From a virus, in the IMG/VR virus record IMGVR_UViG_3300045283_000397, positions 26,565 to 90,564 of that record: DNA of 64,000 bases; one strand, 5' to 3'. How positions within the stretch are numbered: the stretch's first letter is position 1; every line of letters begins with the position of its first letter. Below the pieces are notes generated by a model, which was not told the origin of the DNA, did no database searches, and saw only the letters and a program-made list of their open reading frames with translations. Shown here piece after piece: positions 1-64,000 of this stretch. The position numbers and the translations under genes were made by a program.

Positions 1-164
1 TTCGTGGAGAGCGGGTCATCCTCATAGGTAGTCATCCAAGCGATCTTGATATTGATACCGACCATCGAACTATCGATCTCGCCGCCCAACGGTGCAGCCA
101 GACCCAGCGTGGGCGCGGCCACCGACATGGCGATAGCGTTACGGCGCGTGAACTTATTGGTCAT
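1..164 (-). CDS. Hypothetical protein (partial, runs off the window) with twin-arginine-like N-terminus
   Basis: ATG at 164 overlaps the stop of 161..496; translates MTNKFTRRNAIAMSVAAPTLGLAA. Confidence 0.45.
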   Translation of the reverse strand, partial: MTNKFTRRNAIAMSVAAPTLGLAAPLGGEIDSSMVGINIKIAWMTTYEDDPLST

Positions 165-496
165 GCTGCGGCCTCGTGGGCGGCCTGACCCGCGCGTGCA
201 AAGTCAGGGGCTTTATCGAAGATTTCAGTGGCCATGTCAGCATAGCCGCGTTCAGAAAGCAGATTCACTGTATATTTCTGACAATCACGAAATCCCTGCG
301 CATAGGCATTGCGCGCGGCGGCCGGGGTGGCCTCCTGCTTGAGGGCTTCGATCTCGGCAGCCATGGCGCGGCGTTCGGTGGCAAGGGCTTCGATAAGGTC
401 GGCTATCGCGGCCGGGGCATAGTCGGCGGTGATAATGCCCGAGCGCAGGCGCGCGGCGATGGCGGCGAGGGCGTGGGGGGCAGTGCTAAGCGTCAT
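161..496 (-). CDS. Hypothetical phage protein
   Basis: ORF coupled to neighbours, same strand as terL. Confidence 0.6.
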   Translation of the reverse strand: MTLSTAPHALAAIAARLRSGIITADYAPAAIADLIEALATERRAMAAEIEALKQEATPAAARNAYAQGFRDCQKYTVNLLSERGYADMATEIFDKAPDFARAGQAAHEAAA

Positions 497-1100
497 TGGG
501 CACCAGCAAACCGTTGCGCGCGATATAGTCGGGTTTGCGCGGCTCCCTGGACTTGTGCTCGAATTCGGCGATCTCGTTCTCGGTCATTTCCTCGGCGTCG
601 CAGGGCAGTAAGATACCGCCCAAGCGAGGGTCGCAGCAATGCTTCAATCCCGCGCTGCGGCCATAAGGATAGCCAAGGCGTGCTGCTTCACGATGATGAT
701 GCTTGCACCACCAGCGTGTTGGCTGTCCGTAACGCGGATCGTCCGAGCCGTCCAAAACATCCTCGGCTAAACTATATTCAGTGCGCAAAATTTCTCTTTC
801 CAGGTAATCCACCACGGCGCGTTCACCTGCTAGCTCTGGCTCTACCTGCGCTATCTCGCGCGCGAATTGCTGGGCACGGACCGCATATACCGGCGCGATT
901 GCGGGCGCCGCGCCAAAACGATTGCGCATCGTCGTCAAGGCAATCTCATATAGATTTAGAGACGGCCCAGCCGCGGCCGGCTGCTGACCCTCAACGCCAA
1001 ATCCAAAAGGTCCCCACCATCTCATCGTATGCGGGTCCCGGTCATGCGCTTGCCCCTGCGCTCGTGCGCGTCCCACATATCGCGAAGTGTCACGGTGCAA
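486..1100 (-). CDS. Hypothetical protein with Cys/His-rich C-terminus (true start probably near 1025)
   Basis: ORF directly downstream of terL; WWCKHH...HCC...PC. Confidence 0.5.
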   Translation of the reverse strand: MHRDTSRYVGRARAQGQAHDRDPHTMRWWGPFGFGVEGQQPAAAGPSLNLYEIALTTMRNRFGAAPAIAPVYAVRAQQFAREIAQVEPELAGERAVVDYLEREILRTEYSLAEDVLDGSDDPRYGQPTRWWCKHHHREAARLGYPYGRSAGLKHCCDPRLGGILLPCDAEEMTENEIAEFEHKSREPRKPDYIARNGLLVPNDA

Positions 1101-2530
1101 ACCTCGGGATTGGTCGAGAGTATCTTATCGGGCTCGGTGGGTGCGGGCGGACGGCCGGGGATCATGCGGTCGATTACCTGGCCGATTAATCCGAGAGCAT
1201 CAACCTGATCATCGTTTCTGCCCACCGGGAAGGCCAGGAGCTCCTGGCGGAAGTCGGGGTACCAAGCGGCTTGGGCAGGTACATAGAGGCCGCGCGTGGC
1301 CGCTCGCCCGCGAATGGATTGCGCGCGGATGGCCTTGTCGCTCCGCGTAGGGAATTGCGCGCGCACCACGTTGATACGGCGCTCGAGCAAGCGCTTATGC
1401 AGGAACGGGCCCACGCCCGACTTGATCTGGCCGCTTTCTTCCGCCCAGCCCGCGGGCTTCCATTTGTCCATCATGTCGCACTGGGTCTCCACCCAGATGT
1501 CAGAGCTCGTGCGCGCGCGCCAGAGGTCCAGCACGTAGATGCGCTCCTCCGGGTCCACGCCCACCACGATGTGGCAGGTGTAGTCGCCGCCGTCGGACGT
1601 GACGGCATAATCCGAGGCGCCGTAGACGTGGAGCGTGTCGCGTGCCGGGGGGTCCACGTAGGGGCGCAGCCAATCGGCCGAGAAGTAGATGCCCTGGTCG
1701 GGGGTGGGGTTCTGCTGGTAGAGCGCGGACCAATCGGCAGCTTGGGTATTGGCACGAATGCGCTCCAAGGCCCTGAGATCATACTTCTCGGGCCAGAGAG
1801 CGCGGCCATCATCATCGATGGCCTTGAGCTCGACAACCTCCCAGCGGTCGCCGCCCGCGGCCTGCTGGTCCAGCAGCATTCCCGAGAGGTCCTGCTCGTG
1901 CATGCGGTGGTTGATGAGCACAATGGCGCCGCGCTCTTCGAGACGGTTGTAGGCGGTGCCCGAGAACCACGTCATTACCGCCTTGCGCTCAGCCTCGGAC
2001 CGGGCGTCGGCCATGGACCCGAAGGGATCGTCGATGAGCAGCACGTGGGCGCCGCGGCCCATGATGTCGGAGCCTATGCCCACCGCGTAGTAGCTACCGC
2101 CTTGCTCGGTATTCCAGCGGCCCTTGGCCTGGCTGTCGCCGCTCAGACGTGTTTGAAAAAGTCGAGCGTACTCGGGTGAGCCCACGAGATTCCGCACATC
2201 GCGTCCAAAATCCTCCGCGAGCGGTCCGGAGGCAGAAGCGCTAATGAATTGTCTATGAGGGTAATGGCCGAGGTAGAAGGCCGGGAAGCGCCGGCTGGCG
2301 AGCTCGGACTTGCCATGCCGGGGGGGCACGAGGAGCATGAGGCGGTCGGTCTGACCACGAAGGATCCTTTCGAGCTGGGCGGCGATTTGGCGGTGGAAAG
2401 ACGCGGTTTGATAGCGAGGGTAAGTGTACTCGGTAAATTCAATGAGTGAAACGCGTGCCGCGCGGCGGCGCAGCAGCTCGCTCGCTGCGCTCGGGGGCGG
2501 CACTGCGTACGATGGCTGCGAGCTCCTCAT
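1022..2530 (-). CDS. terL: Terminase large subunit (Terminase_6 type)
   Basis: Walker A VPPRHGKS, Walker B LLIDDP, ALYQQNP motif, nuclease ASDYA...DYT and FPVGRNDDQVDA. Confidence 0.95.
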   Translation of the reverse strand: MRSSQPSYAVPPPSAASELLRRRAARVSLIEFTEYTYPRYQTASFHRQIAAQLERILRGQTDRLMLLVPPRHGKSELASRRFPAFYLGHYPHRQFISASASGPLAEDFGRDVRNLVGSPEYARLFQTRLSGDSQAKGRWNTEQGGSYYAVGIGSDIMGRGAHVLLIDDPFGSMADARSEAERKAVMTWFSGTAYNRLEERGAIVLINHRMHEQDLSGMLLDQQAAGGDRWEVVELKAIDDDGRALWPEKYDLRALERIRANTQAADWSALYQQNPTPDQGIYFSADWLRPYVDPPARDTLHVYGASDYAVTSDGGDYTCHIVVGVDPEERIYVLDLWRARTSSDIWVETQCDMMDKWKPAGWAEESGQIKSGVGPFLHKRLLERRINVVRAQFPTRSDKAIRAQSIRGRAATRGLYVPAQAAWYPDFRQELLAFPVGRNDDQVDALGLIGQVIDRMIPGRPPAPTEPDKILSTNPEVCTVTLRDMWDAHERRGKRMTGTRIR

Positions 2531-2945
2531 CCGTCAATTCCCTGGCGTCGGCGCGCCGTATGGTGTGGTCTACCTCGGTGCGGCTACGCCACAACTCGGG
2601 CTGGCGGTTCTCCAGCCAATACTGCGCGGCAGAAGGCTCTGCCGGCACGTGGCGCGTCTTGGTGGCCTGGACCAGTGTGCCATCCTTGCGGGTGTAGGAG
2701 TAGGGCTCCTCCACGTCGTAGCCGGTGGCGCGCCGGTAGAGCGCCATGGTCACGCGCTGGTCGGCCATCTGGCCGCCGACTTGGATTGCTCGGCGGAAAT
2801 CGTCGTGGCAGCAAGCCCAGAGCTGGATCTGGGCGAGGCTCACGGCGAAGTGCTTGGCGAGCTCGACCTCGCTGGCGCCGTTGGCGCAGAGCTGCTCGGC
2901 TGCGGCCGCGTAGGCGGGGTCGTACGGCTTGCAGGCGTCACTCAT
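2439..2945 (-). CDS. terS: Terminase small subunit
   Basis: N-terminal HTH, ALYRRATGY and AAQYWLENRQPELWR motifs, C-terminal ELTDEEL; immediately upstream of terL. Confidence 0.85.
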   Translation of the reverse strand: MSDACKPYDPAYAAAAEQLCANGASEVELAKHFAVSLAQIQLWACCHDDFRRAIQVGGQMADQRVTMALYRRATGYDVEEPYSYTRKDGTLVQATKTRHVPAEPSAAQYWLENRQPELWRSRTEVDHTIRRADARELTDEELAAIVRSAAPERSERAAAPPRGTRFTH

Positions 2946-3463
2946 AGGAACCCATCAATCCCTTGGCGGCGCGCCTCGGCGCCCAGTTCCAGCGCGTTCA
3001 GCTCGCGCCCAGCTGGTTGTAGGCCCTCTCCGCTTACGACACCACCAATGAGCGAACCACTCAACGCCTGCGGCTTAGGGCGCTTGTTCCAGGGCTTGAA
3101 CTTCTTGATAGTGTCAATTGTCGGCCATGTTCCGTCAAAGGTCAAGGCGCGGTCGTCAATTGTGACAAAAGCACTGGGCTTGTGTAGCGGCCACAATATC
3201 GAAGAAAGCTTGTCATCCGATACGGTATCGTGGTCAAATACGCGGTAGAAATGCTGCTCTAACCACCAGCGCATTGCGCTGCGCCCGAACCAATGGTTCG
3301 AACGGGAAGATAAGATGGCTACGGTGAAATGCTCAGTGGCATCCCAAAGAAATTGCATAGCACCCGGCACAGGTGGATCGGGAATGTTGCGCGCGCCCTT
3401 CCACCCGCTCGTATAGCTATGTAGCACGCCATCAAAATCGAGGCACAAAATGGGCTTATTCAT
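2942..3463 (-). CDS. HAD-superfamily phosphatase (nucleotidase/3'-phosphatase-like)
   Basis: LCLDFDGVL (DxD motif I), SSR (II), KP...IDDRA (III/IV). Confidence 0.8.
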   Translation of the reverse strand: MNKPILCLDFDGVLHSYTSGWKGARNIPDPPVPGAMQFLWDATEHFTVAILSSRSNHWFGRSAMRWWLEQHFYRVFDHDTVSDDKLSSILWPLHKPSAFVTIDDRALTFDGTWPTIDTIKKFKPWNKRPKPQALSGSLIGGVVSGEGLQPAGRELNALELGAEARRQGIDGFL

Positions 3464-3464
3464 G

Positions 3465-3761
3465 CTAGTACATCCTGAACCCCCGGGCGATCGGCCCGGG
3501 CTTGCTAAACTTGCGCGGGGCTACCGGCACGAGGTCCTTGCCATCGCGCAAGTCTTCCCACAGCTTCTGCATGGCTCCCTGGCGCGCGCGGCGGCGCTCG
3601 CGCCAGAGCGCCCCGATTACCGCGTTGCGCGTCATGCCGAAGCGCGCGGCTAACGCGGCGATGGGCGTGCCGTTGTCGGCGAGGTCGAGCAGCGCGGCGT
3701 CGCGCGCCTCGTTAGGGCGCTTCACAGGCCACGCTCGATGCGCGCGAGATGATCTTCGCAA
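3465..3761 (-). CDS. GcrA-like HTH transcription regulator
   Basis: GTPIAALAARFGMTRNAVIGALWRE resembles the GcrA N-terminal HTH signature (SRNAVIG). Confidence 0.65.
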   Translation of the reverse strand: MRRSSRAHRAWPVKRPNEARDAALLDLADNGTPIAALAARFGMTRNAVIGALWRERRRARQGAMQKLWEDLRDGKDLVPVAPRKFSKPGPIARGFRMY

Positions 3762-4018
3762 ATGGAAAGAAGACTCTTCATCCGCTCATGGCGGCGCGTC
3801 AAATCCTGAATCAACCCAGCCGAGGTGCCCGGCGCCGAGGCCCCGGGAGAGCCTTCAGTCGGGCGCGGCTCGGACCCATGAACGCGGTCCGAAATGAGAA
3901 GCAGCGCGCTGGCTACCTTGCCCAAGCGGTCCAACTGGCCATCTAAATCGCTCAAGAGCGACGTCAGCGTAGCGGGCGAAGAACCTGTTCCACTTTGGCT
4001 GTTTGCAAACTTATCCAT
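3722..4018 (-). CDS. Hypothetical coiled-coil protein
   Basis: ORF in operon with upstream GGAG-like RBS. Confidence 0.55.
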   Translation of the reverse strand: MDKFANSQSGTGSSPATLTSLLSDLDGQLDRLGKVASALLLISDRVHGSEPRPTEGSPGASAPGTSAGLIQDLTRRHERMKSLLSICEDHLARIERGL

Positions 4019-4352
4019 AGCCGCTCTCCCTTAGTTGTTCCTTGCGCTCGCCCCGGCCGACGTCATCCTCGCCCGTCCTTTGCTTCCAATACCAGCACCA
4101 TGCGGTGGGCGCGATGTCGCCCGCGACCTCGGTGCAGCTGCGCGGGCGGCGGTAGTGCGCGCAAATGCCCGGGCGCCCGGAAGGCCCGCAATGGCGCAGC
4201 GGGTTGCGCGCGGGGTTCTCATAGCCGGCCTCGGCCTTGCTCCGCTTGCCGCGATGCTCGTCGGCTGCGGCGCTAATGGTCGCGCGGAGCGCGACGTTGG
4301 GCGGGGGTTTTGCCCGACTACGCACGCCTTCACCACCGCGATAAAGCGCCAT
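4011..4352 (-). CDS. HiPIP-like four-cysteine Fe-S protein
   Basis: KRSKAEAGY...C(x8)C...C-TEVAGDIAPTAWC-WYW resembles the small HiPIP pattern. Confidence 0.6.
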   Translation of the reverse strand: MALYRGGEGVRSRAKPPPNVALRATISAAADEHRGKRSKAEAGYENPARNPLRHCGPSGRPGICAHYRRPRSCTEVAGDIAPTAWCWYWKQRTGEDDVGRGERKEQLRESGYG

Positions 4353-4354
4353 GG

Positions 4355-4651
4355 CTAGGTGTTGACGGTGGCCTTGAGGTCGCTCACCGCGGCCGGCGCG
4401 GCGGCAGCGATGGTCGCCGTAGCGGTGTTGCTGGGCGCGCTTACGGCTCCGGTCTTGTCTTGCACGATCACGGTGAAGGAATGCTCCCCCGGCGTCAAAT
4501 CGCCGGTGGTAAAGGAGCCCCCGGCACCATCCACCACGCCGATCTCGCGGTCGCCGTTGAAGACCTTGGTGCCCGCGATCTGGTCCGCGGGGAGCGGGGA
4601 GCCATCAGCGCGGGTGGTGGGGGGAGTCCAAGTCAGCGTTGCGGTGGCCAT
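4355..4651 (-). CDS. Small fibronectin type III-like protein (possible virion decoration)
   Basis: MATATLTWTPPTTRADGSPL...LTPGEHSFTVIVQD...SAPSN; ATG at 4651 with GGAG RBS. Confidence 0.7.
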   Translation of the reverse strand: MATATLTWTPPTTRADGSPLPADQIAGTKVFNGDREIGVVDGAGGSFTTGDLTPGEHSFTVIVQDKTGAVSAPSNTATATIAAAAPAAVSDLKATVNT

Positions 4652-4775
4652 GGTGCGGCTCCTATGGTGGCGGACGCGATAGCGGATGCGCAGATCGAGC
4701 AGATAGATGAAGGCGGACGCGGGCGGCGCGCGATGATGGCGATGGGGCCAGAGCCTGATGAACATCGCATCAGGA

Positions 4776-5144
4776 CTATTTGCCACGCTTTCCGACACGG
4801 TGGGCCGATGGGTGCCCCGAGTTCCTAAGCATACCCGAGCGCTGATGCACCCCATAGGAAAATCCGTGGGCATTTTGCGCAGCCGGTGGGCGGAAACTGT
4901 GCGCGCCACCCTCTCCCGATCTTTGGTGATGGGCAGCAAGCCCGAAATTCGGCGTGGCGTGCTGCTGCCCGGCCACCAGCTCGGTATTCTTGCCCTCGCT
5001 GTGGCCCTCGCCATGGGCCATGAGCTCGGGCACCGCGACGCGGTGCGGCGCGGCGATGCCGGTCTTGACGGAACCGCGGCTGGACTTCGGCTGCCGCGCG
5101 TGGCCGGCGCCCTCGCGCGGCTTGGGCTGGGATTTCATGCTCAT
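4776..5144 (-). CDS. Hypothetical basic His/Gly-rich protein
   Basis: ORF coupled (ATGA) to upstream gene. Confidence 0.55.
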   Translation of the reverse strand: MSMKSQPKPREGAGHARQPKSSRGSVKTGIAAPHRVAVPELMAHGEGHSEGKNTELVAGQQHATPNFGLAAHHQRSGEGGAHSFRPPAAQNAHGFSYGVHQRSGMLRNSGHPSAHRVGKRGK

Positions 5145-5326
5145 CGGCGTTTGCCTTTCGGTTTGATGTTGGCCTCGCGCATTGCAATCGCAATCGCCTG
5201 GGGCCGCGAGGTCACCACGGGCCCGCGCTTGCTGCCGCTGTGCAGCTTTCCCTGCTTAAACGAATGAAGCTCCCGCTTCACGACCGCGCGCTTCTGGGCC
5301 TTGGTCTTGGTCGGTCCTACCGGCAT
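5141..5326 (-). CDS. DUF6496-like small basic protein
   Basis: ELHSFKQGKLHSGSKRGPVVTSRPQAIAIAMREA. Confidence 0.75.
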   Translation of the reverse strand: MPVGPTKTKAQKRAVVKRELHSFKQGKLHSGSKRGPVVTSRPQAIAIAMREANIKPKGKRR

Positions 5327-6199
5327 GCTGCAACCTCGTAAGTCCCCGGGCCGTAAAGTATCATCTCGATTTGCTGTAGGACGCGCCCCTCCCACATTTT
5401 CTCATGTATCCAGGCCGGGCGCGACTTGCCCCGGCGCGCGGCAGCGCATGCCAACCTGTGCGCCTCGCTCTGGCGCTTGCCTGTCTTGGCCAAGCTTATC
5501 TTGGCGCGCGACTCGGGCCGGTGTTTGCGCCCAGTCCAATGCGAGCCGTCCCTCTCGAAGCGCCGCTTGGCCGAGGCGCTCATCTTGAGCCGAGCCTCCG
5601 GGGTATGTCCCCAGCCGGTGCGGATACGGCTCATCTTGGCGCGGGTCTCGGTGGACTGGCCCCGGCGCGCGCTGGCCTCGCCGATCGCGGCGCGGTGCTC
5701 CTCACTCAATTTGCGCCCGAGCGAATATTTGTTGCCCCTGCGCTGCTCTGACATGAGCGCGCGGGTCTCGGGGCTATGCCGCATTCCCTCCGCGAACTTA
5801 TTACCAGTCATCAGCTCGCGCATCATCGCGATCCATTCGGGAGTCTGCTTGGTGCCCTTCCGGCTGGAAGCCAAACCCGACTCCCTGAAAGCCACCTGGG
5901 CGCGCGCGTATTGCCAACCGCTGATCACGCGCCTCTTATGCAAATGGCGCTGCCCCATGCGCACCATGGCGTAGTTCATGCGGCGCCTGGCGTCACCCTC
6001 GGTAAATTTGATAAGCAGCCAGTGGACCAGGAAGTGCTCGCGAAAAGTCAAATCAACCAAATTCTCCCGCTTATTGCTGCCGCCCAAGCAGCGCGGGATC
6101 ACGTGATGGCGCTCGGTATACTCGCCCACCGGACCGCGCGCCCTGGCCCTCGCAATCAGGGGTATCATACCAGCGCCGATATTTATTTTCCAAAAACAT
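5317..6199 (-). pseudogene. HNH homing endonuclease with NUMOD3 repeats, apparent +1 frameshift near 6160
   Basis: ERHHVIPRCLGGSN..NLV.LT.REH...H and HSPETRAKMS-type repeats; typical N-terminus MFLENKYRRWYDT is in another frame. Confidence 0.75.
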
Positions 6200-6346
6200 G
6201 CGCGCCTATTTGCTCCTACGCAGCACCTTGCGCGCCGGCTTTTACGGCGCACGATAGCCGCCCACAGGACGGCGCTTGGGGGCCCGCGCCGCACGGTTGC
6301 GCGCGGTGGTCGTGATGATCTCGGGCAGGCCGGGCGCGCCGGGCAT

Positions 6347-6646
6347 CTAGGCCACCGCCGCCGCTTCCGCGGCCACCGCCGCGCGGGCGCGCGCCAGCGC
6401 CTGGCCAAACGTCCAATCGAATGGAAATAGGGACCCCCGCCCGCGCGCGATGACGCCGGGGTCGCGCCCAGCGTAGATGGCCATAATCTCGGGCGGCCAG
6501 CCCATGCGGTCGTGGTCGCCCATCCACTGCGCGATGAGACATCTCCCGCAGTCATGGAAATTGTAGGTCTTGCCCGGGTCGCGCGTCTCCAGCCACGCGA
6601 TGAGGTCATGCACGTCGCGCTTGCGCCATTGCGGATTGTAGAGCAT
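6347..6646 (-). CDS. Hypothetical phage protein (MLYNPQW family)
   Basis: GGAG RBS; LIAWLE...YNF.DC..CLIAQW...WTFGQALARAR. Confidence 0.65.
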   Translation of the reverse strand: MLYNPQWRKRDVHDLIAWLETRDPGKTYNFHDCGRCLIAQWMGDHDRMGWPPEIMAIYAGRDPGVIARGRGSLFPFDWTFGQALARARAAVAAEAAAVA

Positions 6647-6796
6647 CGTTTCAGCTCCCTGTCCAGTAGTGCCAAACGTAGGCGAGCAGCGGCCATCCAA
6701 ATAAAACGAATAAAGTGGCCGCCGCGATGAAGGCCAGCACACCCAGCAGAAGCTCACGCAACGCGAACTTACCCGGCGGCTAGGTGCGATAGACGC

Positions 6797-7060
6797 TCAC
6801 GCGCCGATCACAAGTTCGATGTCGCAAGCCTGCTGGCCGCGCTTGGTGGTCTCCACGCGGAAGCGCACCGGGTCGCCCTCCTTGATCTCGGGCAGCCCGG
6901 CCTTCTTGAGCGCGCTGACGTGCATGAACACGTCGGGCTCGCCCTCGCGCCCGATGAAACCGAAGCCCCTACTCTCGTTATACCATTTAACCTTCCCCTC
7001 CAATTTTGCGCCATTAGCACTAACCGGGGGGGATTGCGCAACTATCGTTCCGTCGCTCAT
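6797..7060 (-). CDS. csp: Cold-shock domain protein
   Basis: GKVKWYNESRGFGFI (RNP1), DVFMHVSAL (RNP2). Confidence 0.9.
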   Translation of the reverse strand: MSDGTIVAQSPPVSANGAKLEGKVKWYNESRGFGFIGREGEPDVFMHVSALKKAGLPEIKEGDPVRFRVETTKRGQQACDIELVIGA

Positions 7061-7169
7061 TTCTCGTCGTCTCCTACGTCTGATCTCGATCCGAACGTTT
7101 AACATCCGGTTCCGATACTTCTCAAGATTCACAGTCCAGACCTCAAGTGGTACAACGAAGGGGATTTGC

Positions 7170-7270
7170 ATAGCCGGGGGCCACCCCAGGTGCGTTTCTG
7201 GGTGCACGCTCATCCTACCTGGATCACGTTATGCACCCCCAGACCAATCCCGGCCTGGAGAATGTTTCTA
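7170..7270 (-). ncRNA. Putative TnpB omega/re-RNA 3' scaffold plus guide (boundaries approximate)
   Basis: Hairpin GGGTGCA...TGCACCC (7200-7238) overlaps the tnpB stop and is followed by AGAAAC; this is the usual omegaRNA position. Confidence 0.45.
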
Positions 7271-8328
7271 GCAGCGTTCCAGTCCCTGTCAATAACTAGC
7301 CCGCACTCAGTGCATGCATGCGTTCGCATAGCTAAGGACTTAAAGACCAGCGCCCCGCAGCCAGAACATTTTTGCGACGTATTCCTCGGATCTACCCTAA
7401 CAAAGTGAACACCGGCCCTTTCAGCCTTGTATTCCAGGTAGCCAAGGAACTTAGCCCATGAAGCATCGGCGATTGAACGCGCTACCGTCGAACAGCGCAT
7501 CATACCATTTATTCTTAAATCTTCAACAGCGACTAAATCTGTGCGCTTAATCAAAGCCGCTGCTTGCTGGTGCAGCCAAGTGGCGCGTGTATTAGATATC
7601 TTACGATATATTCGCGCCACTCTAGCTCGCGCCTTACGGCGGCGATTACTATGACGTCGGCAACGCGCCAAGGCTCGCTGCGCCACACGCATCTTACGTT
7701 CTGCCTTTCGCGCAACACGCGGGTTAGGCAGAACTACCCCATCAGAACAATAAGCAAAGACCTTCAACCCTAAATCAATTCCTAACGCATCAGCCACGGC
7801 GCGCTTAGCTTCGGCATCAATCTCCAACCCAAAACATACAACCCATCCCCGTTCTTCGCGCCTAAGAATACAAGAATATATCCGATGTTTCTTAGGTAAC
7901 GGGCGATGGAAATGAACCCGCAAACCAGTCGCCATTCCCTTAAATCTAATTCTCTTACCAACAAACTGAACTGTAGAGGCCAGCCCAAAGCTATTCCAAC
8001 CGTCTCTTCCTTTAAATCTGGGGAATCCAGCTTTACCCCGTCGAGCCTTTACGCGCCTATAGAAACCTGCAAATGCTTCATCCAAACGCTTCAACGTCCA
8101 GCGCTGTAGCGCAACTGAGAAATTCGCCATTTCAGGCAATTCGCGACGACAAATCGTCAAAGATAAAGTTTGATCAACAAATGTAAGACCCTTCCCAGTC
8201 TTCCGGTAGCAATCAATCCGCTCCTCTAACGCAGCATTGTACAACTGACGCTGAGATTCAAGAATACCCTCTAGCTGCCTATGCTGGCGCTTAGTCGGTA
8301 AGAGGCGATAACGATAAGTAAGAAACAA
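7210..8328 (-). mobile_element. tnpB: IS200/IS605-family RNA-guided nuclease TnpB, no TnpA partner in window
   Basis: HTH_OrfB start (TYRYRLLPT), RuvC GIDLG / VEDL / DRDWNAA intact, Zn finger CSGC...CTEC; lower GC than flanks. Confidence 0.92.
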
Positions 8329-8358
8329 CCGTTACCCCTCCCATTTCCATCGATGCCT

Positions 8359-8367
8359 ATTATAGCA
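8359..8367 (-). promoter_or_regulatory. Extended -10 promoter for tnpB
   Basis: TGCTATAAT about 30 nt upstream of the tnpB start; GGGAGG RBS follows. Confidence 0.6.
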
Positions 8368-8405
8368 CCGAATCCGCGCGTGCGCTAGTCTCCGCGAGAG
8401 GCGAA

Positions 8406-9005
8406 CTAGGCCGCAGGTAAGCTCAACTCCTGCCGCGCCTTGCGCGGCCTCCAGTAGGGTCGCTTGGCCTTCTTCTCGCGCGGCTGGGCCGCCTCCAGCC
8501 ACTCGTCGTCCATGTCGATGGGCACCTGGCGCCCCATCATGCCCAGCAGCACGCGGCAACGCGCCTCGCCCGTGCGCGCATGCCAGATGGCTTCGAAGCC
8601 CTGGTAGGGGCCGCCGGCCACGCGCACTCTCTCGCCGGGGAGGAAGCGCTCCGCGCGCGGCGGGCGCGGGAAATCAATGATGGATTGGCGGTCGGCGCGG
8701 GCCAGCAGATCATCCATTATGGGCTGCGGCACAGTGCCTTGCACCATCGCCACGATGCCGTAGGTCTCGCGCACCTCGCGCCTAGCCGAACCCAACGGGC
8801 ACCACGCGAACACATAGCGCGGGAATGAGGGGACTAGGCGCTCCTGCTTGCGGCCGCGCCGGACGCGGACCTCGAGATGGCGGAAGATGTGGAATGGCAA
8901 CTGCTGGCGCGCAAGGCGCGCCGCGACCTGCGTCTCGGCGCCGGGGGCGGAGACCGCGAGCTTCCAGGTCATGCGCTTTGGCCGGGGCGGTACATGCCCT
9001 AGCAC
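8406..9005 (-). CDS. NusG/RfaH-like transcription antiterminator (start may be 8972)
   Basis: NGN motif PSFPRYVF and KOW FLPGERVRVAGGPYQGFEA. Confidence 0.85.
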   Translation of the reverse strand: MLGHVPPRPKRMTWKLAVSAPGAETQVAARLARQQLPFHIFRHLEVRVRRGRKQERLVPSFPRYVFAWCPLGSARREVRETYGIVAMVQGTVPQPIMDDLLARADRQSIIDFPRPPRAERFLPGERVRVAGGPYQGFEAIWHARTGEARCRVLLGMMGRQVPIDMDDEWLEAAQPREKKAKRPYWRPRKARQELSLPAA

Positions 9006-9036
9006 CCCTAACGGGTAGCCCAGTCCGTACGCAGGC

Positions 9037-9065
9037 AGCTTAGCGCGTTTGCGCGGGCGGGTAAA
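9037..9065 (-). promoter_or_regulatory. sigma70-type promoter TTTACC-N17-TAAGCT
   Basis: Member of a recurring TTTACN-N17 promoter family; upstream of the nusG-like gene. Confidence 0.6.
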
Positions 9066-9077
9066 GGGCTAAGACAG

Positions 9078-9111
9078 GGCGACCCCGGCCCGATGCGGAA
9101 CCGGGGTCGCC
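9078..9111. terminator. Strong GC hairpin (terminator/attenuator-like)
   Basis: Perfect 11-bp stem GGCGACCCCGG/CCGGGGTCGCC; no clear U-tract. Confidence 0.45.
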
Positions 9112-9148
9112 TGCGTTGATCTCACCTTCCGACAGGTGCGAAGGTAAA

Positions 9149-9177
9149 ATCTTAGCCTAACCGGGGAGCGCAGTAAA
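9149..9177 (-). promoter_or_regulatory. sigma70-type promoter TTTACT-N17-TAAGAT
   Basis: Same promoter family. Confidence 0.6.
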
Positions 9178-9189
9178 GGCCTGGCCAGG

Positions 9190-9490
9190 GGTATTGACGG
9201 TATTGGTCCAACGCGCCTGCGCCTACGTGATCGCACGAGCGCGCGGGTGAGGTTAATACTTCAATACTCAGGGCGTGCGGGCAAGGTTACGTGGGTGTGT
9301 TCAAGGGCTTACCCCCGGTCGTTTAGGTATTGGTTAGGTATTGAATATTGATTATCCCTATTAGTAGTAATCCTATAGCTATATGTAGTAGGGTTTTTGC
9401 TAATAATTCTACGCAGGAAAAACGTAAATCATAAATACCATAGTACCTTCACCCTATAGGTAGTGCCCCACAAAGCTACCTATAGGGCTA
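9190..9490. other. Putative replication origin/control region
   Basis: GGTATTG repeats, AT-rich 9330-9450, perfect 12-bp inverted repeat 9452-9463/9476-9487, adjacent to primase. Confidence 0.45.
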
Positions 9491-9663
9491 GCGCACACCC
9501 GTTTTATAGGCTAGCCTACCCGTACTACCCTCCGACAAGGACGATCAATGCCATGCCCTCCCACACCCATCTAAGGGAATACCGCCTTCCGCGCGCCACC
9601 GACGCGCCGGGAACTTCTCCCAACACCCCCGCGGAGGAGGTCCACCCAGCGCGCTGATGCGTC

Positions 9664-11226
9664 ATGCCCCTTACCCCCGCCCAGCGCCTCGCGGCCCTAT
9701 TCACTGGCAACGACACGGCCCACGGCACCCACGGCGAGCCCGAGCACAACCCCACCAAGGCCAAGTGGGAGATCAAGGCCACCGCGCGCACTAAGCGGGG
9801 GGCCCCCACCATCGAACTCTGGGAGCAGCACCTCGCTGGCGACTACCCGCTCGGCATCGTTGCCATCCAGACCAACTCCACCGCGCAATGGGGCTGCATC
9901 GACATCGACGAATACCAAGACGACTTGCTGCGCCTCATCCAACAAATAAACGTAAACCACTACCCCCTCGTCCCTTGCCGCTCCAAATCCGGCGGCCTTC
10001 ACTTATTCCTCTTCCTCACCTCCCCGGCCCCGGCCATTGCCATCATCACCCTACTGCGCGACATCGCGGCGCGCATTGGCCACGCCACGGCCGAGATCTT
10101 CCCCAAGCAAGCCCAGGTCCAGACCGAGCGCGGCGATGTGGGCAACTGGATGATAATGCCCTACTTCGGCTCGACCTACAATAACAAGCTACGCGAGCAG
10201 GTCGGCCTCAAGCAAACCGGTGCTGAGCAAACCCTAACCGAATTCCTCGACGTAGCCGAAGCCGCGCGCATAACCCCCGACCAGCTGCGCGCATTCTCTA
10301 CCCCCGCCAACGGCCACGGGCGCGCGCGCCCGCCCAGCGGTCCATTTAGCGACGGGCCCCCCTGCCTCCAGATACTCACAGAGATCGGCTGGTCCACCAA
10401 TCGCAATGAAACCCTCATGCACGCCGGGCGCTACGCTAAGCTCTCTCACCCCGATTGGAAGTCCGAGATCGCGCGCTATAATTCCGAATATTGCCGCCCC
10501 CCGCTGCCCCCCGAGGAAGTCACCACGATTGTGCGCTCGCTAGAAAAGAAAGACTATGAGTATTTTTGTAAGAAACAGCCCATGGCCAGCCATTGCAATT
10601 CCTCGCAGTGCCATGCGCGCAAATTCGGCGTAGGACCCAGCGACGATTTCCCGCGCATAACCGCGCTGCGCAAGATAGAGGGAGCATCCCCGGTATGGTT
10701 TATGAATGTAGACGACATGGCCCTGGAGCTCTCCACCGAGCAGATGCAGCGCTTTGACCTTTTCCAGCGAGTTGCACTGGCCGTAGGGAATCACTTCTAT
10801 CCCCCGATGAAGCAGGCCGCATGGGGCCAATTACTTAATGCTGCGCTGGCCAACGTCATTATCATCGAGGCCTCGTCCGATCTCACAGCGGCCGGCATTT
10901 TTCTCGCCCATTTAGAGGACTTTCTCACCAATAAGCGCCGCGGCAAACTACGCGACGAGCTACTTTCTGGCCTCCCCTGGGAGGACGAGGACGAGCATCG
11001 CTACTACTTTTCCATGAAAGGTCTTACCACTAGCCTCAAACGCGCAGGCGTGCGCGATCACGAATTGGGCGAAACCTGGATCAGCAAGCGCATCCGCGAT
11101 CTCGGCGGAGATCGCAAATTCCTCAAAATCAAGGAAAAGGGCATCAACGTATGGTGGGTACCTTCCGCCTGCGTTTCGCCCACCCCGACCCCCGATATAC
11201 GCCCGCTGCCCTCAACCCCCATCTGA
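9664..11226 (+). CDS. AEP-superfamily primase(-polymerase) with PriCT-like domain
   Basis: WGCIDID (motif I), RSKSGGLHLF (motif II), GPPCL...RNETL...N...CRPPLPPEEV. Confidence 0.8.
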   Translation: MPLTPAQRLAALFTGNDTAHGTHGEPEHNPTKAKWEIKATARTKRGAPTIELWEQHLAGDYPLGIVAIQTNSTAQWGCIDIDEYQDDLLRLIQQINVNHYPLVPCRSKSGGLHLFLFLTSPAPAIAIITLLRDIAARIGHATAEIFPKQAQVQTERGDVGNWMIMPYFGSTYNNKLREQVGLKQTGAEQTLTEFLDVAEAARITPDQLRAFSTPANGHGRARPPSGPFSDGPPCLQILTEIGWSTNRNETLMHAGRYAKLSHPDWKSEIARYNSEYCRPPLPPEEVTTIVRSLEKKDYEYFCKKQPMASHCNSSQCHARKFGVGPSDDFPRITALRKIEGASPVWFMNVDDMALELSTEQMQRFDLFQRVALAVGNHFYPPMKQAAWGQLLNAALANVIIIEASSDLTAAGIFLAHLEDFLTNKRRGKLRDELLSGLPWEDEDEHRYYFSMKGLTTSLKRAGVRDHELGETWISKRIRDLGGDRKFLKIKEKGINVWWVPSACVSPTPTPDIRPLPSTPI

Positions 11227-11773
11227 GGAGACCTCGAATATGGACAAAGACGACTTATCCAATCTAGTTGAAGAACGCACACTACAACTGCGCTGGTACC
11301 AAGGTCCTGGCACCGCTCTTCCGCGTCTACAACAACTCTGGCTAATTACCGGAGGATATCCCCCAAGTAACGACATACGCTATGAATGGCGCGACGTGCC
11401 CACTGAGCATACTCCATGACTACCCCCGAAGATCTCGCCGGCCCCTACATCCTCTGGCTCGACTACGGTACCGAGGGCTGGCAGCCGCGCTCCTACCCTT
11501 CCATCCGCGCCGCGCTGGAGGCCGAGCGCTACCAATCGCGCTACATCCTCACGCGCACCGTTTCCTACAAAATCAAGGACACCACGCCATGAAGCAAGCC
11601 AAGCTCGAAGCGCAAATAGAGACAGACGATTTCCAGCCGCAGCCGGCCGGCATAGCGCCCGCCGCGCCGCATCGGTTTGTCCCCTTTCTTGGCCGGCCGG
11701 GTGTGGATGACATGTGTGCAGCCGCCACAGAAATTGAATCACTCCATCGTGTTATTAACTCCGGGAGGGCAAA

Positions 11774-12028
11774 ATGAGCCTCCGCAACACCCGCCCAGGC
11801 ATATGGCTGACTTTTCGTTGTTACCGCTGCCAACAACTCAAATTTATAGCGAATGCTGGCCATTACAAAAACCTGAATGATATGATCGGCGTCGCGCGCG
11901 ACCGCGGCTGGTTCATCCCCGCCACTAATCTCTGCTATTGCCCTGCTTGCTCCCCGGCCGCGCGCAGCGCCTACGCGCGCCGCAAGATCGTCCTCAAATT
12001 CGAAGGTGAAACGCTGCGCCTAAAATAA
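11774..12028 (+). CDS. Small Zn-finger protein
   Basis: CxxC...GW...CxCxxC. Confidence 0.55.
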   Translation: MSLRNTRPGIWLTFRCYRCQQLKFIANAGHYKNLNDMIGVARDRGWFIPATNLCYCPACSPAARSAYARRKIVLKFEGETLRLK

Positions 12029-12042
12029 TTTTCCCCACCCCC

Positions 12043-12071
12043 TTTACTTCCCCCCAAACCTCCTTTATACC
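12043..12071 (+). promoter_or_regulatory. sigma70-type promoter TTTACT-N17-TATACC
   Basis: Promoter family; leader contains GGTGA and GGAACTGGG before ATG 12105. Confidence 0.6.
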
Positions 12072-12104
12072 TAGCCCTAGGTGAACCGAGAAAGGAACTG
12101 GGAA

Positions 12105-12323
12105 ATGTCAAAGCGAACCAAATATACCGTTCACTGCCCTGACGGGCACATCGCGCGCTTCTCCGAGCAATGGCACGCGCGCGTTTTCGCCATTGCACTT
12201 TCTGAACGCATGCCGATGTACTGCATCGAAATGTCAGCGCCCGACGGCCTAATAGGCCAATACCGCGGCGGCGACACCACCCCCGAGTTCAAGCAGCACC
12301 ACATCAGTGGCCTTTTCCGCTAG
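12105..12323 (+). CDS. Hypothetical early protein
   Basis: AAAGGA RBS, MSKRTKYTVHCPDG. Confidence 0.6.
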   Translation: MSKRTKYTVHCPDGHIARFSEQWHARVFAIALSERMPMYCIEMSAPDGLIGQYRGGDTTPEFKQHHISGLFR

Positions 12324-12647
12324 CCCTAGCCCACCCCGCGCGCTATGCTAGCCCCGCAACCAAGGACACCCACGCCGATGCCCACCTACACTTTCACCGG
12401 CCCCGCCGTGCCCGCCATAGCCACGCGCGTAAGCGCGCCCAGCGAACCCGCAGCGCGCGACTTAGCCATGGCCGCGCGCCACACAGCCCAGCAGATGGCC
12501 AAGATCCAAGCGCGCCGGCCTTACCTTGGCGCTGGCCTAACCCTCATCAAGCAAGAGGATTAGCCGATGCTCTACGACAAGAAGTGGGATACCCCGCCAC
12601 CACCTTCCACCCCGACTGGACCACCACCTAACAGAAGGAACTGGGCA

Positions 12648-13157
12648 ATGCTACCACGCTACCGCACCGCTTGCGAGCAACTAAACACCCAAGCCTTAGA
12701 GCTCTTGGCCGAGCGCTTCGACCTCCAGGCCACGTCGGACTCCAGCTACGATCTGCTCCGACCGATCAGCCACGCCGCCGCCACCGTAACCCTCCTGCGC
12801 GCCGGCTACACCCAAGACGCCGAGCTCCTGCTCGGACGCCCCATAACCCACTGCGCGCCCGCCCCCAACTCCCCGCTCCTCGTCTGCGGCACGGCCACCC
12901 TCCTCGCGCGCCTGGCGGCGCAACTACCCGCCGAGCGCGGGCCCACCCCCGGCACCAACAATACGCGCCTCTACGACCGGCTGCGCGTCCAATCGGTCGG
13001 GCCAGATGCCCGGCGGATTGGAATGCGATCTCTCGGCCGCGCGCGCTTACGCCCTGGCGTCACCGTCGGCCAGCTCCTGCGCCGCGGCATGTCGCGCCGC
13101 CGCCTTAGCGAGGCCGCGCGCCAGGGTTGGATCACCCTGGCCGAGCCCACAGCGTAA
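12648..13157 (+). CDS. Hypothetical protein with C-terminal GxTV...GWI domain
   Basis: AAGGAACTGGG leader; C-terminus RPGVTVGQLLRRGMSRRRLSEAARQGWI. Confidence 0.6.
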   Translation: MLPRYRTACEQLNTQALELLAERFDLQATSDSSYDLLRPISHAAATVTLLRAGYTQDAELLLGRPITHCAPAPNSPLLVCGTATLLARLAAQLPAERGPTPGTNNTRLYDRLRVQSVGPDARRIGMRSLGRARLRPGVTVGQLLRRGMSRRRLSEAARQGWITLAEPTA

Positions 13158-13183
13158 ACGGTGAGTGTACAACGGAGGAAGTA

Positions 13184-13441
13184 ATGAACGACCTCACATC
13201 CGCCGAGCGAGAGTTGTTATCTTGGCTCTCTGAGGAAGATTTTAACCAATACGGCGAATGCCACGGGAAAACTCTTGACTCGCTCCTTGCGAAGGGGTTG
13301 GCGCGAATTCACGGCCCCGGAGAACATCAGCGGTTCATCGCCAACGACTTTTCCGGCACCAAAGGAATGATGTACCGGGCCGTTTCTTTAACTGAGGCCG
13401 GCTGGGAAGAAGTTAAGGCGATGCGAGTCGTAAATACCTGA
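13184..13441 (+). CDS. Hypothetical winged-helix-like protein
   Basis: GGAGG RBS; LTSAERELL...LLAKGLA...SLTEAG. Confidence 0.55.
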   Translation: MNDLTSAERELLSWLSEEDFNQYGECHGKTLDSLLAKGLARIHGPGEHQRFIANDFSGTKGMMYRAVSLTEAGWEEVKAMRVVNT

Positions 13442-13462
13442 TTAACGACGGGACCCAGAGCG

Positions 13463-14269
13463 ATGGTCATCGTTTTAGATTGCGAAACCACCGGCCTCCG
13501 CCCCGAGGCCGGCCACACCGTGGTCGAGCTCGCCGCGGTGGCCTTAACCCCCGACCCTTACCCATTCACCGAGCTCTCGGTAGACCTGGCACAGGGCACC
13601 GGCCTAAAGTACCGCACCCAGCAAACCTACTCGCTCGCCCCCCATCCATTCTCCACTCTCGTCGCCCCGGGCCGGCGCCTCTCCCCCGAGGCCCAAGCCG
13701 TGCACCACCTGCGCGATATCGACTTGCGCCAGGCCCCTAAGCTGCCACTAGCCCTAGACCAGATGCTGCACCACTTCGGCGCCTCGCGCGGCACGCGGCT
13801 GGTAGTTGCGGCTCATAACGCCGCGTTTGACCGGGCTTTCCTGGAGACCTTCCACGACCACTTCGGCGCGGCCCAATGGCTGTGTACCTATCGCCTAGCC
13901 TGCCACCTCTACCCCAATGCCCCGGGCCACTCCAATCAAGTCCTCCGATATTTCCTCGGGTTGGACAACGAAGTGCGCGCGAGCCTCCCCGGCCAATCGC
14001 TTTCTGCGCACCGCGCCCTCTACGATGCCATCACCACCGCCTGCCTACTCAAGCACATGCTTAGCAACCGCACGCTAGAAGACTTGTTGATCCTACAGGA
14101 TCAACCCGTCCTCCAGCGTGTGGTACGTTTCGGCAAATATCGCGGCCAGGAGTGGGCGGCCGTGCCGCGCGACTACCTCGCCTACGTCATGCGCCAGACC
14201 GGTCCCGGCGGCTTCGACGCAGACGTGATGCACACGGCCGCCTTCCACATGAACAGGAGTCCGATATGA
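13463..14269 (+). CDS. DEDDh 3'-5' exonuclease (exonuclease X-like) with C-terminal FGKY domain
   Basis: LDCETTG, AHNAAFD, AHRALYD, FGKYRG..W..VP.DYL. Confidence 0.88.
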   Translation: MVIVLDCETTGLRPEAGHTVVELAAVALTPDPYPFTELSVDLAQGTGLKYRTQQTYSLAPHPFSTLVAPGRRLSPEAQAVHHLRDIDLRQAPKLPLALDQMLHHFGASRGTRLVVAAHNAAFDRAFLETFHDHFGAAQWLCTYRLACHLYPNAPGHSNQVLRYFLGLDNEVRASLPGQSLSAHRALYDAITTACLLKHMLSNRTLEDLLILQDQPVLQRVVRFGKYRGQEWAAVPRDYLAYVMRQTGPGGFDADVMHTAAFHMNRSPI

Positions 14270-14694
14270 AAATCAACGGCAAGCGCGTAGTGGATGCCAC
14301 CCGCCCCCTCAAGATCGAGATAAGCGCGAAGGACGCCGCGGCGGGTAAGCGCAACGATCCCGGTGGATGCGCTGCCGCGCGCGCCATCGTGCGCGGCTAT
14401 CGCGACACCGGCGCTAAGCAAGCCAGAGTACACCTCGGGCGCACCTATATCGAATACGAGGACAAGTGGGTGCGCTACAACACTCCCACCTCGCTCAAGA
14501 CCGAAATCGTCTCCTTCGACCGCGGCGCCGAGGCCCAATATTCGGCCGGCACCTACAACCTCCAGGCCATCCAGCCCACCGCGCGCCTGGGCGTCAAGCG
14601 CTCCGGGCCCTCCGGCCCGCGCGGCAAGCGCCCGCACATCGCGCGCGTCCACCACCAGATCGAAGGCGTCCGCGCCCGCGGAGCCAACCGCTAA
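14266..14694 (+). CDS. Hypothetical phage protein
   Basis: AGGAG RBS; MKINGKRVVDAT...DPGGCAAARA. Confidence 0.65.
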   Translation: MKINGKRVVDATRPLKIEISAKDAAAGKRNDPGGCAAARAIVRGYRDTGAKQARVHLGRTYIEYEDKWVRYNTPTSLKTEIVSFDRGAEAQYSAGTYNLQAIQPTARLGVKRSGPSGPRGKRPHIARVHHQIEGVRARGANR

Positions 14695-14876
14695 TGGCCC
14701 GCCGCAAGCCGATACCGCGCACCGGGGGCGCCACGCTACCTTGTCCCGGCTGCGGCGGGATAACGCGCGCCATAGAAACTCGCCGGCCCCCGGCTAAGCA
14801 CCACCCGGTGGTGCTACGCCAGCGGCGTTGCGTGGATTGCGGCCTCATCACCCGTACGCGCGAGCAGCGCGCATGA
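14694..14876 (+). CDS. NrdR-like Zn-ribbon protein
   Basis: CPGCG..T..IETR...RQRRCVDCG...T.E. Confidence 0.6.
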   Translation: MARRKPIPRTGGATLPCPGCGGITRAIETRRPPAKHHPVVLRQRRCVDCGLITRTREQRA

Positions 14877-15105
14877 TCGTTGCGGGCGAGAGCGGGACCG
14901 TGAAGGCGCGCCCAGCCGTACCGGAGCTTCTGGACGAACTATTCTCAGCCGTCCAAGAAGCGCAAGGCCATGGCTTCATCTCAGATGGTGAAGCCTACGG
15001 CCTTACCCACCAGCAATTCTTCGATCAAATCCGCTCCCGCTTGGACTGGAACAAAGAGGCGATAAAGATTATCAAGAAGTTTCTCCGCAAATATGGGGAA
15101 AGGGC

Positions 15106-15528
15106 ATGATTGATGGCGGCTTGCGCGCGCTCTTCCGCGCCCACCTGCCCGCCTTCATGTGGACCAGCATCGAAACCGGACAAACGGGAAGGGGTATCCC
15201 TGATAGCGAGTATTGTTATCAAGGCCAAACCGGATGGATTGAATTTAAGGTGGTTTCGGGTTGGGCAGTGCCACTGCGCCCCGAGCAAGTCGCCTGGCTT
15301 AGCCGGCGCGCGCGCTATAGGGGGCGCTGCTGGGTGGCCGTGCGCCGCAAGCACTCGGGCGGCCCGCGCAAGGGCGCCGCGGTGGATGAGATTTACATCT
15401 GGCCCGGCGCGCGCGCGGCCGACCTCAAGCGCCTCGGCCTTGAGCATGGCCTGCTGGGCGATTGCTACGGCGCCAACGGCCCGGCGCGGTGGTCCTGGGA
15501 CGCCATCGCGCGACTGCTGACCACCTAA
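15106..15528 (+). CDS. PD-(D/E)xK nuclease (VRR-NUC/resolvase-like)
   Basis: GIPD...WIEFK...LRPEQVAW. Confidence 0.75.
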   Translation: MIDGGLRALFRAHLPAFMWTSIETGQTGRGIPDSEYCYQGQTGWIEFKVVSGWAVPLRPEQVAWLSRRARYRGRCWVAVRRKHSGGPRKGAAVDEIYIWPGARAADLKRLGLEHGLLGDCYGANGPARWSWDAIARLLTT

Positions 15529-16659
15529 GAATTATAGGTGCGGTGCGGCAACACTCGGCCATACATGACGCGCCCCGAATACGGCTCGCTGCTGGTCACC
15601 CCGGTCATGGCCGGGTGCTCGGGGTGCTGGTCGCCGGGCTTGTGGCCGCATCCCCGGCACACCATGAAGCCGCTCTTGCGCTCGTAGGACGCGCCGCAGC
15701 GCGGACACCCCACAACCCTGCTCCGTTTCTTATCGCGCATCAGCATTGTCCCTAATGTAGTTGACCTCTCTCCTCAGCGCCGCGCCACGGTAGCCTAGCC
15801 CCGCTATCCGCGCGCCGAGCACATCCACATCGCCCTCGTACATCCCCCCGGCCTCGCGGAACTCCGCGATGGCGCGCTCGCGCCGCCACTGCCACAACTC
15901 GGTGGCTTGCACCCCCGGCCCGGGCCCCATCACACCCTCCCTATCAGGCTGAACACCACCATCAGCACCAGAACCGCCGCCGCTAGCCAAAGCGGCGCGG
16001 CCCAGGCCACCTTATACGCTAGCCCGCGCGCCAGCGCGCGCACGATGTGCTCCGCGAGCGACTGACGCATCAGTGGTTCGGCGCGAAGCCGCCCTCCCAC
16101 CCGGGTGGGTCGGGCGGCTCGGCATGTGCCCGCTCGTATTCGATGAAGCTCTCGATTCGGTCCTGAATCAATTGGGCGAGCTCCTTGCACCTGGCGTCGC
16201 TAAACAATAACGGCTCATCCTCCAGGAACACCGAGGCGAGGTCGTAGCAGCGCGGGTCGTAGCTCATCTCATGCCCCCGCCACCAGCGCGCCGAACACGG
16301 CCACGCAGGCCAGGAACAGGCCGAGCGAGGCCAGCGCCCCGAGCTCGACCAGGATGTCGTACAGCGTCCAGTTCATAACCCCGTCCTCCTCAGTAGGCGC
16401 CGCGCCTCGGCGACCCTGTCCATGATGCACTGGTAGTTTGTGTTGCCGAATTCGCGCCGGCACAGCGGCTCCATGAGGCTTATCGAGGCATCCACCTCAT
16501 TGGCCAATTTGGCAAGGGCCTCATGTAGCGGCCCGACTTCAGTTGCCGCCGCGAACAGCTTTTCGCACTCGACCGGGGTGAGTTCCCGATCACCATCGCT
16601 TTCGCGGACGATGAGGTAAGTTTCAAGCGGCTTCTTGATGACCATTAATCCGGGGATGA

Positions 16660-16854
16660 TCATTGGTCCTCCTCCAGCTCTACCTGGCGCGCCACCACCA
16701 CGGCCAGGGCGGAGCTCACGGTGCCCTCCATCTGCCAGCCGTGCAGATCGTGGCGGTTGACCATGAGCTTGAAGAGCGAGCGCCGCCCGCCCGAGCGCCG
16801 GCTCTCCCATATCTCGTAGGAGGGCCGCACCCGCGTCATCATGTATGTCGTCAT
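16660..16854 (-). CDS. Hypothetical protein
   Basis: AAAGGAACTAGG leader before ATG. Confidence 0.5.
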   Translation of the reverse strand: MTTYMMTRVRPSYEIWESRRSGGRRSLFKLMVNRHDLHGWQMEGTVSSALAVVVARQVELEEDQ

Positions 16855-16870
16855 GTCCTAGTTCCTTTCC

Positions 16871-18367
16871 TCAGTTGACATAAGCCAGCAGCTGCTGCGC
16901 CCGGGTGATGGCTACGTAGGCCAGGTTCTCTTCCTGGCGCTTCTGCCAGTCCTGCTTGGCCCAGGGGCTGGGGCACAAGCCCGACCGGTAGAGGTACACC
17001 CGGCCCCACTCGCGCCCCTTGGAGCGGTGGTAGGTGGCACAGGTGATGATGCGCTGGCCTTCGGCCGCGTCGGTGTCCGCGAACATAGTGTTAATGAAGG
17101 CCTGGACGTCGCAGACGTCCTTTTGGCCTTTATTAAGGACCGCCTGGCAGATCTCCACCAGCGTCTCGCACTTGTCCGCGACGGCTTCGGCCTTGACATC
17201 CTGGCCACGCGCCAGGTGCTTCTGCATCTCGCGCTCCCTGTAGATGTCCAGGCGATTGAGCAGCGCGTCGATGGTCTTGACCTTCCACCGCCCCGCCAGC
17301 TTTGCCAGGCCCTCGCCGATCGCGCGGCCTTCCACCTTGCAAGCCTTGCCCTGGCGGATCATCGAATAAGCTACCTGGATGAGCGGCGCGGTGTTGCGGC
17401 AGAGCACCGCGTCGCCGGCCCCGAGGTCCTCGGGCAGCGCCGGCAGCATAGCTACCTCGCCCTTGGCGGCGCCTTCGGCCGCCTCAATGTCCGGCACCAA
17501 GCGCTGGGCCTCGGCCACCACCGCGCGCGGGCAACGCCACGTCATGGTCAGCGGCATGGCCTGGGCCTGTAAGTCTTTGATCAGGTCGGTCAGCGCGTCG
17601 GCACCGGCGCCGGCAAAGCCCATGATGGCCTGGCGGTCGTCGCCCACCACCACCATGCGCCCGCTCCTCTTGAGAAACTTGCGCATCAGCGCCTGGCGCG
17701 TGCGGTTGGTGTCCTGGGCCTCGTCGAGGAAGATGAGGTCCTTACCGAATTTGACGCGGATGTTCTTGATGAGCGGGAACAGCACCATGTCGTCGAAGTC
17801 TACCACGTCGGTCTGCTCTAGCGAGGCCCGATAGATATACTGGGCGGCCTCCACGATCGCGTCCATGGCCGAAGTATCATCCAGCCCGTTCACGTCGTAG
17901 TGGTCGGCCAGCGCGTGCCAAGTCATGGCGTCGCCTATGGGGGAGTCGGTAAAGAAACCGACTCCCGCAACTTTGGCCAGGTGCACCAGTTGGCAAATCT
18001 GGGCCTCGTATTCGCGGTAGACGGCCTCGTTGCGCCCGCGCACTAGCAAGCGCACCTTGTTGTCGTCCACCTTGGGCTTGAACATGAACTTGACGAGCCC
18101 GAATCCTATGCTGTGCGTGGTGGCGGCCTGGGCCTGGCGCCAGTCCAACCCCATCTTGGCCAGCTTGCCCTTGATCTCCTCGGCGATGGCCTTGCCGAAG
18201 GCGCAGACCAGCACCTCGTGCCCGGGGAACTTCGCCAGATACGCGGCCACCCCGAGCAGGATTGTGTGCGTCTTGCCCGTGCCCGCGCGCGCCACCAGCG
18301 CCAGGTGGCTCACGCCTTCCACCAGTGCCCTTACGAAGTCCGCCTGCTGCTTGGTAGGGGTAGTCAT
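16871..18367 (-). CDS. UvrD/REP-family SF1 helicase
   Basis: ARAGTGKT, LDEAQD, VGDDRQAI, TWRCP, TYHRSKGREW, YVAITRA. Confidence 0.92.
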   Translation of the reverse strand: MTTPTKQQADFVRALVEGVSHLALVARAGTGKTHTILLGVAAYLAKFPGHEVLVCAFGKAIAEEIKGKLAKMGLDWRQAQAATTHSIGFGLVKFMFKPKVDDNKVRLLVRGRNEAVYREYEAQICQLVHLAKVAGVGFFTDSPIGDAMTWHALADHYDVNGLDDTSAMDAIVEAAQYIYRASLEQTDVVDFDDMVLFPLIKNIRVKFGKDLIFLDEAQDTNRTRQALMRKFLKRSGRMVVVGDDRQAIMGFAGAGADALTDLIKDLQAQAMPLTMTWRCPRAVVAEAQRLVPDIEAAEGAAKGEVAMLPALPEDLGAGDAVLCRNTAPLIQVAYSMIRQGKACKVEGRAIGEGLAKLAGRWKVKTIDALLNRLDIYREREMQKHLARGQDVKAEAVADKCETLVEICQAVLNKGQKDVCDVQAFINTMFADTDAAEGQRIITCATYHRSKGREWGRVYLYRSGLCPSPWAKQDWQKRQEENLAYVAITRAQQLLAYVN

Positions 18368-18395
18368 GGCCCAGTTCTCCTCTTCACCTAGCCCT

Positions 18396-18424
18396 AGTAT
18401 GCCCCTTCCAATCCCAGAAGTAAA
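18396..18424 (-). promoter_or_regulatory. sigma70-type promoter TTTACT-N17-CATACT
   Basis: Promoter family; leader CTAGGTGAA...GAACTGGG resembles the 12072-12104 leader. Confidence 0.6.
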
Positions 18425-18550
18425 GCCCCTTGCTTCATTTATTTTGCCCTATACGCGCGCCAAGCCATCACCGCCCACGCCCCCGCCAGCACCACCCCCG
18501 CGCCCGCGTAGAGCCACCAGCCGGCTAGGTCCTTCATCCTACAGACCTTT

Positions 18551-19273
18551 TCAAAATCCTTGGTACGAATTCTTTTGCCACCAGAGTTTATCGGGGACAA
18601 ATCCCCCATCATCAGCCCATCGAAAATAATCGTTTCTCATAGCTAAACGCTGCATGGCTGCTTTTCGATTTGCTACCGTTTTAGCTGACTGCTTTTTGCC
18701 TTTTCGAGCTGCGCTTAGTTTTTTCAAATGTTCTTCAGACTGCTTCTTGCCTATGAAATGTAGTCTAGTTTTCTCAATCGCTTCTTGGGAACGCTTTCGG
18801 CCCTTTAAAGAAACCCCTTGCTTTTGTCTAGATTCCAAGGTTCTTTTGGTACCTATTTTGGCTTTTCTCATTTTCTCCCGAGTTTCAGGCCCAGGTCTAA
18901 TCCCTTCATGAGCTATACTAATAAGGCGCCGAGTTTCCATCGAGAGATAACGGCCAGATTTGCTGCCGCGATAGACATTGGTGGTGCGATTATAATAGCG
19001 AACGCAAAGCTCATCGCGAGTAATCATGCTGACCCAGCGCTGCTCAATTTCCAAAAGCGCCTGGACATTCCTAATGGCTATCCGATATATTATGCGGCGC
19101 TTGAAATCTTGGGACCGTTCCCGGTACTCCTTAAGCATGGTCCGAGAAGAACAAATATAGCCATCGTCCTCTTCACCCATGTGAGAACCGACATAGAACA
19201 TTTTGCGAGAACGATCGCGCCAGATGTACACAAAACCATAAAATTTAGGCAGTGTTCCATGCATTTTTGGCAC
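18551..19273 (-). CDS. GIY-YIG-like (Seg-type) homing endonuclease with NUMOD3 repeats
   Basis: YGFVYIW...FYVGSH...Y.CSS; ETREKMR-type repeats; low GC; overlaps the end of the polymerase gene. Confidence 0.8.
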   Translation of the reverse strand: MPKMHGTLPKFYGFVYIWRDRSRKMFYVGSHMGEEDDGYICSSRTMLKEYRERSQDFKRRIIYRIAIRNVQALLEIEQRWVSMITRDELCVRYYNRTTNVYRGSKSGRYLSMETRRLISIAHEGIRPGPETREKMRKAKIGTKRTLESRQKQGVSLKGRKRSQEAIEKTRLHFIGKKQSEEHLKKLSAARKGKKQSAKTVANRKAAMQRLAMRNDYFRWADDGGFVPDKLWWQKNSYQGF

Positions 19274-21215
19274 TCCCCCAATCCTTACCGAATTCAGCGT
19301 CCACCTTCATCGGCACGCGCAATTGTACTACGTCACGCATGATCTCGGCTACTCTCAGGGCCGTTTTTTCATCGCCCACCGACACATCTATCTCGTCGTG
19401 CATCATGAGCAGCGGCGTAATTCCCTCATGCCAACATTGGCGAAGCGCCAACTTTGCCTGAATGGCCGCGCTACCCTGGATGAGGCGATTGAGGGCCTTC
19501 TGGCAGAAAGCCCGGCGCAAGCGCTTATCGGGCCACAACGCGCGCGCGGCGGCCAGCGGACGAGGATAAGCGTAACCGGGTTCCCCGTCGCGCCAGGCCA
19601 ACTCCCACAAATCGAAGTGAGAGCGCGCCCCGTTGAGCAAACGCACCCAGCCACGGCTTTCGGCCAGCTGCTGGCAGCGCTTTGCCAATTCCTTAACGAA
19701 GGGTAATTCGCGATTGTACTGATCCAAAATGGCGCGCGCAGCTTCCTCGCTCTGGCCAATCATCATCGCGAATTTCTTCACCCCGGCCCCATAGCTGACG
19801 CCGAAGTTTGCATCCTTAGCAGGTTTGCGATCCAGCCCCGTGATCTCGGCCACATATTGATGGAAGTCGGTCTCGGGGTCCTCGCGGTAGCGCTGTGCCG
19901 CTGCGCCCGCGCCAGGGAGATCTAGTAGCTCGGCGAAGTGCACGATCAATCTGTATTCCTGCTGGCTCCAATCGAACGAGCCCCACACTTCCCCCGGCTC
20001 CGGCAGGAACGCACCGCGGAACACCGCGGCTATCTCCTCATCGCGACTGGGCGCTTGCTGCAAGGCGGGGTCGGAATAGCTGAAACGATAGGAGCGCGTG
20101 CCATCCCCTGGTTCCCCTCGGTAAGAATTCACACTGGCGTGGAGCCGTCCTCTATGGGCGTAATCTAAGATAAATCCTTTAAGAAATTTGTCGGCTGCCT
20201 CGGTCAGCTGGTCCGCTCTCGACACCAGCCGCGGCAACCAGTGTTCATGCCCCCTCATCCAATCCTTGGTAAATGACCCCTGGCCCGTTTTGGCCGTGCG
20301 CGGGTAGCCTATGCGCTGGGAGTCATGCGCCTTCTCCAGCCAGCGCGGCGAGCGCACCTGCTCCATCCCCAGCGCCGTCACTCCCAGCTGCTCGGTCAGC
20401 TCCTTCAGCACCCCATCGCGCTTTTCCAGCAGCGCCCCCCGGCTCCGCGCCACGCCCTCCAGGTCCACCCTAATGCCGCGGCGCCGCATCTCCAGGCACA
20501 TGGGCACCAAATCCATCTCCAGCCTATACGCTGCCCAGGTGCCCTCGGCCTCCAGCGTCGGCACCAGCGCGTTATAGAGCGCCAGCGTGGCCCTGGCGTC
20601 CGCCTCCGCGTACAAGCCCACGTAGCGCGCCGGCAGCCTCCACAGCGCGCCCTTTACCGCGTCGCCATGGTACCCGTAGGCAGCCGCGGCCTCCCTAAGC
20701 GCGCGCTCGTCCTTCCCCGGCAGATCGCGCCACCGGCAGAGATCGTCCAGCTGGTAGTTGAGCCGATTCTCATCGACCATCACCGCGGCGGCCAAGCTAT
20801 CCTCTATGATCGAGGGAGGTTCCAGGCCCCATTGGGCGCGCTGCCACCCGAGATCGTAGTTGGCAGAATGGTACAGCCAGCGCAGCCCCCCGGCCGCGGC
20901 GTGGTGGTCGCCCAGCCAGCGCCTCACCGCGCCTTCATCAAAATTCGCCCCCTCAGGGTGGCGCAGCGGCACGTAGATGGCCTGATCGTCCCAGGCCCAA
21001 GCTATTCCGGCTATGTGCCCGCTACGGTACGGCCAGCCCGACCCGCGCCCGGCGGCGAGCGAGTCGTCGCGCGTCTCGATGTCTTCCGCGATAATCAACT
21101 CTCCCCGGTCGCGCAGATCGGGCAATTCCGCCGGCGCCACCCACGCGGAAGGCGGCGTTATCAAGGGGAGTTGCTCTCCTCCAATGTGGACGCTTTTGGC
21201 CCGGGCGCGCGCCAT
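19245..21215 (-). CDS. Family A DNA polymerase with 3'-5' exonuclease domain
   Basis: EDIET, ANYD, YAEAD (exo); FDWSQQEYR (motif A), RKPAKDANFGVSYG (B), HDEI (C). Confidence 0.95.
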   Translation of the reverse strand: MARARAKSVHIGGEQLPLITPPSAWVAPAELPDLRDRGELIIAEDIETRDDSLAAGRGSGWPYRSGHIAGIAWAWDDQAIYVPLRHPEGANFDEGAVRRWLGDHHAAAGGLRWLYHSANYDLGWQRAQWGLEPPSIIEDSLAAAVMVDENRLNYQLDDLCRWRDLPGKDERALREAAAAYGYHGDAVKGALWRLPARYVGLYAEADARATLALYNALVPTLEAEGTWAAYRLEMDLVPMCLEMRRRGIRVDLEGVARSRGALLEKRDGVLKELTEQLGVTALGMEQVRSPRWLEKAHDSQRIGYPRTAKTGQGSFTKDWMRGHEHWLPRLVSRADQLTEAADKFLKGFILDYAHRGRLHASVNSYRGEPGDGTRSYRFSYSDPALQQAPSRDEEIAAVFRGAFLPEPGEVWGSFDWSQQEYRLIVHFAELLDLPGAGAAAQRYREDPETDFHQYVAEITGLDRKPAKDANFGVSYGAGVKKFAMMIGQSEEAARAILDQYNRELPFVKELAKRCQQLAESRGWVRLLNGARSHFDLWELAWRDGEPGYAYPRPLAAARALWPDKRLRRAFCQKALNRLIQGSAAIQAKLALRQCWHEGITPLLMMHDEIDVSVGDEKTALRVAEIMRDVVQLRVPMKVDAEFGKDWGSAKNAWNTA

Positions 21216-21219
21216 GGGG

Positions 21220-21495
21220 CTAGTGGGCCCGCAGCTTGGTCTCAGCCTTCAAGGCCAACCAGCCACGTTGGGTGGTATAGATAACCCTCTGTGCTTCATT
21301 CACGTAATAGGGCGGGGGTTTTTCGATTTGTTTATATTTCTTCCAGGGTCTCCAAGGACGGGCGAAAAGCCGCTCCTTCCAGGTACGGCGCACCAAATCG
21401 AAATCAGTCAAATAGTCGCTGACCAAGACGCGCATGCCCCCAATCACCATTCCGGTGTCCAGATTCTGGCCTTCAAAGAGGTTCCCCCCGGTCAT
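21220..21495 (-). CDS. Hypothetical protein
   Basis: RRTWKERLFARPWRPW motif typical of small phage proteins. Confidence 0.55.
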   Translation of the reverse strand: MTGGNLFEGQNLDTGMVIGGMRVLVSDYLTDFDLVRRTWKERLFARPWRPWKKYKQIEKPPPYYVNEAQRVIYTTQRGWLALKAETKLRAH

Positions 21496-21625
21496 CGCAA
21501 CAGCACCCCCAGCAGCAGACCCGCGGGCATGGCCGCCGCTAGCGCCAGCGCTATGTTCTGCACCTGCTCGCCCACACTAGTGACCAGCAGCACGGGCTCG
21601 CGCCAGTCGGCCAGCAGCCTACGCA

Positions 21626-22399
21626 TCATGGGGCCTTGCTCAGGTGGTTCCATTTGATCATGGTGTGGCCGCTCTCGCCGTCAAGTTGCACATAGGCATC
21701 GCCATCTTGCAAGAACTCCTTGGCCACCCCGGTCCGGCCATAATAGGTATGGCCGGGGGTGGTGCACACCACCCGGTCGCCCACCTTCATATCGAAGGCA
21801 CCGCCTCCGGGCACTATGTTCTGGCGCGCATGGTGGCCGCCATCTTCCGGTGTGCCCGGCCTGTTGGGCTCCTCGCGCCATTTGGCCCCGCGCCTTGCCA
21901 ACTCCGCCCTTATATCGCGCGCCAGCGCGTCGCCCACGCGCGAAAGCGGCGAGCGCCCGAGATCGATCAGTTGCGCGCGCAAGCCCGAGGTGGACCACTG
22001 ATTTAGTGACTGTCTGTTGAGGGGAGGTTCCGTAGCCAGTGGCCCCGTCCTTATCACGCTGCGCGCAGCCATTTCCGCTTCCACTAAAAGCAAATAGCGC
22101 CTCAAGTCGCGCACCTCGGCCAACACGGTGCCATCCCCGCCTGTGGCGTCGGCTTCGACGGCGGCAAACACGTCGTAGCGCTCCACCGTCAAGTTGGGCT
22201 GGCCCGCGCGCGAGCGATTGAGAATGTGCGTCTCGCGCCCTAGCATATTCTCCAAGCGGTCCCACTTGCGCGCCAACATATGAAACGCGCCGCAACCACC
22301 ACGCTTTTTCCAGGAACCTTGGTAAGTTTTTTCTTTTTCTTTTATATGTTCCACATCAGACTGGGCGATCGAAAATAAATAATCTAGATGGCTGGACAT
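21626..22399 (-). CDS. Nmad1/DUF1599 (MazG-like) nucleotide-modification-associated protein
   Basis: KEKTYQGSWKKRG...MLARKWDRLEN...DLRRYLLL. Confidence 0.7.
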   Translation of the reverse strand: MSSHLDYLFSIAQSDVEHIKEKEKTYQGSWKKRGGCGAFHMLARKWDRLENMLGRETHILNRSRAGQPNLTVERYDVFAAVEADATGGDGTVLAEVRDLRRYLLLVEAEMAARSVIRTGPLATEPPLNRQSLNQWSTSGLRAQLIDLGRSPLSRVGDALARDIRAELARRGAKWREEPNRPGTPEDGGHHARQNIVPGGGAFDMKVGDRVVCTTPGHTYYGRTGVAKEFLQDGDAYVQLDGESGHTMIKWNHLSKAP

Positions 22400-22890
22400 T
22401 TAGCCCTCCTTTTCTCCCAACCTCTTTTAGCAGACTTGGACATTCTTTCTTTCACTCCTGGTAAAGCCCACCATGCAAGAATAGAAGCTTTCATCTTAGG
22501 GCGGGGGCCGGGGGGCCTCTTGATTAAACCGTCTCTTTCAGCTTTTTGTTGGTTTTGAGATCGAGTGAGGAGTTGAAGATTTCTTAGTCTACAATCTAAT
22601 TTCTTATTATTTATATGATCTACCTCCATTTTAAGGGAGATAGGACCATTAAACCAAAACCAAACTAACCGATGAGTATAAACCATTTTGCCGTGATGGC
22701 GAACTTGTCCTCTACCATTAGGACCGGGGGTGTGTCCCACTCTTCTCCAGGGGCCTTTAATATGGGTAGGGCCACCCATTTGCTTACAAGTTAAAATATG
22801 ACCTGATTTATTTACTCTATAAAGACCACTGGTCTTCATAATAGGAAATAAATAATCGTTTTTACCTGTGTATCTATAATTAGGCACCAT
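22384..22890 (-). CDS. HNH homing endonuclease
   Basis: HRLVW...VDHINNKKLDCRLRNLQLLT..QN; low GC. Confidence 0.85.
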   Translation of the reverse strand: MVPNYRYTGKNDYLFPIMKTSGLYRVNKSGHILTCKQMGGPTHIKGPWRRVGHTPGPNGRGQVRHHGKMVYTHRLVWFWFNGPISLKMEVDHINNKKLDCRLRNLQLLTRSQNQQKAERDGLIKRPPGPRPKMKASILAWWALPGVKERMSKSAKRGWEKRRAKCPAI

Positions 22891-23425
22891 CGGCCACCGC
22901 CTCCTCCAGCCTCTCGCGCTTGATTTGATAGGCAAGCAGGTTGGTGCGGATAAATTCGGGCAGCTTCATCTCCAGCAGTGTCGCGCGGCACCGCTGGGCG
23001 ACCAGCGCCGCATACCTATTGCCCATGTTGATCTCATGCAGCGCCCATTCCAGCATCTCGAGCGTCTCGGCCGCTTTGAATACCGCGCGATCCATCTCGC
23101 TCAGCACCTGCACCCCCGGCAGCTGCCAGCGCTTGGCCATCGCGCGGTGCGCCTCGTCCTCGCTCACATCCAGCGCGGCCTTGAGCAGCTTGTTGCTGCG
23201 CTTGGCGTGCCAGCTACAATCCCCTGCCCAAAGTTCTCCCACATCATGGACTAGTCCATGGACTAGCACGTGGCGCGGGCAGTCAGGCCAGATCGCCAGC
23301 AGCAGCCGCATCACCTGCCAGCTGTGTTCCCCGGTAGTCTGGCGGCTAACGTGCGGGAACACCCCGTAGCGCGGTATCTGACCAGCGCGCCGGGCGTCTA
23401 GCACGTGCTCTTCGCGCATGGTCAT
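22880..23425 (-). CDS. HD-domain 5'-deoxynucleotidase (YfbR-like)
   Basis: RY...QTTGEHS...LVHDVGE...GD. Confidence 0.8.
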   Translation of the reverse strand: MTMREEHVLDARRAGQIPRYGVFPHVSRQTTGEHSWQVMRLLLAIWPDCPRHVLVHGLVHDVGELWAGDCSWHAKRSNKLLKAALDVSEDEAHRAMAKRWQLPGVQVLSEMDRAVFKAAETLEMLEWALHEINMGNRYAALVAQRCRATLLEMKLPEFIRTNLLAYQIKRERLEEAVADGA

Positions 23426-23967
23426 GCGGGCGCCTTCGTCCTGATATTTTGCATGGCGAATTGCACGCAGCGCGCTTGATGCTTGGCATCGTCAAGGGCG
23501 TTGTGATGCATACCCTGGCGCAGAATGGATCGTGGATCGAATTGAACGATTTCGAAAAGGGTGCGTGTGCAGCGCACATTCCAAAATTTCCAAGGCACCA
23601 TGGTACCGACCGCGTGTGCCGCTGCCAGCCACAGCGGCTCATCAAAGTTGGCGCCGTGCGACCATATCTGCTCGGCCCTGGCTTCCCAGAGGAACCATTG
23701 GTGGAATTCCTTTACGACTTCGCTAAGCGCGCGCGGATCGATTAGAAGCGCGGCTTCCGCTTCGCGCGATTGGCGTGACCACCATTCTTTGGTTGCTGTA
23801 TCGACGATGAGGCCGGCTTCAAGGCAGGAAACATAGTCGATATTGCGATAGAATTCAGCACCCGTAATCTTCCCCAATGGATCGAATGCAACCGCCCCGA
23901 TGGAGCGTAGCACGCACCCTGGCCGAGTGCCGTATGTTTCGAGATCGAGCATTACGTTGAGCATCAT
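23422..23967 (-). CDS. 3'-5' exoribonuclease-like DEDD protein (Rv2179c/DUF5051 type)
   Basis: VMLDLET, SIGAV.F, W.HGANFD, RCTRT, HNALDDA. Confidence 0.82.
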   Translation of the reverse strand: MMLNVMLDLETYGTRPGCVLRSIGAVAFDPLGKITGAEFYRNIDYVSCLEAGLIVDTATKEWWSRQSREAEAALLIDPRALSEVVKEFHQWFLWEARAEQIWSHGANFDEPLWLAAAHAVGTMVPWKFWNVRCTRTLFEIVQFDPRSILRQGMHHNALDDAKHQARCVQFAMQNIRTKAPA

Positions 23968-24061
23968 ATCCTCCGCCCCGCCCACACCAGCGCCGCGACA
24001 ATCGCCAGCGCTAGCGCGCCCTGGGCCGCCTGGCCCAGGTCCATATACATCGGCCCCGTCA

Positions 24062-25180
24062 TCATGACGCCACCATCTCCGGCTTGCGCATCCGGCGCTC
24101 GAACCACTCGCGGCATGCAAGGCGCCAATCCGTCGCTGCTATTTCTGTGGTAAGCGCCAAGGCTTCATTGCGGTGGCCCAACCTCCACAGCCGCATGCAG
24201 ACGGCCATGGGCCAGACCGTGCGCGAGAGGAACATATTGCGGAACCCCCAATTTGGCGCGCAAGGCTCTGGGTCAATAACGTGTAGGTCGTCCAACATTT
24301 CCATCAAGCGCATCAGCTCCCGGTCAAAGCTCTCGGGCTCGTCCACCAGCGCCATCGGCGCCACCCCGGCCGTGGCGTAGCCGTTGCCCGCTAGCGCGAG
24401 AGGCAAGCCGAGGGCGCGCAGCGCGCTGACCGGGGTGCCCTTGGGTGCGCCCGCGCGTCGCGCCAAGCGCTCCAGTTCGATCACGTAGATATGTAGGTTC
24501 CAGCTAACCATGGTCAATGTGCCCACCTGCACTCCGATCATGGCGGCTAGGTATTCGAGCAAAATTGCAAAATGAACGGAATTCGCGCCCGCAAGCCCAA
24601 ACAAAAAATCATGGCTGCGGCTGGTGGTCATCATATGCAGCGCATCGTCACGCACGCGCAAATTTATCATGAGATTACAGGGCCTATCGCGCCACTCGCC
24701 CTTGAGATCGTTGGCACCGATGGTATACCTATCGTAGACGTCGGCAGCGGCGATATCTGATGCATCCCACATCTGGATTACGGCCTGGCGATCCCCCCGG
24801 TTACGGCGCAGCTTCTCGATGCAGACGGCTAGCTGGTCGTAGCCGAAGTGCGTCCTCCACCTTTGTCCATAGCCGCCATGGATGTTGCCGTCGGGCTCGG
24901 CAAAGCGCGCGCCGAAGTCGCTGATGTAATTGTTGAGCAGAGCCGCGTCCGAGCGCCCCGCCAGCATGGCCGCCGCCTCTATGAGGTGGAATGCAGGATT
25001 GGCATCCCTCACCGCATTGAACAGCACGCACTCGCGCGGGCGCGCATATACGGTGGCCACCGGCCCCGGCGCCACCAGCACCGGCCCGTTGCGGGACGCC
25101 TCCTGGCTCCCGTGCTGGAGCAGATAGTCCACGCCCAGGGGCAGCGCCTCGGCGACATTGACCGCGTGTATTACGTGCAC
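24062..25180 (-). CDS. Thymidylate-synthase-fold enzyme, probable dUMP hydroxymethylase
   Basis: RDANP, YGQRWR, DRQAVIQMWD, catalytic PCN, RSHD..FG..GAN (Asn at the dUMP-specificity position), NLHIY. Confidence 0.82.
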   Translation of the reverse strand: MHVIHAVNVAEALPLGVDYLLQHGSQEASRNGPVLVAPGPVATVYARPRECVLFNAVRDANPAFHLIEAAAMLAGRSDAALLNNYISDFGARFAEPDGNIHGGYGQRWRTHFGYDQLAVCIEKLRRNRGDRQAVIQMWDASDIAAADVYDRYTIGANDLKGEWRDRPCNLMINLRVRDDALHMMTTSRSHDFLFGLAGANSVHFAILLEYLAAMIGVQVGTLTMVSWNLHIYVIELERLARRAGAPKGTPVSALRALGLPLALAGNGYATAGVAPMALVDEPESFDRELMRLMEMLDDLHVIDPEPCAPNWGFRNMFLSRTVWPMAVCMRLWRLGHRNEALALTTEIAATDWRLACREWFERRMRKPEMVAS

Positions 25181-25395
25181 TCGCGTGTCTCCGCGCTGGG
25201 ATGGGCCGTGACAAAGGCGTCGCGCTCCTCCCGGATGGCAAAGCCCCAGGTCCTAACGCGCGTGGAGAATACGACTGAGAGGTGCTTCCCCGGCACGCGC
25301 TCGGGCCGCACCTTGGTGCTGGATGTAGCGCAGAAGGGGTAGCGGTGTTTACGCTCTTCCCAAAATGTATGTGCTTTTCCCATGGGCACTACCAT
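25171..25395 (-). CDS. Hypothetical protein
   Basis: Small ORF overlapping the TS start. Confidence 0.5.
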   Translation of the reverse strand: MVVPMGKAHTFWEERKHRYPFCATSSTKVRPERVPGKHLSVVFSTRVRTWGFAIREERDAFVTAHPSAETRECT

Positions 25396-25487
25396 GGGCC
25401 CGCGCGCAGGCGCAGTAAAGCGTGGAGGCCCGCCAGCGCTAGCTGGTCGGGCCCCCTACAGTCCAGCAACTCTGTGGGGGGACGGGG

Positions 25488-26123
25488 TTACTCGACCGCG
25501 ACGTATCCCTTCTCCACGTCCCAGCGCAGGCAGCCCAGCGCCACCGAGCGCCCGAGCTTCTCGCACAGCGTGGCGACCTTTATGCCGGTGCGGTAGGCGG
25601 CGAACCATTCGTGCGCCTTGGTGCCCTCGCGCTTGGGGTTGCCCTCCGCCAGAACGGTGATCTTGGCCTCGTCGCCGTAGGCCGGCGCGCGTCCGCGCCG
25701 CCCGCTTCCATTGCCTTCCTTCTTCGCCTTCTTAGCCTTGGCCATCTGGCCCTCCTTGCTTTCTGCCGGGGCCGGATATGCCTGCGGCGGTTCCTGCGGT
25801 ACAGTGGGTGGCTCGGCCGGGGTCACCCGCATGGCCTCGGCTTGGTCTTGTAACACCTCTTCGCAGAGGCGCTCGGCGCGCGGGTCGGCACGCAACCTAG
25901 CCAGGCCGGGGCTAATATCGTCCCCCCCGGCGCGGCGCTGGCCCTCCTTGTGGGCCTTCATGCTGCTGGCGATGGCCGCCAGCGACTTCTCGGCGTCGCT
26001 GCGGTCCTTGAAGCAGCGCCGCTCGCGATAGTGCGTCAATCCCGCGAGTTGCGCGTCGGCAACCAAAGTGTTGTAGGCGCGCAGCATCTGCTGGATGGTC
26101 ATCTCGCTATAGTCGGTCTTCAT
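25488..26123 (-). CDS. Hypothetical protein with C-terminal NPKR...WD..KG domain
   Basis: GAACTGGG leader; GNPKREGTKAHEWFAAYRTGIKV...LRWDVEKGYV. Confidence 0.65.
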   Translation of the reverse strand: MKTDYSEMTIQQMLRAYNTLVADAQLAGLTHYRERRCFKDRSDAEKSLAAIASSMKAHKEGQRRAGGDDISPGLARLRADPRAERLCEEVLQDQAEAMRVTPAEPPTVPQEPPQAYPAPAESKEGQMAKAKKAKKEGNGSGRRGRAPAYGDEAKITVLAEGNPKREGTKAHEWFAAYRTGIKVATLCEKLGRSVALGCLRWDVEKGYVAVE

Positions 26124-26205
26124 TGCCCAGTTCTCTCCTGATAGTGGTTTATTAGTATTCAACCTCTAACCCATCTCTTGGAGAATGTAAAGGGGGTCCG
26201 CGAAA

Positions 26206-27012
26206 TTATTTTCTTCCGTCTTCGGCTGCTTTTTTCCAGGCCACGGTGACTTCGGTGCGAGTGCCGAAGCCTTCGGCGTCTGTTTTATTGGCCTTTTGGC
26301 GTAATTTTACATAACCGGGGTGAAGTTCTACTAGGCGCTGAGCGCTGGCTTCGTGCAGCGCATGGGTGCGCCAGAGCGAGCATCCCCCCGGCGCATTGGT
26401 CTGTCCCTGATCGTTGGCCCAGTAGCAGAGATTGGCATTGCCCAGACCCGCGCGCAATAGCTGGAGCTGTACGTCGAAGTCTTCCATGACCGGGAGGCGG
26501 TCATGTTCGCAGGCCAAGAATTCCTTGGTGCGATAGACGAGCACACGCATCACGCGCGTGTCGCGCAGCACCAAGTCCTCCGGCGTGCCCACGCCGTGCC
26601 GATTGTTGCCTTCGCGGCTGCTCACCCCTGCCGAAGCCACCTCGGCCAAGCAATCCAGCAGCGCCGCCAGCATTTGTTCCATATCACCCCAGGCCACGGG
26701 GCGCAGGTGCCAGCTCTCGTTAGATTTCCTTACAAAAAAGCGCACGTCGTCGTCCATCATCAGGAAAGCATCCTGCCCCTGGCCGCTGGCCATTTCGCCA
26801 ATGATGCGTCTCTTCTCACCGATAGACCTATATCCGATTCCTTCTACCGTCACGCCTTTAATAGAGTTATTGGCCAATTTGTTCTTGTATCGGGCGACTT
26901 CGTCTCCCGGCACGACCAATATGGTGCGCGCGCGCAGCCCTGGTCCCATATCTGCGAGCGGGCCGTGTGGGATGAGCGCGGCGCGCCCCCGGCTGGGGAT
27001 GTAGATCTTCAT
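26206..27012 (-). CDS. GT-A glycosyltransferase, TAGT/GREB1-like (base J glucosyltransferase-related)
   Basis: IYIPSRGRA, IGEKR..I, MMDDD (DxD), EDFD..LQLL..G, TNAPGGCS. Confidence 0.78.
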   Translation of the reverse strand: MKIYIPSRGRAALIPHGPLADMGPGLRARTILVVPGDEVARYKNKLANNSIKGVTVEGIGYRSIGEKRRIIGEMASGQGQDAFLMMDDDVRFFVRKSNESWHLRPVAWGDMEQMLAALLDCLAEVASAGVSSREGNNRHGVGTPEDLVLRDTRVMRVLVYRTKEFLACEHDRLPVMEDFDVQLQLLRAGLGNANLCYWANDQGQTNAPGGCSLWRTHALHEASAQRLVELHPGYVKLRQKANKTDAEGFGTRTEVTVAWKKAAEDGRK

Positions 27013-27737
27013 GATTTTCTTCGAATACGTTTACCAAGCCCTTGTTTCTTAGCTCTTCGAGAAGCTGCGGCGCGCTTCTCCGGCGTCCAAGCACTCCGTT
27101 GTTTTTCACGCGTTTCCAAGCTGGCCTTGCGCCCAGTGTTTAATATGCGTATGCGCCTGCTTTGTTCTCGACGCCGCTTAGGTGTCCATGCTGCACGCTG
27201 CTTGGCACGTGTTTCTTTACTAAACTTGATACCGCGCCTTTTCTCTCCGGCTATGGCTGCTTTAATAAGGAAACTCGCCACAGATTCTGCCGACCAAGTT
27301 TTACGGCCGAATTTACCTTTGGCGTGTTGTTTCTTAACTCGTCGTGATCGGCGTTTTATTTCTTCGGGATCTGCTGCAATTTGCAAAGCAGCTACGCTCA
27401 TTTTAATTTTTGTTTCTTCAGTATGTTTAGACCCTTTGGGGGTACCAGCATTGGGTTGGACATTTAATAAAGGGCCATCATAATTATCCAACCACCATTG
27501 TTCCCTGATGTCCAATTCGGACTCAGGGCAAAGTTCCATTATTTTATATTGCCAGTCCTTTGGATTGGTGCTGTTCCAAGCGTCTAATAATTTCTTGCTA
27601 TGGTGCCATGGCCGTTTGAGCATGGCCCGATGATATGAAAATCTGTTCTCTATCCACACTGACCCACCAATATATGCCATTTTGGTCAGCACATGGATCA
27701 GGGCATATATGCCGCAACTCTTTTTAGGCCTGGCCAT
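27009..27737 (-). CDS. GIY-YIG homing endonuclease with NUMOD3
   Basis: GIYAL...AYIGGS...R...H; KHTEETKIKMS; low GC. Confidence 0.85.
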   Translation of the reverse strand: MARPKKSCGIYALIHVLTKMAYIGGSVWIENRFSYHRAMLKRPWHHSKKLLDAWNSTNPKDWQYKIMELCPESELDIREQWWLDNYDGPLLNVQPNAGTPKGSKHTEETKIKMSVAALQIAADPEEIKRRSRRVKKQHAKGKFGRKTWSAESVASFLIKAAIAGEKRRGIKFSKETRAKQRAAWTPKRRREQSRRIRILNTGRKASLETREKQRSAWTPEKRAAASRRAKKQGLGKRIRRKS

Positions 27738-28605
27738 TCCCTTCGAAAAGGCGCTTGGGCCTCCCCTCCCCTAGTCGCACGCGCTCATATTTGTCGAATT
27801 CGCAATTTAGCGATTGACAGTCTTGACCATGAAATGGCTCGTGTAGCCATTTGCTATTTATCCAGTCTTGCAGCCTGCGCAGCTGCAAGCGCCATTCATC
27901 CTCGCGCCACGCGGCATCCTTTGGCCTATTCAAAATCCTATTTAAGCCACGCCTGCTCCCTGGGCCACTGGCAGCGAACGTATACCAGTCCACGGCCTTG
28001 CGCAACGGCTCCACATATTTGCAGTCAGCAATTACTTGCGCGGCCATAAAGCTACCGAGCCCTTGCATCTGGCCCAGCAGCATGTGGTAACTGTTTAGAC
28101 TGTCCCCCGGTTTGGGCCGCAACCTTTCTCGCCCCTGCCAGAGTGGTTGCAACACTTCCACTGTGACATACTCTGCCTTGCTCATCTTGCGCCCATTGGT
28201 GCTGACGATGTAAGCTGGCCCAAAGCACAGTTCACCATACTCCTTGCGCCGCGCCATCACCCTCAAGAACCTCTCAGGCTCCCAAGGCACCGGCCAGCCG
28301 ATCTCCGCCAGCGTCTCCGGCCAATTCACGAATCTTGCAACAACCATCCCGAACCACAAATCCTCATCCCCGGCGTAGGGCTCGCGCCAATTAACCCGGA
28401 TCCATTGCGTCACAGCATCATCCTCGCGTCGAATGTTGCAAAATCTGTAAGAACGTAAGATGATGTCATCCGTCCAAGGCTTCGGCTGCCCCGCCGAGCG
28501 CCTAAGCCTGATGGCCTCGCGTTCAACGGCGAAGGCCAGGAGACGTTCGCGCGGATCGGCAATGGCGCCAATCTTAGTTTCAATCGCTGGCGCGGGCACT
28601 GCCAT
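27724..28605 (-). CDS. aGPT-Pplase1 / 5-hmdU DNA kinase helical-domain protein (HhH-glycosylase-like fold)
   Basis: EREAIR...PWTDDIIL.SYRFCNIRREDD, RFVNW, GLGSFMAAQVIAD, GPGSRRGL, CEFDKY. Confidence 0.78.
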   Translation of the reverse strand: MAVPAPAIETKIGAIADPRERLLAFAVEREAIRLRRSAGQPKPWTDDIILRSYRFCNIRREDDAVTQWIRVNWREPYAGDEDLWFGMVVARFVNWPETLAEIGWPVPWEPERFLRVMARRKEYGELCFGPAYIVSTNGRKMSKAEYVTVEVLQPLWQGRERLRPKPGDSLNSYHMLLGQMQGLGSFMAAQVIADCKYVEPLRKAVDWYTFAASGPGSRRGLNRILNRPKDAAWREDEWRLQLRRLQDWINSKWLHEPFHGQDCQSLNCEFDKYERVRLGEGRPKRLFEGNGQA

Positions 28606-29020
28606 GCTCCTTGGCGGTCTCGATGGCCCAGCGCGGGGCGCAATAGCGCTTCTCGTTGCGCGCATAAATCACGGCCTTGCGCGGCAGCCAGAGCCGCCAG
28701 CCGTAGTAATCGAACTGGATGGCCCAGTCCGTGCGCTCGTGGGACTCGCCCAGGTAGCGGTATCCCGGCAAACGCTCAGCCACCCGTTTTATCCCCCGCA
28801 TCACCATTGACCTTCTCCACCGTAATCTTAACCCGGTCCCCTGCATGTATTTCGGGTTTTTCAAACCCGAGATGCAAGCTCTCGTAGCTGCCTTCCAAGT
28901 GCATGTACCAGCCCAACGATTGCTCGCGGAACTTGGCCTCCTCGCCGAAGCCGCTTAGATATATCTTGCGCATCTCCTTGCGTACGCTAAGCACCCGGGT
29001 ATGCGTCACCCATCGCATGG

Positions 29021-30292
29021 CTAGGTTTCTACTACGGGAACATATTCCTTGGGAGTAAGACCAAAAGTCCAAGCCGCCGCCTCGTGCGCCTTGGTTATTT
29101 GGGGCGGGACACGTAAAAAATAATGTTTAAAACTGCCGTCGAGTTCGCGTGTCGAGTTAACTACCTCCAGCATTACAATGGGCTCGTCGAAGGGCAGCTC
29201 GCGCCGCCAGAGCGTGCCATAATTCTCATCATAGTCTAGCCGCTTGCCCCCGGCATCGCGGATATAGGCAGCGGCGCCTTTGATTTCGGCCTTGGGCCGA
29301 TACTGATCAATCATTACCCGACGGACCTCGGCATTTCGCTCCTTGTCCACAGCTTCTATGGTGATGGTTTCGGGTTTCTCGATAATTTGCGCAGGCACCC
29401 TAACGCCGTGCACCGCATAAATGGCCCAGCCATCTGGGTAAACGCAAGCCGGCCCTGTGAGTGAGTGCAGGTGACCGCGCTCATCTCGCATTAGTATGTG
29501 GTGACGCTCCGAGACCCAACAGATGTTCTGATGCGGCAAAGCCCAACCGGTACTCTGGGAGAGTTCCCACAACCCTGCCAATTTTTGAGTTTCTGCAACA
29601 AGGCCCAAAGTCTCATAAAAATAGCTATAAAAGGCTAACCAAGAAGCATCATGGGCTCCGTACACGCTGTCCCCCACGCTGGCCCACACGCTGTCCCGCA
29701 CGCTGGCCCACACGCTGTCCCGCACGCTGTCCCGCACGCTGTCCCCCACGCTGGCCCACACGCTGGCCCACACGCTGGCCCACACGCTGTCCCCCACGCT
29801 GGCCCACACGCTGTCCCGCACGCTGGCCCGCACGCTGTCCCCCACGCTGTCCCGCACGCTGTCCCGCACGCTGTCCCGCACGCTGGCCCGCACGCTGGCC
29901 CACACGCTGTCCCGCACGCTGGCCCGCACGCTGGCCCACACGCTGTCCCACACGCTGGCCCCCACGCTGGTCCCCACGCTGGTCCCCACGCTGTCCCGCA
30001 CGCTGGCCCACACGCTGGTCCCCACGCTGTCCCGCACGCTGTCCCCCACGCTGTCCCATTCCCGGTCAAGGATGATGGCCCGGGTTAACCCCTGTGAAAG
30101 CGGCGACCCACACCAAATTATCTTGCGCGGGGGTTTAAGTCCCCCTTGTCGATAAGTCTCGTAAATAGCGGCCTCGGCCCTGGGACGATTGGCCACATCA
30201 GTACAGAGTCCAATTTTGGTCCAGTGCTCTACAAACTCGGGGAAGCGCGCAATTTGTTTGGGCGTGAGGCGCTCGATCTTAGTCCGCGACAT
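29021..30292 (-). CDS. DUF6745-like protein with internal tetrapeptide repeat
   Basis: GHLHSLTGPA..YPDG..IYAVHGVRVP, NAEVRRVMI, VVNST.E.DGS...YFLRVPP. Confidence 0.8.
   Translation of the reverse strand: MSRTKIERLTPKQIARFPEFVEHWTKIGLCTDVANRPRAEAAIYETYRQGGLKPPRKIIWCGSPLSQGLTRAIILDREWDSVGDSVRDSVGTSVWASVRDSVGTSVGTSVGASVWDSVWASVRASVRDSVWASVRASVRDSVRDSVRDSVGDSVRASVRDSVWASVGDSVWASVWASVWASVGDSVRDSVRDSVWASVRDSVWASVGDSVYGAHDASWLAFYSYFYETLGLVAETQKLAGLWELSQSTGWALPHQNICWVSERHHILMRDERGHLHSLTGPACVYPDGWAIYAVHGVRVPAQIIEKPETITIEAVDKERNAEVRRVMIDQYRPKAEIKGAAAYIRDAGGKRLDYDENYGTLWRRELPFDEPIVMLEVVNSTRELDGSFKHYFLRVPPQITKAHEAAAWTFGLTPKEYVPVVET
29663..30058. repeat. 33 x 12-bp tandem repeat, CACGCT plus variable hexamer
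   Basis: Encodes SV(R/W/G)(D/A/T) units within the DUF6745-like gene. Confidence 0.95.
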
Positions 30293-30593
30293 TGCGAATG
30301 GCCTCCGGCGAGTATTCGCGCTGACGGATCACCAGGTAATTACCCGGCGGCACCAGCACCGTGGAATGCTCATCATGCTCCAGCGCTACCGAGCTATCAC
30401 CCGACACATACATAAAGATGGCCGCGAGCTTCGGATCGCTGAACAGTGCAGCTCGATCATCCTTGATGGCATGGGCATGTCCGGTTGCTTCGCCATGGGC
30501 CAGTACTGCGCGGCCATTCTCACGTTCGACGGCCACGAGGCCTTTGGGCAGAGCTTTTACCGGAATTACCAGAACGTCGCCTTGACGATACAT
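30279..30593 (-). CDS. Conserved small protein (YRQGDV family), usual partner of DUF6745
   Basis: MYRQGDV...LAHGEATGHAH...HDEH...QREY. Confidence 0.8.
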   Translation of the reverse strand: MYRQGDVLVIPVKALPKGLVAVERENGRAVLAHGEATGHAHAIKDDRAALFSDPKLAAIFMYVSGDSSVALEHDEHSTVLVPPGNYLVIRQREYSPEAIRNVAD

Positions 30594-30648
30594 AGTCCAT
30601 CTCCTTTATTGTAGATTAACTTAGTTTAAACTAAAATGTAGGCGCAAG

Positions 30649-32151
30649 CTATACCCAAGGACACGCTAGCTGCCCGCCCGCGGCCACCAGCGTTAACCGT
30701 TCACGCGCTCGCGTTACCGCCACGTACCAAACACGGCGCTCAGGATCAGGATTGGTCTCCATTTCCTGATGCGTCCTTTTTGCCATATCCGATAAAACGA
30801 TTACGTATTCTGCTTCACTGCCCTTGGACCCGTGTATGGTGCTGATGCGCACCCTAGGCTTGGCGCGTAGCCGCTCGCCGCGCCTGCGCATCGCCAAGAT
30901 GTAGCCCACGTCCTGCTGCGGGAGGCGATCGAGCGCGACGTGCCAGATCGCGTCGACAAGCAGGCCGCCCTTCTTCTTGAGATCATCCAGCGTGACCGGG
31001 GGGGCCTGCTCGTCGAATGCGCTGAGCGATTTGTATCCGCGCGCTACCCCGCGCCCCACGCTCATGGCCTGGTACACTGCGCGCGCTGCTTCCACCGCCA
31101 CCGCGCCCCCGGCCCTTAGCCTCTCCCAGTCAGATATTACCTGCAAGACTTCGGTGCTTACCGAAGGCTTTTCATTGCGGTGATAGTACACGCCGGCTTC
31201 GCGCAGCGCGGGCGCCACCACATCGTTGAGCACATAGGCGTTGCGCGCCAGCACCAGCACGTCCGGCCCCTCGGTCAGCCCCACGTCGAAGGCGACCTCG
31301 TGCGCCACCGCGCCCTCCGCTGCGCGCGGCGCCCACTGCTTAGGCCTGCGGTGCGCTACTGGGGAGATGAGTGTATTGGCGAGGATCTGTACAGCGCGCG
31401 GCACGCGGTAGGATTGGCCCAGCACGCGCACGTCCCCGGCCATGTCCACTAGATGGGACGAGTCTGCTCCGGCCCATTGGAAGATTGCCTGGTCGTCATC
31501 CCCGGCCACCACGCAACGCTTGGCGCCCTGCCTGAGGCGATCGAACACATCCCACTGTAATTTCGGGAGGTCTTGACATTCATCTCCTATTAATGTCTCC
31601 AGGCGCAGCTGGAGGCCCTCCCTGAGGAATTGCTGGAGCATGTCGGTGTAGTCCATCAGCCCCCGCGCACGCTTGAATTCGCGCAACGCGCGCGCCACTC
31701 GCTCCACCTCGTGCCACGGCAGGCCATCATCAAACTGATCGAACTGCTCTCGCAGTTTGACCATCTTGATTCTTGCCAAGTTTTCCATAAAGATGATGCG
31801 GTCGCCGGGCTCGAAGCCCGCCTGGAGCCCGTCTTCCGACCACCCCCCGGTCACCCTTATGCCGGCCCAGTCGGCGAATTCCCTGGTCGCCTTGCGGTCC
31901 ATCACCTCGCCCGGGCGCAGGCCCAGCAGCCGGAAGCACAAGGAGTGCAGCGTGCGGAACCAGGGCAGCTGCGCGCGCGCCAGCCCGAACTTCTCGCTCG
32001 CGCGCGTCACGGCCTCCTCGGCCGCGCGCCGCGTGAACGAGAGGTAGGCGATGCGCTCGGGTGCCACGCCGCGCGCCAGCTCTGCGTCTACGATGTCGAG
32101 TAGCGACGTAGTCTTGCCGCAGCCGGGGGGGCCAAGGATAATCTCGGGCAT
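30649..32151 (-). CDS. Second UvrD/REP-family SF1 helicase
   Basis: GPPGCGKT, DECQD, AGDDDQAIFQW, QSYR, STIHGSKGSE, YVAVTRA. Confidence 0.92.
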   Translation of the reverse strand: MPEIILGPPGCGKTTSLLDIVDAELARGVAPERIAYLSFTRRAAEEAVTRASEKFGLARAQLPWFRTLHSLCFRLLGLRPGEVMDRKATREFADWAGIRVTGGWSEDGLQAGFEPGDRIIFMENLARIKMVKLREQFDQFDDGLPWHEVERVARALREFKRARGLMDYTDMLQQFLREGLQLRLETLIGDECQDLPKLQWDVFDRLRQGAKRCVVAGDDDQAIFQWAGADSSHLVDMAGDVRVLGQSYRVPRAVQILANTLISPVAHRRPKQWAPRAAEGAVAHEVAFDVGLTEGPDVLVLARNAYVLNDVVAPALREAGVYYHRNEKPSVSTEVLQVISDWERLRAGGAVAVEAARAVYQAMSVGRGVARGYKSLSAFDEQAPPVTLDDLKKKGGLLVDAIWHVALDRLPQQDVGYILAMRRRGERLRAKPRVRISTIHGSKGSEAEYVIVLSDMAKRTHQEMETNPDPERRVWYVAVTRARERLTLVAAGGQLACPWV

Positions 32152-32540
32152 CATGTGAATAGGCGCAAGATCATGGTTTTGGCATTTTCTAAGGTAGTGG
32201 CTTTGACGCAGGCTGGGTGGTGGCGCCAAGTGCCGAAACTGGAGCAATCGCCCGCGATAAAGACCGGGATGCCATTGGCGATGGCGATGCCTACCTCTAC
32301 CAGGGCGCCACGCAACTCGTCTCCCGGTTCTGCGTAGACGATGAGCGCGCGCGAGGTTTCCACGTCGTGCTGATCTACCATCCAGAAAATATGAAAATCC
32401 TCGGGCGTAGCGGACTCTTCATGCGCGGCTTGATCGAACCAGCGCGCGTGTAGATCTATGCCATGTTGCTTCCATTCGTAGCGCAAATCACACAAGCGCG
32501 GCGCATATTTAATCTTACTGGCGATATAGACACGGATCAT
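32151..32540 (-). CDS. Nucleoside 2-deoxyribosyltransferase-like protein
   Basis: VYIAS...D..DV......GALVEVGIAIANGIPV. Confidence 0.65.
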   Translation of the reverse strand: MIRVYIASKIKYAPRLCDLRYEWKQHGIDLHARWFDQAAHEESATPEDFHIFWMVDQHDVETSRALIVYAEPGDELRGALVEVGIAIANGIPVFIAGDCSSFGTWRHHPACVKATTLENAKTMILRLFT

Positions 32541-32874
32541 TGCATTTGCTCCAGCTGCTCCGCCACCGCCCTTAGCGCCGCGGCCCACTCCCCCGGCGCA
32601 CCGCGCGCCAGCCGGCGCCCGAGCGAGCGCCCGGGCCATCTCTCCGGCTACGCGCGCCATCGCGTTATGGGCGCGCGCCAGCTGCTGCTCACGGTCAGTC
32701 AAGCACTTCGACGACTAGCGGGGGAAAGTGCCCGAAAATTTTGTCGAAGCCGTATTCGTACGGCTCCTCGCGCATTTGCTGTTGCAATGCGGCGATGGCG
32801 CGCTCATTGCGGCGCGGCGGCTTATATTCAGAAGTCTCGATGTCATTTTCCATAGCATGGTTCCTAGATAGAGT

Positions 32875-32951
32875 GCCTCCCCGGCACGCGTGGGTGAGAC
32901 GGCGAGCGCGCAGCGGAACTGGGCGAACTACGGCGCGCTGGCCGGGGAGGC
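32875..32951 (-). ncRNA. Putative structured regulatory RNA (two-loop, C4-like architecture)
   Basis: 11-bp closing stem, internal 7-bp stem whose loop carries CCCAGUUCC, second small loop CUCACCC; intergenic downstream of the SSB gene; strand inferred from operon direction. Confidence 0.5.
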
Positions 32952-32953
32952 GC

Positions 32954-32979
32954 ATGAAAGCCCCCCTTGGGGCTTTCAT
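32954..32979. terminator. Perfect hairpin, possible terminator or processing site
   Basis: ATGAAAGCCCC-CCTT-GGGGCTTTCAT. Confidence 0.5.
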
Positions 32980-33132
32980 ATCAGGTGTTGAGTGCCGGGC
33001 CTCGTGGGCTTCTGACTTCCCGGTTGTCGCGTTTTTGTCGCATCCCACTTGAAGCAAGTCCTTCCTTTGCCGCGTCGAACTTGCAAAGCCACAGCGTCCA
33101 CCGAAGGACGGGGTCGACACGGCTTGAACCAA

Positions 33133-33987
33133 TTAGAACGGCGGATCGCTGGCCGCCGCGCCCGTGTCGGCCTCGGGCGCCGCCTGCTTTTCGCCCGACT
33201 CCACTGCGGCGCACAGCGCCCGGCCCAGCGCGATGTCCTCGGCCGTCTGGACCCAGCCCGCGCGCTGGGGGTCGAGCAGGTACCACTCGCCCAGCTTGTT
33301 GGTTCTGTATCGGGTTTTTAACCGATACAGATGGTGAAATGCGGCGGATTGCTTCCCGGGGGCCAGGGGGTGGTTGACGATGTCGCTATTCCAGCCCTTG
33401 GCCACCGTGTGGCCGGTGCCCGAGAATGGGATTACGTAGGGCAGCCGGCCGCCCGCGTCGGTGTGCACCAGGCCCGTCACTTGGCGCGTCTCGACCACTA
33501 TGGTGCCCTTGGGCATCACCCAGGCCTGGCGCTGGTTGCCGCGGTCGTCCGTTATGGTGCCCAGCTTGGCCTCCGGCGGCCGGTGCGTGTGGCGCGCGAC
33601 GAAACCGGAGCCGCGCTGCGCGCCCCATTCGATCCAGAGGCCATGGGCAAAGTGGCAGGGCTGGAAAATGACCCCGTCGTCTCCAGAGACGACTGGGTCA
33701 TCGGCGTTGCGCAGCCAAATACACCCCGCCTCGGCGCCCTCGATATAGTTCTCGTTCTTTTTGAGCACCTGCGGGCTCTGGGCCTGGAGCACGTAGATGA
33801 GCGGCACCAGGTTATCGGCCTGGTCGGTGCTCACGCCGCGCCCGGCGTCCTTCTCCATCTCGGCCATCAACGCGGCGGGCAAGGCACCCTCGGCCTGGGG
33901 TACCACGGCGCCTTGGCCGGGGCCGGGGGGTTTATTGATCTCCTCGGTGGTCGGCACAGGATCTTTGGTACGACTTAGGATAGACAT
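33133..33987 (-). CDS. Phage single-stranded DNA-binding/annealing protein
   Basis: LQAQSPQV...YIEGAEAG, acidic/aromatic C-terminus SDPPF; replication context. Confidence 0.65.
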   Translation of the reverse strand: MSILSRTKDPVPTTEEINKPPGPGQGAVVPQAEGALPAALMAEMEKDAGRGVSTDQADNLVPLIYVLQAQSPQVLKKNENYIEGAEAGCIWLRNADDPVVSGDDGVIFQPCHFAHGLWIEWGAQRGSGFVARHTHRPPEAKLGTITDDRGNQRQAWVMPKGTIVVETRQVTGLVHTDAGGRLPYVIPFSGTGHTVAKGWNSDIVNHPLAPGKQSAAFHHLYRLKTRYRTNKLGEWYLLDPQRAGWVQTAEDIALGRALCAAVESGEKQAAPEADTGAAASDPPF

Positions 33988-33991
33988 AGGC

Positions 33992-34198
33992 TTAGGCTCC
34001 CTTCATTTGTTCGGAGATAACTTCGGCCGCCACCTTCTTGATGTAAGCCGACCAGCGATTGCGATCGTCCCAAGGCGTTAGGGCAAAGGGTGGGTAGCCG
34101 CTCTTCGCCATGTCCTGATAGCCGTCATTGGCGCGCTGAATGATGGCGTCGGCTATCTGCTCGGGTGTTTTGGTTTGGAGCTTGGGGCGCTTGGTCAT
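33992..34198 (-). CDS. Hypothetical protein
   Basis: Coupled ORF with AAGGAG RBS. Confidence 0.5.
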   Translation of the reverse strand: MTKRPKLQTKTPEQIADAIIQRANDGYQDMAKSGYPPFALTPWDDRNRWSAYIKKVAAEVISEQMKGA

Positions 34199-34797
34199 GT
34201 CTTGCGCTCCTTGATCTCCACCTGGTGGCCGTGGGTGGCGCCCAGCGCTTCCATCTCCGCGCCGCTAAGGCCGCGGTGAGCTTCCACCTGCTCGCGGAAC
34301 CAGGCGGTGAGAGTGTTCCACTGCACGGTGCGCTTAAGGGAAGCGATGAGGCCCGCCTCGCCCAGCTTTTGGACCAGTGTACGGGCCTCGTCGATCTCTT
34401 CGCGGTTAAACTCTACCGAGACCACGCACTTGATGATGTCGCCGCCTTGCTTGGCTTCGAGCAGGTCGAAGGCCGCCTCGCGCTTCTCGCTGGGCCACTC
34501 CGCCGCGATGTTGGCCCTATAGTAGGGCTTTAGGCGCGCGTCGTAGGCGGGCAGGTTGCCGGCCGCCGGCAGCCCGACTTGGTCGGTGCCCGCGGCCATC
34601 AGCAGCGCCGGCAGCGTATCGAACCTTCTTTTGTCGATGCGCGCCTGGGTCTCCTTGCGGCGTGCTTCCAGGTCGGCGAGCACTTGCTGGTCGTCGCGCT
34701 GGGCGGCGAGCTCGGCGCGCACCGTTTCTAGGGTAGCCGGCGCAATGGCCAGGGGGCGCTCGGCGTCTACAAGTACGGCGGTGGGTATACCATTCAT
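34195..34797 (-). CDS. Conserved phage replication-module protein
   Basis: LPALL...AFDLLE...GDIIK...VQWNTLTAWFRE; GGAACTGGG leader. Confidence 0.65.
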   Translation of the reverse strand: MNGIPTAVLVDAERPLAIAPATLETVRAELAAQRDDQQVLADLEARRKETQARIDKRRFDTLPALLMAAGTDQVGLPAAGNLPAYDARLKPYYRANIAAEWPSEKREAAFDLLEAKQGGDIIKCVVSVEFNREEIDEARTLVQKLGEAGLIASLKRTVQWNTLTAWFREQVEAHRGLSGAEMEALGATHGHQVEIKERKT

Positions 34798-35072
34798 AAG
34801 CTGTCTCCCAGTTCCATACACGGGGGCGAGGGGGCTGAGGCAGGAAATCCCCCGGCGCAGCCTGCCCAGGTACTTGGCCACATCTTGCGATGCCGCCCCC
34901 GTGCAAGGAGTATAGTGGCGCTAGGCGCAGGCGCGGTAAAGTGCTATTTTTGCTTTGTCGCGCCGGCCGCGCGGGCTAAGCTATTGGAGTAAACGGTGAG
35001 TTACCAACCATAGGAATCTCAGTTCATAGTTTCCCGGCGCCTCGCGGATTTTCAGGGGCTAGGAGAACGAAA

Positions 35073-35942
35073 ATGATCAGTCATCCGAATCGCGGCACGA
35101 TCACCAAGGCCATCGTGACTAAGTTGCTCAAGATCGTGGACGCTGGTCTTGTGAAAGGCGTCGGTAACGCCAAGCCGGGCAAAATGTGTATCGAGGCGGC
35201 AGTCTGTTACGCGCTCGGCGAGCCGCATGGCGATAGGCCGTCCTGTGTCGCTCCGGTTCTCCGTGAACTCAAAATTCGTCTGAACGATAGCAATTGGTCC
35301 TCGGAAGAAGCCAGGGCCAAGGGCCTGCGCCGGCTCGGCGTGGCCCAATTGGGCAGCGCTGGCGCGCTGGACGAAAAAGAGTTCCGGCGCCGTGTTTTCG
35401 ATTACGCCCTGCGGTCATCCGTTCCGGCCGCCCTGCGGTCTGCGGCTACAATCCAGAAGGGCCACAAGCACAAGGCAGCGCTGCTTGATGCAGCGGCGCG
35501 GTGCGAGAAGGAAGGAACAAGGGAAGCGGCTTTGCAGGCTAAGAACGCCGCCGCCGCCGCCGCCTACGCTGCCGCCGCCGACGCCGCCGCCGCCGCCCAC
35601 TTTGCCGCCGCCGCCCACGCTGCCGCCGCCCACGCTGCCGCCAACGCCGCCTACGCTGCCGCCGCTGCCGCCGCCGCCCACGCTGCCGCCGCCTACGTTG
35701 CCGCCAACGCCGCCTACGCTGCCGCCGCTGCCGCCGCCGCCTACGCTGCCGCCGCTGCCGCCAACGCCGCCTACGCTGCCGCCGCCTACGTTGCCGCCCA
35801 CGCTGCCGCCGCCTACGTTGCCGCCGCCCGAAAGGCCGCTCGCGACACGTCGCTCGCGGCCTATGCAGAGGCGGTCGTGCAAATCCTCGTCAGTATGGAT
35901 GCGCCCGGTTGCAAATGGCTTGAACTAACGGAAGCGGCTTAA
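35073..35942 (+). CDS. Phage protein with Ala-rich low-complexity repeat
   Basis: AGGAG RBS; MCIEAAV...HGDRPSCVAPV...LND, then (A)nY/H repeats. Confidence 0.8.
   Translation: MISHPNRGTITKAIVTKLLKIVDAGLVKGVGNAKPGKMCIEAAVCYALGEPHGDRPSCVAPVLRELKIRLNDSNWSSEEARAKGLRRLGVAQLGSAGALDEKEFRRRVFDYALRSSVPAALRSAATIQKGHKHKAALLDAAARCEKEGTREAALQAKNAAAAAAYAAAADAAAAAHFAAAAHAAAAHAAANAAYAAAAAAAAHAAAAYVAANAAYAAAAAAAAYAAAAAANAAYAAAAYVAAHAAAAYVAAARKAARDTSLAAYAEAVVQILVSMDAPGCKWLELTEAA
35545..35828. repeat. GCC-rich imperfect tandem repeat
   Basis: Recurrent GCCGCC(T/C)ACGCTGCC and GCCAACGCCGCCTACGCT units. Confidence 0.85.
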
Positions 35943-35958
35943 CCAACGAGAGACCAAA

Positions 35959-36219
35959 ATGCGAATCAACGGGAAGCGTGTCGTGGATGCCACGAAGCCC
36001 CTGCATATTTCAGTGTCAAAGCGTGACGCCGCGTTCGGAAAGACAATGGACCCGGCGAATAAGGCGCTCAACTGGCTGGCTCTTGAACTTGCCCGCCTCC
36101 GCCTCCGGCCGACTGAGGAGGAATTGACGCGGGTTGTAATTCAAGGTCGCGATGAATTATGGACGGATCGATCAATCGTCCGCGCCATCACTGCGCGATT
36201 CCCCAAGGTGCAACTATGA
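35959..36219 (+). CDS. Chimeric/truncated paralog of 14266..14694
   Basis: N-terminal ~32 aa closely similar, then diverges. Confidence 0.55.
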   Translation: MRINGKRVVDATKPLHISVSKRDAAFGKTMDPANKALNWLALELARLRLRPTEEELTRVVIQGRDELWTDRSIVRAITARFPKVQL

Positions 36220-36909
36220 CGGACGCGTGGGTTGAGTCTGCATGGCGGACTTATAACAATCAGCGGCCACGGGGTGACATCAGCGCAAAGCCAGCCTTTC
36301 AAGCGGGCTGGCGCGCCGCGCTCGCCGCAGCGCAGGCCGGGGCGCCGTACTTGCAGGGCGAGCTACGCTGGCTTGATGAGTTTGTCCACACGATCTTGCA
36401 TGAGTTTGAGGGAGTGCTACCCGATCCTGAGCGCTACCAGTTGACTCCATTGGAAAAAGGCCGCGAAGCATTTATTGCGGATGCTCGCGCGCAAATCAGG
36501 AGCAGAGTTGACCGCGCCCTACGGCCTCCCGCAGCGCCGGCAGAAAGTACAAGTTGCTTGGAGTGCGGTATGCCAACGCCGTGGCATAAAAGCAAATGCA
36601 GCCTCGCGCCGCCCCTGTCAGCTTCCGAGCAGGCAGGAGCACCAAGCAAAGTCCTTCTGACCGGCATTCACCCCTACGGCAAATCACTGAGGGACAAATG
36701 AGCTACGACCGAAACCCAAGCTACGAGCGGCTTTTGGCCCATACGTTGCGCCACGGCATAAAGAAATGGTTGCTTCGTGGCACATATCGCGAGGACGCCC
36801 AGACGATCCGCGCCGCCATCAAGCGTATGTCCTCGCGCGAGATCGCCAAAAGACTGGCGCGCATCTTGGCACAGCGTTGATGGCCCTATTACAACGGAGG
36901 AAATGAAAG

Positions 36910-37146
36910 ATGGATCGCGCAGAACTGGGTGTTGATGGTAATTGCGGTTTTGCCTTGCTTGGGGCCAATATCCAAGAAGGCGAAGCCGAGTTTGAACCCA
37001 TCAAAGACTTTGGTCAACACTGGCACGCTGAACAGCATCGGCAGGCAAAGCTTGCCATCAACAGGGCCTTTCGGCGTCTCAAGGAGAGATTAGGTAGGAA
37101 TGACCTCTCCTACTTCCTTGGCCCTAGCCATCCCGATAGTTGTTAA
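36910..37146 (+). CDS. Hypothetical protein
   Basis: GGAGG RBS. Confidence 0.55.
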   Translation: MDRAELGVDGNCGFALLGANIQEGEAEFEPIKDFGQHWHAEQHRQAKLAINRAFRRLKERLGRNDLSYFLGPSHPDSC

Positions 37147-37173
37147 CGACAGCTTAGCCACGGAGGGCAAGAA

Positions 37174-37413
37174 GTGAGTGATGTTTCTAAGGTGGTAGTT
37201 GACGCTAATGAGTTGGCCAAACTGCGCGCCGATCTTGCACGGACAACGGAAGCTCTAGAAGCCATTTTTAACTTAACCGATGGAGAAATCGAAGTGAGAT
37301 TTAGAACGAGTAGCACTAAGACCGAGGAACAAATGGGTCGAAACTCGACGATCTATAGTTTGCTATCTCTGCCGCGCAATATGGCCCGAGATGCTCTTCG
37401 CGATCGGCAATGA
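37174..37413 (+). CDS. Hypothetical protein
   Basis: GGAGG RBS before GTG. Confidence 0.55.
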   Translation: MSDVSKVVVDANELAKLRADLARTTEALEAIFNLTDGEIEVRFRTSSTKTEEQMGRNSTIYSLLSLPRNMARDALRDRQ

Positions 37414-37479
37414 CATAATGACCGGATGAACGATATATTTTAATTTACAACGAGGACACAATGTCTAAGAAAACCAGAC

Positions 37480-37641
37480 ATGACCGCAATCGAGGTTCTT
37501 TGAGCCATCCGTGATGATATCAAAGAAATGGAGTGAGAATCTTTCGGAGAGAACCAGCGATTGCTTCTGGTCGCTAAGGCCAATGTTCTGGAAATTGTAA
37601 ATGACTGGATCGAGTATGTCTTAGCGCTGACAGAACGATAA
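37480..37641 (+). pseudogene. Small ORF remnant with two in-frame TGA stops
   Basis: MTAIEVL*AIRDDIKEME*ESFGEN...TER; TGA at 37501 and 37534. Confidence 0.4.
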
Positions 37642-37655
37642 CTTTCCATTTTACA

Positions 37656-39143
37656 ATGATGCAACCTACCATAATGTTAACCCCGATGCCCGAAGCCAAT
37701 ACCTATAGGCCGCGCACCATGCCCTATGCGCACCAGCGCGAGGCCGCGCGTAGGCTGGCCGCGGCACCAGTTTTCGCGCTCCTCATGGCCATGCGGACCG
37801 GCAAATCGAAGTCATTAATCGATGATTGGGGCGCGCGCGCCGCAGCCGGGGGGATAAGTGGCCTGCTTATCGCGGCCCCGGCCGGGGTCTACATGACTTG
37901 GTACAAGCAATTCGAGGACCACTTGGGCGAGCCGCTCAACTCGGGGCGCACGCTCGTGCAGCACTGGGCTAGCGGCGCGGGCGCAGCGCGCGCTCGCGCG
38001 CTAGAAGCGTTCCTGGCCACCAAGGGGCGGCCCCGGGTGCTGCTGGTGAATACCGAGGCGTTCTCCACCGTGGCTAGGGCGCGCGAGCTCTGCCACGAAT
38101 TCCTGGGCCAGGGCCCGGCGATGATGGTCGTGGATGAAAGCACCTCCATCAAGGGGAATAGCGAGCGCACCGAGCAGGTGCTGCGGCTGGGGGCCAAGGC
38201 GGCGGTGCGCCGCATACTCACCGGCTTGGTCACGCCCAAGAGTCCGTTGGACCTATTCTACCAATTCTACTTCCTGGATCCCAAGATATTGGGCTTCAAC
38301 AGCTTCTTTAGCTTCCGGCGCCGCTACGCCGTACTCCAGCCCATGTACTTTGGCGGGCGCACCGTGCAAGTCGTCGCGGGCTATCGCAACCAGGAAGAGT
38401 TGCGCGACAGAATAGCGCCCTACAGTTATCGCGTGCAATTGGAGAACTGCTACGATGTGCCCGCCAAGCTTTACCTCCAGCGCGAGGTGGAATTGACGCC
38501 CGAACAAAAGCGCCTCTATAAGGAGATTAAAGAAAATGCTACCGCCCAATTGGAAACGGGGGAGTGGGTCTCGGCCACCGCAGTCATCGTACAGATCATC
38601 CGGCTGCACCAGATACTCTGCGGCCATATTAAGAACGATGAGACGAGCGCGATTACCCCGGTGCCCAGCAACCGCATCAAATCGCTCGTGGAGTTGCTGC
38701 GTGAGCACGATGGCAAGGCCATCGTCTGGTGCTCCTACGACTACGACGTGCGCGCGGTAAGCGCGGTGCTGGCTAGGGAGTTTGGGGAGGGGTCCGTGGC
38801 GCGCTTCTGGGGCGGCAATCGCGCGGAGCGGGAGGGGGAGGAATATCGATTTCTTAATGACCCGGGCTGCTTGCACATGGTGGCCACCGCGGCGGCCGGG
38901 GGGCGCGGGCGCACCTGGACTGTGGCCAACCTCGTGGTCTACTACAGCAACACCCATGATTTGGAGCACAGAAGCCAGAGCGAGGAGAGGGCCCAGGGCG
39001 TGGGCAAGGCGGACCGCGTTACCTATGTGGACCTCATCGCGCCCGGCACGGTGGACGAGAAGATCGTGCGCGCGCTGCGCAAGAAGATCGACCTCGCCGC
39101 GGCCATCACTGGCGATGGATGGCGCGCCTGGCTCATCGACTAG
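37656..39143 (+). CDS. SNF2-family SF2 helicase
   Basis: PYAHQ, MRTGKS, VVDES, LTG..TP..PLD, QSEERA, TVDEKI. Confidence 0.9.
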   Translation: MMQPTIMLTPMPEANTYRPRTMPYAHQREAARRLAAAPVFALLMAMRTGKSKSLIDDWGARAAAGGISGLLIAAPAGVYMTWYKQFEDHLGEPLNSGRTLVQHWASGAGAARARALEAFLATKGRPRVLLVNTEAFSTVARARELCHEFLGQGPAMMVVDESTSIKGNSERTEQVLRLGAKAAVRRILTGLVTPKSPLDLFYQFYFLDPKILGFNSFFSFRRRYAVLQPMYFGGRTVQVVAGYRNQEELRDRIAPYSYRVQLENCYDVPAKLYLQREVELTPEQKRLYKEIKENATAQLETGEWVSATAVIVQIIRLHQILCGHIKNDETSAITPVPSNRIKSLVELLREHDGKAIVWCSYDYDVRAVSAVLAREFGEGSVARFWGGNRAEREGEEYRFLNDPGCLHMVATAAAGGRGRTWTVANLVVYYSNTHDLEHRSQSEERAQGVGKADRVTYVDLIAPGTVDEKIVRALRKKIDLAAAITGDGWRAWLID

Positions 39144-39173
39144 GCTAGCGCGCGCCCGCGCGCGGGGCTATCT

Positions 39174-39755
39174 ATGGTCATGGACTATGAAATATTAAGT
39201 AGATATGCCGAGCGGCTGAATGGCTTGGGCATCGCCCCGAGGCAACCGGGGGAATTTCCTTATGCATGGAGCAAGGAGGAATTGATGAACTTCGGCAAGC
39301 GCGGCGCGGCCCGGGCGGAGCTCAGGGAGGTGCCTAAGTTGGAAATCCCCGAGCATCTGCGCCAGGGCCCGGACGATCTCAACCAGCAGATAGCGCGCGT
39401 GGCCCAGGAAATCCGCGAGTCCAAGGCGCGCGGCGACGCCGCAGTGGAACAAGCCCGACGCCCAGCATTCGAGCTGCCCCCGACCGCGGCCGGGGTGTTC
39501 GCCACCAATGCGCTGGACATTATGCGCAAGCGCGAGGAAGTCCTCGACGCCGCCATCATGCGCGCGGAAGAGTTGGGGCAGCTCGCCCAGGAAATGCTGG
39601 CCTGCGGCACGAGGGTGCAAGACTTCCTGCTCCACACCCAGAACGTCACCGCGGCGGTAGTAGAAGCCCGCGCTACCGCGGCCATCGCCACTCCGGCCCC
39701 GGCCCCGGCCCAGGCCTCACCAGCGGAGGAGGCCCCCGATGCGCCATCGGCTTGA
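39174..39755 (+). CDS. Hypothetical coiled-coil protein (start may be 39286)
   Basis: AAGGAGG RBS before MNFGKRG. Confidence 0.55.
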   Translation: MVMDYEILSRYAERLNGLGIAPRQPGEFPYAWSKEELMNFGKRGAARAELREVPKLEIPEHLRQGPDDLNQQIARVAQEIRESKARGDAAVEQARRPAFELPPTAAGVFATNALDIMRKREEVLDAAIMRAEELGQLAQEMLACGTRVQDFLLHTQNVTAAVVEARATAAIATPAPAPAQASPAEEAPDAPSA

Positions 39756-40022
39756 ATCGGTGGCCTTCGTCGTCCTGAGCGTCGCCATCCTGGCCGGCGG
39801 CATCGCGGTCGTCATCTCCGCGCTGGTGCGCTAGCGGCGGCGATGGTCCTCGCAATAGTGCTTAAATTTACCGTCCTCTTGCTGGAGCGCCTGCCAGCCA
39901 TTTTCGATAAAGATGTTCTTGGCGTCCCACACTCCCTGGCTAGCCGAGATGGTGCGCGTGCACCCGGGCGCGTCGCACTGAAAAGTGATGAGCGTGCGCC
40001 CGACGCGCAGCTGCATCATGGG

Positions 40023-40739
40023 TCAATGCCATAGGCGCGATGCAATGAGTGCCGCGCCTATGGCCACTATAAGGGTTACTATCTGAAAAACCCGATCGGT
40101 GGTTTGGGTCTGCCCCTGGCGATGCCCTTGCCCAGTCTGTTCCATCGCACCGATGGAAGCAATTTGGAGCGTCAGTTTAGCTGTGGCATCGGCTTGGATC
40201 GCCGCCATTTTCGTCATGGCCTCCGAGATACCTGTTCCCATCCTGGCTATTCCTTCCGCCAACGCGGGGTCGGGGCGCTGTTCCCTGCCGTAAATCTCCG
40301 CGCGCGATTGCTCTAGCCGATCGATGCGGGCCGAGAGCGTCGTTATGAGGCCCTGAGTTTGTCCCGAGGAAGCATTAATTTGCCCGGCTAGGCTCCCGGT
40401 TTCCTTGGAAAGCTGCGCCGAGATGAGGTCCGAAGTCGTTTTGACCTGGACCGTCTGGATATCGAAAATTTGCCGGTCGTACTGGCTTTTCTGCGCGGCG
40501 AGTTCGGAAATTTTCTTTTGCTCCGCCTCGCGCAAGTCATCAATTCGCTTGTTATCTGCGGTCCTGAGATCGTCCAGTCGGCGGGCATCGGCCTGGCGCA
40601 GCTTTTCTGTGGTTTCTTCGAGTGCGCGAACTAAATCCTCGACATTTTTGGTGGGATCGATCACCGATCCTCCCCATGCATCGATACCTATCCCCCTTGT
40701 TCCATTTCGCGTTCTGTTCATTGGCTTCCTCCGGGTCAT
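40023..40739 (-). CDS. Coiled-coil protein with C-terminal transmembrane helix (lysis-module accessory)
   Basis: Heptad-rich sequence; terminal VFQIVTLIVAIGAALIA. Confidence 0.65.
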   Translation of the reverse strand: MTRRKPMNRTRNGTRGIGIDAWGGSVIDPTKNVEDLVRALEETTEKLRQADARRLDDLRTADNKRIDDLREAEQKKISELAAQKSQYDRQIFDIQTVQVKTTSDLISAQLSKETGSLAGQINASSGQTQGLITTLSARIDRLEQSRAEIYGREQRPDPALAEGIARMGTGISEAMTKMAAIQADATAKLTLQIASIGAMEQTGQGHRQGQTQTTDRVFQIVTLIVAIGAALIASRLWH

Positions 40740-40770
40740 TAGCGCCGCGCCCTAGCGATCTTGTTAGCCT

Positions 40771-41451
40771 TCACTTTACCGCCTCCTGGGCTTGCTGCTT
40801 GGCCGCCGCGGTGGCGCCGGGCACCACCGCGCTGGTGTCCTTGTTGAGCGCGGCGAAGGTATGGGGGTGATCCATGATGAGCGGCAAGGCGGTGTCGCCC
40901 CCTACCGGGGAGGCTGCCGCGGCAGCGACCGCCGCCGGGGTAGACTTGGCCACCCTGGCTTCGAGGATGGCCGAGAGCTTGACATTATAGTCCACCATGG
41001 TGGTGCGCACATTGAACCAGCGCCCACAGCACACCCCCAGATAGAGGATGAGCCAGGGGATGAAGGAGACGCGCAGGTTCCAAATGGCATCGGCAAACAT
41101 GCGGTCGCAATCATAGCGCGTCGGTGCGGCCTCGTGCGGGCGGCCCATCGCCAGCAAGCAGCAAACGAAATCATGTACCACTCCTGCGCGCGACCAAGAG
41201 CCCCAGACCGGGAGGATGTTCCAGAATATCTGGGGGATGCTAGGCCCGTCGGTGATAAAGCCGGCCGGCACCACGATGACGGTGCCGCCGCCGAGATCGT
41301 AGCGCAAGTCTTCGGCCAGGCGCCAGAGCCGCCAACTCCCCCCGGCGCGGTCCGAGAGCTGCGTAACCGTGAGGTCGCCCAGGAATACGCTCACCTGAAC
41401 CCCCCAATCGCGACGATGACGGCGATTATTACCAATGCTGTTATCAGCCAA
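40771..41451 (-). CDS. DUF1353 protein
   Basis: VPAGFITDGPSIP..FW...AGVVHD...D.MF. Confidence 0.85.
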   Translation of the reverse strand: MADNSIGNNRRHRRDWGVQVSVFLGDLTVTQLSDRAGGSWRLWRLAEDLRYDLGGGTVIVVPAGFITDGPSIPQIFWNILPVWGSWSRAGVVHDFVCCLLAMGRPHEAAPTRYDCDRMFADAIWNLRVSFIPWLILYLGVCCGRWFNVRTTMVDYNVKLSAILEARVAKSTPAAVAAAAASPVGGDTALPLIMDHPHTFAALNKDTSAVVPGATAAAKQQAQEAVK

Positions 41452-41479
41452 TCGTACATGGCTACATCTCCATGGGCGC

Positions 41480-41800
41480 TCATCGGGGGGACAGGGGCCC
41501 CCCGCTGGCGCGGTCCATCCAGCGCGCTTCTTCCTCGGGCGTCATGCGGTGGCTGAGCGAGAGGATGATCTTGACGGCCGCGATCTCGGGCTTGAGCTGC
41601 GGGAACAGCATGCCGGCTATCTGGCCCACCACCGGCAGCGCTGTGCTGGCCAGCGCGCGCACCTGGTCGGGCGTGAGGTCGCGCCCGCCCCCGATCTGCT
41701 TGATGTCGGCCGCGAGCACGCGCGCGAGCTGCGCCACATCAGACCCCGGTACTCGCCTGGTGGCGACCAGGCGCTCGATGTCTTGCCAATCGACGCTCAT
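41480..41800 (-). CDS. Hypothetical lysis-module protein
   Basis: ATGA-coupled to the holin. Confidence 0.55.
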   Translation of the reverse strand: MSVDWQDIERLVATRRVPGSDVAQLARVLAADIKQIGGGRDLTPDQVRALASTALPVVGQIAGMLFPQLKPEIAAVKIILSLSHRMTPEEEARWMDRASGGPLSPR

Positions 41801-42000
41801 TGCTTGACCGTGCCGCCTGTGACGTTGTGGTCCTTGGCGAAGAGGAAGCCCACGCCCGCGGAGATGACGCCCGCGTCGGACCACAAGCGGCCAGGGTCCC
41901 AATTCCCCGTGGAGGCCTGGTGGGCGATGTCGCCCAGTGCAGCGCCAAAGGCGGCCACCCCGGCCGCCGTCGTCTTCCAATTTACAAGCATGGAACCCAT
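41797..42000 (-). CDS. Putative holin
   Basis: NWKTTAAG...GFLFAKDHNVTGG, two hydrophobic segments, downstream of endolysin. Confidence 0.7.
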   Translation of the reverse strand: MGSMLVNWKTTAAGVAAFGAALGDIAHQASTGNWDPGRLWSDAGVISAGVGFLFAKDHNVTGGTVKQ

Positions 42001-42032
42001 GGAGGTACTCCTTTTCTCGGCCAGCGGCGGGG

Positions 42033-43142
42033 CTAGCCCGTCGCTGGCGGCTGAGGGAACGCGGCGGCCAGGTCGTCGGCCACGGCGCGCAGATGCTTGA
42101 TGATGATGCCCGCGATGTGGGTGACATCCGGAGGGGATGATTGGATCTCGTTGGGTATTTTGAGGAGATCGAGGGGGATGTCCACGAGCGGCTTGATGGT
42201 GGTGGGCAGGAACGCGGAGAACATATTGGCAAAGCTGACGATGCCGCCCAGATGGATGGGGAAGCTGGCACCGCTCGGCAGCGTGGGCGCGGGCGTGGTG
42301 ATGGTCACGGGAGACTCCTTTGCTTTGAGTGCGGAGAGGAGCGCAGCGTAAGTTAAGGGGCCGGAAAGGCCATCCGCTTCGAGGTGATGATCCTTCTGGA
42401 AGGCGGCCACTGCTGCGCGCGTGCGCCGCCCGTAGTTGTTGTCCAAGGCCAGCGGGCCGTAGCCCAGCGCATTTAGCGCGCTTTGCAGCGTGCCCACGTC
42501 GCGGTCGCCCCCCACGCCTAAGGGCGGGGGCGCGGGGCCCGGCACCGGGGGTAGCGGGGCACCTGGCCAGCCGGGGATATCCAAGGCGGGGTCTGCGGCG
42601 ACCATGGCGCGCGCCACAGGGACGATGCCGAGTTGGGAGTCCTGCGCCGCCATGCTAAAGACATGGTCGGCTATGTACTTGCCGCCCGCATAGGCATTGG
42701 TGCCGGCCCAATCGTAGGGGGAGTGCACGCCATGGGCGCGGTAGCCGAAGCCATTGAATATCTCGCCCTCGTAGCACAGCCGCGCCCAGGTCCACCCGGC
42801 CTTACCAACTTGATCAAGATGATCAAGTTTGTAGGCATCCACCGCCGCCGCGTGCCAGTCGGCAAATGGCCCGCGCCCCGCGGGCACATGGGTGGATCTG
42901 CGGTCGATGGGGTCGCCCTGGGCCGGGGAGAGCCGGAAATTGGAGCTCGCCTCGCGCTCGAAAGAGGTGGCTATGAATATCTGGGGGATGCCGAGCTCGT
43001 CTGCCACCGCCTTATAGCGCCCCGCGCGCACGTTGGCCATCAAGCGCGCGGCGGTGGCTTCCACGGCCGGCGCGCGCGTTACGCGCATATTGGCCATTAG
43101 CGCGAGGTATTCGGGCTCCAACGCGGCAAAGGGGTGCTGCAT
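42033..43142 (-). CDS. Endolysin (lysozyme-like domain plus PG-binding domain)
   Basis: EREASSNF...QGDP...VPAGRGPF...NGFGY...SPY.WAGT..Y..GKY; LQSAL..LGY...D..YG..T..AV..FQ....L..DG..GP.T. Confidence 0.85.
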   Translation of the reverse strand: MQHPFAALEPEYLALMANMRVTRAPAVEATAARLMANVRAGRYKAVADELGIPQIFIATSFEREASSNFRLSPAQGDPIDRRSTHVPAGRGPFADWHAAAVDAYKLDHLDQVGKAGWTWARLCYEGEIFNGFGYRAHGVHSPYDWAGTNAYAGGKYIADHVFSMAAQDSQLGIVPVARAMVAADPALDIPGWPGAPLPPVPGPAPPPLGVGGDRDVGTLQSALNALGYGPLALDNNYGRRTRAAVAAFQKDHHLEADGLSGPLTYAALLSALKAKESPVTITTPAPTLPSGASFPIHLGGIVSFANMFSAFLPTTIKPLVDIPLDLLKIPNEIQSSPPDVTHIAGIIIKHLRAVADDLAAAFPQPPATG

Positions 43143-43342
43143 GGATTTATGATAGCTCCTTTGTGTGGGGTCGTAAACCCAAGAACCAGGGATCGTGCCA
43201 GATAAGGTCGGTCATCGGCCCCAAGGTGACAGGCGGTGGAGAACCTTCATCGTCTTGGTCCAAATGACCCGCCATCGGCTCGGGGGCGGTTTGATCGGAC
43301 GATAAGTCTTGAGGCCCGGTGCAGCCCAGAGTGGTTGGGTCA

Positions 43343-45619
43343 TCACTGCGCCTCGTATGATCCTGTGAAAACATATTCGTCGTTGAGCGTTGGCGCGCGC
43401 AACGTATTAGTTACGTCGCGAATCGTGCTCGTTACGGTATTTCCAGTCGTCAGCAACACGCGCAAAGTCAATCCTGTATTACCTTGTTCTTCACCAAATA
43501 GTGCCGTGTCACGTTTTGCTGCTACTGGAAGTGTAAGCGTAGCAGCTGTAGGTGCCCCAGTAACATTTGTTATCGTGACGGCGATGGAATACAACACCAT
43601 CTTTCCTATTTGCAGATAGGCTGCCGAACCACTTTGCGTCACGCTGCCGGCATTCGGTGTGATCGTCGCCGTGTAGGTCGGCCATGCGCCGCCAGTGTAG
43701 TTGGTGCCCCCATTGGCCACTGCCAAGGTGCCCGTGACCTGGGAGGCCAGATTGAGCGAGCCGGCCAGATTGGCCAATACAGGCTGCGCTGCCGCCAATG
43801 AGCCCGACGTAGCCAACGAGACAAGGAATTGGTTGCTGACAGAGGCGAAGGAGAAGAGGCCACCGAGCTGGGCAGTGCCGGGGGTGCCCAGCGCAACGGT
43901 GCCCCCCGCACCTAATGTGGCGCCGCCGCTCAGCGTCATGGGCGCAAAGGCGGTGGCCGATTGCGCTATGAGCACCTGGCCGGCGCTAGGCGCTGCGGTC
44001 TGGTTGGTGCCGCCTTGGTTGATGGCTGCCGCGCCGGAGAGATTGCTAAAGGCGGGTTGCGCCCCGGTGAGTGAGCCCGAGGTGGCGAGTGAGACGAGAA
44101 ATTGATTGGCGACGGAAGCGTAGGAGAATACGCCGCCGAGTTGCGCGGCGCCGGGGTTGCCGAGCACGACGGTGCCGCCGCTGGTGAGTGTGGCCCCGCC
44201 CGCGAGCGACTTGGGCGCATAAAGCGAGCCCGATTGCGCGACGAGGATCTGGCCGGAAGTGGGTGCTACAGTGGTCTGCGTGCCGCCGTAGATGACGGCC
44301 ACGGGCAACCCAGAGAGCCCGCTGACGGCGGGTTGTGCACTGACCAACGACCCCGAGGTATTAAGCGAGGTCAGAAATTGATTAGCCACCGCGGCATAGG
44401 AGAACAATCCGCCGAGTTGTGCCGCGCCGGGGTTGCCTAATGCGACGGTGCCCCCGGCCGTAAGCGTGGCGCCCCCTGTCAGCGAGGTGGGCGCATAGAG
44501 CGAGGCCGATTGCGCGATGAGCAACTGACCGGGGGCCGGGGCGACCGTGGTCTGGGTGCCGCCATAGACCACGGCCAGCGGCGAGGCAAGCGTGGCGAAT
44601 GGTCCGAACGGTACCCCCCCGGTGGCGGTGACGGTGAGTGCGCCCGTAGCAGCAAGCGTGGCGTCGCCTGAAATGGTAGTCGGCGCGGGGTCGGCACCGC
44701 TCTGCCCGACGAGTAGTTGTCCATCCGTCATCGCGGCGGTGACGTTGAGCGGCACGGTGCCCTGGCCGATGAGGATGCCGTGGTTGGTAAGAGATTGGTT
44801 GCCGGTGCCGCCGCGCAGAACATTCCACGCCGCCCGAGAGTCATTAGTCAGGGAGCGCACACCAGGGGTAAATGTTCCGTTCTGGCTGTCGTTCGCCTTA
44901 AGCGTCAATATGGTGGACAGGCCGAACGGAAGGGTCTGGCCAATCTGGGTGACGCCATCCTGTGCAAATATTTGGACATTTGCCGAATTTGGGAGCGTCA
45001 CAGAATCATTCAGCACAAATACCGGCATTCCAATCGGGATGCTGCCCGGCACATTCATCTTCGGCAGGATGATCTTGCGCGTGGCCGATCCGGAGAATTG
45101 CGCATCCTGCACATCTACCATCGGGTTGGTGAGGGTGACATCGGCGCTGCCGGTCAGCACGTTGGTGCCGAGGAACTGGCCGGCGAGATAGAGGCTTATA
45201 TTATAAGTATTTATGACCTGATAAACGCTCGCCGCCGTGTCGATCGGCGTCGCCGACCAGATAACGCCAGCCGTGTCGGCGACCGAGAACGTCGAGCCCT
45301 GAATGTCAAAATGCGTCGCATCAATCGCGGTGATCGCCGCCGCGCCGGCCGCGCCGGAATTGTTGCCGACGAAGTTGAATACCTGTCCAGTGCTAAACGT
45401 CCCGCCCGTCACCTCAACGCGGATCGAACCCGAACCATTGTTGGCCGTGGCAACAACCGTGCCACCTTGCATTTGCGCAGCCCGCCCGTCGTTGGCGTTG
45501 AGCCATGCCTTGAATGTCGCATTGGTATTGGCAATGAACGCGCCAGTTGGTCCCGACCAGACCTGCGTCGTCGGGTTGGTGTCGCCGACAATCCAATATT
45601 GATTAGTGATTTCGACCAT
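43343..45619 (-). CDS. Tail fibre protein with three ~90-aa internal repeats
   Basis: G/T/A-rich, GGT motifs, repeated GGTQTTVAP..GQ.L.AQS...PG.AQLGG.FS. Confidence 0.75.
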   Translation of the reverse strand: MVEITNQYWIVGDTNPTTQVWSGPTGAFIANTNATFKAWLNANDGRAAQMQGGTVVATANNGSGSIRVEVTGGTFSTGQVFNFVGNNSGAAGAAAITAIDATHFDIQGSTFSVADTAGVIWSATPIDTAASVYQVINTYNISLYLAGQFLGTNVLTGSADVTLTNPMVDVQDAQFSGSATRKIILPKMNVPGSIPIGMPVFVLNDSVTLPNSANVQIFAQDGVTQIGQTLPFGLSTILTLKANDSQNGTFTPGVRSLTNDSRAAWNVLRGGTGNQSLTNHGILIGQGTVPLNVTAAMTDGQLLVGQSGADPAPTTISGDATLAATGALTVTATGGVPFGPFATLASPLAVVYGGTQTTVAPAPGQLLIAQSASLYAPTSLTGGATLTAGGTVALGNPGAAQLGGLFSYAAVANQFLTSLNTSGSLVSAQPAVSGLSGLPVAVIYGGTQTTVAPTSGQILVAQSGSLYAPKSLAGGATLTSGGTVVLGNPGAAQLGGVFSYASVANQFLVSLATSGSLTGAQPAFSNLSGAAAINQGGTNQTAAPSAGQVLIAQSATAFAPMTLSGGATLGAGGTVALGTPGTAQLGGLFSFASVSNQFLVSLATSGSLAAAQPVLANLAGSLNLASQVTGTLAVANGGTNYTGGAWPTYTATITPNAGSVTQSGSAAYLQIGKMVLYSIAVTITNVTGAPTAATLTLPVAAKRDTALFGEEQGNTGLTLRVLLTTGNTVTSTIRDVTNTLRAPTLNDEYVFTGSYEAQ

Positions 45620-46650
45620 CAGAGATATTGCCCTCCGCTTGATGTTGACCCGGCGGCGTTGCCGGGGAAATAGTTCGCGCCGCCGCTGGCCGTAAAAATG
45701 GTGCCGTTGAGATTGGCGAGATAACGAGTACCAGTCGCCGCGCCCGAAAACGTAATCGTTACGAAAATTATGGAACCAGCGAAATTGGCATGTGCGAAAT
45801 TTCCGGTGAAAGCGGGGGTGCCGATCAAGGTGACGGTAAGATTGACAGCAAGAACCTCGGAAGCCGTCGCGGCCTGCGCGTGATCGATGGCTCCTCCGGT
45901 GATCGAGTAATTATTTTTAAGCGTGATAATCCCTCCGGCCGTCCCCAGCATATGATTGGCGATGCAGGCGCCAAACGAGACCCCGGCGCCAATGTTTATC
46001 TGGGCGCCAAAGGCAAGAACACCGTGCCCGACAAAGGCGCTTCCGCCCGTGCTTCCGGTCGTGGACAGAGCAACGTTTTGAATGAGCGGAACGCCCGGCA
46101 GCGGGCCATTGGCAGCATCGATGGCGTTGTCGCTTGTGGCTGCTATCGATCCGCCGCCGCCGTCGAAAGTGAACCCGCCGCCGCCAGTCCACGGCTTGAT
46201 GTGGAGCCCCGTACCTGTAAACGCTGCGTGCCCCGCCACCGCCTGCAACAACACTGCTTGACCGCCGAAGTCGTATTGGCCGGTGATGACGGCCATGGCG
46301 TGGGCGAGAGTGAGCCAGGGCGTTCCGGTGGTTAGGCCATCGCTGGCGTCGTTACCATTGGTGGCGATGTAGAATGTAGTAGCTGCAAGCAGCAGCGTGC
46401 GCTCGTAGGGCGGCCCGGGCACAGCAAAGGAAGGGTCCACGCCCGCGCCGTTGTCGCGCAGAAAGCGCCCGGCCGTGCCCGGCACGGCAAAGGCCACCGG
46501 CGCGGTGCCCTCGCCCAGCAGCACTGCGTTGGCGGTGAGGGAGCTGTCGCCCGTGCCGCCGTTGGCCACGGGCAGTACCCCGGAGAGTGAGGCCGCCGGC
46601 ACCAGCGACCATTGCCTCAGCTCATTCCAGAAGCGCAACAAGGTAGACAT
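45619..46650 (-). CDS. Tail fibre/spike protein
   Basis: LPVANGGTG, FYIATNGND..DGLT..TPW.T, terminal PGNAAGSTSSGGQY. Confidence 0.7.
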   Translation of the reverse strand: MSTLLRFWNELRQWSLVPAASLSGVLPVANGGTGDSSLTANAVLLGEGTAPVAFAVPGTAGRFLRDNGAGVDPSFAVPGPPYERTLLLAATTFYIATNGNDASDGLTTGTPWLTLAHAMAVITGQYDFGGQAVLLQAVAGHAAFTGTGLHIKPWTGGGGFTFDGGGGSIAATSDNAIDAANGPLPGVPLIQNVALSTTGSTGGSAFVGHGVLAFGAQINIGAGVSFGACIANHMLGTAGGIITLKNNYSITGGAIDHAQAATASEVLAVNLTVTLIGTPAFTGNFAHANFAGSIIFVTITFSGAATGTRYLANLNGTIFTASGGANYFPGNAAGSTSSGGQYL

Positions 46651-47085
46651 CTAGGTCTTGGCGATGTAGCCGCCGGAAGGGAGCGGATAGAGGAAAAGGA
46701 CTTGGAAATTGCTAGTGGCCGTTATGGTGCCCACCCCGTTTATGGTGTCGGGGCTAGTGGTGATGAGCTTGGCGTTGTTGGAGCCGAACACGGTGCCCGC
46801 CGCGCCCATTATCCAGCAAACTCCGGTCTTGGTGGAGCTGAGCGGGAGGGAGATGGTCGGGGAGTTGCCTTGCACCAGCACGGCGGTGTCGGCCACCGCG
46901 AGGGTAAAGGAGCCCGACGAGATGGTGCGCGGCGTAGCCAGAAAGGTGCCCTGGCCCAGCTGGGTGAGCGCGAGCGAATAGTCGGCGTTGATGCTGTTCC
47001 ACGTGGCCGACTTGATAACCGCGCCCACCGTGGCGTTGGTGGCGCCGGTGGGCGGGGTGAATGTACCGTTGGCTCCAAAGGGCAT
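46651..47085 (-). CDS. Tail-associated protein
   Basis: MPFGANGTFT N-terminus resembles the upstream fibre anchor. Confidence 0.6.
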   Translation of the reverse strand: MPFGANGTFTPPTGATNATVGAVIKSATWNSINADYSLALTQLGQGTFLATPRTISSGSFTLAVADTAVLVQGNSPTISLPLSSTKTGVCWIMGAAGTVFGSNNAKLITTSPDTINGVGTITATSNFQVLFLYPLPSGGYIAKT

Positions 47086-47090
47086 GGCTA

Positions 47091-48137
47091 CTAGATTCCC
47101 GCGAAGATGATTTTGTTAACCATGATGGTGGGCGGCATGATAGGCAACGCGGTGCCCGAGCCGAATGAGTAGGTAAAGCTGCTACCGTTAATGGCGCTAT
47201 TGGTAAAGCTCGCGCCGTTGATGGCCGAGTTGGTGAAGCTGGAGCCATTGATGGCGCTGATGGTGCCGGCCGGGGTGACGGTCACGTTCGGCGTGCCCGA
47301 GCTGGTGACTCCTTGCGCCCCAGCCCCAGTGCCTTGCTGTATCCCGGTTATCCCCAGATCGACGTTATTACTGTTAAGTGCCCATGTCGCTGGGGTGCCG
47401 GTAAAGGTCGGGGTGACCGTGCCCGAGATGGTGGCCGTGGCGGTGCCCGAGATGGTGGCCGTGGCGGTACCAGTGAGCGTGTGCGAAACAGCGGGTAGCT
47501 GGGCTTCACTAATCGTGGCGGACTGGGAGCCGCCCGTGGCGCCTTCGGTGGTGCCGACTATGCCGGAGACCGCATTGGTTACACGGTTAGCAGCGCTACC
47601 GCCCATATTGTCCACGCCGAATCCGGTGCGCCCGCGATAGTCGGGGAGCCGAAAATTGCCGGCGCCCTCGCCCCCCGTATTGTAGGCGGTGCCGATAACT
47701 GCGAAGAGAAGCGCGTAGGTGGTCTGACTTACCACCTGGGCGCCGCAGAGCAGCCAGCCCGAGGGCGCGGTGGACCCCGCGAAATCTCCGATAAAGCCCA
47801 CGGGTATGCCGACATAGATGCCCGCGGTATTGGAGAATCCACTCGGGCCGATGGTGCCGACCTCAGAGCCATTGGAGCTCACCCCGATTACGCCGTCTGC
47901 GGCACTGTAGAGCCCGGTATTGAGGTCACTTCCGAAGCTATAGCTGGGGTTGGTGGCTGTACCGGCGGCGGCCTTCAGCGCACCGGTCATGGTGCTTTGG
48001 CCGTCGGTGGCCAGCGATCCCGTCAGCGCCAAGGCGATGTCCGCGAAGTCATCGTTGACCGCCGCGGACGAGATGGTCGTGGCGGGCACGAATGCGGCCT
48101 CGGGCAGCGAATAGGTGCCACTCCCATTTCGGGGCAA
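47091..48137 (-). CDS. Tail fibre with collar domain
   Basis: MPRNGSGTY anchor; PVG.I..FAGSTAPSGWLLC...YALLFAVIGTAY...FRLPDYRGR. Confidence 0.85.
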   Translation of the reverse strand: MPRNGSGTYSLPEAAFVPATTISSAAVNDDFADIALALTGSLATDGQSTMTGALKAAAGTATNPSYSFGSDLNTGLYSAADGVIGVSSNGSEVGTIGPSGFSNTAGIYVGIPVGFIGDFAGSTAPSGWLLCGAQVVSQTTYALLFAVIGTAYNTGGEGAGNFRLPDYRGRTGFGVDNMGGSAANRVTNAVSGIVGTTEGATGGSQSATISEAQLPAVSHTLTGTATATISGTATATISGTVTPTFTGTPATWALNSNNVDLGITGIQQGTGAGAQGVTSSGTPNVTVTPAGTISAINGSSFTNSAINGASFTNSAINGSSFTYSFGSGTALPIMPPTIMVNKIIFAGI

Positions 48138-48201
48138 GGGGCTAGTCTCCTGGGTTGTGAGGGGCTATAAGGTGGGCGACTGGGCGCTGGAGTGGGCGCA
48201 G

Positions 48202-48384
48202 GTGTGGAAGCTGCTACAGTGGGGCATCATCTTCGGTGTCTGCTGGCACAATGCCGTTTACCATTGGACCCCGAACGGTTATTTGGCGGCAATAATAGCG
48301 TTCGCAACCGCTTTTTTTACAACACTATTGTGGTGCCGCCTAGTTGATCTAATACGGTATGGCCGCTCTGGCCGGGGGAGATGA
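48202..48384 (+). CDS. Small antisense membrane protein (superinfection-exclusion candidate)
   Basis: GGAG RBS, two hydrophobic helices, convergent on the last ejection gene. Confidence 0.5.
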   Translation: MWKLLQWGIIFGVCWHNAVYHWTPNGYLAAIIAFATAFFTTLLWCRLVDLIRYGRSGRGR

Positions 48385-50289
48385 GGACTGCGGCGGCGGC
48401 AGCGATGCAGGCGCCTTATAATCGAGCAATGCGCGAGCCATTATTGCTGCTCTTACAGCATCATCCCGTAAAGGTACGTGTTGCACTGCTTCGTTAGTCA
48501 ACCACCAGCGCGTAAGCGGATTATTATATGCTCCGCGTACTACAGGACGTGCTACTAGTGGCCCTAATTCTTCGCCTAATAGAGTTCCTAAAACGGCATG
48601 TTCAACCCCTCCTCCAGGGTGAGTACCACCAGCTGTTGCGCCTAACCCCGCGCCCAAGGCACGTCCGATACCTTCCACAGTAAAACGACGCGCTGTCTCT
48701 GAATTTGGCGGTTCACCCAGTAGTGCTACCCCTGGAGTAGAGAGAGAAGAGAAATCGTCTTGTCCACGCACCACGGCGCGCTTGCCATAAACCGCTTTGG
48801 CGGCCGAATCGAGCTGGGCCGGGGTGATAATGCTGTTAGCTGCTGCTGGCCCAGCTGAGGCCGCCGCGCGCTCCAGCACCAGCGCATTGCGATAATCACG
48901 CCTTGTTTGTTGCCAAGCACCTAAGTCGGCCGGATTGCGGTTCGCTATTGAGCGCTCCATGGTATCATCTAGTGCATCCACAATAGCATGTAAGCCGCGC
49001 GCCTTGGCGGGGTCGCTGGCTTCACGCGCCGCGGTGCTCAGCCGAGACCTCATCAACTGATAATCTGTGCCATTAACACTGAACGGGGGTATGTTGGGCA
49101 TGCCCGGTGCATTTATGGGTCTGCCTGGAAAGAATGCGTTCATAACATGGTCCGCCGCCCCATTCACAGCGGCAACTGTCTGTGGATCATTTACCCCAGG
49201 CAAAGCATTTATCTCATCACGTGCAGCCTGTAGATCACGAAACGTAGTGTGGTCGAACTGCGCTGTGTTCCTTGCCTGGAGGCCATCGAATTGCCTGCCC
49301 ACGTTGGTTAGGTGAGTGTCGATAATCCCGCCTTGACCCCGCAGCGGCAGCCCGGGGGGTGCCGTTACATTACCACGTCGTAATGCTGCATCGGTGAATT
49401 GGCGTAACTTATCGTCATAGGCACCGGGCTGCATTTGTGATTCAAAGGCTTTAAGGTTGCGCCCCCCGGAAAGGTCCCCCGGGCTGACCGCCACTCTCTC
49501 TCCGCGCAGCGCGGCGGCCATGGCGGAGCGTCCCTGTTCGATATTTAGGGGCGTAATCATGCGTCCCGCGACGCTGGGTGCGGCCAACATGGCGGCTATC
49601 TGGGCTGGCTCGGACCAGCGGCTGTCGGGGCCCACAATATCGCGTGCGCCCTCTTTAGCGGCAGCGGGTGCCAGCACATAGCGCGTTGCGTTGGCTAGCG
49701 GGCGCGCTATACCCATACCCCCCGCACCCCCGGGGGCCAATACCAGGCCGGGGGTCAGTTCGCCCGCGGTATAGCCAATACGCCCTGCCGCACCTTGGGG
49801 GGCATAGGGCTGCCCAAACACCTTATTGGTCTGACCTTTAATTTCTTCAAGCGTGGGCATGCCCGAGAATGGGGTGAGCGCCTGCTGTATTTGGCCCCGT
49901 ACTGAATTTGGATCCAGCGGCATAGGTTCCGGTTTCCAGGGCTGGCGCCCGGTGCCCCCGGTGCGGAACCAATCGACCATTTCCTGACCAGCACGCTTTC
50001 CCAGTTCGCGTGCTTCACCCGGGATAGCCCCAATCTGTTCAATACCGGAGCGCAAACCCGCGCCATAACCCTTAGCAAAATCGGCATGGGGGTCAACCGC
50101 TCCAGGCATGGTAATAAATTTTTGTAGTTCCTCCGTACTCATATTTTCCAAATTCAACCCAGATTGCGCCGCAAGCGAGCGCGTAGGCGCGCCCGGGAGC
50201 GTAAAGCCCGCTACCGAGGGGGCGGAGGGGTGCTGCTGGGCGTTGATAATCGCCTGGAGCTCGGCGTCGCTAAGGTTGCTGAGGTCCAC
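48349..50289 (-). CDS. DNA ejection/internal virion protein
   Basis: LSDAEL repeats, Ala/Gly-rich helical; last of the ejection-gene set. Confidence 0.65.
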   Translation of the reverse strand: MDLSNLSDAELQAIINAQQHPSAPSVAGFTLPGAPTRSLAAQSGLNLENMSTEELQKFITMPGAVDPHADFAKGYGAGLRSGIEQIGAIPGEARELGKRAGQEMVDWFRTGGTGRQPWKPEPMPLDPNSVRGQIQQALTPFSGMPTLEEIKGQTNKVFGQPYAPQGAAGRIGYTAGELTPGLVLAPGGAGGMGIARPLANATRYVLAPAAAKEGARDIVGPDSRWSEPAQIAAMLAAPSVAGRMITPLNIEQGRSAMAAALRGERVAVSPGDLSGGRNLKAFESQMQPGAYDDKLRQFTDAALRRGNVTAPPGLPLRGQGGIIDTHLTNVGRQFDGLQARNTAQFDHTTFRDLQAARDEINALPGVNDPQTVAAVNGAADHVMNAFFPGRPINAPGMPNIPPFSVNGTDYQLMRSRLSTAAREASDPAKARGLHAIVDALDDTMERSIANRNPADLGAWQQTRRDYRNALVLERAAASAGPAAANSIITPAQLDSAAKAVYGKRAVVRGQDDFSSLSTPGVALLGEPPNSETARRFTVEGIGRALGAGLGATAGGTHPGGGVEHAVLGTLLGEELGPLVARPVVRGAYNNPLTRWWLTNEAVQHVPLRDDAVRAAIMARALLDYKAPASLPPPQSSSPPARAAIPY

Positions 50290-52714
50290 CGGGGGCCTGT
50301 TGCTGCTGTTGCTGGCGCCGGGCTAGCTCGGCCTTGGCGGCGGCGATATTGGCGGGCGTGGGCGGCAGCGCGGGCGGGGGCGCGGTGCCCAGCGCACCGG
50401 GGGCAGCCGGCTTATTGCCCAGGAAGACTTCGCTAAAGCGGCCCATCTCGTCCGGCTTGATGAGGGGGTTGTTCTTGAAATGATCCGCGACGAGTTTGTC
50501 GAATTCGGGCGTGAGGCGCCCCGGGCCGCGGGCGGCGGCCCCGGGGTGAATGCTGCCCGTGGCCATGAAATTGTGGGCCATATTTTCGACTTCCAGCATC
50601 CGCTGGGCGGTGCGGATGCGCAACTCGACCACGGCCTTGTTGGCCGGGGTGGGGTTGACGGGATCGAAGTTGGACTTGGTTATCATATTCATCTCGGGCA
50701 CGCGGATGGCGCCCGCGCCCTGGGCCACCAGCTCGCGGATGTTGGCCAGCGAGCCGGACTGGCCCAGCTTGGAGGCGAATGCCAGCAGATCGGCCGACTC
50801 TCCCGAGGAGATGCCCAGCATCTTGCCCACTTGGTCGACATTGGCGCGCTCCGGCGCCAATAGGCCCGAATAGAAGCCGGGCGCGTCCATCAAGCGCTGG
50901 AGCAGCTGGAGCTGGGGCAGTGATTCATCGCGCGCCTCGTTGGCCATCTTGGTGATGGTGTCGTATTTCTTCTGGTAGACCGGGATCTGGCCCTTAGCCG
51001 CCTCCAAATCCAATTCGCCCGCCATCTGCTCGGGCGTGCGCGGGGCGCGCTCGGCTTGGACCTGGGCCTGCTTCTTTTGGAATTCCTCGAATTCCTTGAC
51101 GTTTTGCTGGTAGTTGGTCCACTCGCGCGCCCAATCATCCTGGCTCTGTCCCGGGCGGGGCGTAAATGGGGGCGGCTGCGGGCGCGCGGGAGTGCCCGGG
51201 GGCGGCGCGGGCTGCAATGCCGAAGATGTCGCTGGGGCAGTGGCCGGCAAGCCTGCGGCGGGTGCCGCTGGGAGCGTCCCTGAGGATAGTACATTGGGCG
51301 GTGTGGGCACAGCGCCAGGTACGACAGGGGTGGTGCCAGGGGTGCCAGGTAGGGCTGGCGCGCGCGGCGCGGCGGGCGCGGTAATGGGGGCGGGGGCCGT
51401 GCCGCCGACATTAGGGTCAAATGGCGTCTGGGTAAGGCGCCAGGCACCCGTCTGCGGATCGCGCGCCAAATTCTCTATGTAGCGCTGATGGGGCACTCCT
51501 TGCACGCCCGGATCGTAGGTGACCACCTTGCCGGGGCCTTGCTGCACTATGCGCGGGGGCTGGCCCACCACCTGCGACCAGATGTTGCCGTAGTCATCGC
51601 GCTGGAAGGTGGGCAGAAAGCCCTGGTGCGCTTGCACGGCCTCGGTGGCCGTCTTTATGGCCGTGGCGGGGTCCATGCCCGTGCGGATTAGCGCGCCGGC
51701 CATCTGGCGCACCTGGACTTGGGGCGGCACTTCCGCCGCGCCGCCCGGGGGTGCGTTCTGGGCGAATTGCGGGCCCGGAGGCTGGGGAGCGGGCGCGTCG
51801 CCTGGAGAGCCAGCAGAAGCTAGCGCGCGCACAGTGGCCTGGGCCGCTGGCGGGAGCGCAGGTGCGCCGCCGGGCATGGGCACCGGGGCCGTGGCCGGGG
51901 TGGCCTCGCCCGTAAAGGCGAGGGCGGGTTGCGCGCCGAGTGCGTTTGTGAATTGGCTGACGTAGCTCTGGCCCGTGGTGCCCAGCTGATCGCGCTTGTT
52001 GGCGCCGGTGGATTGCGGGCCGCCGGTGAACCAGGCCGAGGCGGCATCCTGCGGATTGCCGTACTTGGTAAGATAGGAACCAAAGCGGTGGCGGAACGTG
52101 GCTTCCTGGGCTTCGGGGCTGGCGCGAAACTCTTCGGGCGTCATTCGCTTGCCGGTGGCTGCTTCGGTCCACTCGGGCACGTTGGCGCCCATTACCTGAT
52201 ATTTGCCATAGGCGCGGTCGCCCGTGCGGGTCACCGGGCCCAATTCATCGTACTTGCCGCCACTTTCTAACTTGGAGATGGCGGCGCCGTAGCGGTCTAG
52301 ATTGCCGCCGCCAGTATAGGCGGTCGGAGTTGATGTGGAGCTATCCCCGGCGTCGGCGCGCGCGCCCAGGCCGCCGCCCGCGGCCGGGGGCAGCGGGGCG
52401 GCTTCGCCGGGGCCGCCGAGCGGGCGCGAGAGGATGTCGGCCTGGGCGCCCTGGCGCTCGCGCTCCAGGCGGTCGGCCTGGCCGGACTGGTAGCCGCCCA
52501 TTAACGCTTCGACAATATGGCCCGCGCCCTGTGTCCAGCTGTAGGCGTAGGGATTGCGCAAGTCGGGCTGCTTCATGGATTGCGCCATGAGGGCAGCTGC
52601 ATAATCTCGCATACTTTGCAATTGAGCAGCAGTTACCGTCTGGCCCGCAGCGCCAGGGCGGTTGATCGTCCCCAACAATGACGCCACGGGGTTGAAGGTG
52701 GAATCGGTGGCCAT
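50270..52714 (-). CDS. Internal virion/ejection protein with lytic-transglycosylase-like domain
   Basis: ISKLESGGKY...AYGKYQVM...W...PEAQE...AWFTG. Confidence 0.75.
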   Translation of the reverse strand: MATDSTFNPVASLLGTINRPGAAGQTVTAAQLQSMRDYAAALMAQSMKQPDLRNPYAYSWTQGAGHIVEALMGGYQSGQADRLERERQGAQADILSRPLGGPGEAAPLPPAAGGGLGARADAGDSSTSTPTAYTGGGNLDRYGAAISKLESGGKYDELGPVTRTGDRAYGKYQVMGANVPEWTEAATGKRMTPEEFRASPEAQEATFRHRFGSYLTKYGNPQDAASAWFTGGPQSTGANKRDQLGTTGQSYVSQFTNALGAQPALAFTGEATPATAPVPMPGGAPALPPAAQATVRALASAGSPGDAPAPQPPGPQFAQNAPPGGAAEVPPQVQVRQMAGALIRTGMDPATAIKTATEAVQAHQGFLPTFQRDDYGNIWSQVVGQPPRIVQQGPGKVVTYDPGVQGVPHQRYIENLARDPQTGAWRLTQTPFDPNVGGTAPAPITAPAAPRAPALPGTPGTTPVVPGAVPTPPNVLSSGTLPAAPAAGLPATAPATSSALQPAPPPGTPARPQPPPFTPRPGQSQDDWAREWTNYQQNVKEFEEFQKKQAQVQAERAPRTPEQMAGELDLEAAKGQIPVYQKKYDTITKMANEARDESLPQLQLLQRLMDAPGFYSGLLAPERANVDQVGKMLGISSGESADLLAFASKLGQSGSLANIRELVAQGAGAIRVPEMNMITKSNFDPVNPTPANKAVVELRIRTAQRMLEVENMAHNFMATGSIHPGAAARGPGRLTPEFDKLVADHFKNNPLIKPDEMGRFSEVFLGNKPAAPGALGTAPPPALPPTPANIAAAKAELARRQQQQQQAPGGPQQP

Positions 52715-53725
52715 TTATTTGCTGCCCAGCGACTTGCCGTAGCCGCCGGCCAACGCGGCGGGGATGGAGAAGAGGCCCGAGATTAAGGCGTTCTGGGCCG
52801 CGGTCTGGTTGGCCGCGTTCTGTATCGCGGCTTGCTGCGCGGTATTGTAGGCGCCCACCACGTTGGTCGGGGCGACTTGGGCTTGGGGCGTACTTATCAG
52901 GTTGCCGGGCAAGGAGCCCGGCTGGCTCAAACCGAATTCCTGGGACGCGATGGAGAGCGGCAGCATATAATTAGAAAGCCCCGTCTGGTAGCGCGCGAGG
53001 GCATCTTGCAGCGCTTGATCGTGCAGCGTTGTGCCGGTCTGCAGCGCCTGGCCATATTGCTGTTGCTCTTGCTGGAGCTGCTGCTGCCAGGGCGTGATCT
53101 GGGTGGTAAGTGCTTGCTGGAACGCGGCGGGCTCGGCCTGGGCCAGAAAGCCAGTTACCGTCTGGTTCTGGGTCTGGCGCAGCGCGTTCATGGCCTGGTC
53201 GTAGGCCGGGGTGCCCGGCGCCAGGCCCTGGTTGCGCAATTTGGCGTCAAGCTGATCCACCTGGGGCGTGAAGAACGGATTGAGATAGCTGGTCTCCTTG
53301 GCCAGCAGCTGTCCGGTCAGGCCCGAGGTCATATCGCCCAATCCGGAGACGGTGGGCAGATTGGGCAAGCTGGGCAGCGCCGAGGGATTGATCTCGGGCA
53401 GTGCGCCCACCGCCGCGGGCAGCGCGCTGGCGCCATAGTTGGCATTTTGCAGCACCTGGCCCGCCTGGGTGCCGGCGGTCTGCTGGTTGCCCTGGAGCGT
53501 TTGCAGCAGCTGCTGCTGGGCCGGGGAGAGGTTGGTGGTGGCCGTGTAGGTGGGCACCCCGTTGGGGCCTACGCCCGTCTGCTGATAGGTCAGGCTGCCG
53601 TAGGGCGTTATCTGGTTGACGTTGCTGGCGGCCTGGCCGGAGGCGGCCGTCTGTATGTTGGAGCCCTGTTGCTCCGCGGAGACCGTCTTGGGATCATAGA
53701 CGGGCGCGTTGGTGCCGGAGCCCAT
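52715..53725 (-). CDS. DNA transfer/ejection protein
   Basis: NVNQITPYGSLTY, L.NQGL.PGT.AY..AM, Gln/Ala-rich. Confidence 0.7.
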   Translation of the reverse strand: MGSGTNAPVYDPKTVSAEQQGSNIQTAASGQAASNVNQITPYGSLTYQQTGVGPNGVPTYTATTNLSPAQQQLLQTLQGNQQTAGTQAGQVLQNANYGASALPAAVGALPEINPSALPSLPNLPTVSGLGDMTSGLTGQLLAKETSYLNPFFTPQVDQLDAKLRNQGLAPGTPAYDQAMNALRQTQNQTVTGFLAQAEPAAFQQALTTQITPWQQQLQQEQQQYGQALQTGTTLHDQALQDALARYQTGLSNYMLPLSIASQEFGLSQPGSLPGNLISTPQAQVAPTNVVGAYNTAQQAAIQNAANQTAAQNALISGLFSIPAALAGGYGKSLGSK

Positions 53726-53982
53726 CAGCGGCGCCCTCCTGCGCGCGCGGCCAGCGCCTTGATTATGGCCTGGGTGTTGGCGGCCGAGAGCGCACCGCCG
53801 GCCGGGGGGGCCGGAGGCGTCAGCGGCTGGGAGCTCGGCGGCAGGTAGCTGCTGGCCACGGTATTGGTGGGCGCACCCAATACGGCGGCCTGCTGGCTAC
53901 CCGGGCCGCCGGGCAGTATGCCCTGGACCGACTGGCGGTTGATGGCGAAGGGCGAATAGCCCGGCGGCGCTGCTTGGAGCAC
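53725..53982 (-). CDS. Hypothetical Pro-rich protein
   Basis: Coupled to the downstream gene. Confidence 0.45.
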   Translation of the reverse strand: MLQAAPPGYSPFAINRQSVQGILPGGPGSQQAAVLGAPTNTVASSYLPPSSQPLTPPAPPAGGALSAANTQAIIKALAARAGGRR

Positions 53983-54009
53983 GGAGGTTAGGGTTCCTTT
54001 ACTTTAGGG

Positions 54010-54038
54010 TTTACCGCGCCCGCGGGCGCGGCTATAAA
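54010..54038 (+). promoter_or_regulatory. Promoter TTTACC-N17-TATAAA for the Y RNA-Ro60 unit
   Basis: Predicted start ~54045 coincides with the first base of the Y RNA 1 stem. Confidence 0.7.
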
Positions 54039-54044
54039 GTTTCT

Positions 54045-54130
54045 GCCTGTGCTGTAGGACATGGTTACTTCGCACCTTTGGTAGATGCAATGGGCTTCGG
54101 CCCAGTCACCATTCCCGCCGCTTGCCAGGC
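54045..54130 (+). ncRNA. Y RNA 1 (short Yrl-type, no tRNA-like arms)
   Basis: Terminal stem GCCTG/CAGGC, GTGCTGTAG...GGTTACTTC block shared with RNA 2, ATGGT/ACCAT helix, UUCG hairpin. Confidence 0.75.
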
Positions 54131-54131
54131 G

Positions 54132-54278
54132 CCTAAACGGAGACGGTGCTGTAGGACAGGGTTACTTCGCATCAGGAGCGAGAGGTCGGTGGTTCGAATC
54201 CATCCGGGGAAAAATCCCCGTAGCTCAGCGGTAGAGCGCTTACGTACCCGGTTCGCCTCTTACCCGTTTCCGCTTAGG
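54132..54278 (+). ncRNA. yrlA: YrlA-type Y RNA (circularly permuted tRNA mimic)
   Basis: Stem CGGAGACGG/CCGTTTCCG; T arm GGTGG-TTCGAAT-CCATC, loop-closed acceptor-like stem CGGGGA-AAAA-TCCCCG, then D arm GCTC-AGCGGTA-GAGC; directly upstream of a TROVE gene. Confidence 0.88.
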
Positions 54279-54313
54279 TCGCCGCACAGGCCCCGCAACC
54301 AACGGAGGCCGCC

Positions 54314-55642
54314 ATGGCTCGTTTGAATGTCGCGTCTCGCACTCCCCTGGCTTTCACCTACGAAGGCGGCAAGGCCGTTACCGGCCTCACGCCTATCCAA
54401 CAACTTCGCCGCTCGGTCCTTTCCTGCTTGCTTTGGGAAGATGAGTTCTACGAGGACGGCGAGGAAATCGGAGCGCGCATCGTTCGCGAGGCTAAGGCAG
54501 TATCGTTGGACGACTTGGCGTCGCTGGCGCTGGAAGCTCGCAATCGGTTCTATCTGCGGCACGTTCCGCTCCTGCTCGCCGTGGTGCTCGCCGGCCGCGT
54601 AAATGGTCATGCACATCCGCAGGGGGTCTCGGATGTGGTCGCGGGAGTTATCGGCCGCGTTGATGAACTCGCCGAGATTGTTGCGCTCTACTGGAAGCTC
54701 AATCCGAACAAGATGCTCTCGCGCCAGATGCGCAAGGGTTTGGCGCGCGCGTTCGCCAAGTTCGACCGCTACCAGTTCGGCAAGTACGATTTCGATAAGG
54801 GCAAGGCGGTTAAGCTCCGCGACGTTCTCAAGCTCGCGCGCCCGAAGCCGGCCGATGCCGAGCGTTCGGCACTCTACAAGGCCATTAAGGAAGGCACCGT
54901 CGAGGCCCCGGATACTTGGGAAACCGCGCTCATGCGCGGCGCCGACAAAAAGGAGACGTTTACCCGCCTGATTGCGGAGGAACGGCTTGGCTACCTCGCC
55001 TTGCTCCGCAATCTGCGCAAGATGCAGGAGGTCGGCGTTGACCCTGCAGTGATTCGCGATGCCATCGTGGCCCGCAAGGGCGCGCGGTTCGTGTGGCCGT
55101 TCCGCTACGTCGCGGCGGCGCGCGCGGCCCCGCAGTTTGAACCGGCGCTTGACCAAGCGCTGATCGAGGCCATCGGCGAAATGCCGGTGCTGCCGGGAAA
55201 GACGTTCGTGCTAGTGGATGTGTCGGGCTCGATGGATGCGAAGATGTCGGGCAAATCCGAGTTGATGCGTATCGACGCTGCGGCAACGCTTGCCTCGATC
55301 ATCCCCGGCGACCTGCGCGTATTCACGTTCTCGCAAGCGCTGGTCGAGGTTCCGCCGCGCCGCGGCATGGCGGGCGTGGATGCGATCAAACAATCGCAGC
55401 CGCACGCCTCAACTTATCTCGGCGCGGCGGTTGCTAAACTCAACACGCTGCCGCATGACCGGCTGATCGTGATTACCGACGAGCAGTCGCACGACGCCGT
55501 GCCCGATCCGGTTACGCCGCACGCGTACTTGATCAATGTGGCATCGAATCAGAACGGTGTCGGCTATCGCCGCTGGACGCATATCGACGGCTTTGCTGAT
55601 TCGGTGCTGCGGTTTATTCGCGAGATCGAAAACAACGGCTGA
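54314..55642 (+). CDS. rsr: Ro60/Rsr TROVE-domain RNA-binding protein with vWA domain
   Basis: LRRSVLSCLLWEDEFYE, FDRYQFGKY...LRDVL...PKP, TWE, ALLRNLR, MIDAS DVSGSM, ITDEQ; GGAGG RBS. Confidence 0.93.
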   Translation: MARLNVASRTPLAFTYEGGKAVTGLTPIQQLRRSVLSCLLWEDEFYEDGEEIGARIVREAKAVSLDDLASLALEARNRFYLRHVPLLLAVVLAGRVNGHAHPQGVSDVVAGVIGRVDELAEIVALYWKLNPNKMLSRQMRKGLARAFAKFDRYQFGKYDFDKGKAVKLRDVLKLARPKPADAERSALYKAIKEGTVEAPDTWETALMRGADKKETFTRLIAEERLGYLALLRNLRKMQEVGVDPAVIRDAIVARKGARFVWPFRYVAAARAAPQFEPALDQALIEAIGEMPVLPGKTFVLVDVSGSMDAKMSGKSELMRIDAAATLASIIPGDLRVFTFSQALVEVPPRRGMAGVDAIKQSQPHASTYLGAAVAKLNTLPHDRLIVITDEQSHDAVPDPVTPHAYLINVASNQNGVGYRRWTHIDGFADSVLRFIREIENNG

Positions 55643-55646
55643 TAAA

Positions 55647-56096
55647 CTACGCCGCGCGCGCGGCGCGTGCTAGACCGGCCAGGCGCGCTAGCTCGGGGCG
55701 GAAGAGCGCGTAGCGGAGCGCGGCGTTGCGCGGGGCATTGATGCGCCCGTAGTAGCATCTTTGGCTGCCCTCGAGGCGGAAGCCCACGTGGGTGAGCCAG
55801 CGGATTAGACGCTTGTGGCTGCGGCGCGTTAGCACCGTGACGCGCGCGGCGTCGAAGTCGCGCACGGCGACCAGCGCCATGGCGCGCGCGATGCCGGCGC
55901 TGGCGGTGTTAGGGCCATAGTAGCTAAAGTGGACGTCGTAGCCAGAATAGAACTGGAAGAGCGCGGCGCCGACGAGTTCTTGCGTGTCGGTGCGGATGAT
56001 GCCGATGGCCTTGTCGCAAGACACCGCGCGCAGGCCGAAGCGCCGCTCGGCCCATGCCCGCACCTGCGCGTCCGCGCCGAAGAGCAATCCGCGCAT
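55647..56096 (-). CDS. GNAT-like acetyltransferase of tail module (P22 gp14-like position)
   Basis: LVGAALF...GFRLEG..R.YYG. Confidence 0.7.
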   Translation of the reverse strand: MRGLLFGADAQVRAWAERRFGLRAVSCDKAIGIIRTDTQELVGAALFQFYSGYDVHFSYYGPNTASAGIARAMALVAVRDFDAARVTVLTRRSHKRLIRWLTHVGFRLEGSQRCYYGRINAPRNAALRYALFRPELARLAGLARAARAA

Positions 56097-56098
56097 CG

Positions 56099-56770
56099 CT
56101 AGAAGCTCGCGGTGCCGTAGCCGGCGGCGGGCGCGCCCGCGCCGAATAAGCCGCTCCCGCCGCCCAGGCCGAACAGCGCGCGGTACATATCGGGGATCTG
56201 CGGCTGGGCTGGAGAAAGCTGCTGACCACCGCCCGCAGCGAATAGCGCCGGGGCCGCTGTGGGCTCTCCGGTGCCCAGCGCGCCGGGCAGCGCGGCAGGG
56301 TCGGTGGGGGCGGCAGGTAGCGGGGGCGAAGGCACCGGGACTGCGGGGTTAACGGCCGCGGGGCTGGGGGCGTCGGGGGCAGAAAAATGCGCGGCGGGCC
56401 CCGCATCGGGGGCAGGCGCGGGCGGTGCTGCGGGCAAATCGGGTGCAGGGGCAGGCGCGGGTGTGGGCGCAGGTGTGGGTACAGGTACAGGTGGCCCCGC
56501 GGCACCCATTACCGATCCGACACCGGCCCCTGGCGCTCCCGTCATATTCCCGAGCATCGTGCTGCCAATTGCCCCAGCGCCGACGCCCGGCGCGCTGGGC
56601 ATTCCAAATGGTACCTGGAATGGGCGGTCGGGCTGTCCAAACCCAGATGGCGGCATGTAGGGGCTGGGCCCCCCGGGGGGCACGCCCCAGCTGACCGAAC
56701 TCGGCGCGATATAGCTGCTGCGGCCCGCGCCGCCCAGCGCAGCGAGCATGGCGGCGACCTGGGGGTCCAT
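56099..56770 (-). CDS. Pro/Ala-rich hypothetical virion protein
   Basis: AAAGGA RBS, PAP repeats. Confidence 0.55.
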   Translation of the reverse strand: MDPQVAAMLAALGGAGRSSYIAPSSVSWGVPPGGPSPYMPPSGFGQPDRPFQVPFGMPSAPGVGAGAIGSTMLGNMTGAPGAGVGSVMGAAGPPVPVPTPAPTPAPAPAPDLPAAPPAPAPDAGPAAHFSAPDAPSPAAVNPAVPVPSPPLPAAPTDPAALPGALGTGEPTAAPALFAAGGGQQLSPAQPQIPDMYRALFGLGGGSGLFGAGAPAAGYGTASF

Positions 56771-56781
56771 CTTAAGGTTCC

Positions 56782-56810
56782 TTTACTGCGCTCGCGCGCG
56801 GGACTAGTCT
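56782..56810 (+). promoter_or_regulatory. Promoter TTTACT-N17-TAGTCT
   Basis: Promoter family; drives the antisense moron at 56841. Confidence 0.6.
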
Positions 56811-56840
56811 GAGGGCTAACGGTGCTCATAGGAGGACGAA

Positions 56841-57107
56841 ATGGCTGAAAGTCTAACTTTGAAATGGGGGACGATCAAAGCATACAGCGGCCTTTCGGAC
56901 AAATCGCGGAAAATCATCGAGCGATTTTTCGCTGATGACTATCCAATGTCCTGCATGCTGGATAAGCCGGATGATGCCAGAAAGGAAATCTTGTGCGAAC
57001 TAATTGATCAGCTCGATTCAGAGACGATCTATCTCGATTGGGATGCCAAAGATGTATCTAAGGAAGAAGCCAAGAAATACGTTAGAGAATACGGGCAGCA
57101 CGCCTAA
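56841..57107 (+). CDS. Antisense moron, hypothetical protein
   Basis: AGGAGG RBS; LTLKWGTIKAY...LIDQ...WD...SKEEAKKYV. Confidence 0.75.
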   Translation: MAESLTLKWGTIKAYSGLSDKSRKIIERFFADDYPMSCMLDKPDDARKEILCELIDQLDSETIYLDWDAKDVSKEEAKKYVREYGQHA

Positions 57108-58765
57108 ACAAATGCGCCCATCTCCATAATCGTATTAAAGGCATTGACCTGGAGCACCGGCGCGGGGCCGGGGGAGAAGGCGCCATCGAAGACGGCGGTG
57201 TCGAACACGGAGAAGTCGAACTCCCCGATGGCGGCCGGGGGCGCCGCGCCCGCAACGTTGACCTTCATGCGCACCGCGAGGGCGTGGCCGAGCGCCTGGG
57301 CCGAGAGCCAATTCTTTATGGTTATGGTGGCGCCCGGCCAGACGTCCACGTCCCACTGGGCAGAGTCCCATGCCGCGCCGCCTTGGAGAATGCTGATAGG
57401 CGCCGCGGCAGAAGATGAACCGAAATCCTCGTCTACCTCGAGGAAGGGCGTAATGGACCCCGACGCCACCATGAGGGGCTGGATCATCGTCATGCGCTTG
57501 GTGCGCCCGGGGTCCTCAAACCAATTAAAGGCCACCTGCATATCAGCAGAAATAGGACGCAAGCCGTCTAGGCCCCCCGAATAGGCGAGTTGCACGCCCC
57601 CGGCATTGTCGCCGAAGTAGAGCTGGTCGTTGTAGACCTCGAAGCAATTGGCGTTCCAGCCATTGAACTGGGTCCAGGCGCCCGTGAGGGTATTCATCAC
57701 GAATTGGACTTGCTGGCTGTTCTCGGTCAGCGGAATATTAAGAATGGCCAACGTTTGGGCTGGGTAGTTGATTAGTTGCCAGCCAAAATTATTGGCGTCG
57801 GCCGTGGTGGCGTCGGCCATGGCGTTCTGGATGCGCGAGGTCAGCGATACCGAGCGATCCGCCGAGGGATCGTAGGGCAGCGCCTGGGAGAGCGGCAGCA
57901 GTCCCGCGAGCGTTATGAGCGCGACATCCGCGCCCGAGACGGTGGTGCAGCGCACCCCGATGGGGCGCGCGAGGTTGAACACGCCGACCAGCGCCCAGTT
58001 GTTGGCGTTGGTGGGATCGTCGCCCGAATAGAGCGCGACCTGGCCTTGCGACGAGCCGAACACTGCATAGTCCTGCGGCCCGGTGCCGCCGTCCATAGTC
58101 CAATCGGCCATGAACTGGAGATGGCCCCCCTTAGTGAACAAGGCACCGAGCTCCAGCGAACCCGCTATCGGCCCCGAGATGGCGTCGGTGGGCATGAAGG
58201 CAACTTGCGTGCTGTTGTTGAGCAGGTACCAGAGCCGCCTCTTCTGGGCGTAGATGGAGAAGATGGCCGAAGTACTGGCCCCACCCGGCAATCCAGTGAT
58301 TGCCGGTTGAGTCCATACTGCGCCGTCATATTGTCTAAGGGCATCCTGGCCGTTGGCAAGTTGGATGACCTGGGTGCCGCCCGAGGGCTCGAAATTGACG
58401 TATTGCCAGCGGTTGTTGGTAAGTCCGCTCTGAACAACTGCATTGACTCCGATCGAACTCACGTCGTAGATCTTGCCGCCAGCGGCGGCGAACATGGTCT
58501 GATTGGTAGGGCTCCGGCGCACCATGAGGGTTTCCACCGGGGAGCCGGTGCCAGTGCCCAATCCGATCTGATAAAGCCCGTAGCCGGCACGGAGTTCGAC
58601 CCAACCAGGACGAGGGGTCCAATTTATTAAAATTGGAGCCCTCTTCGGGTCCATCGCCGCGAGCGGCGAGATGGCATCCCAGCCCTCGGTGGGCACCGGG
58701 ACGGCCTTTGTCACGACGTCGGGCTGCGGGAAGGGCGCCTTGGCATAACCCTTGAGCTTGCGCAT
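57104..58765 (-). CDS. Tail hub/nozzle (P22 gp10-like packaged-DNA stabilisation protein)
   Basis: P.PT.GW.A..PLAAM...A..L.NW.P, beta-propeller-like content, NTLTGAWTQF.GW.A.CF. Confidence 0.75.
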   Translation of the reverse strand: MRKLKGYAKAPFPQPDVVTKAVPVPTEGWDAISPLAAMDPKRAPILINWTPRPGWVELRAGYGLYQIGLGTGTGSPVETLMVRRSPTNQTMFAAAGGKIYDVSSIGVNAVVQSGLTNNRWQYVNFEPSGGTQVIQLANGQDALRQYDGAVWTQPAITGLPGGASTSAIFSIYAQKRRLWYLLNNSTQVAFMPTDAISGPIAGSLELGALFTKGGHLQFMADWTMDGGTGPQDYAVFGSSQGQVALYSGDDPTNANNWALVGVFNLARPIGVRCTTVSGADVALITLAGLLPLSQALPYDPSADRSVSLTSRIQNAMADATTADANNFGWQLINYPAQTLAILNIPLTENSQQVQFVMNTLTGAWTQFNGWNANCFEVYNDQLYFGDNAGGVQLAYSGGLDGLRPISADMQVAFNWFEDPGRTKRMTMIQPLMVASGSITPFLEVDEDFGSSSAAAPISILQGGAAWDSAQWDVDVWPGATITIKNWLSAQALGHALAVRMKVNVAGAAPPAAIGEFDFSVFDTAVFDGAFSPGPAPVLQVNAFNTIMEMGAFV

Positions 58766-58834
58766 CAGCAGCCCCGGCAGATATCCGGCGGCGCCGGGGG
58801 GTAGGGCGGGAGTTCTTGCACGGGCCGCTGGTGC

Positions 58835-59275
58835 TTATTTGGAGAGGTGAAATTGGCCGCCCATCAGGGTACCCCCCGAGAGCGCATTGGCCGCGATATA
58901 GAGCATGATTATAATGGCGATGGCGCTGATAATCGTCTTAAGCACATCCTTTAGCGGAACAGGGATAAAGGTAACATAGTCGATGACCATATTAATGATG
59001 TAGACAAATAGGAACAGGCAGATGATACCCACGCCGAGCAGCAGCAGCGTGACCGGGGAGATCGCCGCCGCAGCAACCCCACCCCCGATGCCGAGCGCGG
59101 CGCCGATTGCAAAAAGCCAATAGAGGAATAGCGCGGATCCCACCACCAGCTTAGCGATGCGCTTGAATTGTTCAGCCCCGGCGACCACGAAATCGATGCC
59201 AAGGAAAATGATGGCCCCGATTATCACCAATTCGAAGGTGATAATGACAAAGCCCCAAAGTCCGGTAAGCGACAT
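58835..59275 (-). CDS. Four-TM membrane protein with internal duplication
   Basis: Two hydrophobic hairpins (ID.V...F/LK.I/V.K..I/V). Confidence 0.65.
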   Translation of the reverse strand: MSLTGLWGFVIITFELVIIGAIIFLGIDFVVAGAEQFKRIAKLVVGSALFLYWLFAIGAALGIGGGVAAAAISPVTLLLLGVGIICLFLFVYIINMVIDYVTFIPVPLKDVLKTIISAIAIIIMLYIAANALSGGTLMGGQFHLSK

Positions 59276-59337
59276 TAGAGTTCTCCTGGTTGGCCCCTCA
59301 ATGCATTGAGCATGCGGGCATTCTCATTGTTAAAGGG

Positions 59338-60021
59338 TCAAACAAATCTTAAATCTGTATTATTATATTTGGGCATCTTCTCTAAATTAGAATACACGCG
59401 AGCATAACTTAGCCCCTCACCCTCAGCCGCAGCCTTGATGCTCGGATAAATCGTTCCTGTTTTTATATTCTTAACCGGCTTAGGGTTCCCTACACCATAA
59501 TGACCATTCCGCTCACCAGAAATTCCTTTACCGATTGCCTTGCGCCAAGCTTCAGGCAACTTATCCCCCTTTTTCACCACGCCGCCATTGCCGCCATTCT
59601 TTCTAGCCTTGCGGATGGCAGCGATCCATTTTTCCGAGCGCGGCTTTTTCGCATTTTCGCTACGCTTCCTGCGGGCTTCTTCAGAAAGTATTATTCCAGA
59701 ATGCCCGTCGCCGCCATCGGTCAAATTTATAAGCGTGCCGGCGCCCAAGTCCAGGCGGCCATAATGCTTTATCAGTTCCTTTTCCAGGCGCTGGGCTTCC
59801 GCGTCGCTCCGGCAGCTAGCTACAATTTCAACGCACAACCCATGCTTCTTAACGATGCGATCCCAATGCTTGTTGCTTGGCCGGGGTTCATAGGCCCGTT
59901 CATAGTCGCGCTTTTTAGCGCGCTTGGAATGGCCGCCCTTGCCAACGTAAAAAACTACCCCGTTACTCGCCTTAATGTGAGTGTAGACAAAGAAACGCCA
60001 ATGGTAATAAGGCTTTCTCAT
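59338..60021 (-). CDS. GIY-YIG-like homing endonuclease with NUMOD domains
   Basis: FVYTH...VFYVGKG...RA...E..LI..YGR......L.NLTDGGDG; YPSIKAAA. Confidence 0.8.
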   Translation of the reverse strand: MRKPYYHWRFFVYTHIKASNGVVFYVGKGGHSKRAKKRDYERAYEPRPSNKHWDRIVKKHGLCVEIVASCRSDAEAQRLEKELIKHYGRLDLGAGTLINLTDGGDGHSGIILSEEARRKRSENAKKPRSEKWIAAIRKARKNGGNGGVVKKGDKLPEAWRKAIGKGISGERNGHYGVGNPKPVKNIKTGTIYPSIKAAAEGEGLSYARVYSNLEKMPKYNNTDLRFV

Positions 60022-60078
60022 CGTAGTCCCCCCGGTTATTGCACCGGGGCCAACTATACCATGAATAAAGAAAAAACG

Positions 60079-60804
60079 CTATTGATTTTGGGCCGAGGCA
60101 TTTGCAGCGACCGGGGGCGGCTCGCACGGGATCATGGGCGGCTGGCCCTCAGGCTGGGCGCCATCGCCGCCTTCGCCTCCCCCGCCCAGGGCATCGGCGT
60201 CTATTCGCAGCTCCTCCACGCCGCCCGGGGGACCGCCCTTCTGGAGGAAGGTGGGGATGTTGATAGCGTGGCTGGCCGGCTGGCCGGCGCGGAGCCAGGC
60301 CTCCATGAGGCGCTCGACGCGGTGGTGCGTGATTAGCGCGAGCTGCTTATTGCCCGCTGCGTTCAATGCGTCAGCAAGGCCCTCGAAAGCTCGGGCCTTG
60401 AACGCATTAAAGCTCTCGCCGCCCGGCACGGGCTCGTCGGGGCGCTTCTGCACATACTCAGCAAGCTGCGGCAGCGCCTCCTTGGTGGACTTGCCCGAGA
60501 ATTCGCCCAGATTCCAGGGCCGCAGACCCATCATCGGCACCGGCTCTATGCCCAGCGCTTTGCCGATTATGTCGGCGGTCTCCCGCGCGCGCGAAAGGTC
60601 CGAAGTCGCAATGTAGCCGATGCCCTTGTCCTTGAGTTCGGCGGCAGCCTTCTCGGCCTCCTGCCTTCCCTCATCCGTCAAGGGTACGTCGGTCCAGCCG
60701 CGGATGCGGTCCTGGGAGGTGTCGCTGGTATTATTGAGCTGTGTGGCGCCGTGGCGCACCAGGTAGACGAGGGTGCCGCCGCCAGAGCCATTGGTTTCGG
60801 GCAT
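60079..60804 (-). CDS. Histidine phosphatase (phosphoglycerase-mutase-like)
   Basis: LVRHG, D.PLT..G..EA, SDL.RA.ETA, PGGESF, ITH. Confidence 0.85.
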   Translation of the reverse strand: MPETNGSGGGTLVYLVRHGATQLNNTSDTSQDRIRGWTDVPLTDEGRQEAEKAAAELKDKGIGYIATSDLSRARETADIIGKALGIEPVPMMGLRPWNLGEFSGKSTKEALPQLAEYVQKRPDEPVPGGESFNAFKARAFEGLADALNAAGNKQLALITHHRVERLMEAWLRAGQPASHAINIPTFLQKGGPPGGVEELRIDADALGGGGEGGDGAQPEGQPPMIPCEPPPVAANASAQNQ

Positions 60805-61042
60805 GGGGTTGCTGTCTCCCTCGTCATCGGGTGGTGCCGTGATCGGGGAGCGCCCGTTGATAGGGTGATCGGCCGCGTAGGTGCGCCGGCCGGCTAGGGC
60901 GCGCACCATGGCAGGGCGGTCGGCTAAGGGGGTAGCCACTAGCTGTTAGGCCCTTGCTTGGGCACGGATTGTGGACTCTGGCGCTGAATGAGGCAGCCGG
61001 CGACGATGACCTGGGGCGGATTGGGCTGGGCGGGCTCGGCCA

Positions 61043-61771
61043 TCAATTTTCCCTTCTGAATGGTCCGTGATATTTGATTTCGGCTTCTTTCCGTATCTTA
61101 ATAGCTTCTTCCAACGTTGCTATTCTAAAGCCTAGATAGGTACGCTTCTTATTCGCATTTATATAGGCAGTGAAAGTACCGTTAGAATTTTGAATAACCC
61201 CTCTTACTCCTAATTTATTATTAGAAGGAACCTTGATATTCATAGAATTTTGACTATTAGTGGCTTCGCGTAAATTCTTCCACTTATTGTTCAAGCGCAC
61301 ACCGTCTTTATGATCAACTAAATGTTGAGGCCATTTTCCTGTCATAAATAGCCAAATTATTCGGGGAACATAGGTACCCTTTCCTCCTATACTCACATTC
61401 AATTGCCCGTTGGTTAAACAGCCAGCTGGCTCACCAAACTGTATCCCCCGGCCCTTTACATTCCAACGCAAAACACCTTCCAAGGGATCATAGGTAAATA
61501 ATTGCCTTACAAGTTCAGCTGTTATCTTAATCCCACGGGGCAAATGTTTGCCAATCTTATCACCATGGAGCAAAATAAATTCATCATAGGGCGTTTTAAC
61601 ATGCTTCCAACTCCGCATAACTACTGCATCTCGGATGGTTTCCCCATCTATGTCAAATTTCTCCTCTAAATCCTTATAAATCCAGCCCGCAGCCCTTAGC
61701 CTCCGTAGCTCATGAACCAACACTTCGGTAAGCAGTGCTGATGAATTCTTCTCGCCGTATTGATCGCGCAT
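61043..61771 (-). CDS. HNH homing endonuclease with AP2-like C-terminus
   Basis: YDP.EG, VDHKDG.RLNNKWKNLREATNSQN, GVRGV...YLG...EEA; own TTTACA-N17-TAAAAT promoter at 61799-61827. Confidence 0.85.
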   Translation of the reverse strand: MRDQYGEKNSSALLTEVLVHELRRLRAAGWIYKDLEEKFDIDGETIRDAVVMRSWKHVKTPYDEFILLHGDKIGKHLPRGIKITAELVRQLFTYDPLEGVLRWNVKGRGIQFGEPAGCLTNGQLNVSIGGKGTYVPRIIWLFMTGKWPQHLVDHKDGVRLNNKWKNLREATNSQNSMNIKVPSNNKLGVRGVIQNSNGTFTAYINANKKRTYLGFRIATLEEAIKIRKEAEIKYHGPFRREN

Positions 61772-61860
61772 GGATACCTCCCCTTGGTTAAGGGAGTAAT
61801 TTTAATTAACGTTTAGCCCCTTGTAAAGGGCCTATCGTATGGCAACTAACCTATTGTAAT

Positions 61861-62826
61861 TTAAGCAATATTCGGCCCCACAGGTCCAGGGAAGAAGCCG
61901 TCTTGTACCGAATTGGGGCTGATGAAAATCGGGTTCTGGCGCTTAACAAGCTGGAGCGTCGCGGCGGCGCCGTCGCGGGCCTTGAGGCGGTCCACATAGT
62001 CGATCCAGTCATTCTTCATTTCCGCGTAGCCGAAGCCCTTGCGCTGCCAGAACATCCACTCCAAGCCGAGAATGATGGCCTGATCGTCCAATAGCGGGGT
62101 ATCGTCATCGTTGGCGAAGTATTGGGCGAAAGTGCTGGCGGAGCCGTGCACCGCCACCGCGGCGATGCTGAGGTATTCGAAGACGAGCTGGAGTGGCGAG
62201 GTGATCTCCAGCGGCGGCGGCCAGATGCGAAAGGTATCGGCGTAGGGCCCGATCTTGCGGAAGTGCCGGCGCGGCCCGGTGGCCACTATGCCGGAGCGGT
62301 GCCATTGGTCCATCTGCGGCGAGTCCGGGCCGAGGAGCTCCCACCTATTGGTGCGGTCCCACATCGTGCGGTTATTGAACCAATCAAAGCCCGCCGGCAT
62401 GGGGTAGGTGTCCTGAGCGAACGTGATGATCCCCCCGGTGAGATTCGTGGTAATCCCGGCTTCCATGTCCATGGTCACCTGGGTGGTGGAGTCCACGCTT
62501 TGCACGCGCGCGGCCTGGGGGATGGCGTTGCCCGAGACCGTGAAGTAGTTGGCCACCACGCCGGTGGTGCTACCCAGGTTGGTGATGACGTTGGGCGTGG
62601 CGGTAGAAATGTTGCCCGTGGTAACCACGGGAACATTGACGACGAGGTTATATTCGAACTGCATCGCCGTCCAGCGGTTGCGGCGCCTCAGCTCATCCAA
62701 TGCGCGATTGGCCAGCGCCAGCATCTGCTGGGTGGTGGCGTCGCTATTGCCCACCACGGTGGCCGATTGCGGCAGGCCCAGCTCGGCCTGGGCCGCATTG
62801 ACGATTTGCAGCAAAGTGAGCGGCAT
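61861..62826 (-). CDS. Head-tail adaptor/tail tubular protein
   Basis: TLLQIVNAAQAELGL, YPMPAGFD, RIWPPP, FANDDDTPLLDD. Confidence 0.75.
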   Translation of the reverse strand: MPLTLLQIVNAAQAELGLPQSATVVGNSDATTQQMLALANRALDELRRRNRWTAMQFEYNLVVNVPVVTTGNISTATPNVITNLGSTTGVVANYFTVSGNAIPQAARVQSVDSTTQVTMDMEAGITTNLTGGIITFAQDTYPMPAGFDWFNNRTMWDRTNRWELLGPDSPQMDQWHRSGIVATGPRRHFRKIGPYADTFRIWPPPLEITSPLQLVFEYLSIAAVAVHGSASTFAQYFANDDDTPLLDDQAIILGLEWMFWQRKGFGYAEMKNDWIDYVDRLKARDGAAATLQLVKRQNPIFISPNSVQDGFFPGPVGPNIA

Positions 62827-62841
62827 CTTCGTCGCTTTACC

Positions 62842-63219
62842 TTACTGGCCGGTGCTGGCCCACGCCATCCACTGCTTGGGCTGGAGCTGGAAGAATATCG
62901 CGCCGCGGTTCTGGGCGATGGTCACCGGGTTGGTGCCGAGCGAGCCGAAGAGCGTGTGGCCCACCGGCACGAATACCACGGCCGACGTCGCCGAGACAGT
63001 GCCGTTGGTGATGAACCATTCGGTGCCCACCCGCGCGCCCGCGGGCAAGATGGCCGCGGTTTGAGCGGATTGCGCATTGAGCGCGGTGTTGTGCGTCTTG
63101 ATAATGGCCGCGGCGGCGGCCGTGGTGCCGGTGCAAGTCAGGCCGGTGGGCTGGTTGCCCAGCACGGCGGCCAGCAAGGGCGACATGCCCAAGCCGGTAA
63201 GATCGTCCGAGGTCGGCAT
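62842..63219 (-). CDS. Hypothetical virion-module protein
   Basis: AAGGAG RBS. Confidence 0.6.
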   Translation of the reverse strand: MPTSDDLTGLGMSPLLAAVLGNQPTGLTCTGTTAAAAAIIKTHNTALNAQSAQTAAILPAGARVGTEWFITNGTVSATSAVVFVPVGHTLFGSLGTNPVTIAQNRGAIFFQLQPKQWMAWASTGQ

Positions 63220-63238
63220 CGCGTTTCTCCTTTAGGGG

Positions 63239-63267
63239 TTTACTTCCGAGAGAACCTAGTATATGAT
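63239..63267 (+). promoter_or_regulatory. Promoter TTTACT-N17-TATGAT
   Basis: Promoter family; leader carries GGAACTGGG before ATG 63297. Confidence 0.65.
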
Positions 63268-63296
63268 ACTAGGACTAGGCAGAAGGAACTGGGAAC

Positions 63297-63560
63297 ATGA
63301 TTAAACTAAGCACAGCCCAACAGCGCACTTTAGATGCTATCCGCGCCCATGGCGGCATGGCCACGCCCGAAGGAGGCGGCTGGTGGAAGGGCTTGGATAA
63401 CGAGCGGCTCTACATCGAAGCCAGCAGTAACGGAGTATTACAGGGCGAAAAGGTGGCCGTGGGGACTACAACCATCTATTCGTTGGAGCGCCGCGGCCTT
63501 CTTCAACGCCGCATGTTTTCCAAGCACGCCTGGAAAGACAGCTATGTCATCTCTAAATAA
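63297..63560 (+). CDS. Antisense moron, winged-helix-like protein
   Basis: KLSTAQQRTL...TTIYSLERRGLL. Confidence 0.65.
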   Translation: MIKLSTAQQRTLDAIRAHGGMATPEGGGWWKGLDNERLYIEASSNGVLQGEKVAVGTTTIYSLERRGLLQRRMFSKHAWKDSYVISK

Positions 63561-63816
63561 TGATCTCTCCATCCCCGCCTTCCTGCTGGTGGCCAATCGC
63601 GAGCCGCTGGATGAGGCGGCCAAGGCGCGCGTTAAGCGCTTCTTGGCCCAGCGCCCCGGCCAGGGGGTAGACACTCCGCGCTGGTACAAGGGCGCGCGCA
63701 GCCAGCTGCCCAAAACCATGACGCCCGAGGCCTGGGCGCTACTCAAACAGATCACCGAGGAGCGCGCCGCGCGCCAGCGCGAACGCCTAGCGGCGCTCAA
63801 GGCCAGCAAAGGCTAG
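63545..63816 (+). CDS. Hypothetical protein (DLSIPAFL motif); start approximate
   Basis: Overlaps the upstream moron. Confidence 0.5.
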
Positions 63817-64000
63817 GCCGGCGCAAACTTACGGCCATGGAGGTTGGGCTTGGGCTCGGCCTTCTTGGCCGAGCCCCGGCGCTGGCGGACCAGCTCGTTG
63901 CTGGGACTGGTGGCGTTTATCTGGGCGGTGGCGGCGTCGTAGGGCGCGGCGCGGCTGTGCTCCGGGCCCACCATGGCCGGGCCGCCGGGATGCTGCGGGC

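Follow-up and report, generated by a model that had tools for sequence, protein, structure and literature searches.

A phage gene set predicted to glycosylate 5-hydroxymethyluracil in DNA without a kinase

A minus-strand interval in the genome of an uncultivated tailed phage (IMG/VR record IMGVR_UViG_3300045283_000397) is a nucleotide-metabolism and DNA-modification operon. The most likely reading of its genes, and one that sequence comparison makes probable, is that 5-hydroxymethyluracil (hmU) replaces thymine and then receives a sugar directly from a TAGT-family glycosyltransferase (GT), with no kinase and no TET/JBP dioxygenase, while a conserved helical protein acts on the hmU-containing DNA as a separate enzyme. 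The window analysed here is the 64,000 nt stretch from position 26,565 to 90,564 of the record, and the genome of 90,564 bp is complete, having direct terminal repeats and a CheckV value of 100%. All operon genes are given in window coordinates and lie on the minus strand.

The sequence-only reading placed co-oriented genes for an aGPT-Pplase1/HMUDK_hel helical protein, a TAGT GT, a thymidylate synthase (TS) homologue and an HD nucleotidase 5' of the polymerase. All are present on the minus strand, profile searches against Pfam and PHROG gave matches for the helical protein, GT and TS, and the genes of the proposed pathway all exceed their family cut-offs. The downstream end of the operon is a family-A DNA polymerase (19245-21215; PF00476, E 4.7e-36; phrog_17, E 3.1e-90), in synteny with the polymerases of PhiJL001 (gp28) and the M6-like phages. 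Four genes of the interval had gone unlisted: a GIY-YIG/NUMOD3 homing endonuclease (27009-27737; phrog_314, E 3e-14, with weak Pfam GIY-YIG/NUMOD3 matches), an HNH homing endonuclease (22384-22935; PF13392, E 4.1e-15), an Rv2179c-like 3'-5' exonuclease (23422-24120; PF16473, E 1.4e-44; phrog_255, E 2.4e-48) and a conserved 224-aa protein. Both homing endonuclease genes are insertions, the GIY-YIG gene separating the helical and GT genes and the HNH gene lying further along the operon, with GC contents of 46.5% and 42.9%, respectively, against 61.5% for the genome. That two homing endonucleases interrupt the operon was counted against the pathway. The 8-kb region had no megablast match among 50,697 phage records.

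No P-loop kinase, amino-acid:DNA transferase or dioxygenase had been seen in the window, and six-frame searches extend this to the whole 90,564-bp genome. The complete genome gave no Tet_JBP in a six-frame profile search, no match to the 5-hmdU DNA kinase families PF18748 (HMUDK_HMUD1) or AAA_33 in six frames, and none to a 23-sequence kinase profile made from relatives or, by tblastn, to the M6-like kinase. Neither was there a six-frame match at E<=1 to ADDT PF18724 (amino-acid:DNA transferase, clade-2 aGPT-Pplase), nor a tblastn match in the genome to the M6-like PLP, rSAM, Nmad5 or dCMP-deaminase proteins. The complete genome holds one TAGT gene and a single TS, with neither ThyX nor a second TS. 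The genome also lacks dCMP deaminase and dUTPase, both of which PhiJL001 and the M6-like phages encode, and this too was counted against the pathway.

Further evidence comes from related viral loci, in which the helical protein and a TS occur together in 70 of 80. The neighbour of the helical gene is a TAGT GT-A in 27 loci, a T4 beta-GT-like GT-B in nine (a glycosyltransferase in 36 of the 80) and a kinase in 24. These three are mutually exclusive, with no locus among the 80 carrying both a GT and a kinase beside the helical gene; the chance of zero overlap across the 80 loci is 4.8e-6 for GT-A and kinase and 1.1e-8 for any GT and kinase. The same exclusivity is found at the level of whole genomes, where 15 are GT-only, 12 are kinase-only and none has both. 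The proposal that hmU is incorporated at replication and then glycosylated directly is thus well supported by comparison, given the TS partnership and signature and the exclusivity of GT and kinase in these loci; the product is a prediction. The operon resembles the clusters for thymidine hypermodification of Pseudomonas phages M6 and PaMx11, Salmonella phage ViI, Delftia phage PhiW-14 and Bacillus phage SP10 (PMC8989533) in its M6-type TS homologue, HD protein, clade-1 aGPT-Pplase and family-A polymerase, arranged in the same order, and would share with them the use of pre-replicative 5-hmdU as a handle for post-replicative chemistry. Unlike those clusters, it contains no 5-hmdU DNA kinase, clade-2 amino-acid:DNA transferase or PLP, rSAM or FAD tailoring enzymes, and a TAGT GT stands next to the helical gene where they have the kinase.

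The helical protein (27724-28605, 293 aa from the ATG at 28605, with a longer ORF to 28665) belongs to HMUDK_hel/aGPT-Pplase clade 1 (PF18723, E 3.4e-37, 128.8 bits against a cut-off of 25; phrog_2396, E 7.8e-54) and, across this phage group, accompanies the TS as a core partner irrespective of the modifier. It is neither adjacent to nor fused with a 5-hmdU DNA kinase here; its neighbour, across the inserted endonuclease, is the GT. The AlphaFold model (pLDDT 94.8) has an all-helical HhH/AADT-like fold, for which the best PDB match is 8z2n, PaMx11 gp46/PUGT (Z 11.3 and rmsd 4.0 over 224 residues). Next come HhH DNA glycosylases at Z about 10, with Ogg/EndoIII/MutY in the range Z 6-10. Searches of PDB sequences with the protein alone and as a 41-sequence profile returned nothing meaningful. 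PUGT, a 5-PmdU glycinyltransferase of aGPT-Pplase clade 2 (PMC11472151), has a similar C-terminal Cys motif; however, this reads ET-x-x-C in PUGT and QN-x-x-CE in the helical protein, HMMER detects no sequence similarity between them, and the present phage has no kinase to supply a phosphorylated substrate. All 41 homologues compared share C268, E269, D271 and K272. Alignment of the helical and AADT families by hhalign is weak (E 0.088), a hint for the Cys position only, and sets the invariant Cys on the catalytic Cys of AADT.

The helical protein had been proposed as the base-flipping or recognition subunit of the GT. As a non-catalytic subunit it would present hmU to the GT, and elsewhere to the kinase, an idea favoured by the way the helical gene abuts, and often overlaps, the GT, kinase or GT-B gene, by the Pfam name (the helical domain of 5-hmdU DNA kinases) and by the fold, which is that of base-flipping HhH enzymes. 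We nevertheless found no specific support for it and consider it unlikely. Besides the Cys-Glu pair, about 20 further residues never vary, as is typical of an enzyme, and the weak AADT alignment argues in the same direction. Such a subunit would have to dock with the three unrelated folds (GT-A, GT-B and kinase) that its gene abuts across loci, while in M6 neither the kinase nor the transferase needs the clade-1 gp55 in vitro (PMC8989533), and the complete 40-kb genome MW202897 carries GT, TS and HD genes with no helical gene. Fusions of the family in other phages are to polymerases, primase-helicases and a Dam methylase, and the long relatives found are polymerase/primase rather than GT fusions. 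Prediction of a GT-helical protein complex scored 0.26 against a mark of 0.32 and gives no verdict. Most likely, the helical protein itself acts as an enzyme on hmU-containing DNA: its AADT/HhH-glycosylase fold would flip bases, and its invariant Cys would lie at the position suggested for the AADT nucleophile. A rather doubtful extension is that clade-1 aGPT-Pplases are replisome-linked enzymes that carry out Cys-dependent C5-methylene chemistry on derivatives of hmU and accept any leaving group, be it phosphate added by the kinase, sugar added by either GT fold, or water. A candidate role in M6, ViI, PhiW-14 and SP10 is the long-sought conversion of non-hypermodified hmU back to thymine before packaging. 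If the C5-methylene reading is true, the glycosyl-hmU of the present phage could in part be an activated intermediate and not only an end product.

The GT (26206-27012) is assigned to the TET-associated glycosyltransferase family (TAGT, PF20691; E 1.6e-17, 64.6 bits against a cut-off of 27.5; phrog_842, E 2.8e-38) and is predicted to act on 5-hmU in DNA. Its invariant residues R68, D87-D88-D89 and D178-F179 match the R...DDD...EDF motif shared by the GT-A enzymes of phage DNA and by JGT, the kinetoplastid base-J glucosyltransferase (Pyle et al., bioRxiv 10.1101/2023.12.21.572611). The structure model (pLDDT 89.6) has a GT-A fold with TarS/TarP-type matches, and comparison with PDB sequences gave nothing meaningful. 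The PHROG name of the family derives from a T6 enzyme that glucosylates a sugar, not the base. Family, fold and motif are those of the TAGTs of phage 5hmC sugar hypermodification and of JGT, and the predicted chemistry is likewise O-glycosylation of a 5-hydroxymethylpyrimidine in DNA. The hydroxymethyl group, however, would come from a TS homologue acting on the nucleotide and not from a TET/JBP dioxygenase acting on DNA, and the predicted acceptor is hmU rather than the hmC of phage TAGT systems. The view that phage TAGTs usually accompany TET/JBP enzymes is outdated: Pyle et al. (bioRxiv 10.1101/2023.12.21.572611) report roughly equal shares of GT-A enzymes in 5mYOX and in ThyS contexts. Those phage TAGT-type enzymes characterised biochemically all act on 5hmC (PMC8256090; bioRxiv 10.1101/2023.12.21.572611), a point counted against the pathway; that T4 beta-GT is known to glucosylate 5hmU in DNA (PMC4111573) was counted in its favour.

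Could the GT act not on DNA but on, for example, a cell-wall polymer, LPS or a protein, leaving the phage with plain 5-hmU, as in SPO1, or ordinary T? The nearest solved structures are indeed the wall-teichoic-acid GT-A enzymes TarS and TarP, and a distinct cluster of sugar genes in this genome (GLF, epimerase, GT9-like enzymes and a sugar C-methyltransferase) resembles those for surface or virion glycosylation. We judge this improbable, since the GT scores above the Pfam TAGT cut-off, carries the DNA GT-A motif, excludes the hmU DNA kinase at both locus and genome level, and sits inside a TS/polymerase operon; in 26 of 27 related loci no more than 500 nt separate it from the helical gene, the median gap being -3 nt. 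UDP-galactopyranose mutase, encoded elsewhere in the genome, was considered as a regular partner of the module; its link to the DNA sugar is unsupported because none of the 33 related genomes searched has it.

The TS homologue (24062-25180; PF00303, E 6.5e-19; phrog_5131, E 1.6e-81) is a predicted dUMP hydroxymethylase. Its residues were read by alignment to ThyA structures, which confirms the Asn noted earlier at the dUMP-specificity position: in the motif SRSHDFLFGLAGAN the Asp aligns to ThyA D169 and the Asn to N177, and RPCN corresponds to the catalytic PCH. With C146 and D169 kept, L143 replaced by Asp and Asn at 177, the signature is that of a dUMP hydroxymethylase, following the rules that Asn177 denotes dUMP, an acidic residue 143 a hydroxymethyl product and Asp169 an enzyme other than a 5hoC synthase (PMC13326640); the rules for Asn177 and Asp143 are correlative. 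A column tally of 75 homologues found the active-site signature to be identical in the TSs of 30 GT-type, 25 kinase-type and 20 other loci. Among named proteins its nearest relatives are the M6/YuA dUMP hydroxymethylases, and the M6, YuA and Bordetella-phage enzymes are 36-38% identical to the TS over its full length; in M6, kinase and transferase chemistry on 5-hmdU is established experimentally (PMC8989533). A cytosine-directed system as in T4, with 5-hmdCMP or 5-hodCMP as the product of the TS homologue and the modified C as the acceptor of the GT, would agree with the 5hmC activity of characterised TAGT-type enzymes and with the origin of 5hoC from TS homologues (PMC13326640), but is highly improbable given Asn rather than Asp at 177, Asp at 169 in place of the Asn that marks 5hodCMP synthases, the full-length homology to M6-group enzymes and the pairing of the same TS type with an hmU kinase in sister loci. 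The HD-domain YfbR-like 5'-deoxynucleotidase (22880-23425; PF12917, E 7.1e-9; phrog_6047, E 1.8e-26), whose gene lies 3' of the TS in 64 of 85 loci, is a candidate for depleting the dTMP pool.

In the pathway we propose, the TS homologue, judging by its residues and homology, would turn dUMP into 5-hmdUMP, the HD nucleotidase would help to remove competing dTMP, and the phage polymerase would put 5-hmdU in place of T. The TAGT GT-A would then move a sugar from an NDP-sugar onto the 5-hydroxymethyl of hmU in DNA, a step suggested by family, motifs and gene-neighbourhood statistics. The predicted product is a base-J-like O-glycosylated thymine analogue, formed with neither phosphorylation nor TET/JBP oxidation. 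While the kinetoplastid base J pathway uses the JBP1/2 thymidine hydroxylase on DNA, no such enzyme is found here and the hydroxymethyl is predicted to come from the TS homologue at the nucleotide level.

Two further proteins of the interval are harder to place. The 257-aa product (21626-22399) had been called Nmad1, and its N-terminal domain may be DUF1599-like: in the Atlas it has a feature score of 0.93 to DUF1599-bearing clusters and a TM of 0.58 to a 100%-DUF1599 cluster. This is a language-model and structural lead, and the protein cannot be filed as Nmad1 (PF07659) because the DUF1599 and Nmad5 HMMs give no match in six frames; no Pfam or PHROG match was found even at E 5. Its N-terminal 100 residues have relatives in 10 loci. 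The 224-aa protein (25488-26162) is built of two small domains, of which the C-terminal one is HTH-like; HTH_23 (E 0.097) was its only Pfam or PHROG family, and it lacks a Walker A motif. Of 85 loci, 33 encode a relative of it beside the GT/helical pair, and PhiJL001 gp18 is similar to its C-terminus.

The same module (helical protein, TAGT, TS, HD and polymerase) is present in two cultured phages, Alphaproteobacteria phage PhiJL001 (gp19-gp28) and Brevibacterium phage LuckyBarnes (gp38-gp41), with whose operons the present one is syntenic. Identity to the PhiJL001 proteins is 40% for the GT, 37% for the TS and 36% for the helical protein. PhiJL001 differs in having Nmad5 and a dCMP deaminase in addition, LuckyBarnes in having two tandem GTs, and the homing endonucleases of our phage are found in neither. 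The gene set recurs in many phages, and the literature searched contained no report of its DNA product, whether for PhiJL001, LuckyBarnes or any other phage combining TS and TAGT. Because the module exists in cultured phages, the predicted base is testable now.

To our knowledge, all thymidine hypermodification pathways solved experimentally begin with a DNA kinase. If the proposed pathway is true, the hydroxyl of hmU would be usable directly, with no kinase step. The kinase-free context also isolates the clade-1 aGPT-Pplase as a companion of the TS (in the 70 loci counted above) that is fused elsewhere to polymerases and primases. Bases of this type are relevant to restriction and CRISPR evasion, to sequencing artefacts and as a source of enzyme tools, and the modification is likely to serve in shielding phage DNA from host nucleases. 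Glycosylated hmU drawn from a nucleotide-level pool would give bacterial viruses a counterpart of base J that arises by another route.

The window forms the right-hand 64 kb of a 90,564-bp virus record that has direct terminal repeats, a CheckV completeness of 100% and a GC content of 61.5%. A compact run of minus-strand genes, with adjacent ORFs mostly abutting or overlapping by a few bases, extends from 19.2 to 28.7 kb. In transcription order it begins with an aGPT-Pplase1/HMUDK_hel protein (27724–28605; hereafter the helical protein), followed by a GIY-YIG homing endonuclease (27009–27737), a TAGT-family glycosyltransferase (26206–27012), a 224-residue protein of no known family (25488–26162) and a 74-codon ORF, a 372-residue thymidylate-synthase (TS) homologue (24062–25180), an Rv2179c-like exonuclease (23422–24120), an HD YfbR-like 5'-deoxynucleotidase (22880–23425), an HNH endonuclease (22384–22935), a 257-residue protein (21626–22399) with two small ORFs after it and, last, a family-A DNA polymerase (19245–21215). 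The helical protein, glycosyltransferase, TS, HD protein and polymerase named in the sequence-only reading are thus all identified, while its assignment of the 257-residue protein to Nmad1 remains only a lead. The two endonuclease genes look like recent insertions, given their GC content of 43–47%.

Low-GC ORFs are plentiful in this genome (41–50% versus 61.5%), two of them (59338–60021 and 61043–61771) being picked out by composition alone. There are four homing-endonuclease-like ORFs (GIY-YIG, HNH or NUMOD3): the two within the operon, one adjoining the polymerase (18551–19273) and one at 5317–6696. An IS605 OrfB/TnpB-type protein of 372 residues and 50% GC, with OrfB_IS605 and Cas12f1-like TNB domains, is encoded on the minus strand at 7210–8328. 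Immediately upstream of the helical gene is a DUF6745 protein (29021–30292, minus strand, E 3e-54); a long series of short D/A-S-V-R/G/W-x-S-V-type repeats makes up its N-terminal half. Among the proteins for replication and transcription are two UvrD-like helicases, an SNF2 helicase, an AEP-type primase and a NusG-like protein (16871–18367, 30649–32247, 37656–39143, 9664–11226 and 8406–9005).

The combination of TS and GT-A genes is already known as a genomic category, as metavirome GT-A enzymes divide about evenly between 5mYOX and ThyS neighbourhoods (Pyle et al., bioRxiv 10.1101/2023.12.21.572611), and was framed there as cytosine modification. Alignment of the present TS with solved thymidylate synthases shows that the catalytic Pro-Cys is retained, with Asp, Asp and Asn at E. 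coli positions 143, 169 and 177, respectively. Asn177 is a mark of enzymes that use dUMP and not dCMP, hydroxymethyl as opposed to methyl products go with an acidic side chain at 143, and Asn at 169 marks the 5-hydroxy-dCMP synthases (PMC13326640), so the enzyme reads as a predicted dUMP hydroxymethylase. Its nearest named relatives, at 36–38% identity over the full length, are enzymes of the M6/YuA and Bordetella-phage group. It is present in a single copy, and the genome contains neither a second TS nor ThyX.

Six-frame searches of the complete genome gave no match to Tet_JBP, to AAA_33 or the HMUDK_HMUD1 kinase, to the clade-2 aGPT-Pplase amino-acid:DNA transferase (ADDT), to dCMP deaminase or dUTPase, or to Nmad5. 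Neither was there a match in this genome to a profile built from 23 kinases of related loci, which detects 12 related genomes at E-values of 1e-42 to 1e-73. Per-ORF Pfam scans of larger ORFs, covering the left arm beyond the window and the window itself to ~43 kb, recognised helicases, a primase, a terminase and sugar enzymes, and no kinase. The claim that kinase, amino-acid:DNA transferase and dioxygenase are all lacking therefore holds genome-wide, on the strength of the six-frame family and profile searches.

We compared 80 IMG/VR loci carrying a helical-protein homologue (40–56% identity), clustering the neighbouring genes and running the cluster-derived profiles on six-frame translations of the loci. 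The TS homologue occurs in 70 of these and the HD gene in most, and the helical gene has as its neighbour either a TAGT-like GT-A enzyme (27 loci), a P-loop protein recognised by Pfam as 5-hmdU DNA kinase (24 loci), or a 318-residue protein with no Pfam match (nine loci: L009, L012, L026, L030, L035, L036, L040, L043 and L047; e.g. L026:8003–8959). Atlas groups the last with GT-B enzymes of the T4 β-glucosyltransferase type (features 0.96, TM 0.78), and by this comparison the slot of GT-A or kinase would be filled in these loci by another glycosyltransferase, not homologous to the first. In 26 of the 27 GT-A loci no more than 500 nt separates the glycosyltransferase gene from the helical gene (median gap -3 nt), and the kinase gene falls inside this 500-nt distance in 18 of 24. 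No locus of the 80 contains both glycosyltransferase and kinase, an outcome with a chance probability of 4.8e-6 for GT-A versus kinase and 1.1e-8 for either glycosyltransferase fold versus kinase; likewise, across 34 whole genomes, the glycosyltransferase is found in 15, the kinase in 12 and both in none. The TS active-site signature is identical in all three neighbour classes. In some loci (L013, L018, L027, L059 and others; e.g. L015:7107–8081) a radical SAM/SPASM protein adjoins the core of glycosyltransferase, helical protein and TS, a sign that those phages may tailor the modified base further.

Kinase-type clusters have been shown experimentally to act on 5-hmdU in DNA (PMC8989533); taken with the comparative pattern, this suggests most simply that the glycosyltransferases would act directly on that hmU handle. 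The R, DDD and (E)DF motifs, which are invariant, are present in the window enzyme, and its predicted model adopts a GT-A fold. Given the exclusivity of glycosyltransferase and kinase and their shared TS signature, glycosylation of hmU with neither kinase nor dioxygenase, as first proposed, is the best explanation and probably the correct one. The same module is found in two cultured phages, PhiJL001 (gp19 helical protein, gp22 glycosyltransferase, gp23 Nmad5, gp24 TS, gp28 polymerase, gp30 dCMP deaminase) and Brevibacterium phage LuckyBarnes (gp38 helical protein, gp39 and gp40 glycosyltransferases, gp41 TS); our literature search found no paper on the DNA chemistry of either.

Outside the window, at genome positions 1140–11214 and 25143–26399 (L005 and L006), lie a UDP-galactopyranose mutase, an NAD-dependent epimerase, two GT9-like proteins, one of them fused to TPR repeats, a DUF5672 protein and a sugar C-methyltransferase. 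These could be a source of unusual donors. We do not tie them to the DNA sugar because the mutase was found in none of 33 related genomes searched and because the TPR-GT9 fusion suggests protein or surface glycosylation; the set possibly serves glycosylation of the virion or cell surface.

The sequence-only reading had also cast the helical protein as a base-flipping or recognition subunit of the transferase. Its confidently predicted structure (pLDDT 94.8) best matches a solved amino-acid:DNA transferase, PUGT of PaMx11 (8z2n; Z 11.3, 224 residues, rmsd 4.0), followed by ~40 HhH DNA glycosylases at Z 6–10 before falling to Z 3; a Z near 11 alone is not decisive for helical proteins, though the match list is uniform. 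Across 41 homologues there is an invariant C-E-x-D-K, preceded by a near-invariant Q-N, and a weak profile alignment places the Cys on that of the amino-acid:DNA transferases, which is essential and stacks on the flipped base (PMC8989533, PMC11472151). Long relatives from other contigs (P0001–P0017) carry the HMUDK_hel domain as a fusion, at one end or the other, with family-A polymerases, Prim-Pol/PriCT_2/AAA_25 primase-helicases, Toprim primases, VapE or D12 (Dam) adenine methyltransferase. The complete 40-kb genome MW202897 has glycosyltransferase, TS and HD genes and no helical gene, and the M6 kinase and transferase are active in vitro without the clade-1 protein gp55 (PMC8989533). Taken as a whole, the fold, the Cys motif, the fusions, MW202897 and gp55 leave the specific subunit role unsupported and argue for a core, replication-associated and probably catalytic enzyme of hmU phages, as opposed to a subunit dedicated to the transferase. 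A partnership with the modifier enzymes is possible, since the helical gene so tightly adjoins theirs. In M6, ViI, PhiW-14 and SP10, hmU that is not hypermodified is converted to thymine before packaging, a step to which that study assigns no enzyme (PMC8989533), and we speculate that the clade-1 protein may be the enzyme responsible in these phages.

Follow-up and report, generated by a model that had tools for sequence, protein, structure and literature searches.

A conserved 77-nucleotide structured element in the replication operon of a soil phage, a candidate C4-like anti-start-site RNA

The intergenic gap behind a Pam3 gp34-like gene of a soil phage holds a conserved three-way-junction element, probably a small regulatory RNA, whose two loops match or complement two boxes that lie in front of start codons elsewhere in the genome. 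On the basis of sequence comparison, the reading that we prefer, to which we assign a probability of about 0.4, is that the element may be a C4-like anti-start-site RNA that is excised from the operon transcript and acts on dispersed early genes.

The phage is represented by an IMG/VR record of 90,564 bp with 127-bp direct terminal repeats and 61.5% GC, and the window analyzed here, a stretch of 64,000 nt, comprises bases 26565-90564 of that record. The sole public run in which the phage was found is a soil metagenome, probably the sample from which the record was assembled; when the soil metagenome contigs were compared with the phage, no variants were found at the element or at the motif sites described below. 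The window encodes terminase, tail, and lysis genes together with an extensive block for replication and nucleotide metabolism (primase, DNA polymerase, three helicases, thymidylate synthase, and glucosyltransferase). No integrase, ant, or icd gene was seen in what appears to be the replication module of a lytic phage, and immunity genes are absent from the phage. All of the genes around the element are encoded on the - strand, and in operon direction they are arranged as follows.

34195-34797, - strand: DUF7307 gene, the first gene of the element's own operon
Between the DUF7307 gene and the gp34-like gene, - strand: 68-aa ORF
33133-33987, - strand: Pam3 gp34-like gene (PF23977)
Between the gp34-like gene and the 52-aa ORF: intergenic gap of 274 nt that holds the element
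32695-32853, - strand: 52-aa ORF, downstream of the element in operon direction
Between the 52-aa ORF and the UvrD-like helicase gene, - strand: deoxyribosyltransferase-like gene
30649-32247, - strand: UvrD-like helicase gene

The gene upstream of the element had been called an SSB gene in the first-pass annotation of this DNA. Its position is as described, whereas its product is identified as a Pam3 gp34-like protein (PF23977), for which an SSB-like nature is plausible and short of established. An AlphaFold model of the protein (pLDDT 76) gave no Foldseek match at E<=0.001; the weak matches were all to OB-fold DNA binders, and homologues of the protein are annotated as ssDNA-binding in a few phage records. 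Two further features of the surrounding DNA were observed. A 12-nt tandem repeat, AGCGTG[CGT]GGG[AC]C, of approximately 28 units occupies 29700-30040 (- strand) inside a 423-aa ORF (29021-30292), and the contigs of the public run break at this repeat. Divergent from the replication operon is a 289-aa ORF (35073-35942, + strand) with the start site CTAGGAGAACGAAAATG, the C-terminal half of which is a long Ala-rich repeat (AAAAYAAAAH-like).

The fold first described for the element at 32875-32951 is reproduced, with a perfect outer stem of 11 bp and an inner stem of 7 bp. Its parts, assigned provisionally to the - strand, are listed here.

32875-32951, - strand (provisional, the operon strand): 77-nt three-way-junction element, composed of stem P1 and two hairpins
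32875-32885: 5' arm of P1, GCCTCCCCGGC, which pairs with 32941-32951 (perfect 11 bp)
32941-32951: 3' arm of P1, GCCGGGGAGGC
32892-32898: loop A, in hairpin A, GGGTGAG on the + strand and CUCACCC on the - strand, which matches or complements leader box 1, GGTGA
32905-32911 with 32933-32939: 7-bp inner stem of hairpin B (7+2 bp)
32916-32930: loop B, 15 nt, GAACTGGGCGAACTA on the + strand and UAGUUCGCCCAGUUC on the - strand, the start-site motif or its complement
32954-32979: companion hairpin HT, which always adjoins P1 and is joined to it by a conserved CAT (+) or AUG (-)

Perfect long-range stems of at least 10 bp number 23 in this 61% GC genome, so a stem or a fold alone proves nothing. No promoter-like or terminator-like site was found on either strand from 32400 to 33400, and in a test for intrinsic terminators the tails that follow P1 and HT were not U-rich, with no T-tract on either strand in any of the three sequences compared below. 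Several known identities were tried and rejected. ARAGORN and the Rfam tRNA model called no tRNA or tmRNA gene in the window or in the related contigs L059-L061, the best match to any Rfam family (Atu_C8, E=1.3) rested only on generic stems, and the Y RNA encoded at the phage's Ro60 locus, 21 kb from the element, is unlike it in sequence. At that locus, upstream of the Ro60-like gene (54314-55642), two RNAs at 54040-54300 (+ strand) contain a shared block and a permuted tRNA-like module, GGTGGTTCGAATCCATCC ... GTAGCTCAGCGGTAGAGC, and are unrelated to the element.

Near relatives of the phage are absent from INPHARED, and a protein scan of IMG/VR with the gp34-like protein gave nothing near. 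A scan of IMG/VR with an alignment of gp34-like proteins yielded 57 loci at identities of no more than 49%, and neither the motif nor the loop was present in any of the 57. In metagenomes, where a first scan gave no match, a degenerate pattern built on a peptide conserved in the gp34-like protein retrieved three contigs (L059, L060, and L061) with approximately 84% nucleotide identity to the window, of which L059 and L061 are the same in this region and L060 is distinct. Conservation rests on three distinct sequences (window, L060, and L059), and the relatives' contigs, of 2-3.4 kb, end before any leader. Among these phages the intergenic DNA is unalignable and rearranged while the flanking genes can be aligned, and the element forms a conserved island. 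In L060 the sole alignable piece of the interval 32696-33131 is 645-717, which corresponds to 32870-32947 of the window; the element itself occupies 650-720 in L060 (71 nt) and 1876-1947 in L059 (72 nt), and L059 keeps it though the neighboring DNA is replaced by a 480-nt AT-rich HNH-endonuclease insert.

The relatives had been proposed as a check on the element, and in them the structure is kept, P1 covaries, the inner stems differ yet pair, and the loops are nearly invariant. Compensatory changes from C-G to U-A are found at three pairs of P1 in L059. The stem of hairpin B reads AGCGCGC, GGCGCGG, and GGCGAT in the window, L060, and L059, respectively, each with its complement, and that of hairpin A also differs (CGT/ACG or CCAT/ATGG, 3-4 bp) and is paired throughout. 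All 15 of the 15 nucleotides of loop B are invariant across the three sequences, and loop A is GGGTGAG, GAGTGAG, and GGGTGAG. The companion hairpin HT has a different sequence in each of the three, including a compensatory C-G to U-A change. Because RNAalifold applied to MAFFT alignments misplaced the short hairpin A, only the P1 pairs are usable as aligned, and the helices were tabulated by script. The covariation of P1, the paired inner stems, and the invariant loops together give the pattern of a structured nucleic acid with sequence-specific loop contacts. Protein coding was rejected as an explanation: the open frame across the element differs (..VVRPVP.. in the window and ..SSPSS.. in L059 and L060) while the nucleotides are identical, so the conservation is not protein-coding.

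The DNA beside the element, 3' of it in operon direction, looks like an insertion hotspot. In L059 it contains an HNH ORF within the AT-rich insert (1401-1870, - strand), in L060 a tRNA-Val-like remnant (520-640, - strand; T arm GGGTTCGATTCCC) that was likewise uncalled by the tRNA searches, and in the window the 52-aa ORF. Several distant relatives, with gp34-like proteins 36-49% identical to that of the phage, have a structure with an 8-13-bp stem within approximately 130 nt after the gp34-like gene and on the strand of that gene; none of these structures is similar to the element in sequence. They are located as follows.

L002: 10869-10920
L053: 10912-10972
L017: 10879-10951
L004: 10897-10957
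Also present in L007/L008/L011 and L047/L049

The loop pattern had no match in IMG/VR and one chance match in GTDB genomes, inside a Bacilli coding region, and the start-site pattern gave only single chance matches in IMG/VR. When the distant relatives were searched for an analogous pair of loop and start site (by 9-mer sharing and by k-mers near starts), only noise was obtained.

The motif to which loop B is related, GAACTGGG, had been described as lying before many start codons. It occurs 11 times in the window compared with 1.67 copies expected, a number reached by 0 of 100 shuffles, and the positions given for it in the first-pass annotation were all correct. Every copy in the genome is within the part covered by the window, the first 26.5 kb being free of it. 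Five of them end 2-3 nt 5' of an ATG (12105, 12648, 63297, 18367, and 26123) that opens a GC3-supported ORF. The GAACTAGG variant was also found where it had been reported; it ends 2-3 nt before ATG 16854, which opens an ORF of coding-type GC3. For the copy at 34807 the distance to the ATG (34797) is 9 nt, and five of the eleven copies are away from start sites. The sites of interest are listed by position.

12080-12107, + strand: leader with GGTGA box 1 (12080-12084), motif (12095-12102), and ATG 12105, behind TTTACT-N17-TATACC
12638-12650, + strand: start site with motif and ATG 12648, no promoter; best predicted pairing with the - strand loop, 10 bp
16852-16864, - strand: start site with the GAACTAGG variant and ATG 16854
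18365-18388, - strand: helicase leader with box 1 (18384-18388), motif (18370-18377), and ATG 18367, behind TTTACT-N17-CATACT
26121-26133, - strand: start site with motif and ATG 26123, for a 211-aa protein
34795-34814, - strand: motif 9 nt before ATG 34797 (DUF7307), the GGG of the motif being part of the Shine-Dalgarno sequence GGGAGA
50000-50019, - strand: third two-box copy, GGTGAAG-N5-GAACTGGG, inside a 646-aa tail-region ORF (48349-50289)
63286-63299, + strand: start site with motif and ATG 63297, behind TTTACT-N17-TATGAT

The purines immediately 5' of the motif (AAGGA, GAGGA, and AGGAGA) constitute a Shine-Dalgarno (SD) sequence, so the motif amounts to an SD-plus-spacer module, approximately RRGGAACTGGGNNATG; ordinary AGGAG-type SD sites are present in other genes of the phage. 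A TTTAC-N17 promoter had been assigned to five of the genes. It is clear at 12105, 18367, and 63297, probable at ∼34945 (- strand), poor at 26123, and absent at 12648 and 16854. The fixed distance between motif and ATG, together with the promoterless sites at 12648 and 16854, points to a constraint on the message and not to a DNA operator. We conclude that the start-site motif is real and that its fixed ATG spacing favors a translational role.

The leaders at 12105, 18367, and 63297 are paralogous cassettes, in which TTTACT-N17-(TATACC/CATACT/TATGAT) is followed by CTAG-containing palindromes and then by the module. These palindromes, for example CCTAGTATATGATACTAGG and CCTAGCCCTAGG, follow or overlap the early promoters at 12040-12080, 18390-18430 (- strand), and 63225-63285 and are candidate repressor operators. 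Within the leaders the upstream CCUAG can pair with CUGGG of the motif, an arrangement that leaves the SD sequence in a loop. The 5' leader of the element's own operon contains an 85-nt structure (34819-34903, - strand) with a perfect 10-bp closing stem, CACGGGGGCG...CGCCCCCGTG, situated between the TTTACC promoter at ∼34945 and the GGAACTGGG motif before ATG 34797. At the copy within 50000-50019 (- strand), a GTG located 5 nt downstream opens an alternative frame of 79 codons, the gene status of which GC3 does not decide.

The second loop, CUCACCC, had been matched to GGUGA at 12080-12084 and 18384-18388, and both the positions and the order of the boxes proved to be right. In the genome, GGTGA is found within 30 nt upstream of GAACT[AG]GG four times, compared with 0.40 expected, and the element is one of the four; the others are the leaders at 12080 and 18388 and the ORF-internal site at 50019-50000. 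Because the leaders at 12080 and 18388 are paralogous, the independent two-box count is three, which is still unlikely by chance. The observed count (4 versus 0.40, including the element) makes a real link between loops and leaders likely, and together with the invariance of the loops it makes a functional link fairly probable. For loop B on the - strand, the predicted duplexes were -26.5 (12648), -23.9 (18367), -21.7 (34797), and -18.9 kcal/mol (63297), against a background at 392 candidate start sites of -11.8 ± 3.7 kcal/mol. The 9-bp loop-leader matches stand only about 2-4 SD from this GC-rich background, and the contact with box 1 is of only 5 nt, its two carrier leaders being paralogous promoter cassettes.

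A mechanism that would account for the element as an anti-start-site RNA can be outlined. A structured RNA, encoded on the operon (-) strand downstream of the gp34-like gene and ahead of the helicase genes, would be transcribed within a polycistronic early/replication mRNA and excised from it, possibly by RNase P at the conserved junction between U and G located 5' of P1, and HT would remain with the gp34-like message upstream, whose 3' end it would protect. The 15-nt loop UAGUUCGCCCAGUUC would then form a 9-10-nt duplex with GGAACUGGG(C), the SD-spacer motif set 2-3 nt ahead of the start codon in five or more scattered early genes and, as a variant, in one further gene, and the 7-nt loop CUCACCC would add a contact of 5 nt with GGUGA at the 5' end of two leaders. 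Ribosome binding would thereby be blocked, and translation of the gene set would be lowered after transcription of the operon. In this model the choice of strand, RNA processing, in vivo pairing, and repression with its timing are inferences, and the "early-to-middle switch" suggested in the first-pass annotation is pure conjecture.

The element may instead act in cis on its own mRNA, as a structure between cistrons that serves processing or stability (cut by RNase P, III, or E, or bound by the upstream gp34-like protein) and whose loops resemble the start-site motif by chance or through shared composition. This explanation, which we consider unlikely, is consistent with the invariable location of the element 3' of a gp34-like gene and with the long closing-stem structures that follow this gene in several distant relatives, even though those structures are dissimilar in sequence and of unproven homology. 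The phage often uses GGAAC-type SD contexts, so the resemblance could be partly compositional. Five out of eleven GAACTGGG copies also lie away from start sites. A stability hairpin, however, has no need of 15 invariant loop bases, and two loops would seldom match two boxes by chance with strand and order both correct, given the count of 4 versus 0.40.

The next alternative depends on which strand is transcribed, for which the evidence is mixed; we favor the - strand over the + strand at about 60:40. If the + strand were transcribed, or the element served as a protein-binding site, it would be a sense mimic, with loops GGGUGAG and GAACUGGGCGAACUA that copy the leader boxes and titrate or recruit a phage or host translational regulator able to bind these boxes in the early mRNAs, much as CsrB/RsmZ mimic CsrA sites. 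The loops do carry the leader sequences in the 5'-3' order of the leaders, and GAACU occurs twice in loop B and GRGUG twice (in the 5' flank and in loop A), which suggests repeated protein sites. In HT a stem position that forms G.U (L059) or U.G (L060) on the + strand becomes an A.C mismatch on the - strand, so that these pairs exist only on the + strand, and the segments that include HT fold better on the + strand by 5.5-7.4 kcal/mol. Hairpin B of L060 contains one G.U pair on the + strand, though a bulged A offers the - strand another way to pair. The G.U pairs that terminate P1 on its outer side were rejected as support for the + strand, being equally well explained by a conserved CACCC tail on the - strand.

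Against a + strand decoy, no promoter-like site for that strand was seen within 32400-33400. With no promoter or terminator within 500 nt, a - strand transcript would arise by read-through, whereas a + strand transcript would require an unseen promoter; the DNA upstream on the + strand is unrelated among the three phages, and the + strand is antisense to all of the flanking genes. The element proper is about equally stable on either strand, with minimum free energies (MFE) of -44.2/-40.9, -40.1/-40.6, and -36.6/-35.3 kcal/mol in the three sequences. The - strand MFE structure has the identical architecture of P1, hairpin B, and hairpin A in all three, but that of the + strand is inconsistent between relatives. 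No candidate binding protein was identified, and the GGA typical of CsrA sites is absent from loop B of L059 (CGAACUGGG) and from loop A. We regard a decoy as rather improbable. Read on the - strand, P1 of L059 and L060 is preceded by U, starts with G, and is then followed by A-C-C, and these flanks resemble the RNase P context of tRNA precursors; the corresponding features of the window are C-1, an A-C-U tail, and two extra bases between U and P1. The tRNA-like remnant of L060 is also on the - strand, just downstream of the element.

A DNA-level site, with a cruciform or a hairpin in single-stranded DNA serving replication or recombination (a priming signal, an origin element, or an endonuclease target), would suit the neighboring primase, polymerase, and helicase genes, the adjoining DNA that differs in each relative (52-aa ORF, HNH endonuclease, and tRNA-like remnant), and perfect stems that fold on either strand, but it is very improbable, as the matched motif is fixed relative to start codons and promoterless at two sites, which implicates RNA, and neither iterons nor an AT-rich unwinding region lie beside the element in the window.

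To our knowledge, the known phage antisense RNAs act on single genes, mostly in the immunity circuits of temperate phages. That a lytic soil phage employs one C4-like RNA from its replication operon to silence at least five early genes is a proposal that we advance only tentatively; if true, it would describe a multi-target anti-ribosome-binding-site regulon without sequence relation to the C4/CI families, and it would mean that a riboregulator can govern timing in lytic phages. The components are few and sharply defined (an RNA of 77 nt and, at a constant spacing from the ATG, a target of 8-10 nt), and the short predicted interaction lends itself to direct tests with reporters and compensatory mutations; the pair could also serve as a portable translational switch. 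Whether or not the antisense reading holds, the element is a new structured motif of RNA or DNA, conserved and invariant in its loops.

The closest known counterparts are the C4 antisense RNA of phages P1 and P7 and the CI RNA of phage P4. In layout the element resembles C4 RNA, which is ∼77 nt long, closed by its own ends, embedded in an operon, and equipped with two target loops (PMC5320573). One loop of C4 covers the ribosome-binding site and the other contacts an upstream box (PMC5320573), and the RNA is released from a longer transcript by RNase P (PMC5320573; RNase P substrate list, PMC3378863). The element likewise measures 77 nt (71 and 72 nt in the relatives) and on the - strand has an end-closed stem with two stem-loops; if this strand is read, 9-10 nt could pair with GGAACUGGG(C) at six start sites and 5 nt with GGUGA in two leaders. 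The two differ in their targets and surroundings. C4 has one target, located downstream in its own immunity operon in a temperate phage (icd/ant), whereas the element is found among gp34-like, deoxyribosyltransferase-like, and helicase genes and its candidate targets are dispersed over 51 kb. The antisense reading put forward in the first-pass annotation is supported in part, by a conserved structured unit, a two-box match, and a C4-like layout, but it lacks a match to the Rfam C4 families. The comparison with Rfam that had been suggested gave no match at gathering score across the window, and the C4-type models (C4, c4-2, and c4-a1b1) gave none at E<=10 in 32700-33200 and none at E<=5 in L059 and L060. 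By the tests run, the element would work like C4 in layout, on the reading to which we give the probability stated at the outset, yet it is no member of a C4 family.

Other phage and bacterial regulators resemble the element in part. Two small RNAs of phages, sar of P22 and OOP of lambda, base-pair around the translation start of a phage gene. Each is encoded in cis as an overlapping transcript with full complementarity to its one target, whereas the element is structured, a candidate for action in trans, and predicted to make short loop contacts. The decoys CsrB, RsmY, and RsmZ have many hairpin loops with GGA and bind CsrA/RsmA. The likeness to them holds for the + strand reading only, in that the hairpin loops would repeat the sequence of the regulated ribosome-binding sites, and the element differs from such decoys in having two loops with the core GAACUGGG and in the loss of GGA in L059. 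RegA of phage T4 is a protein with a loose AU-rich site. As with RegA, dispersed early messages here share a recognition sequence at the start site and might be shut down together, but the motif, sharply defined and GC-rich, would be read by an RNA; if the preferred reading is true, the silencing of several early genes at one common start-site module would make this RNA the counterpart of T4 RegA-type protein regulators.
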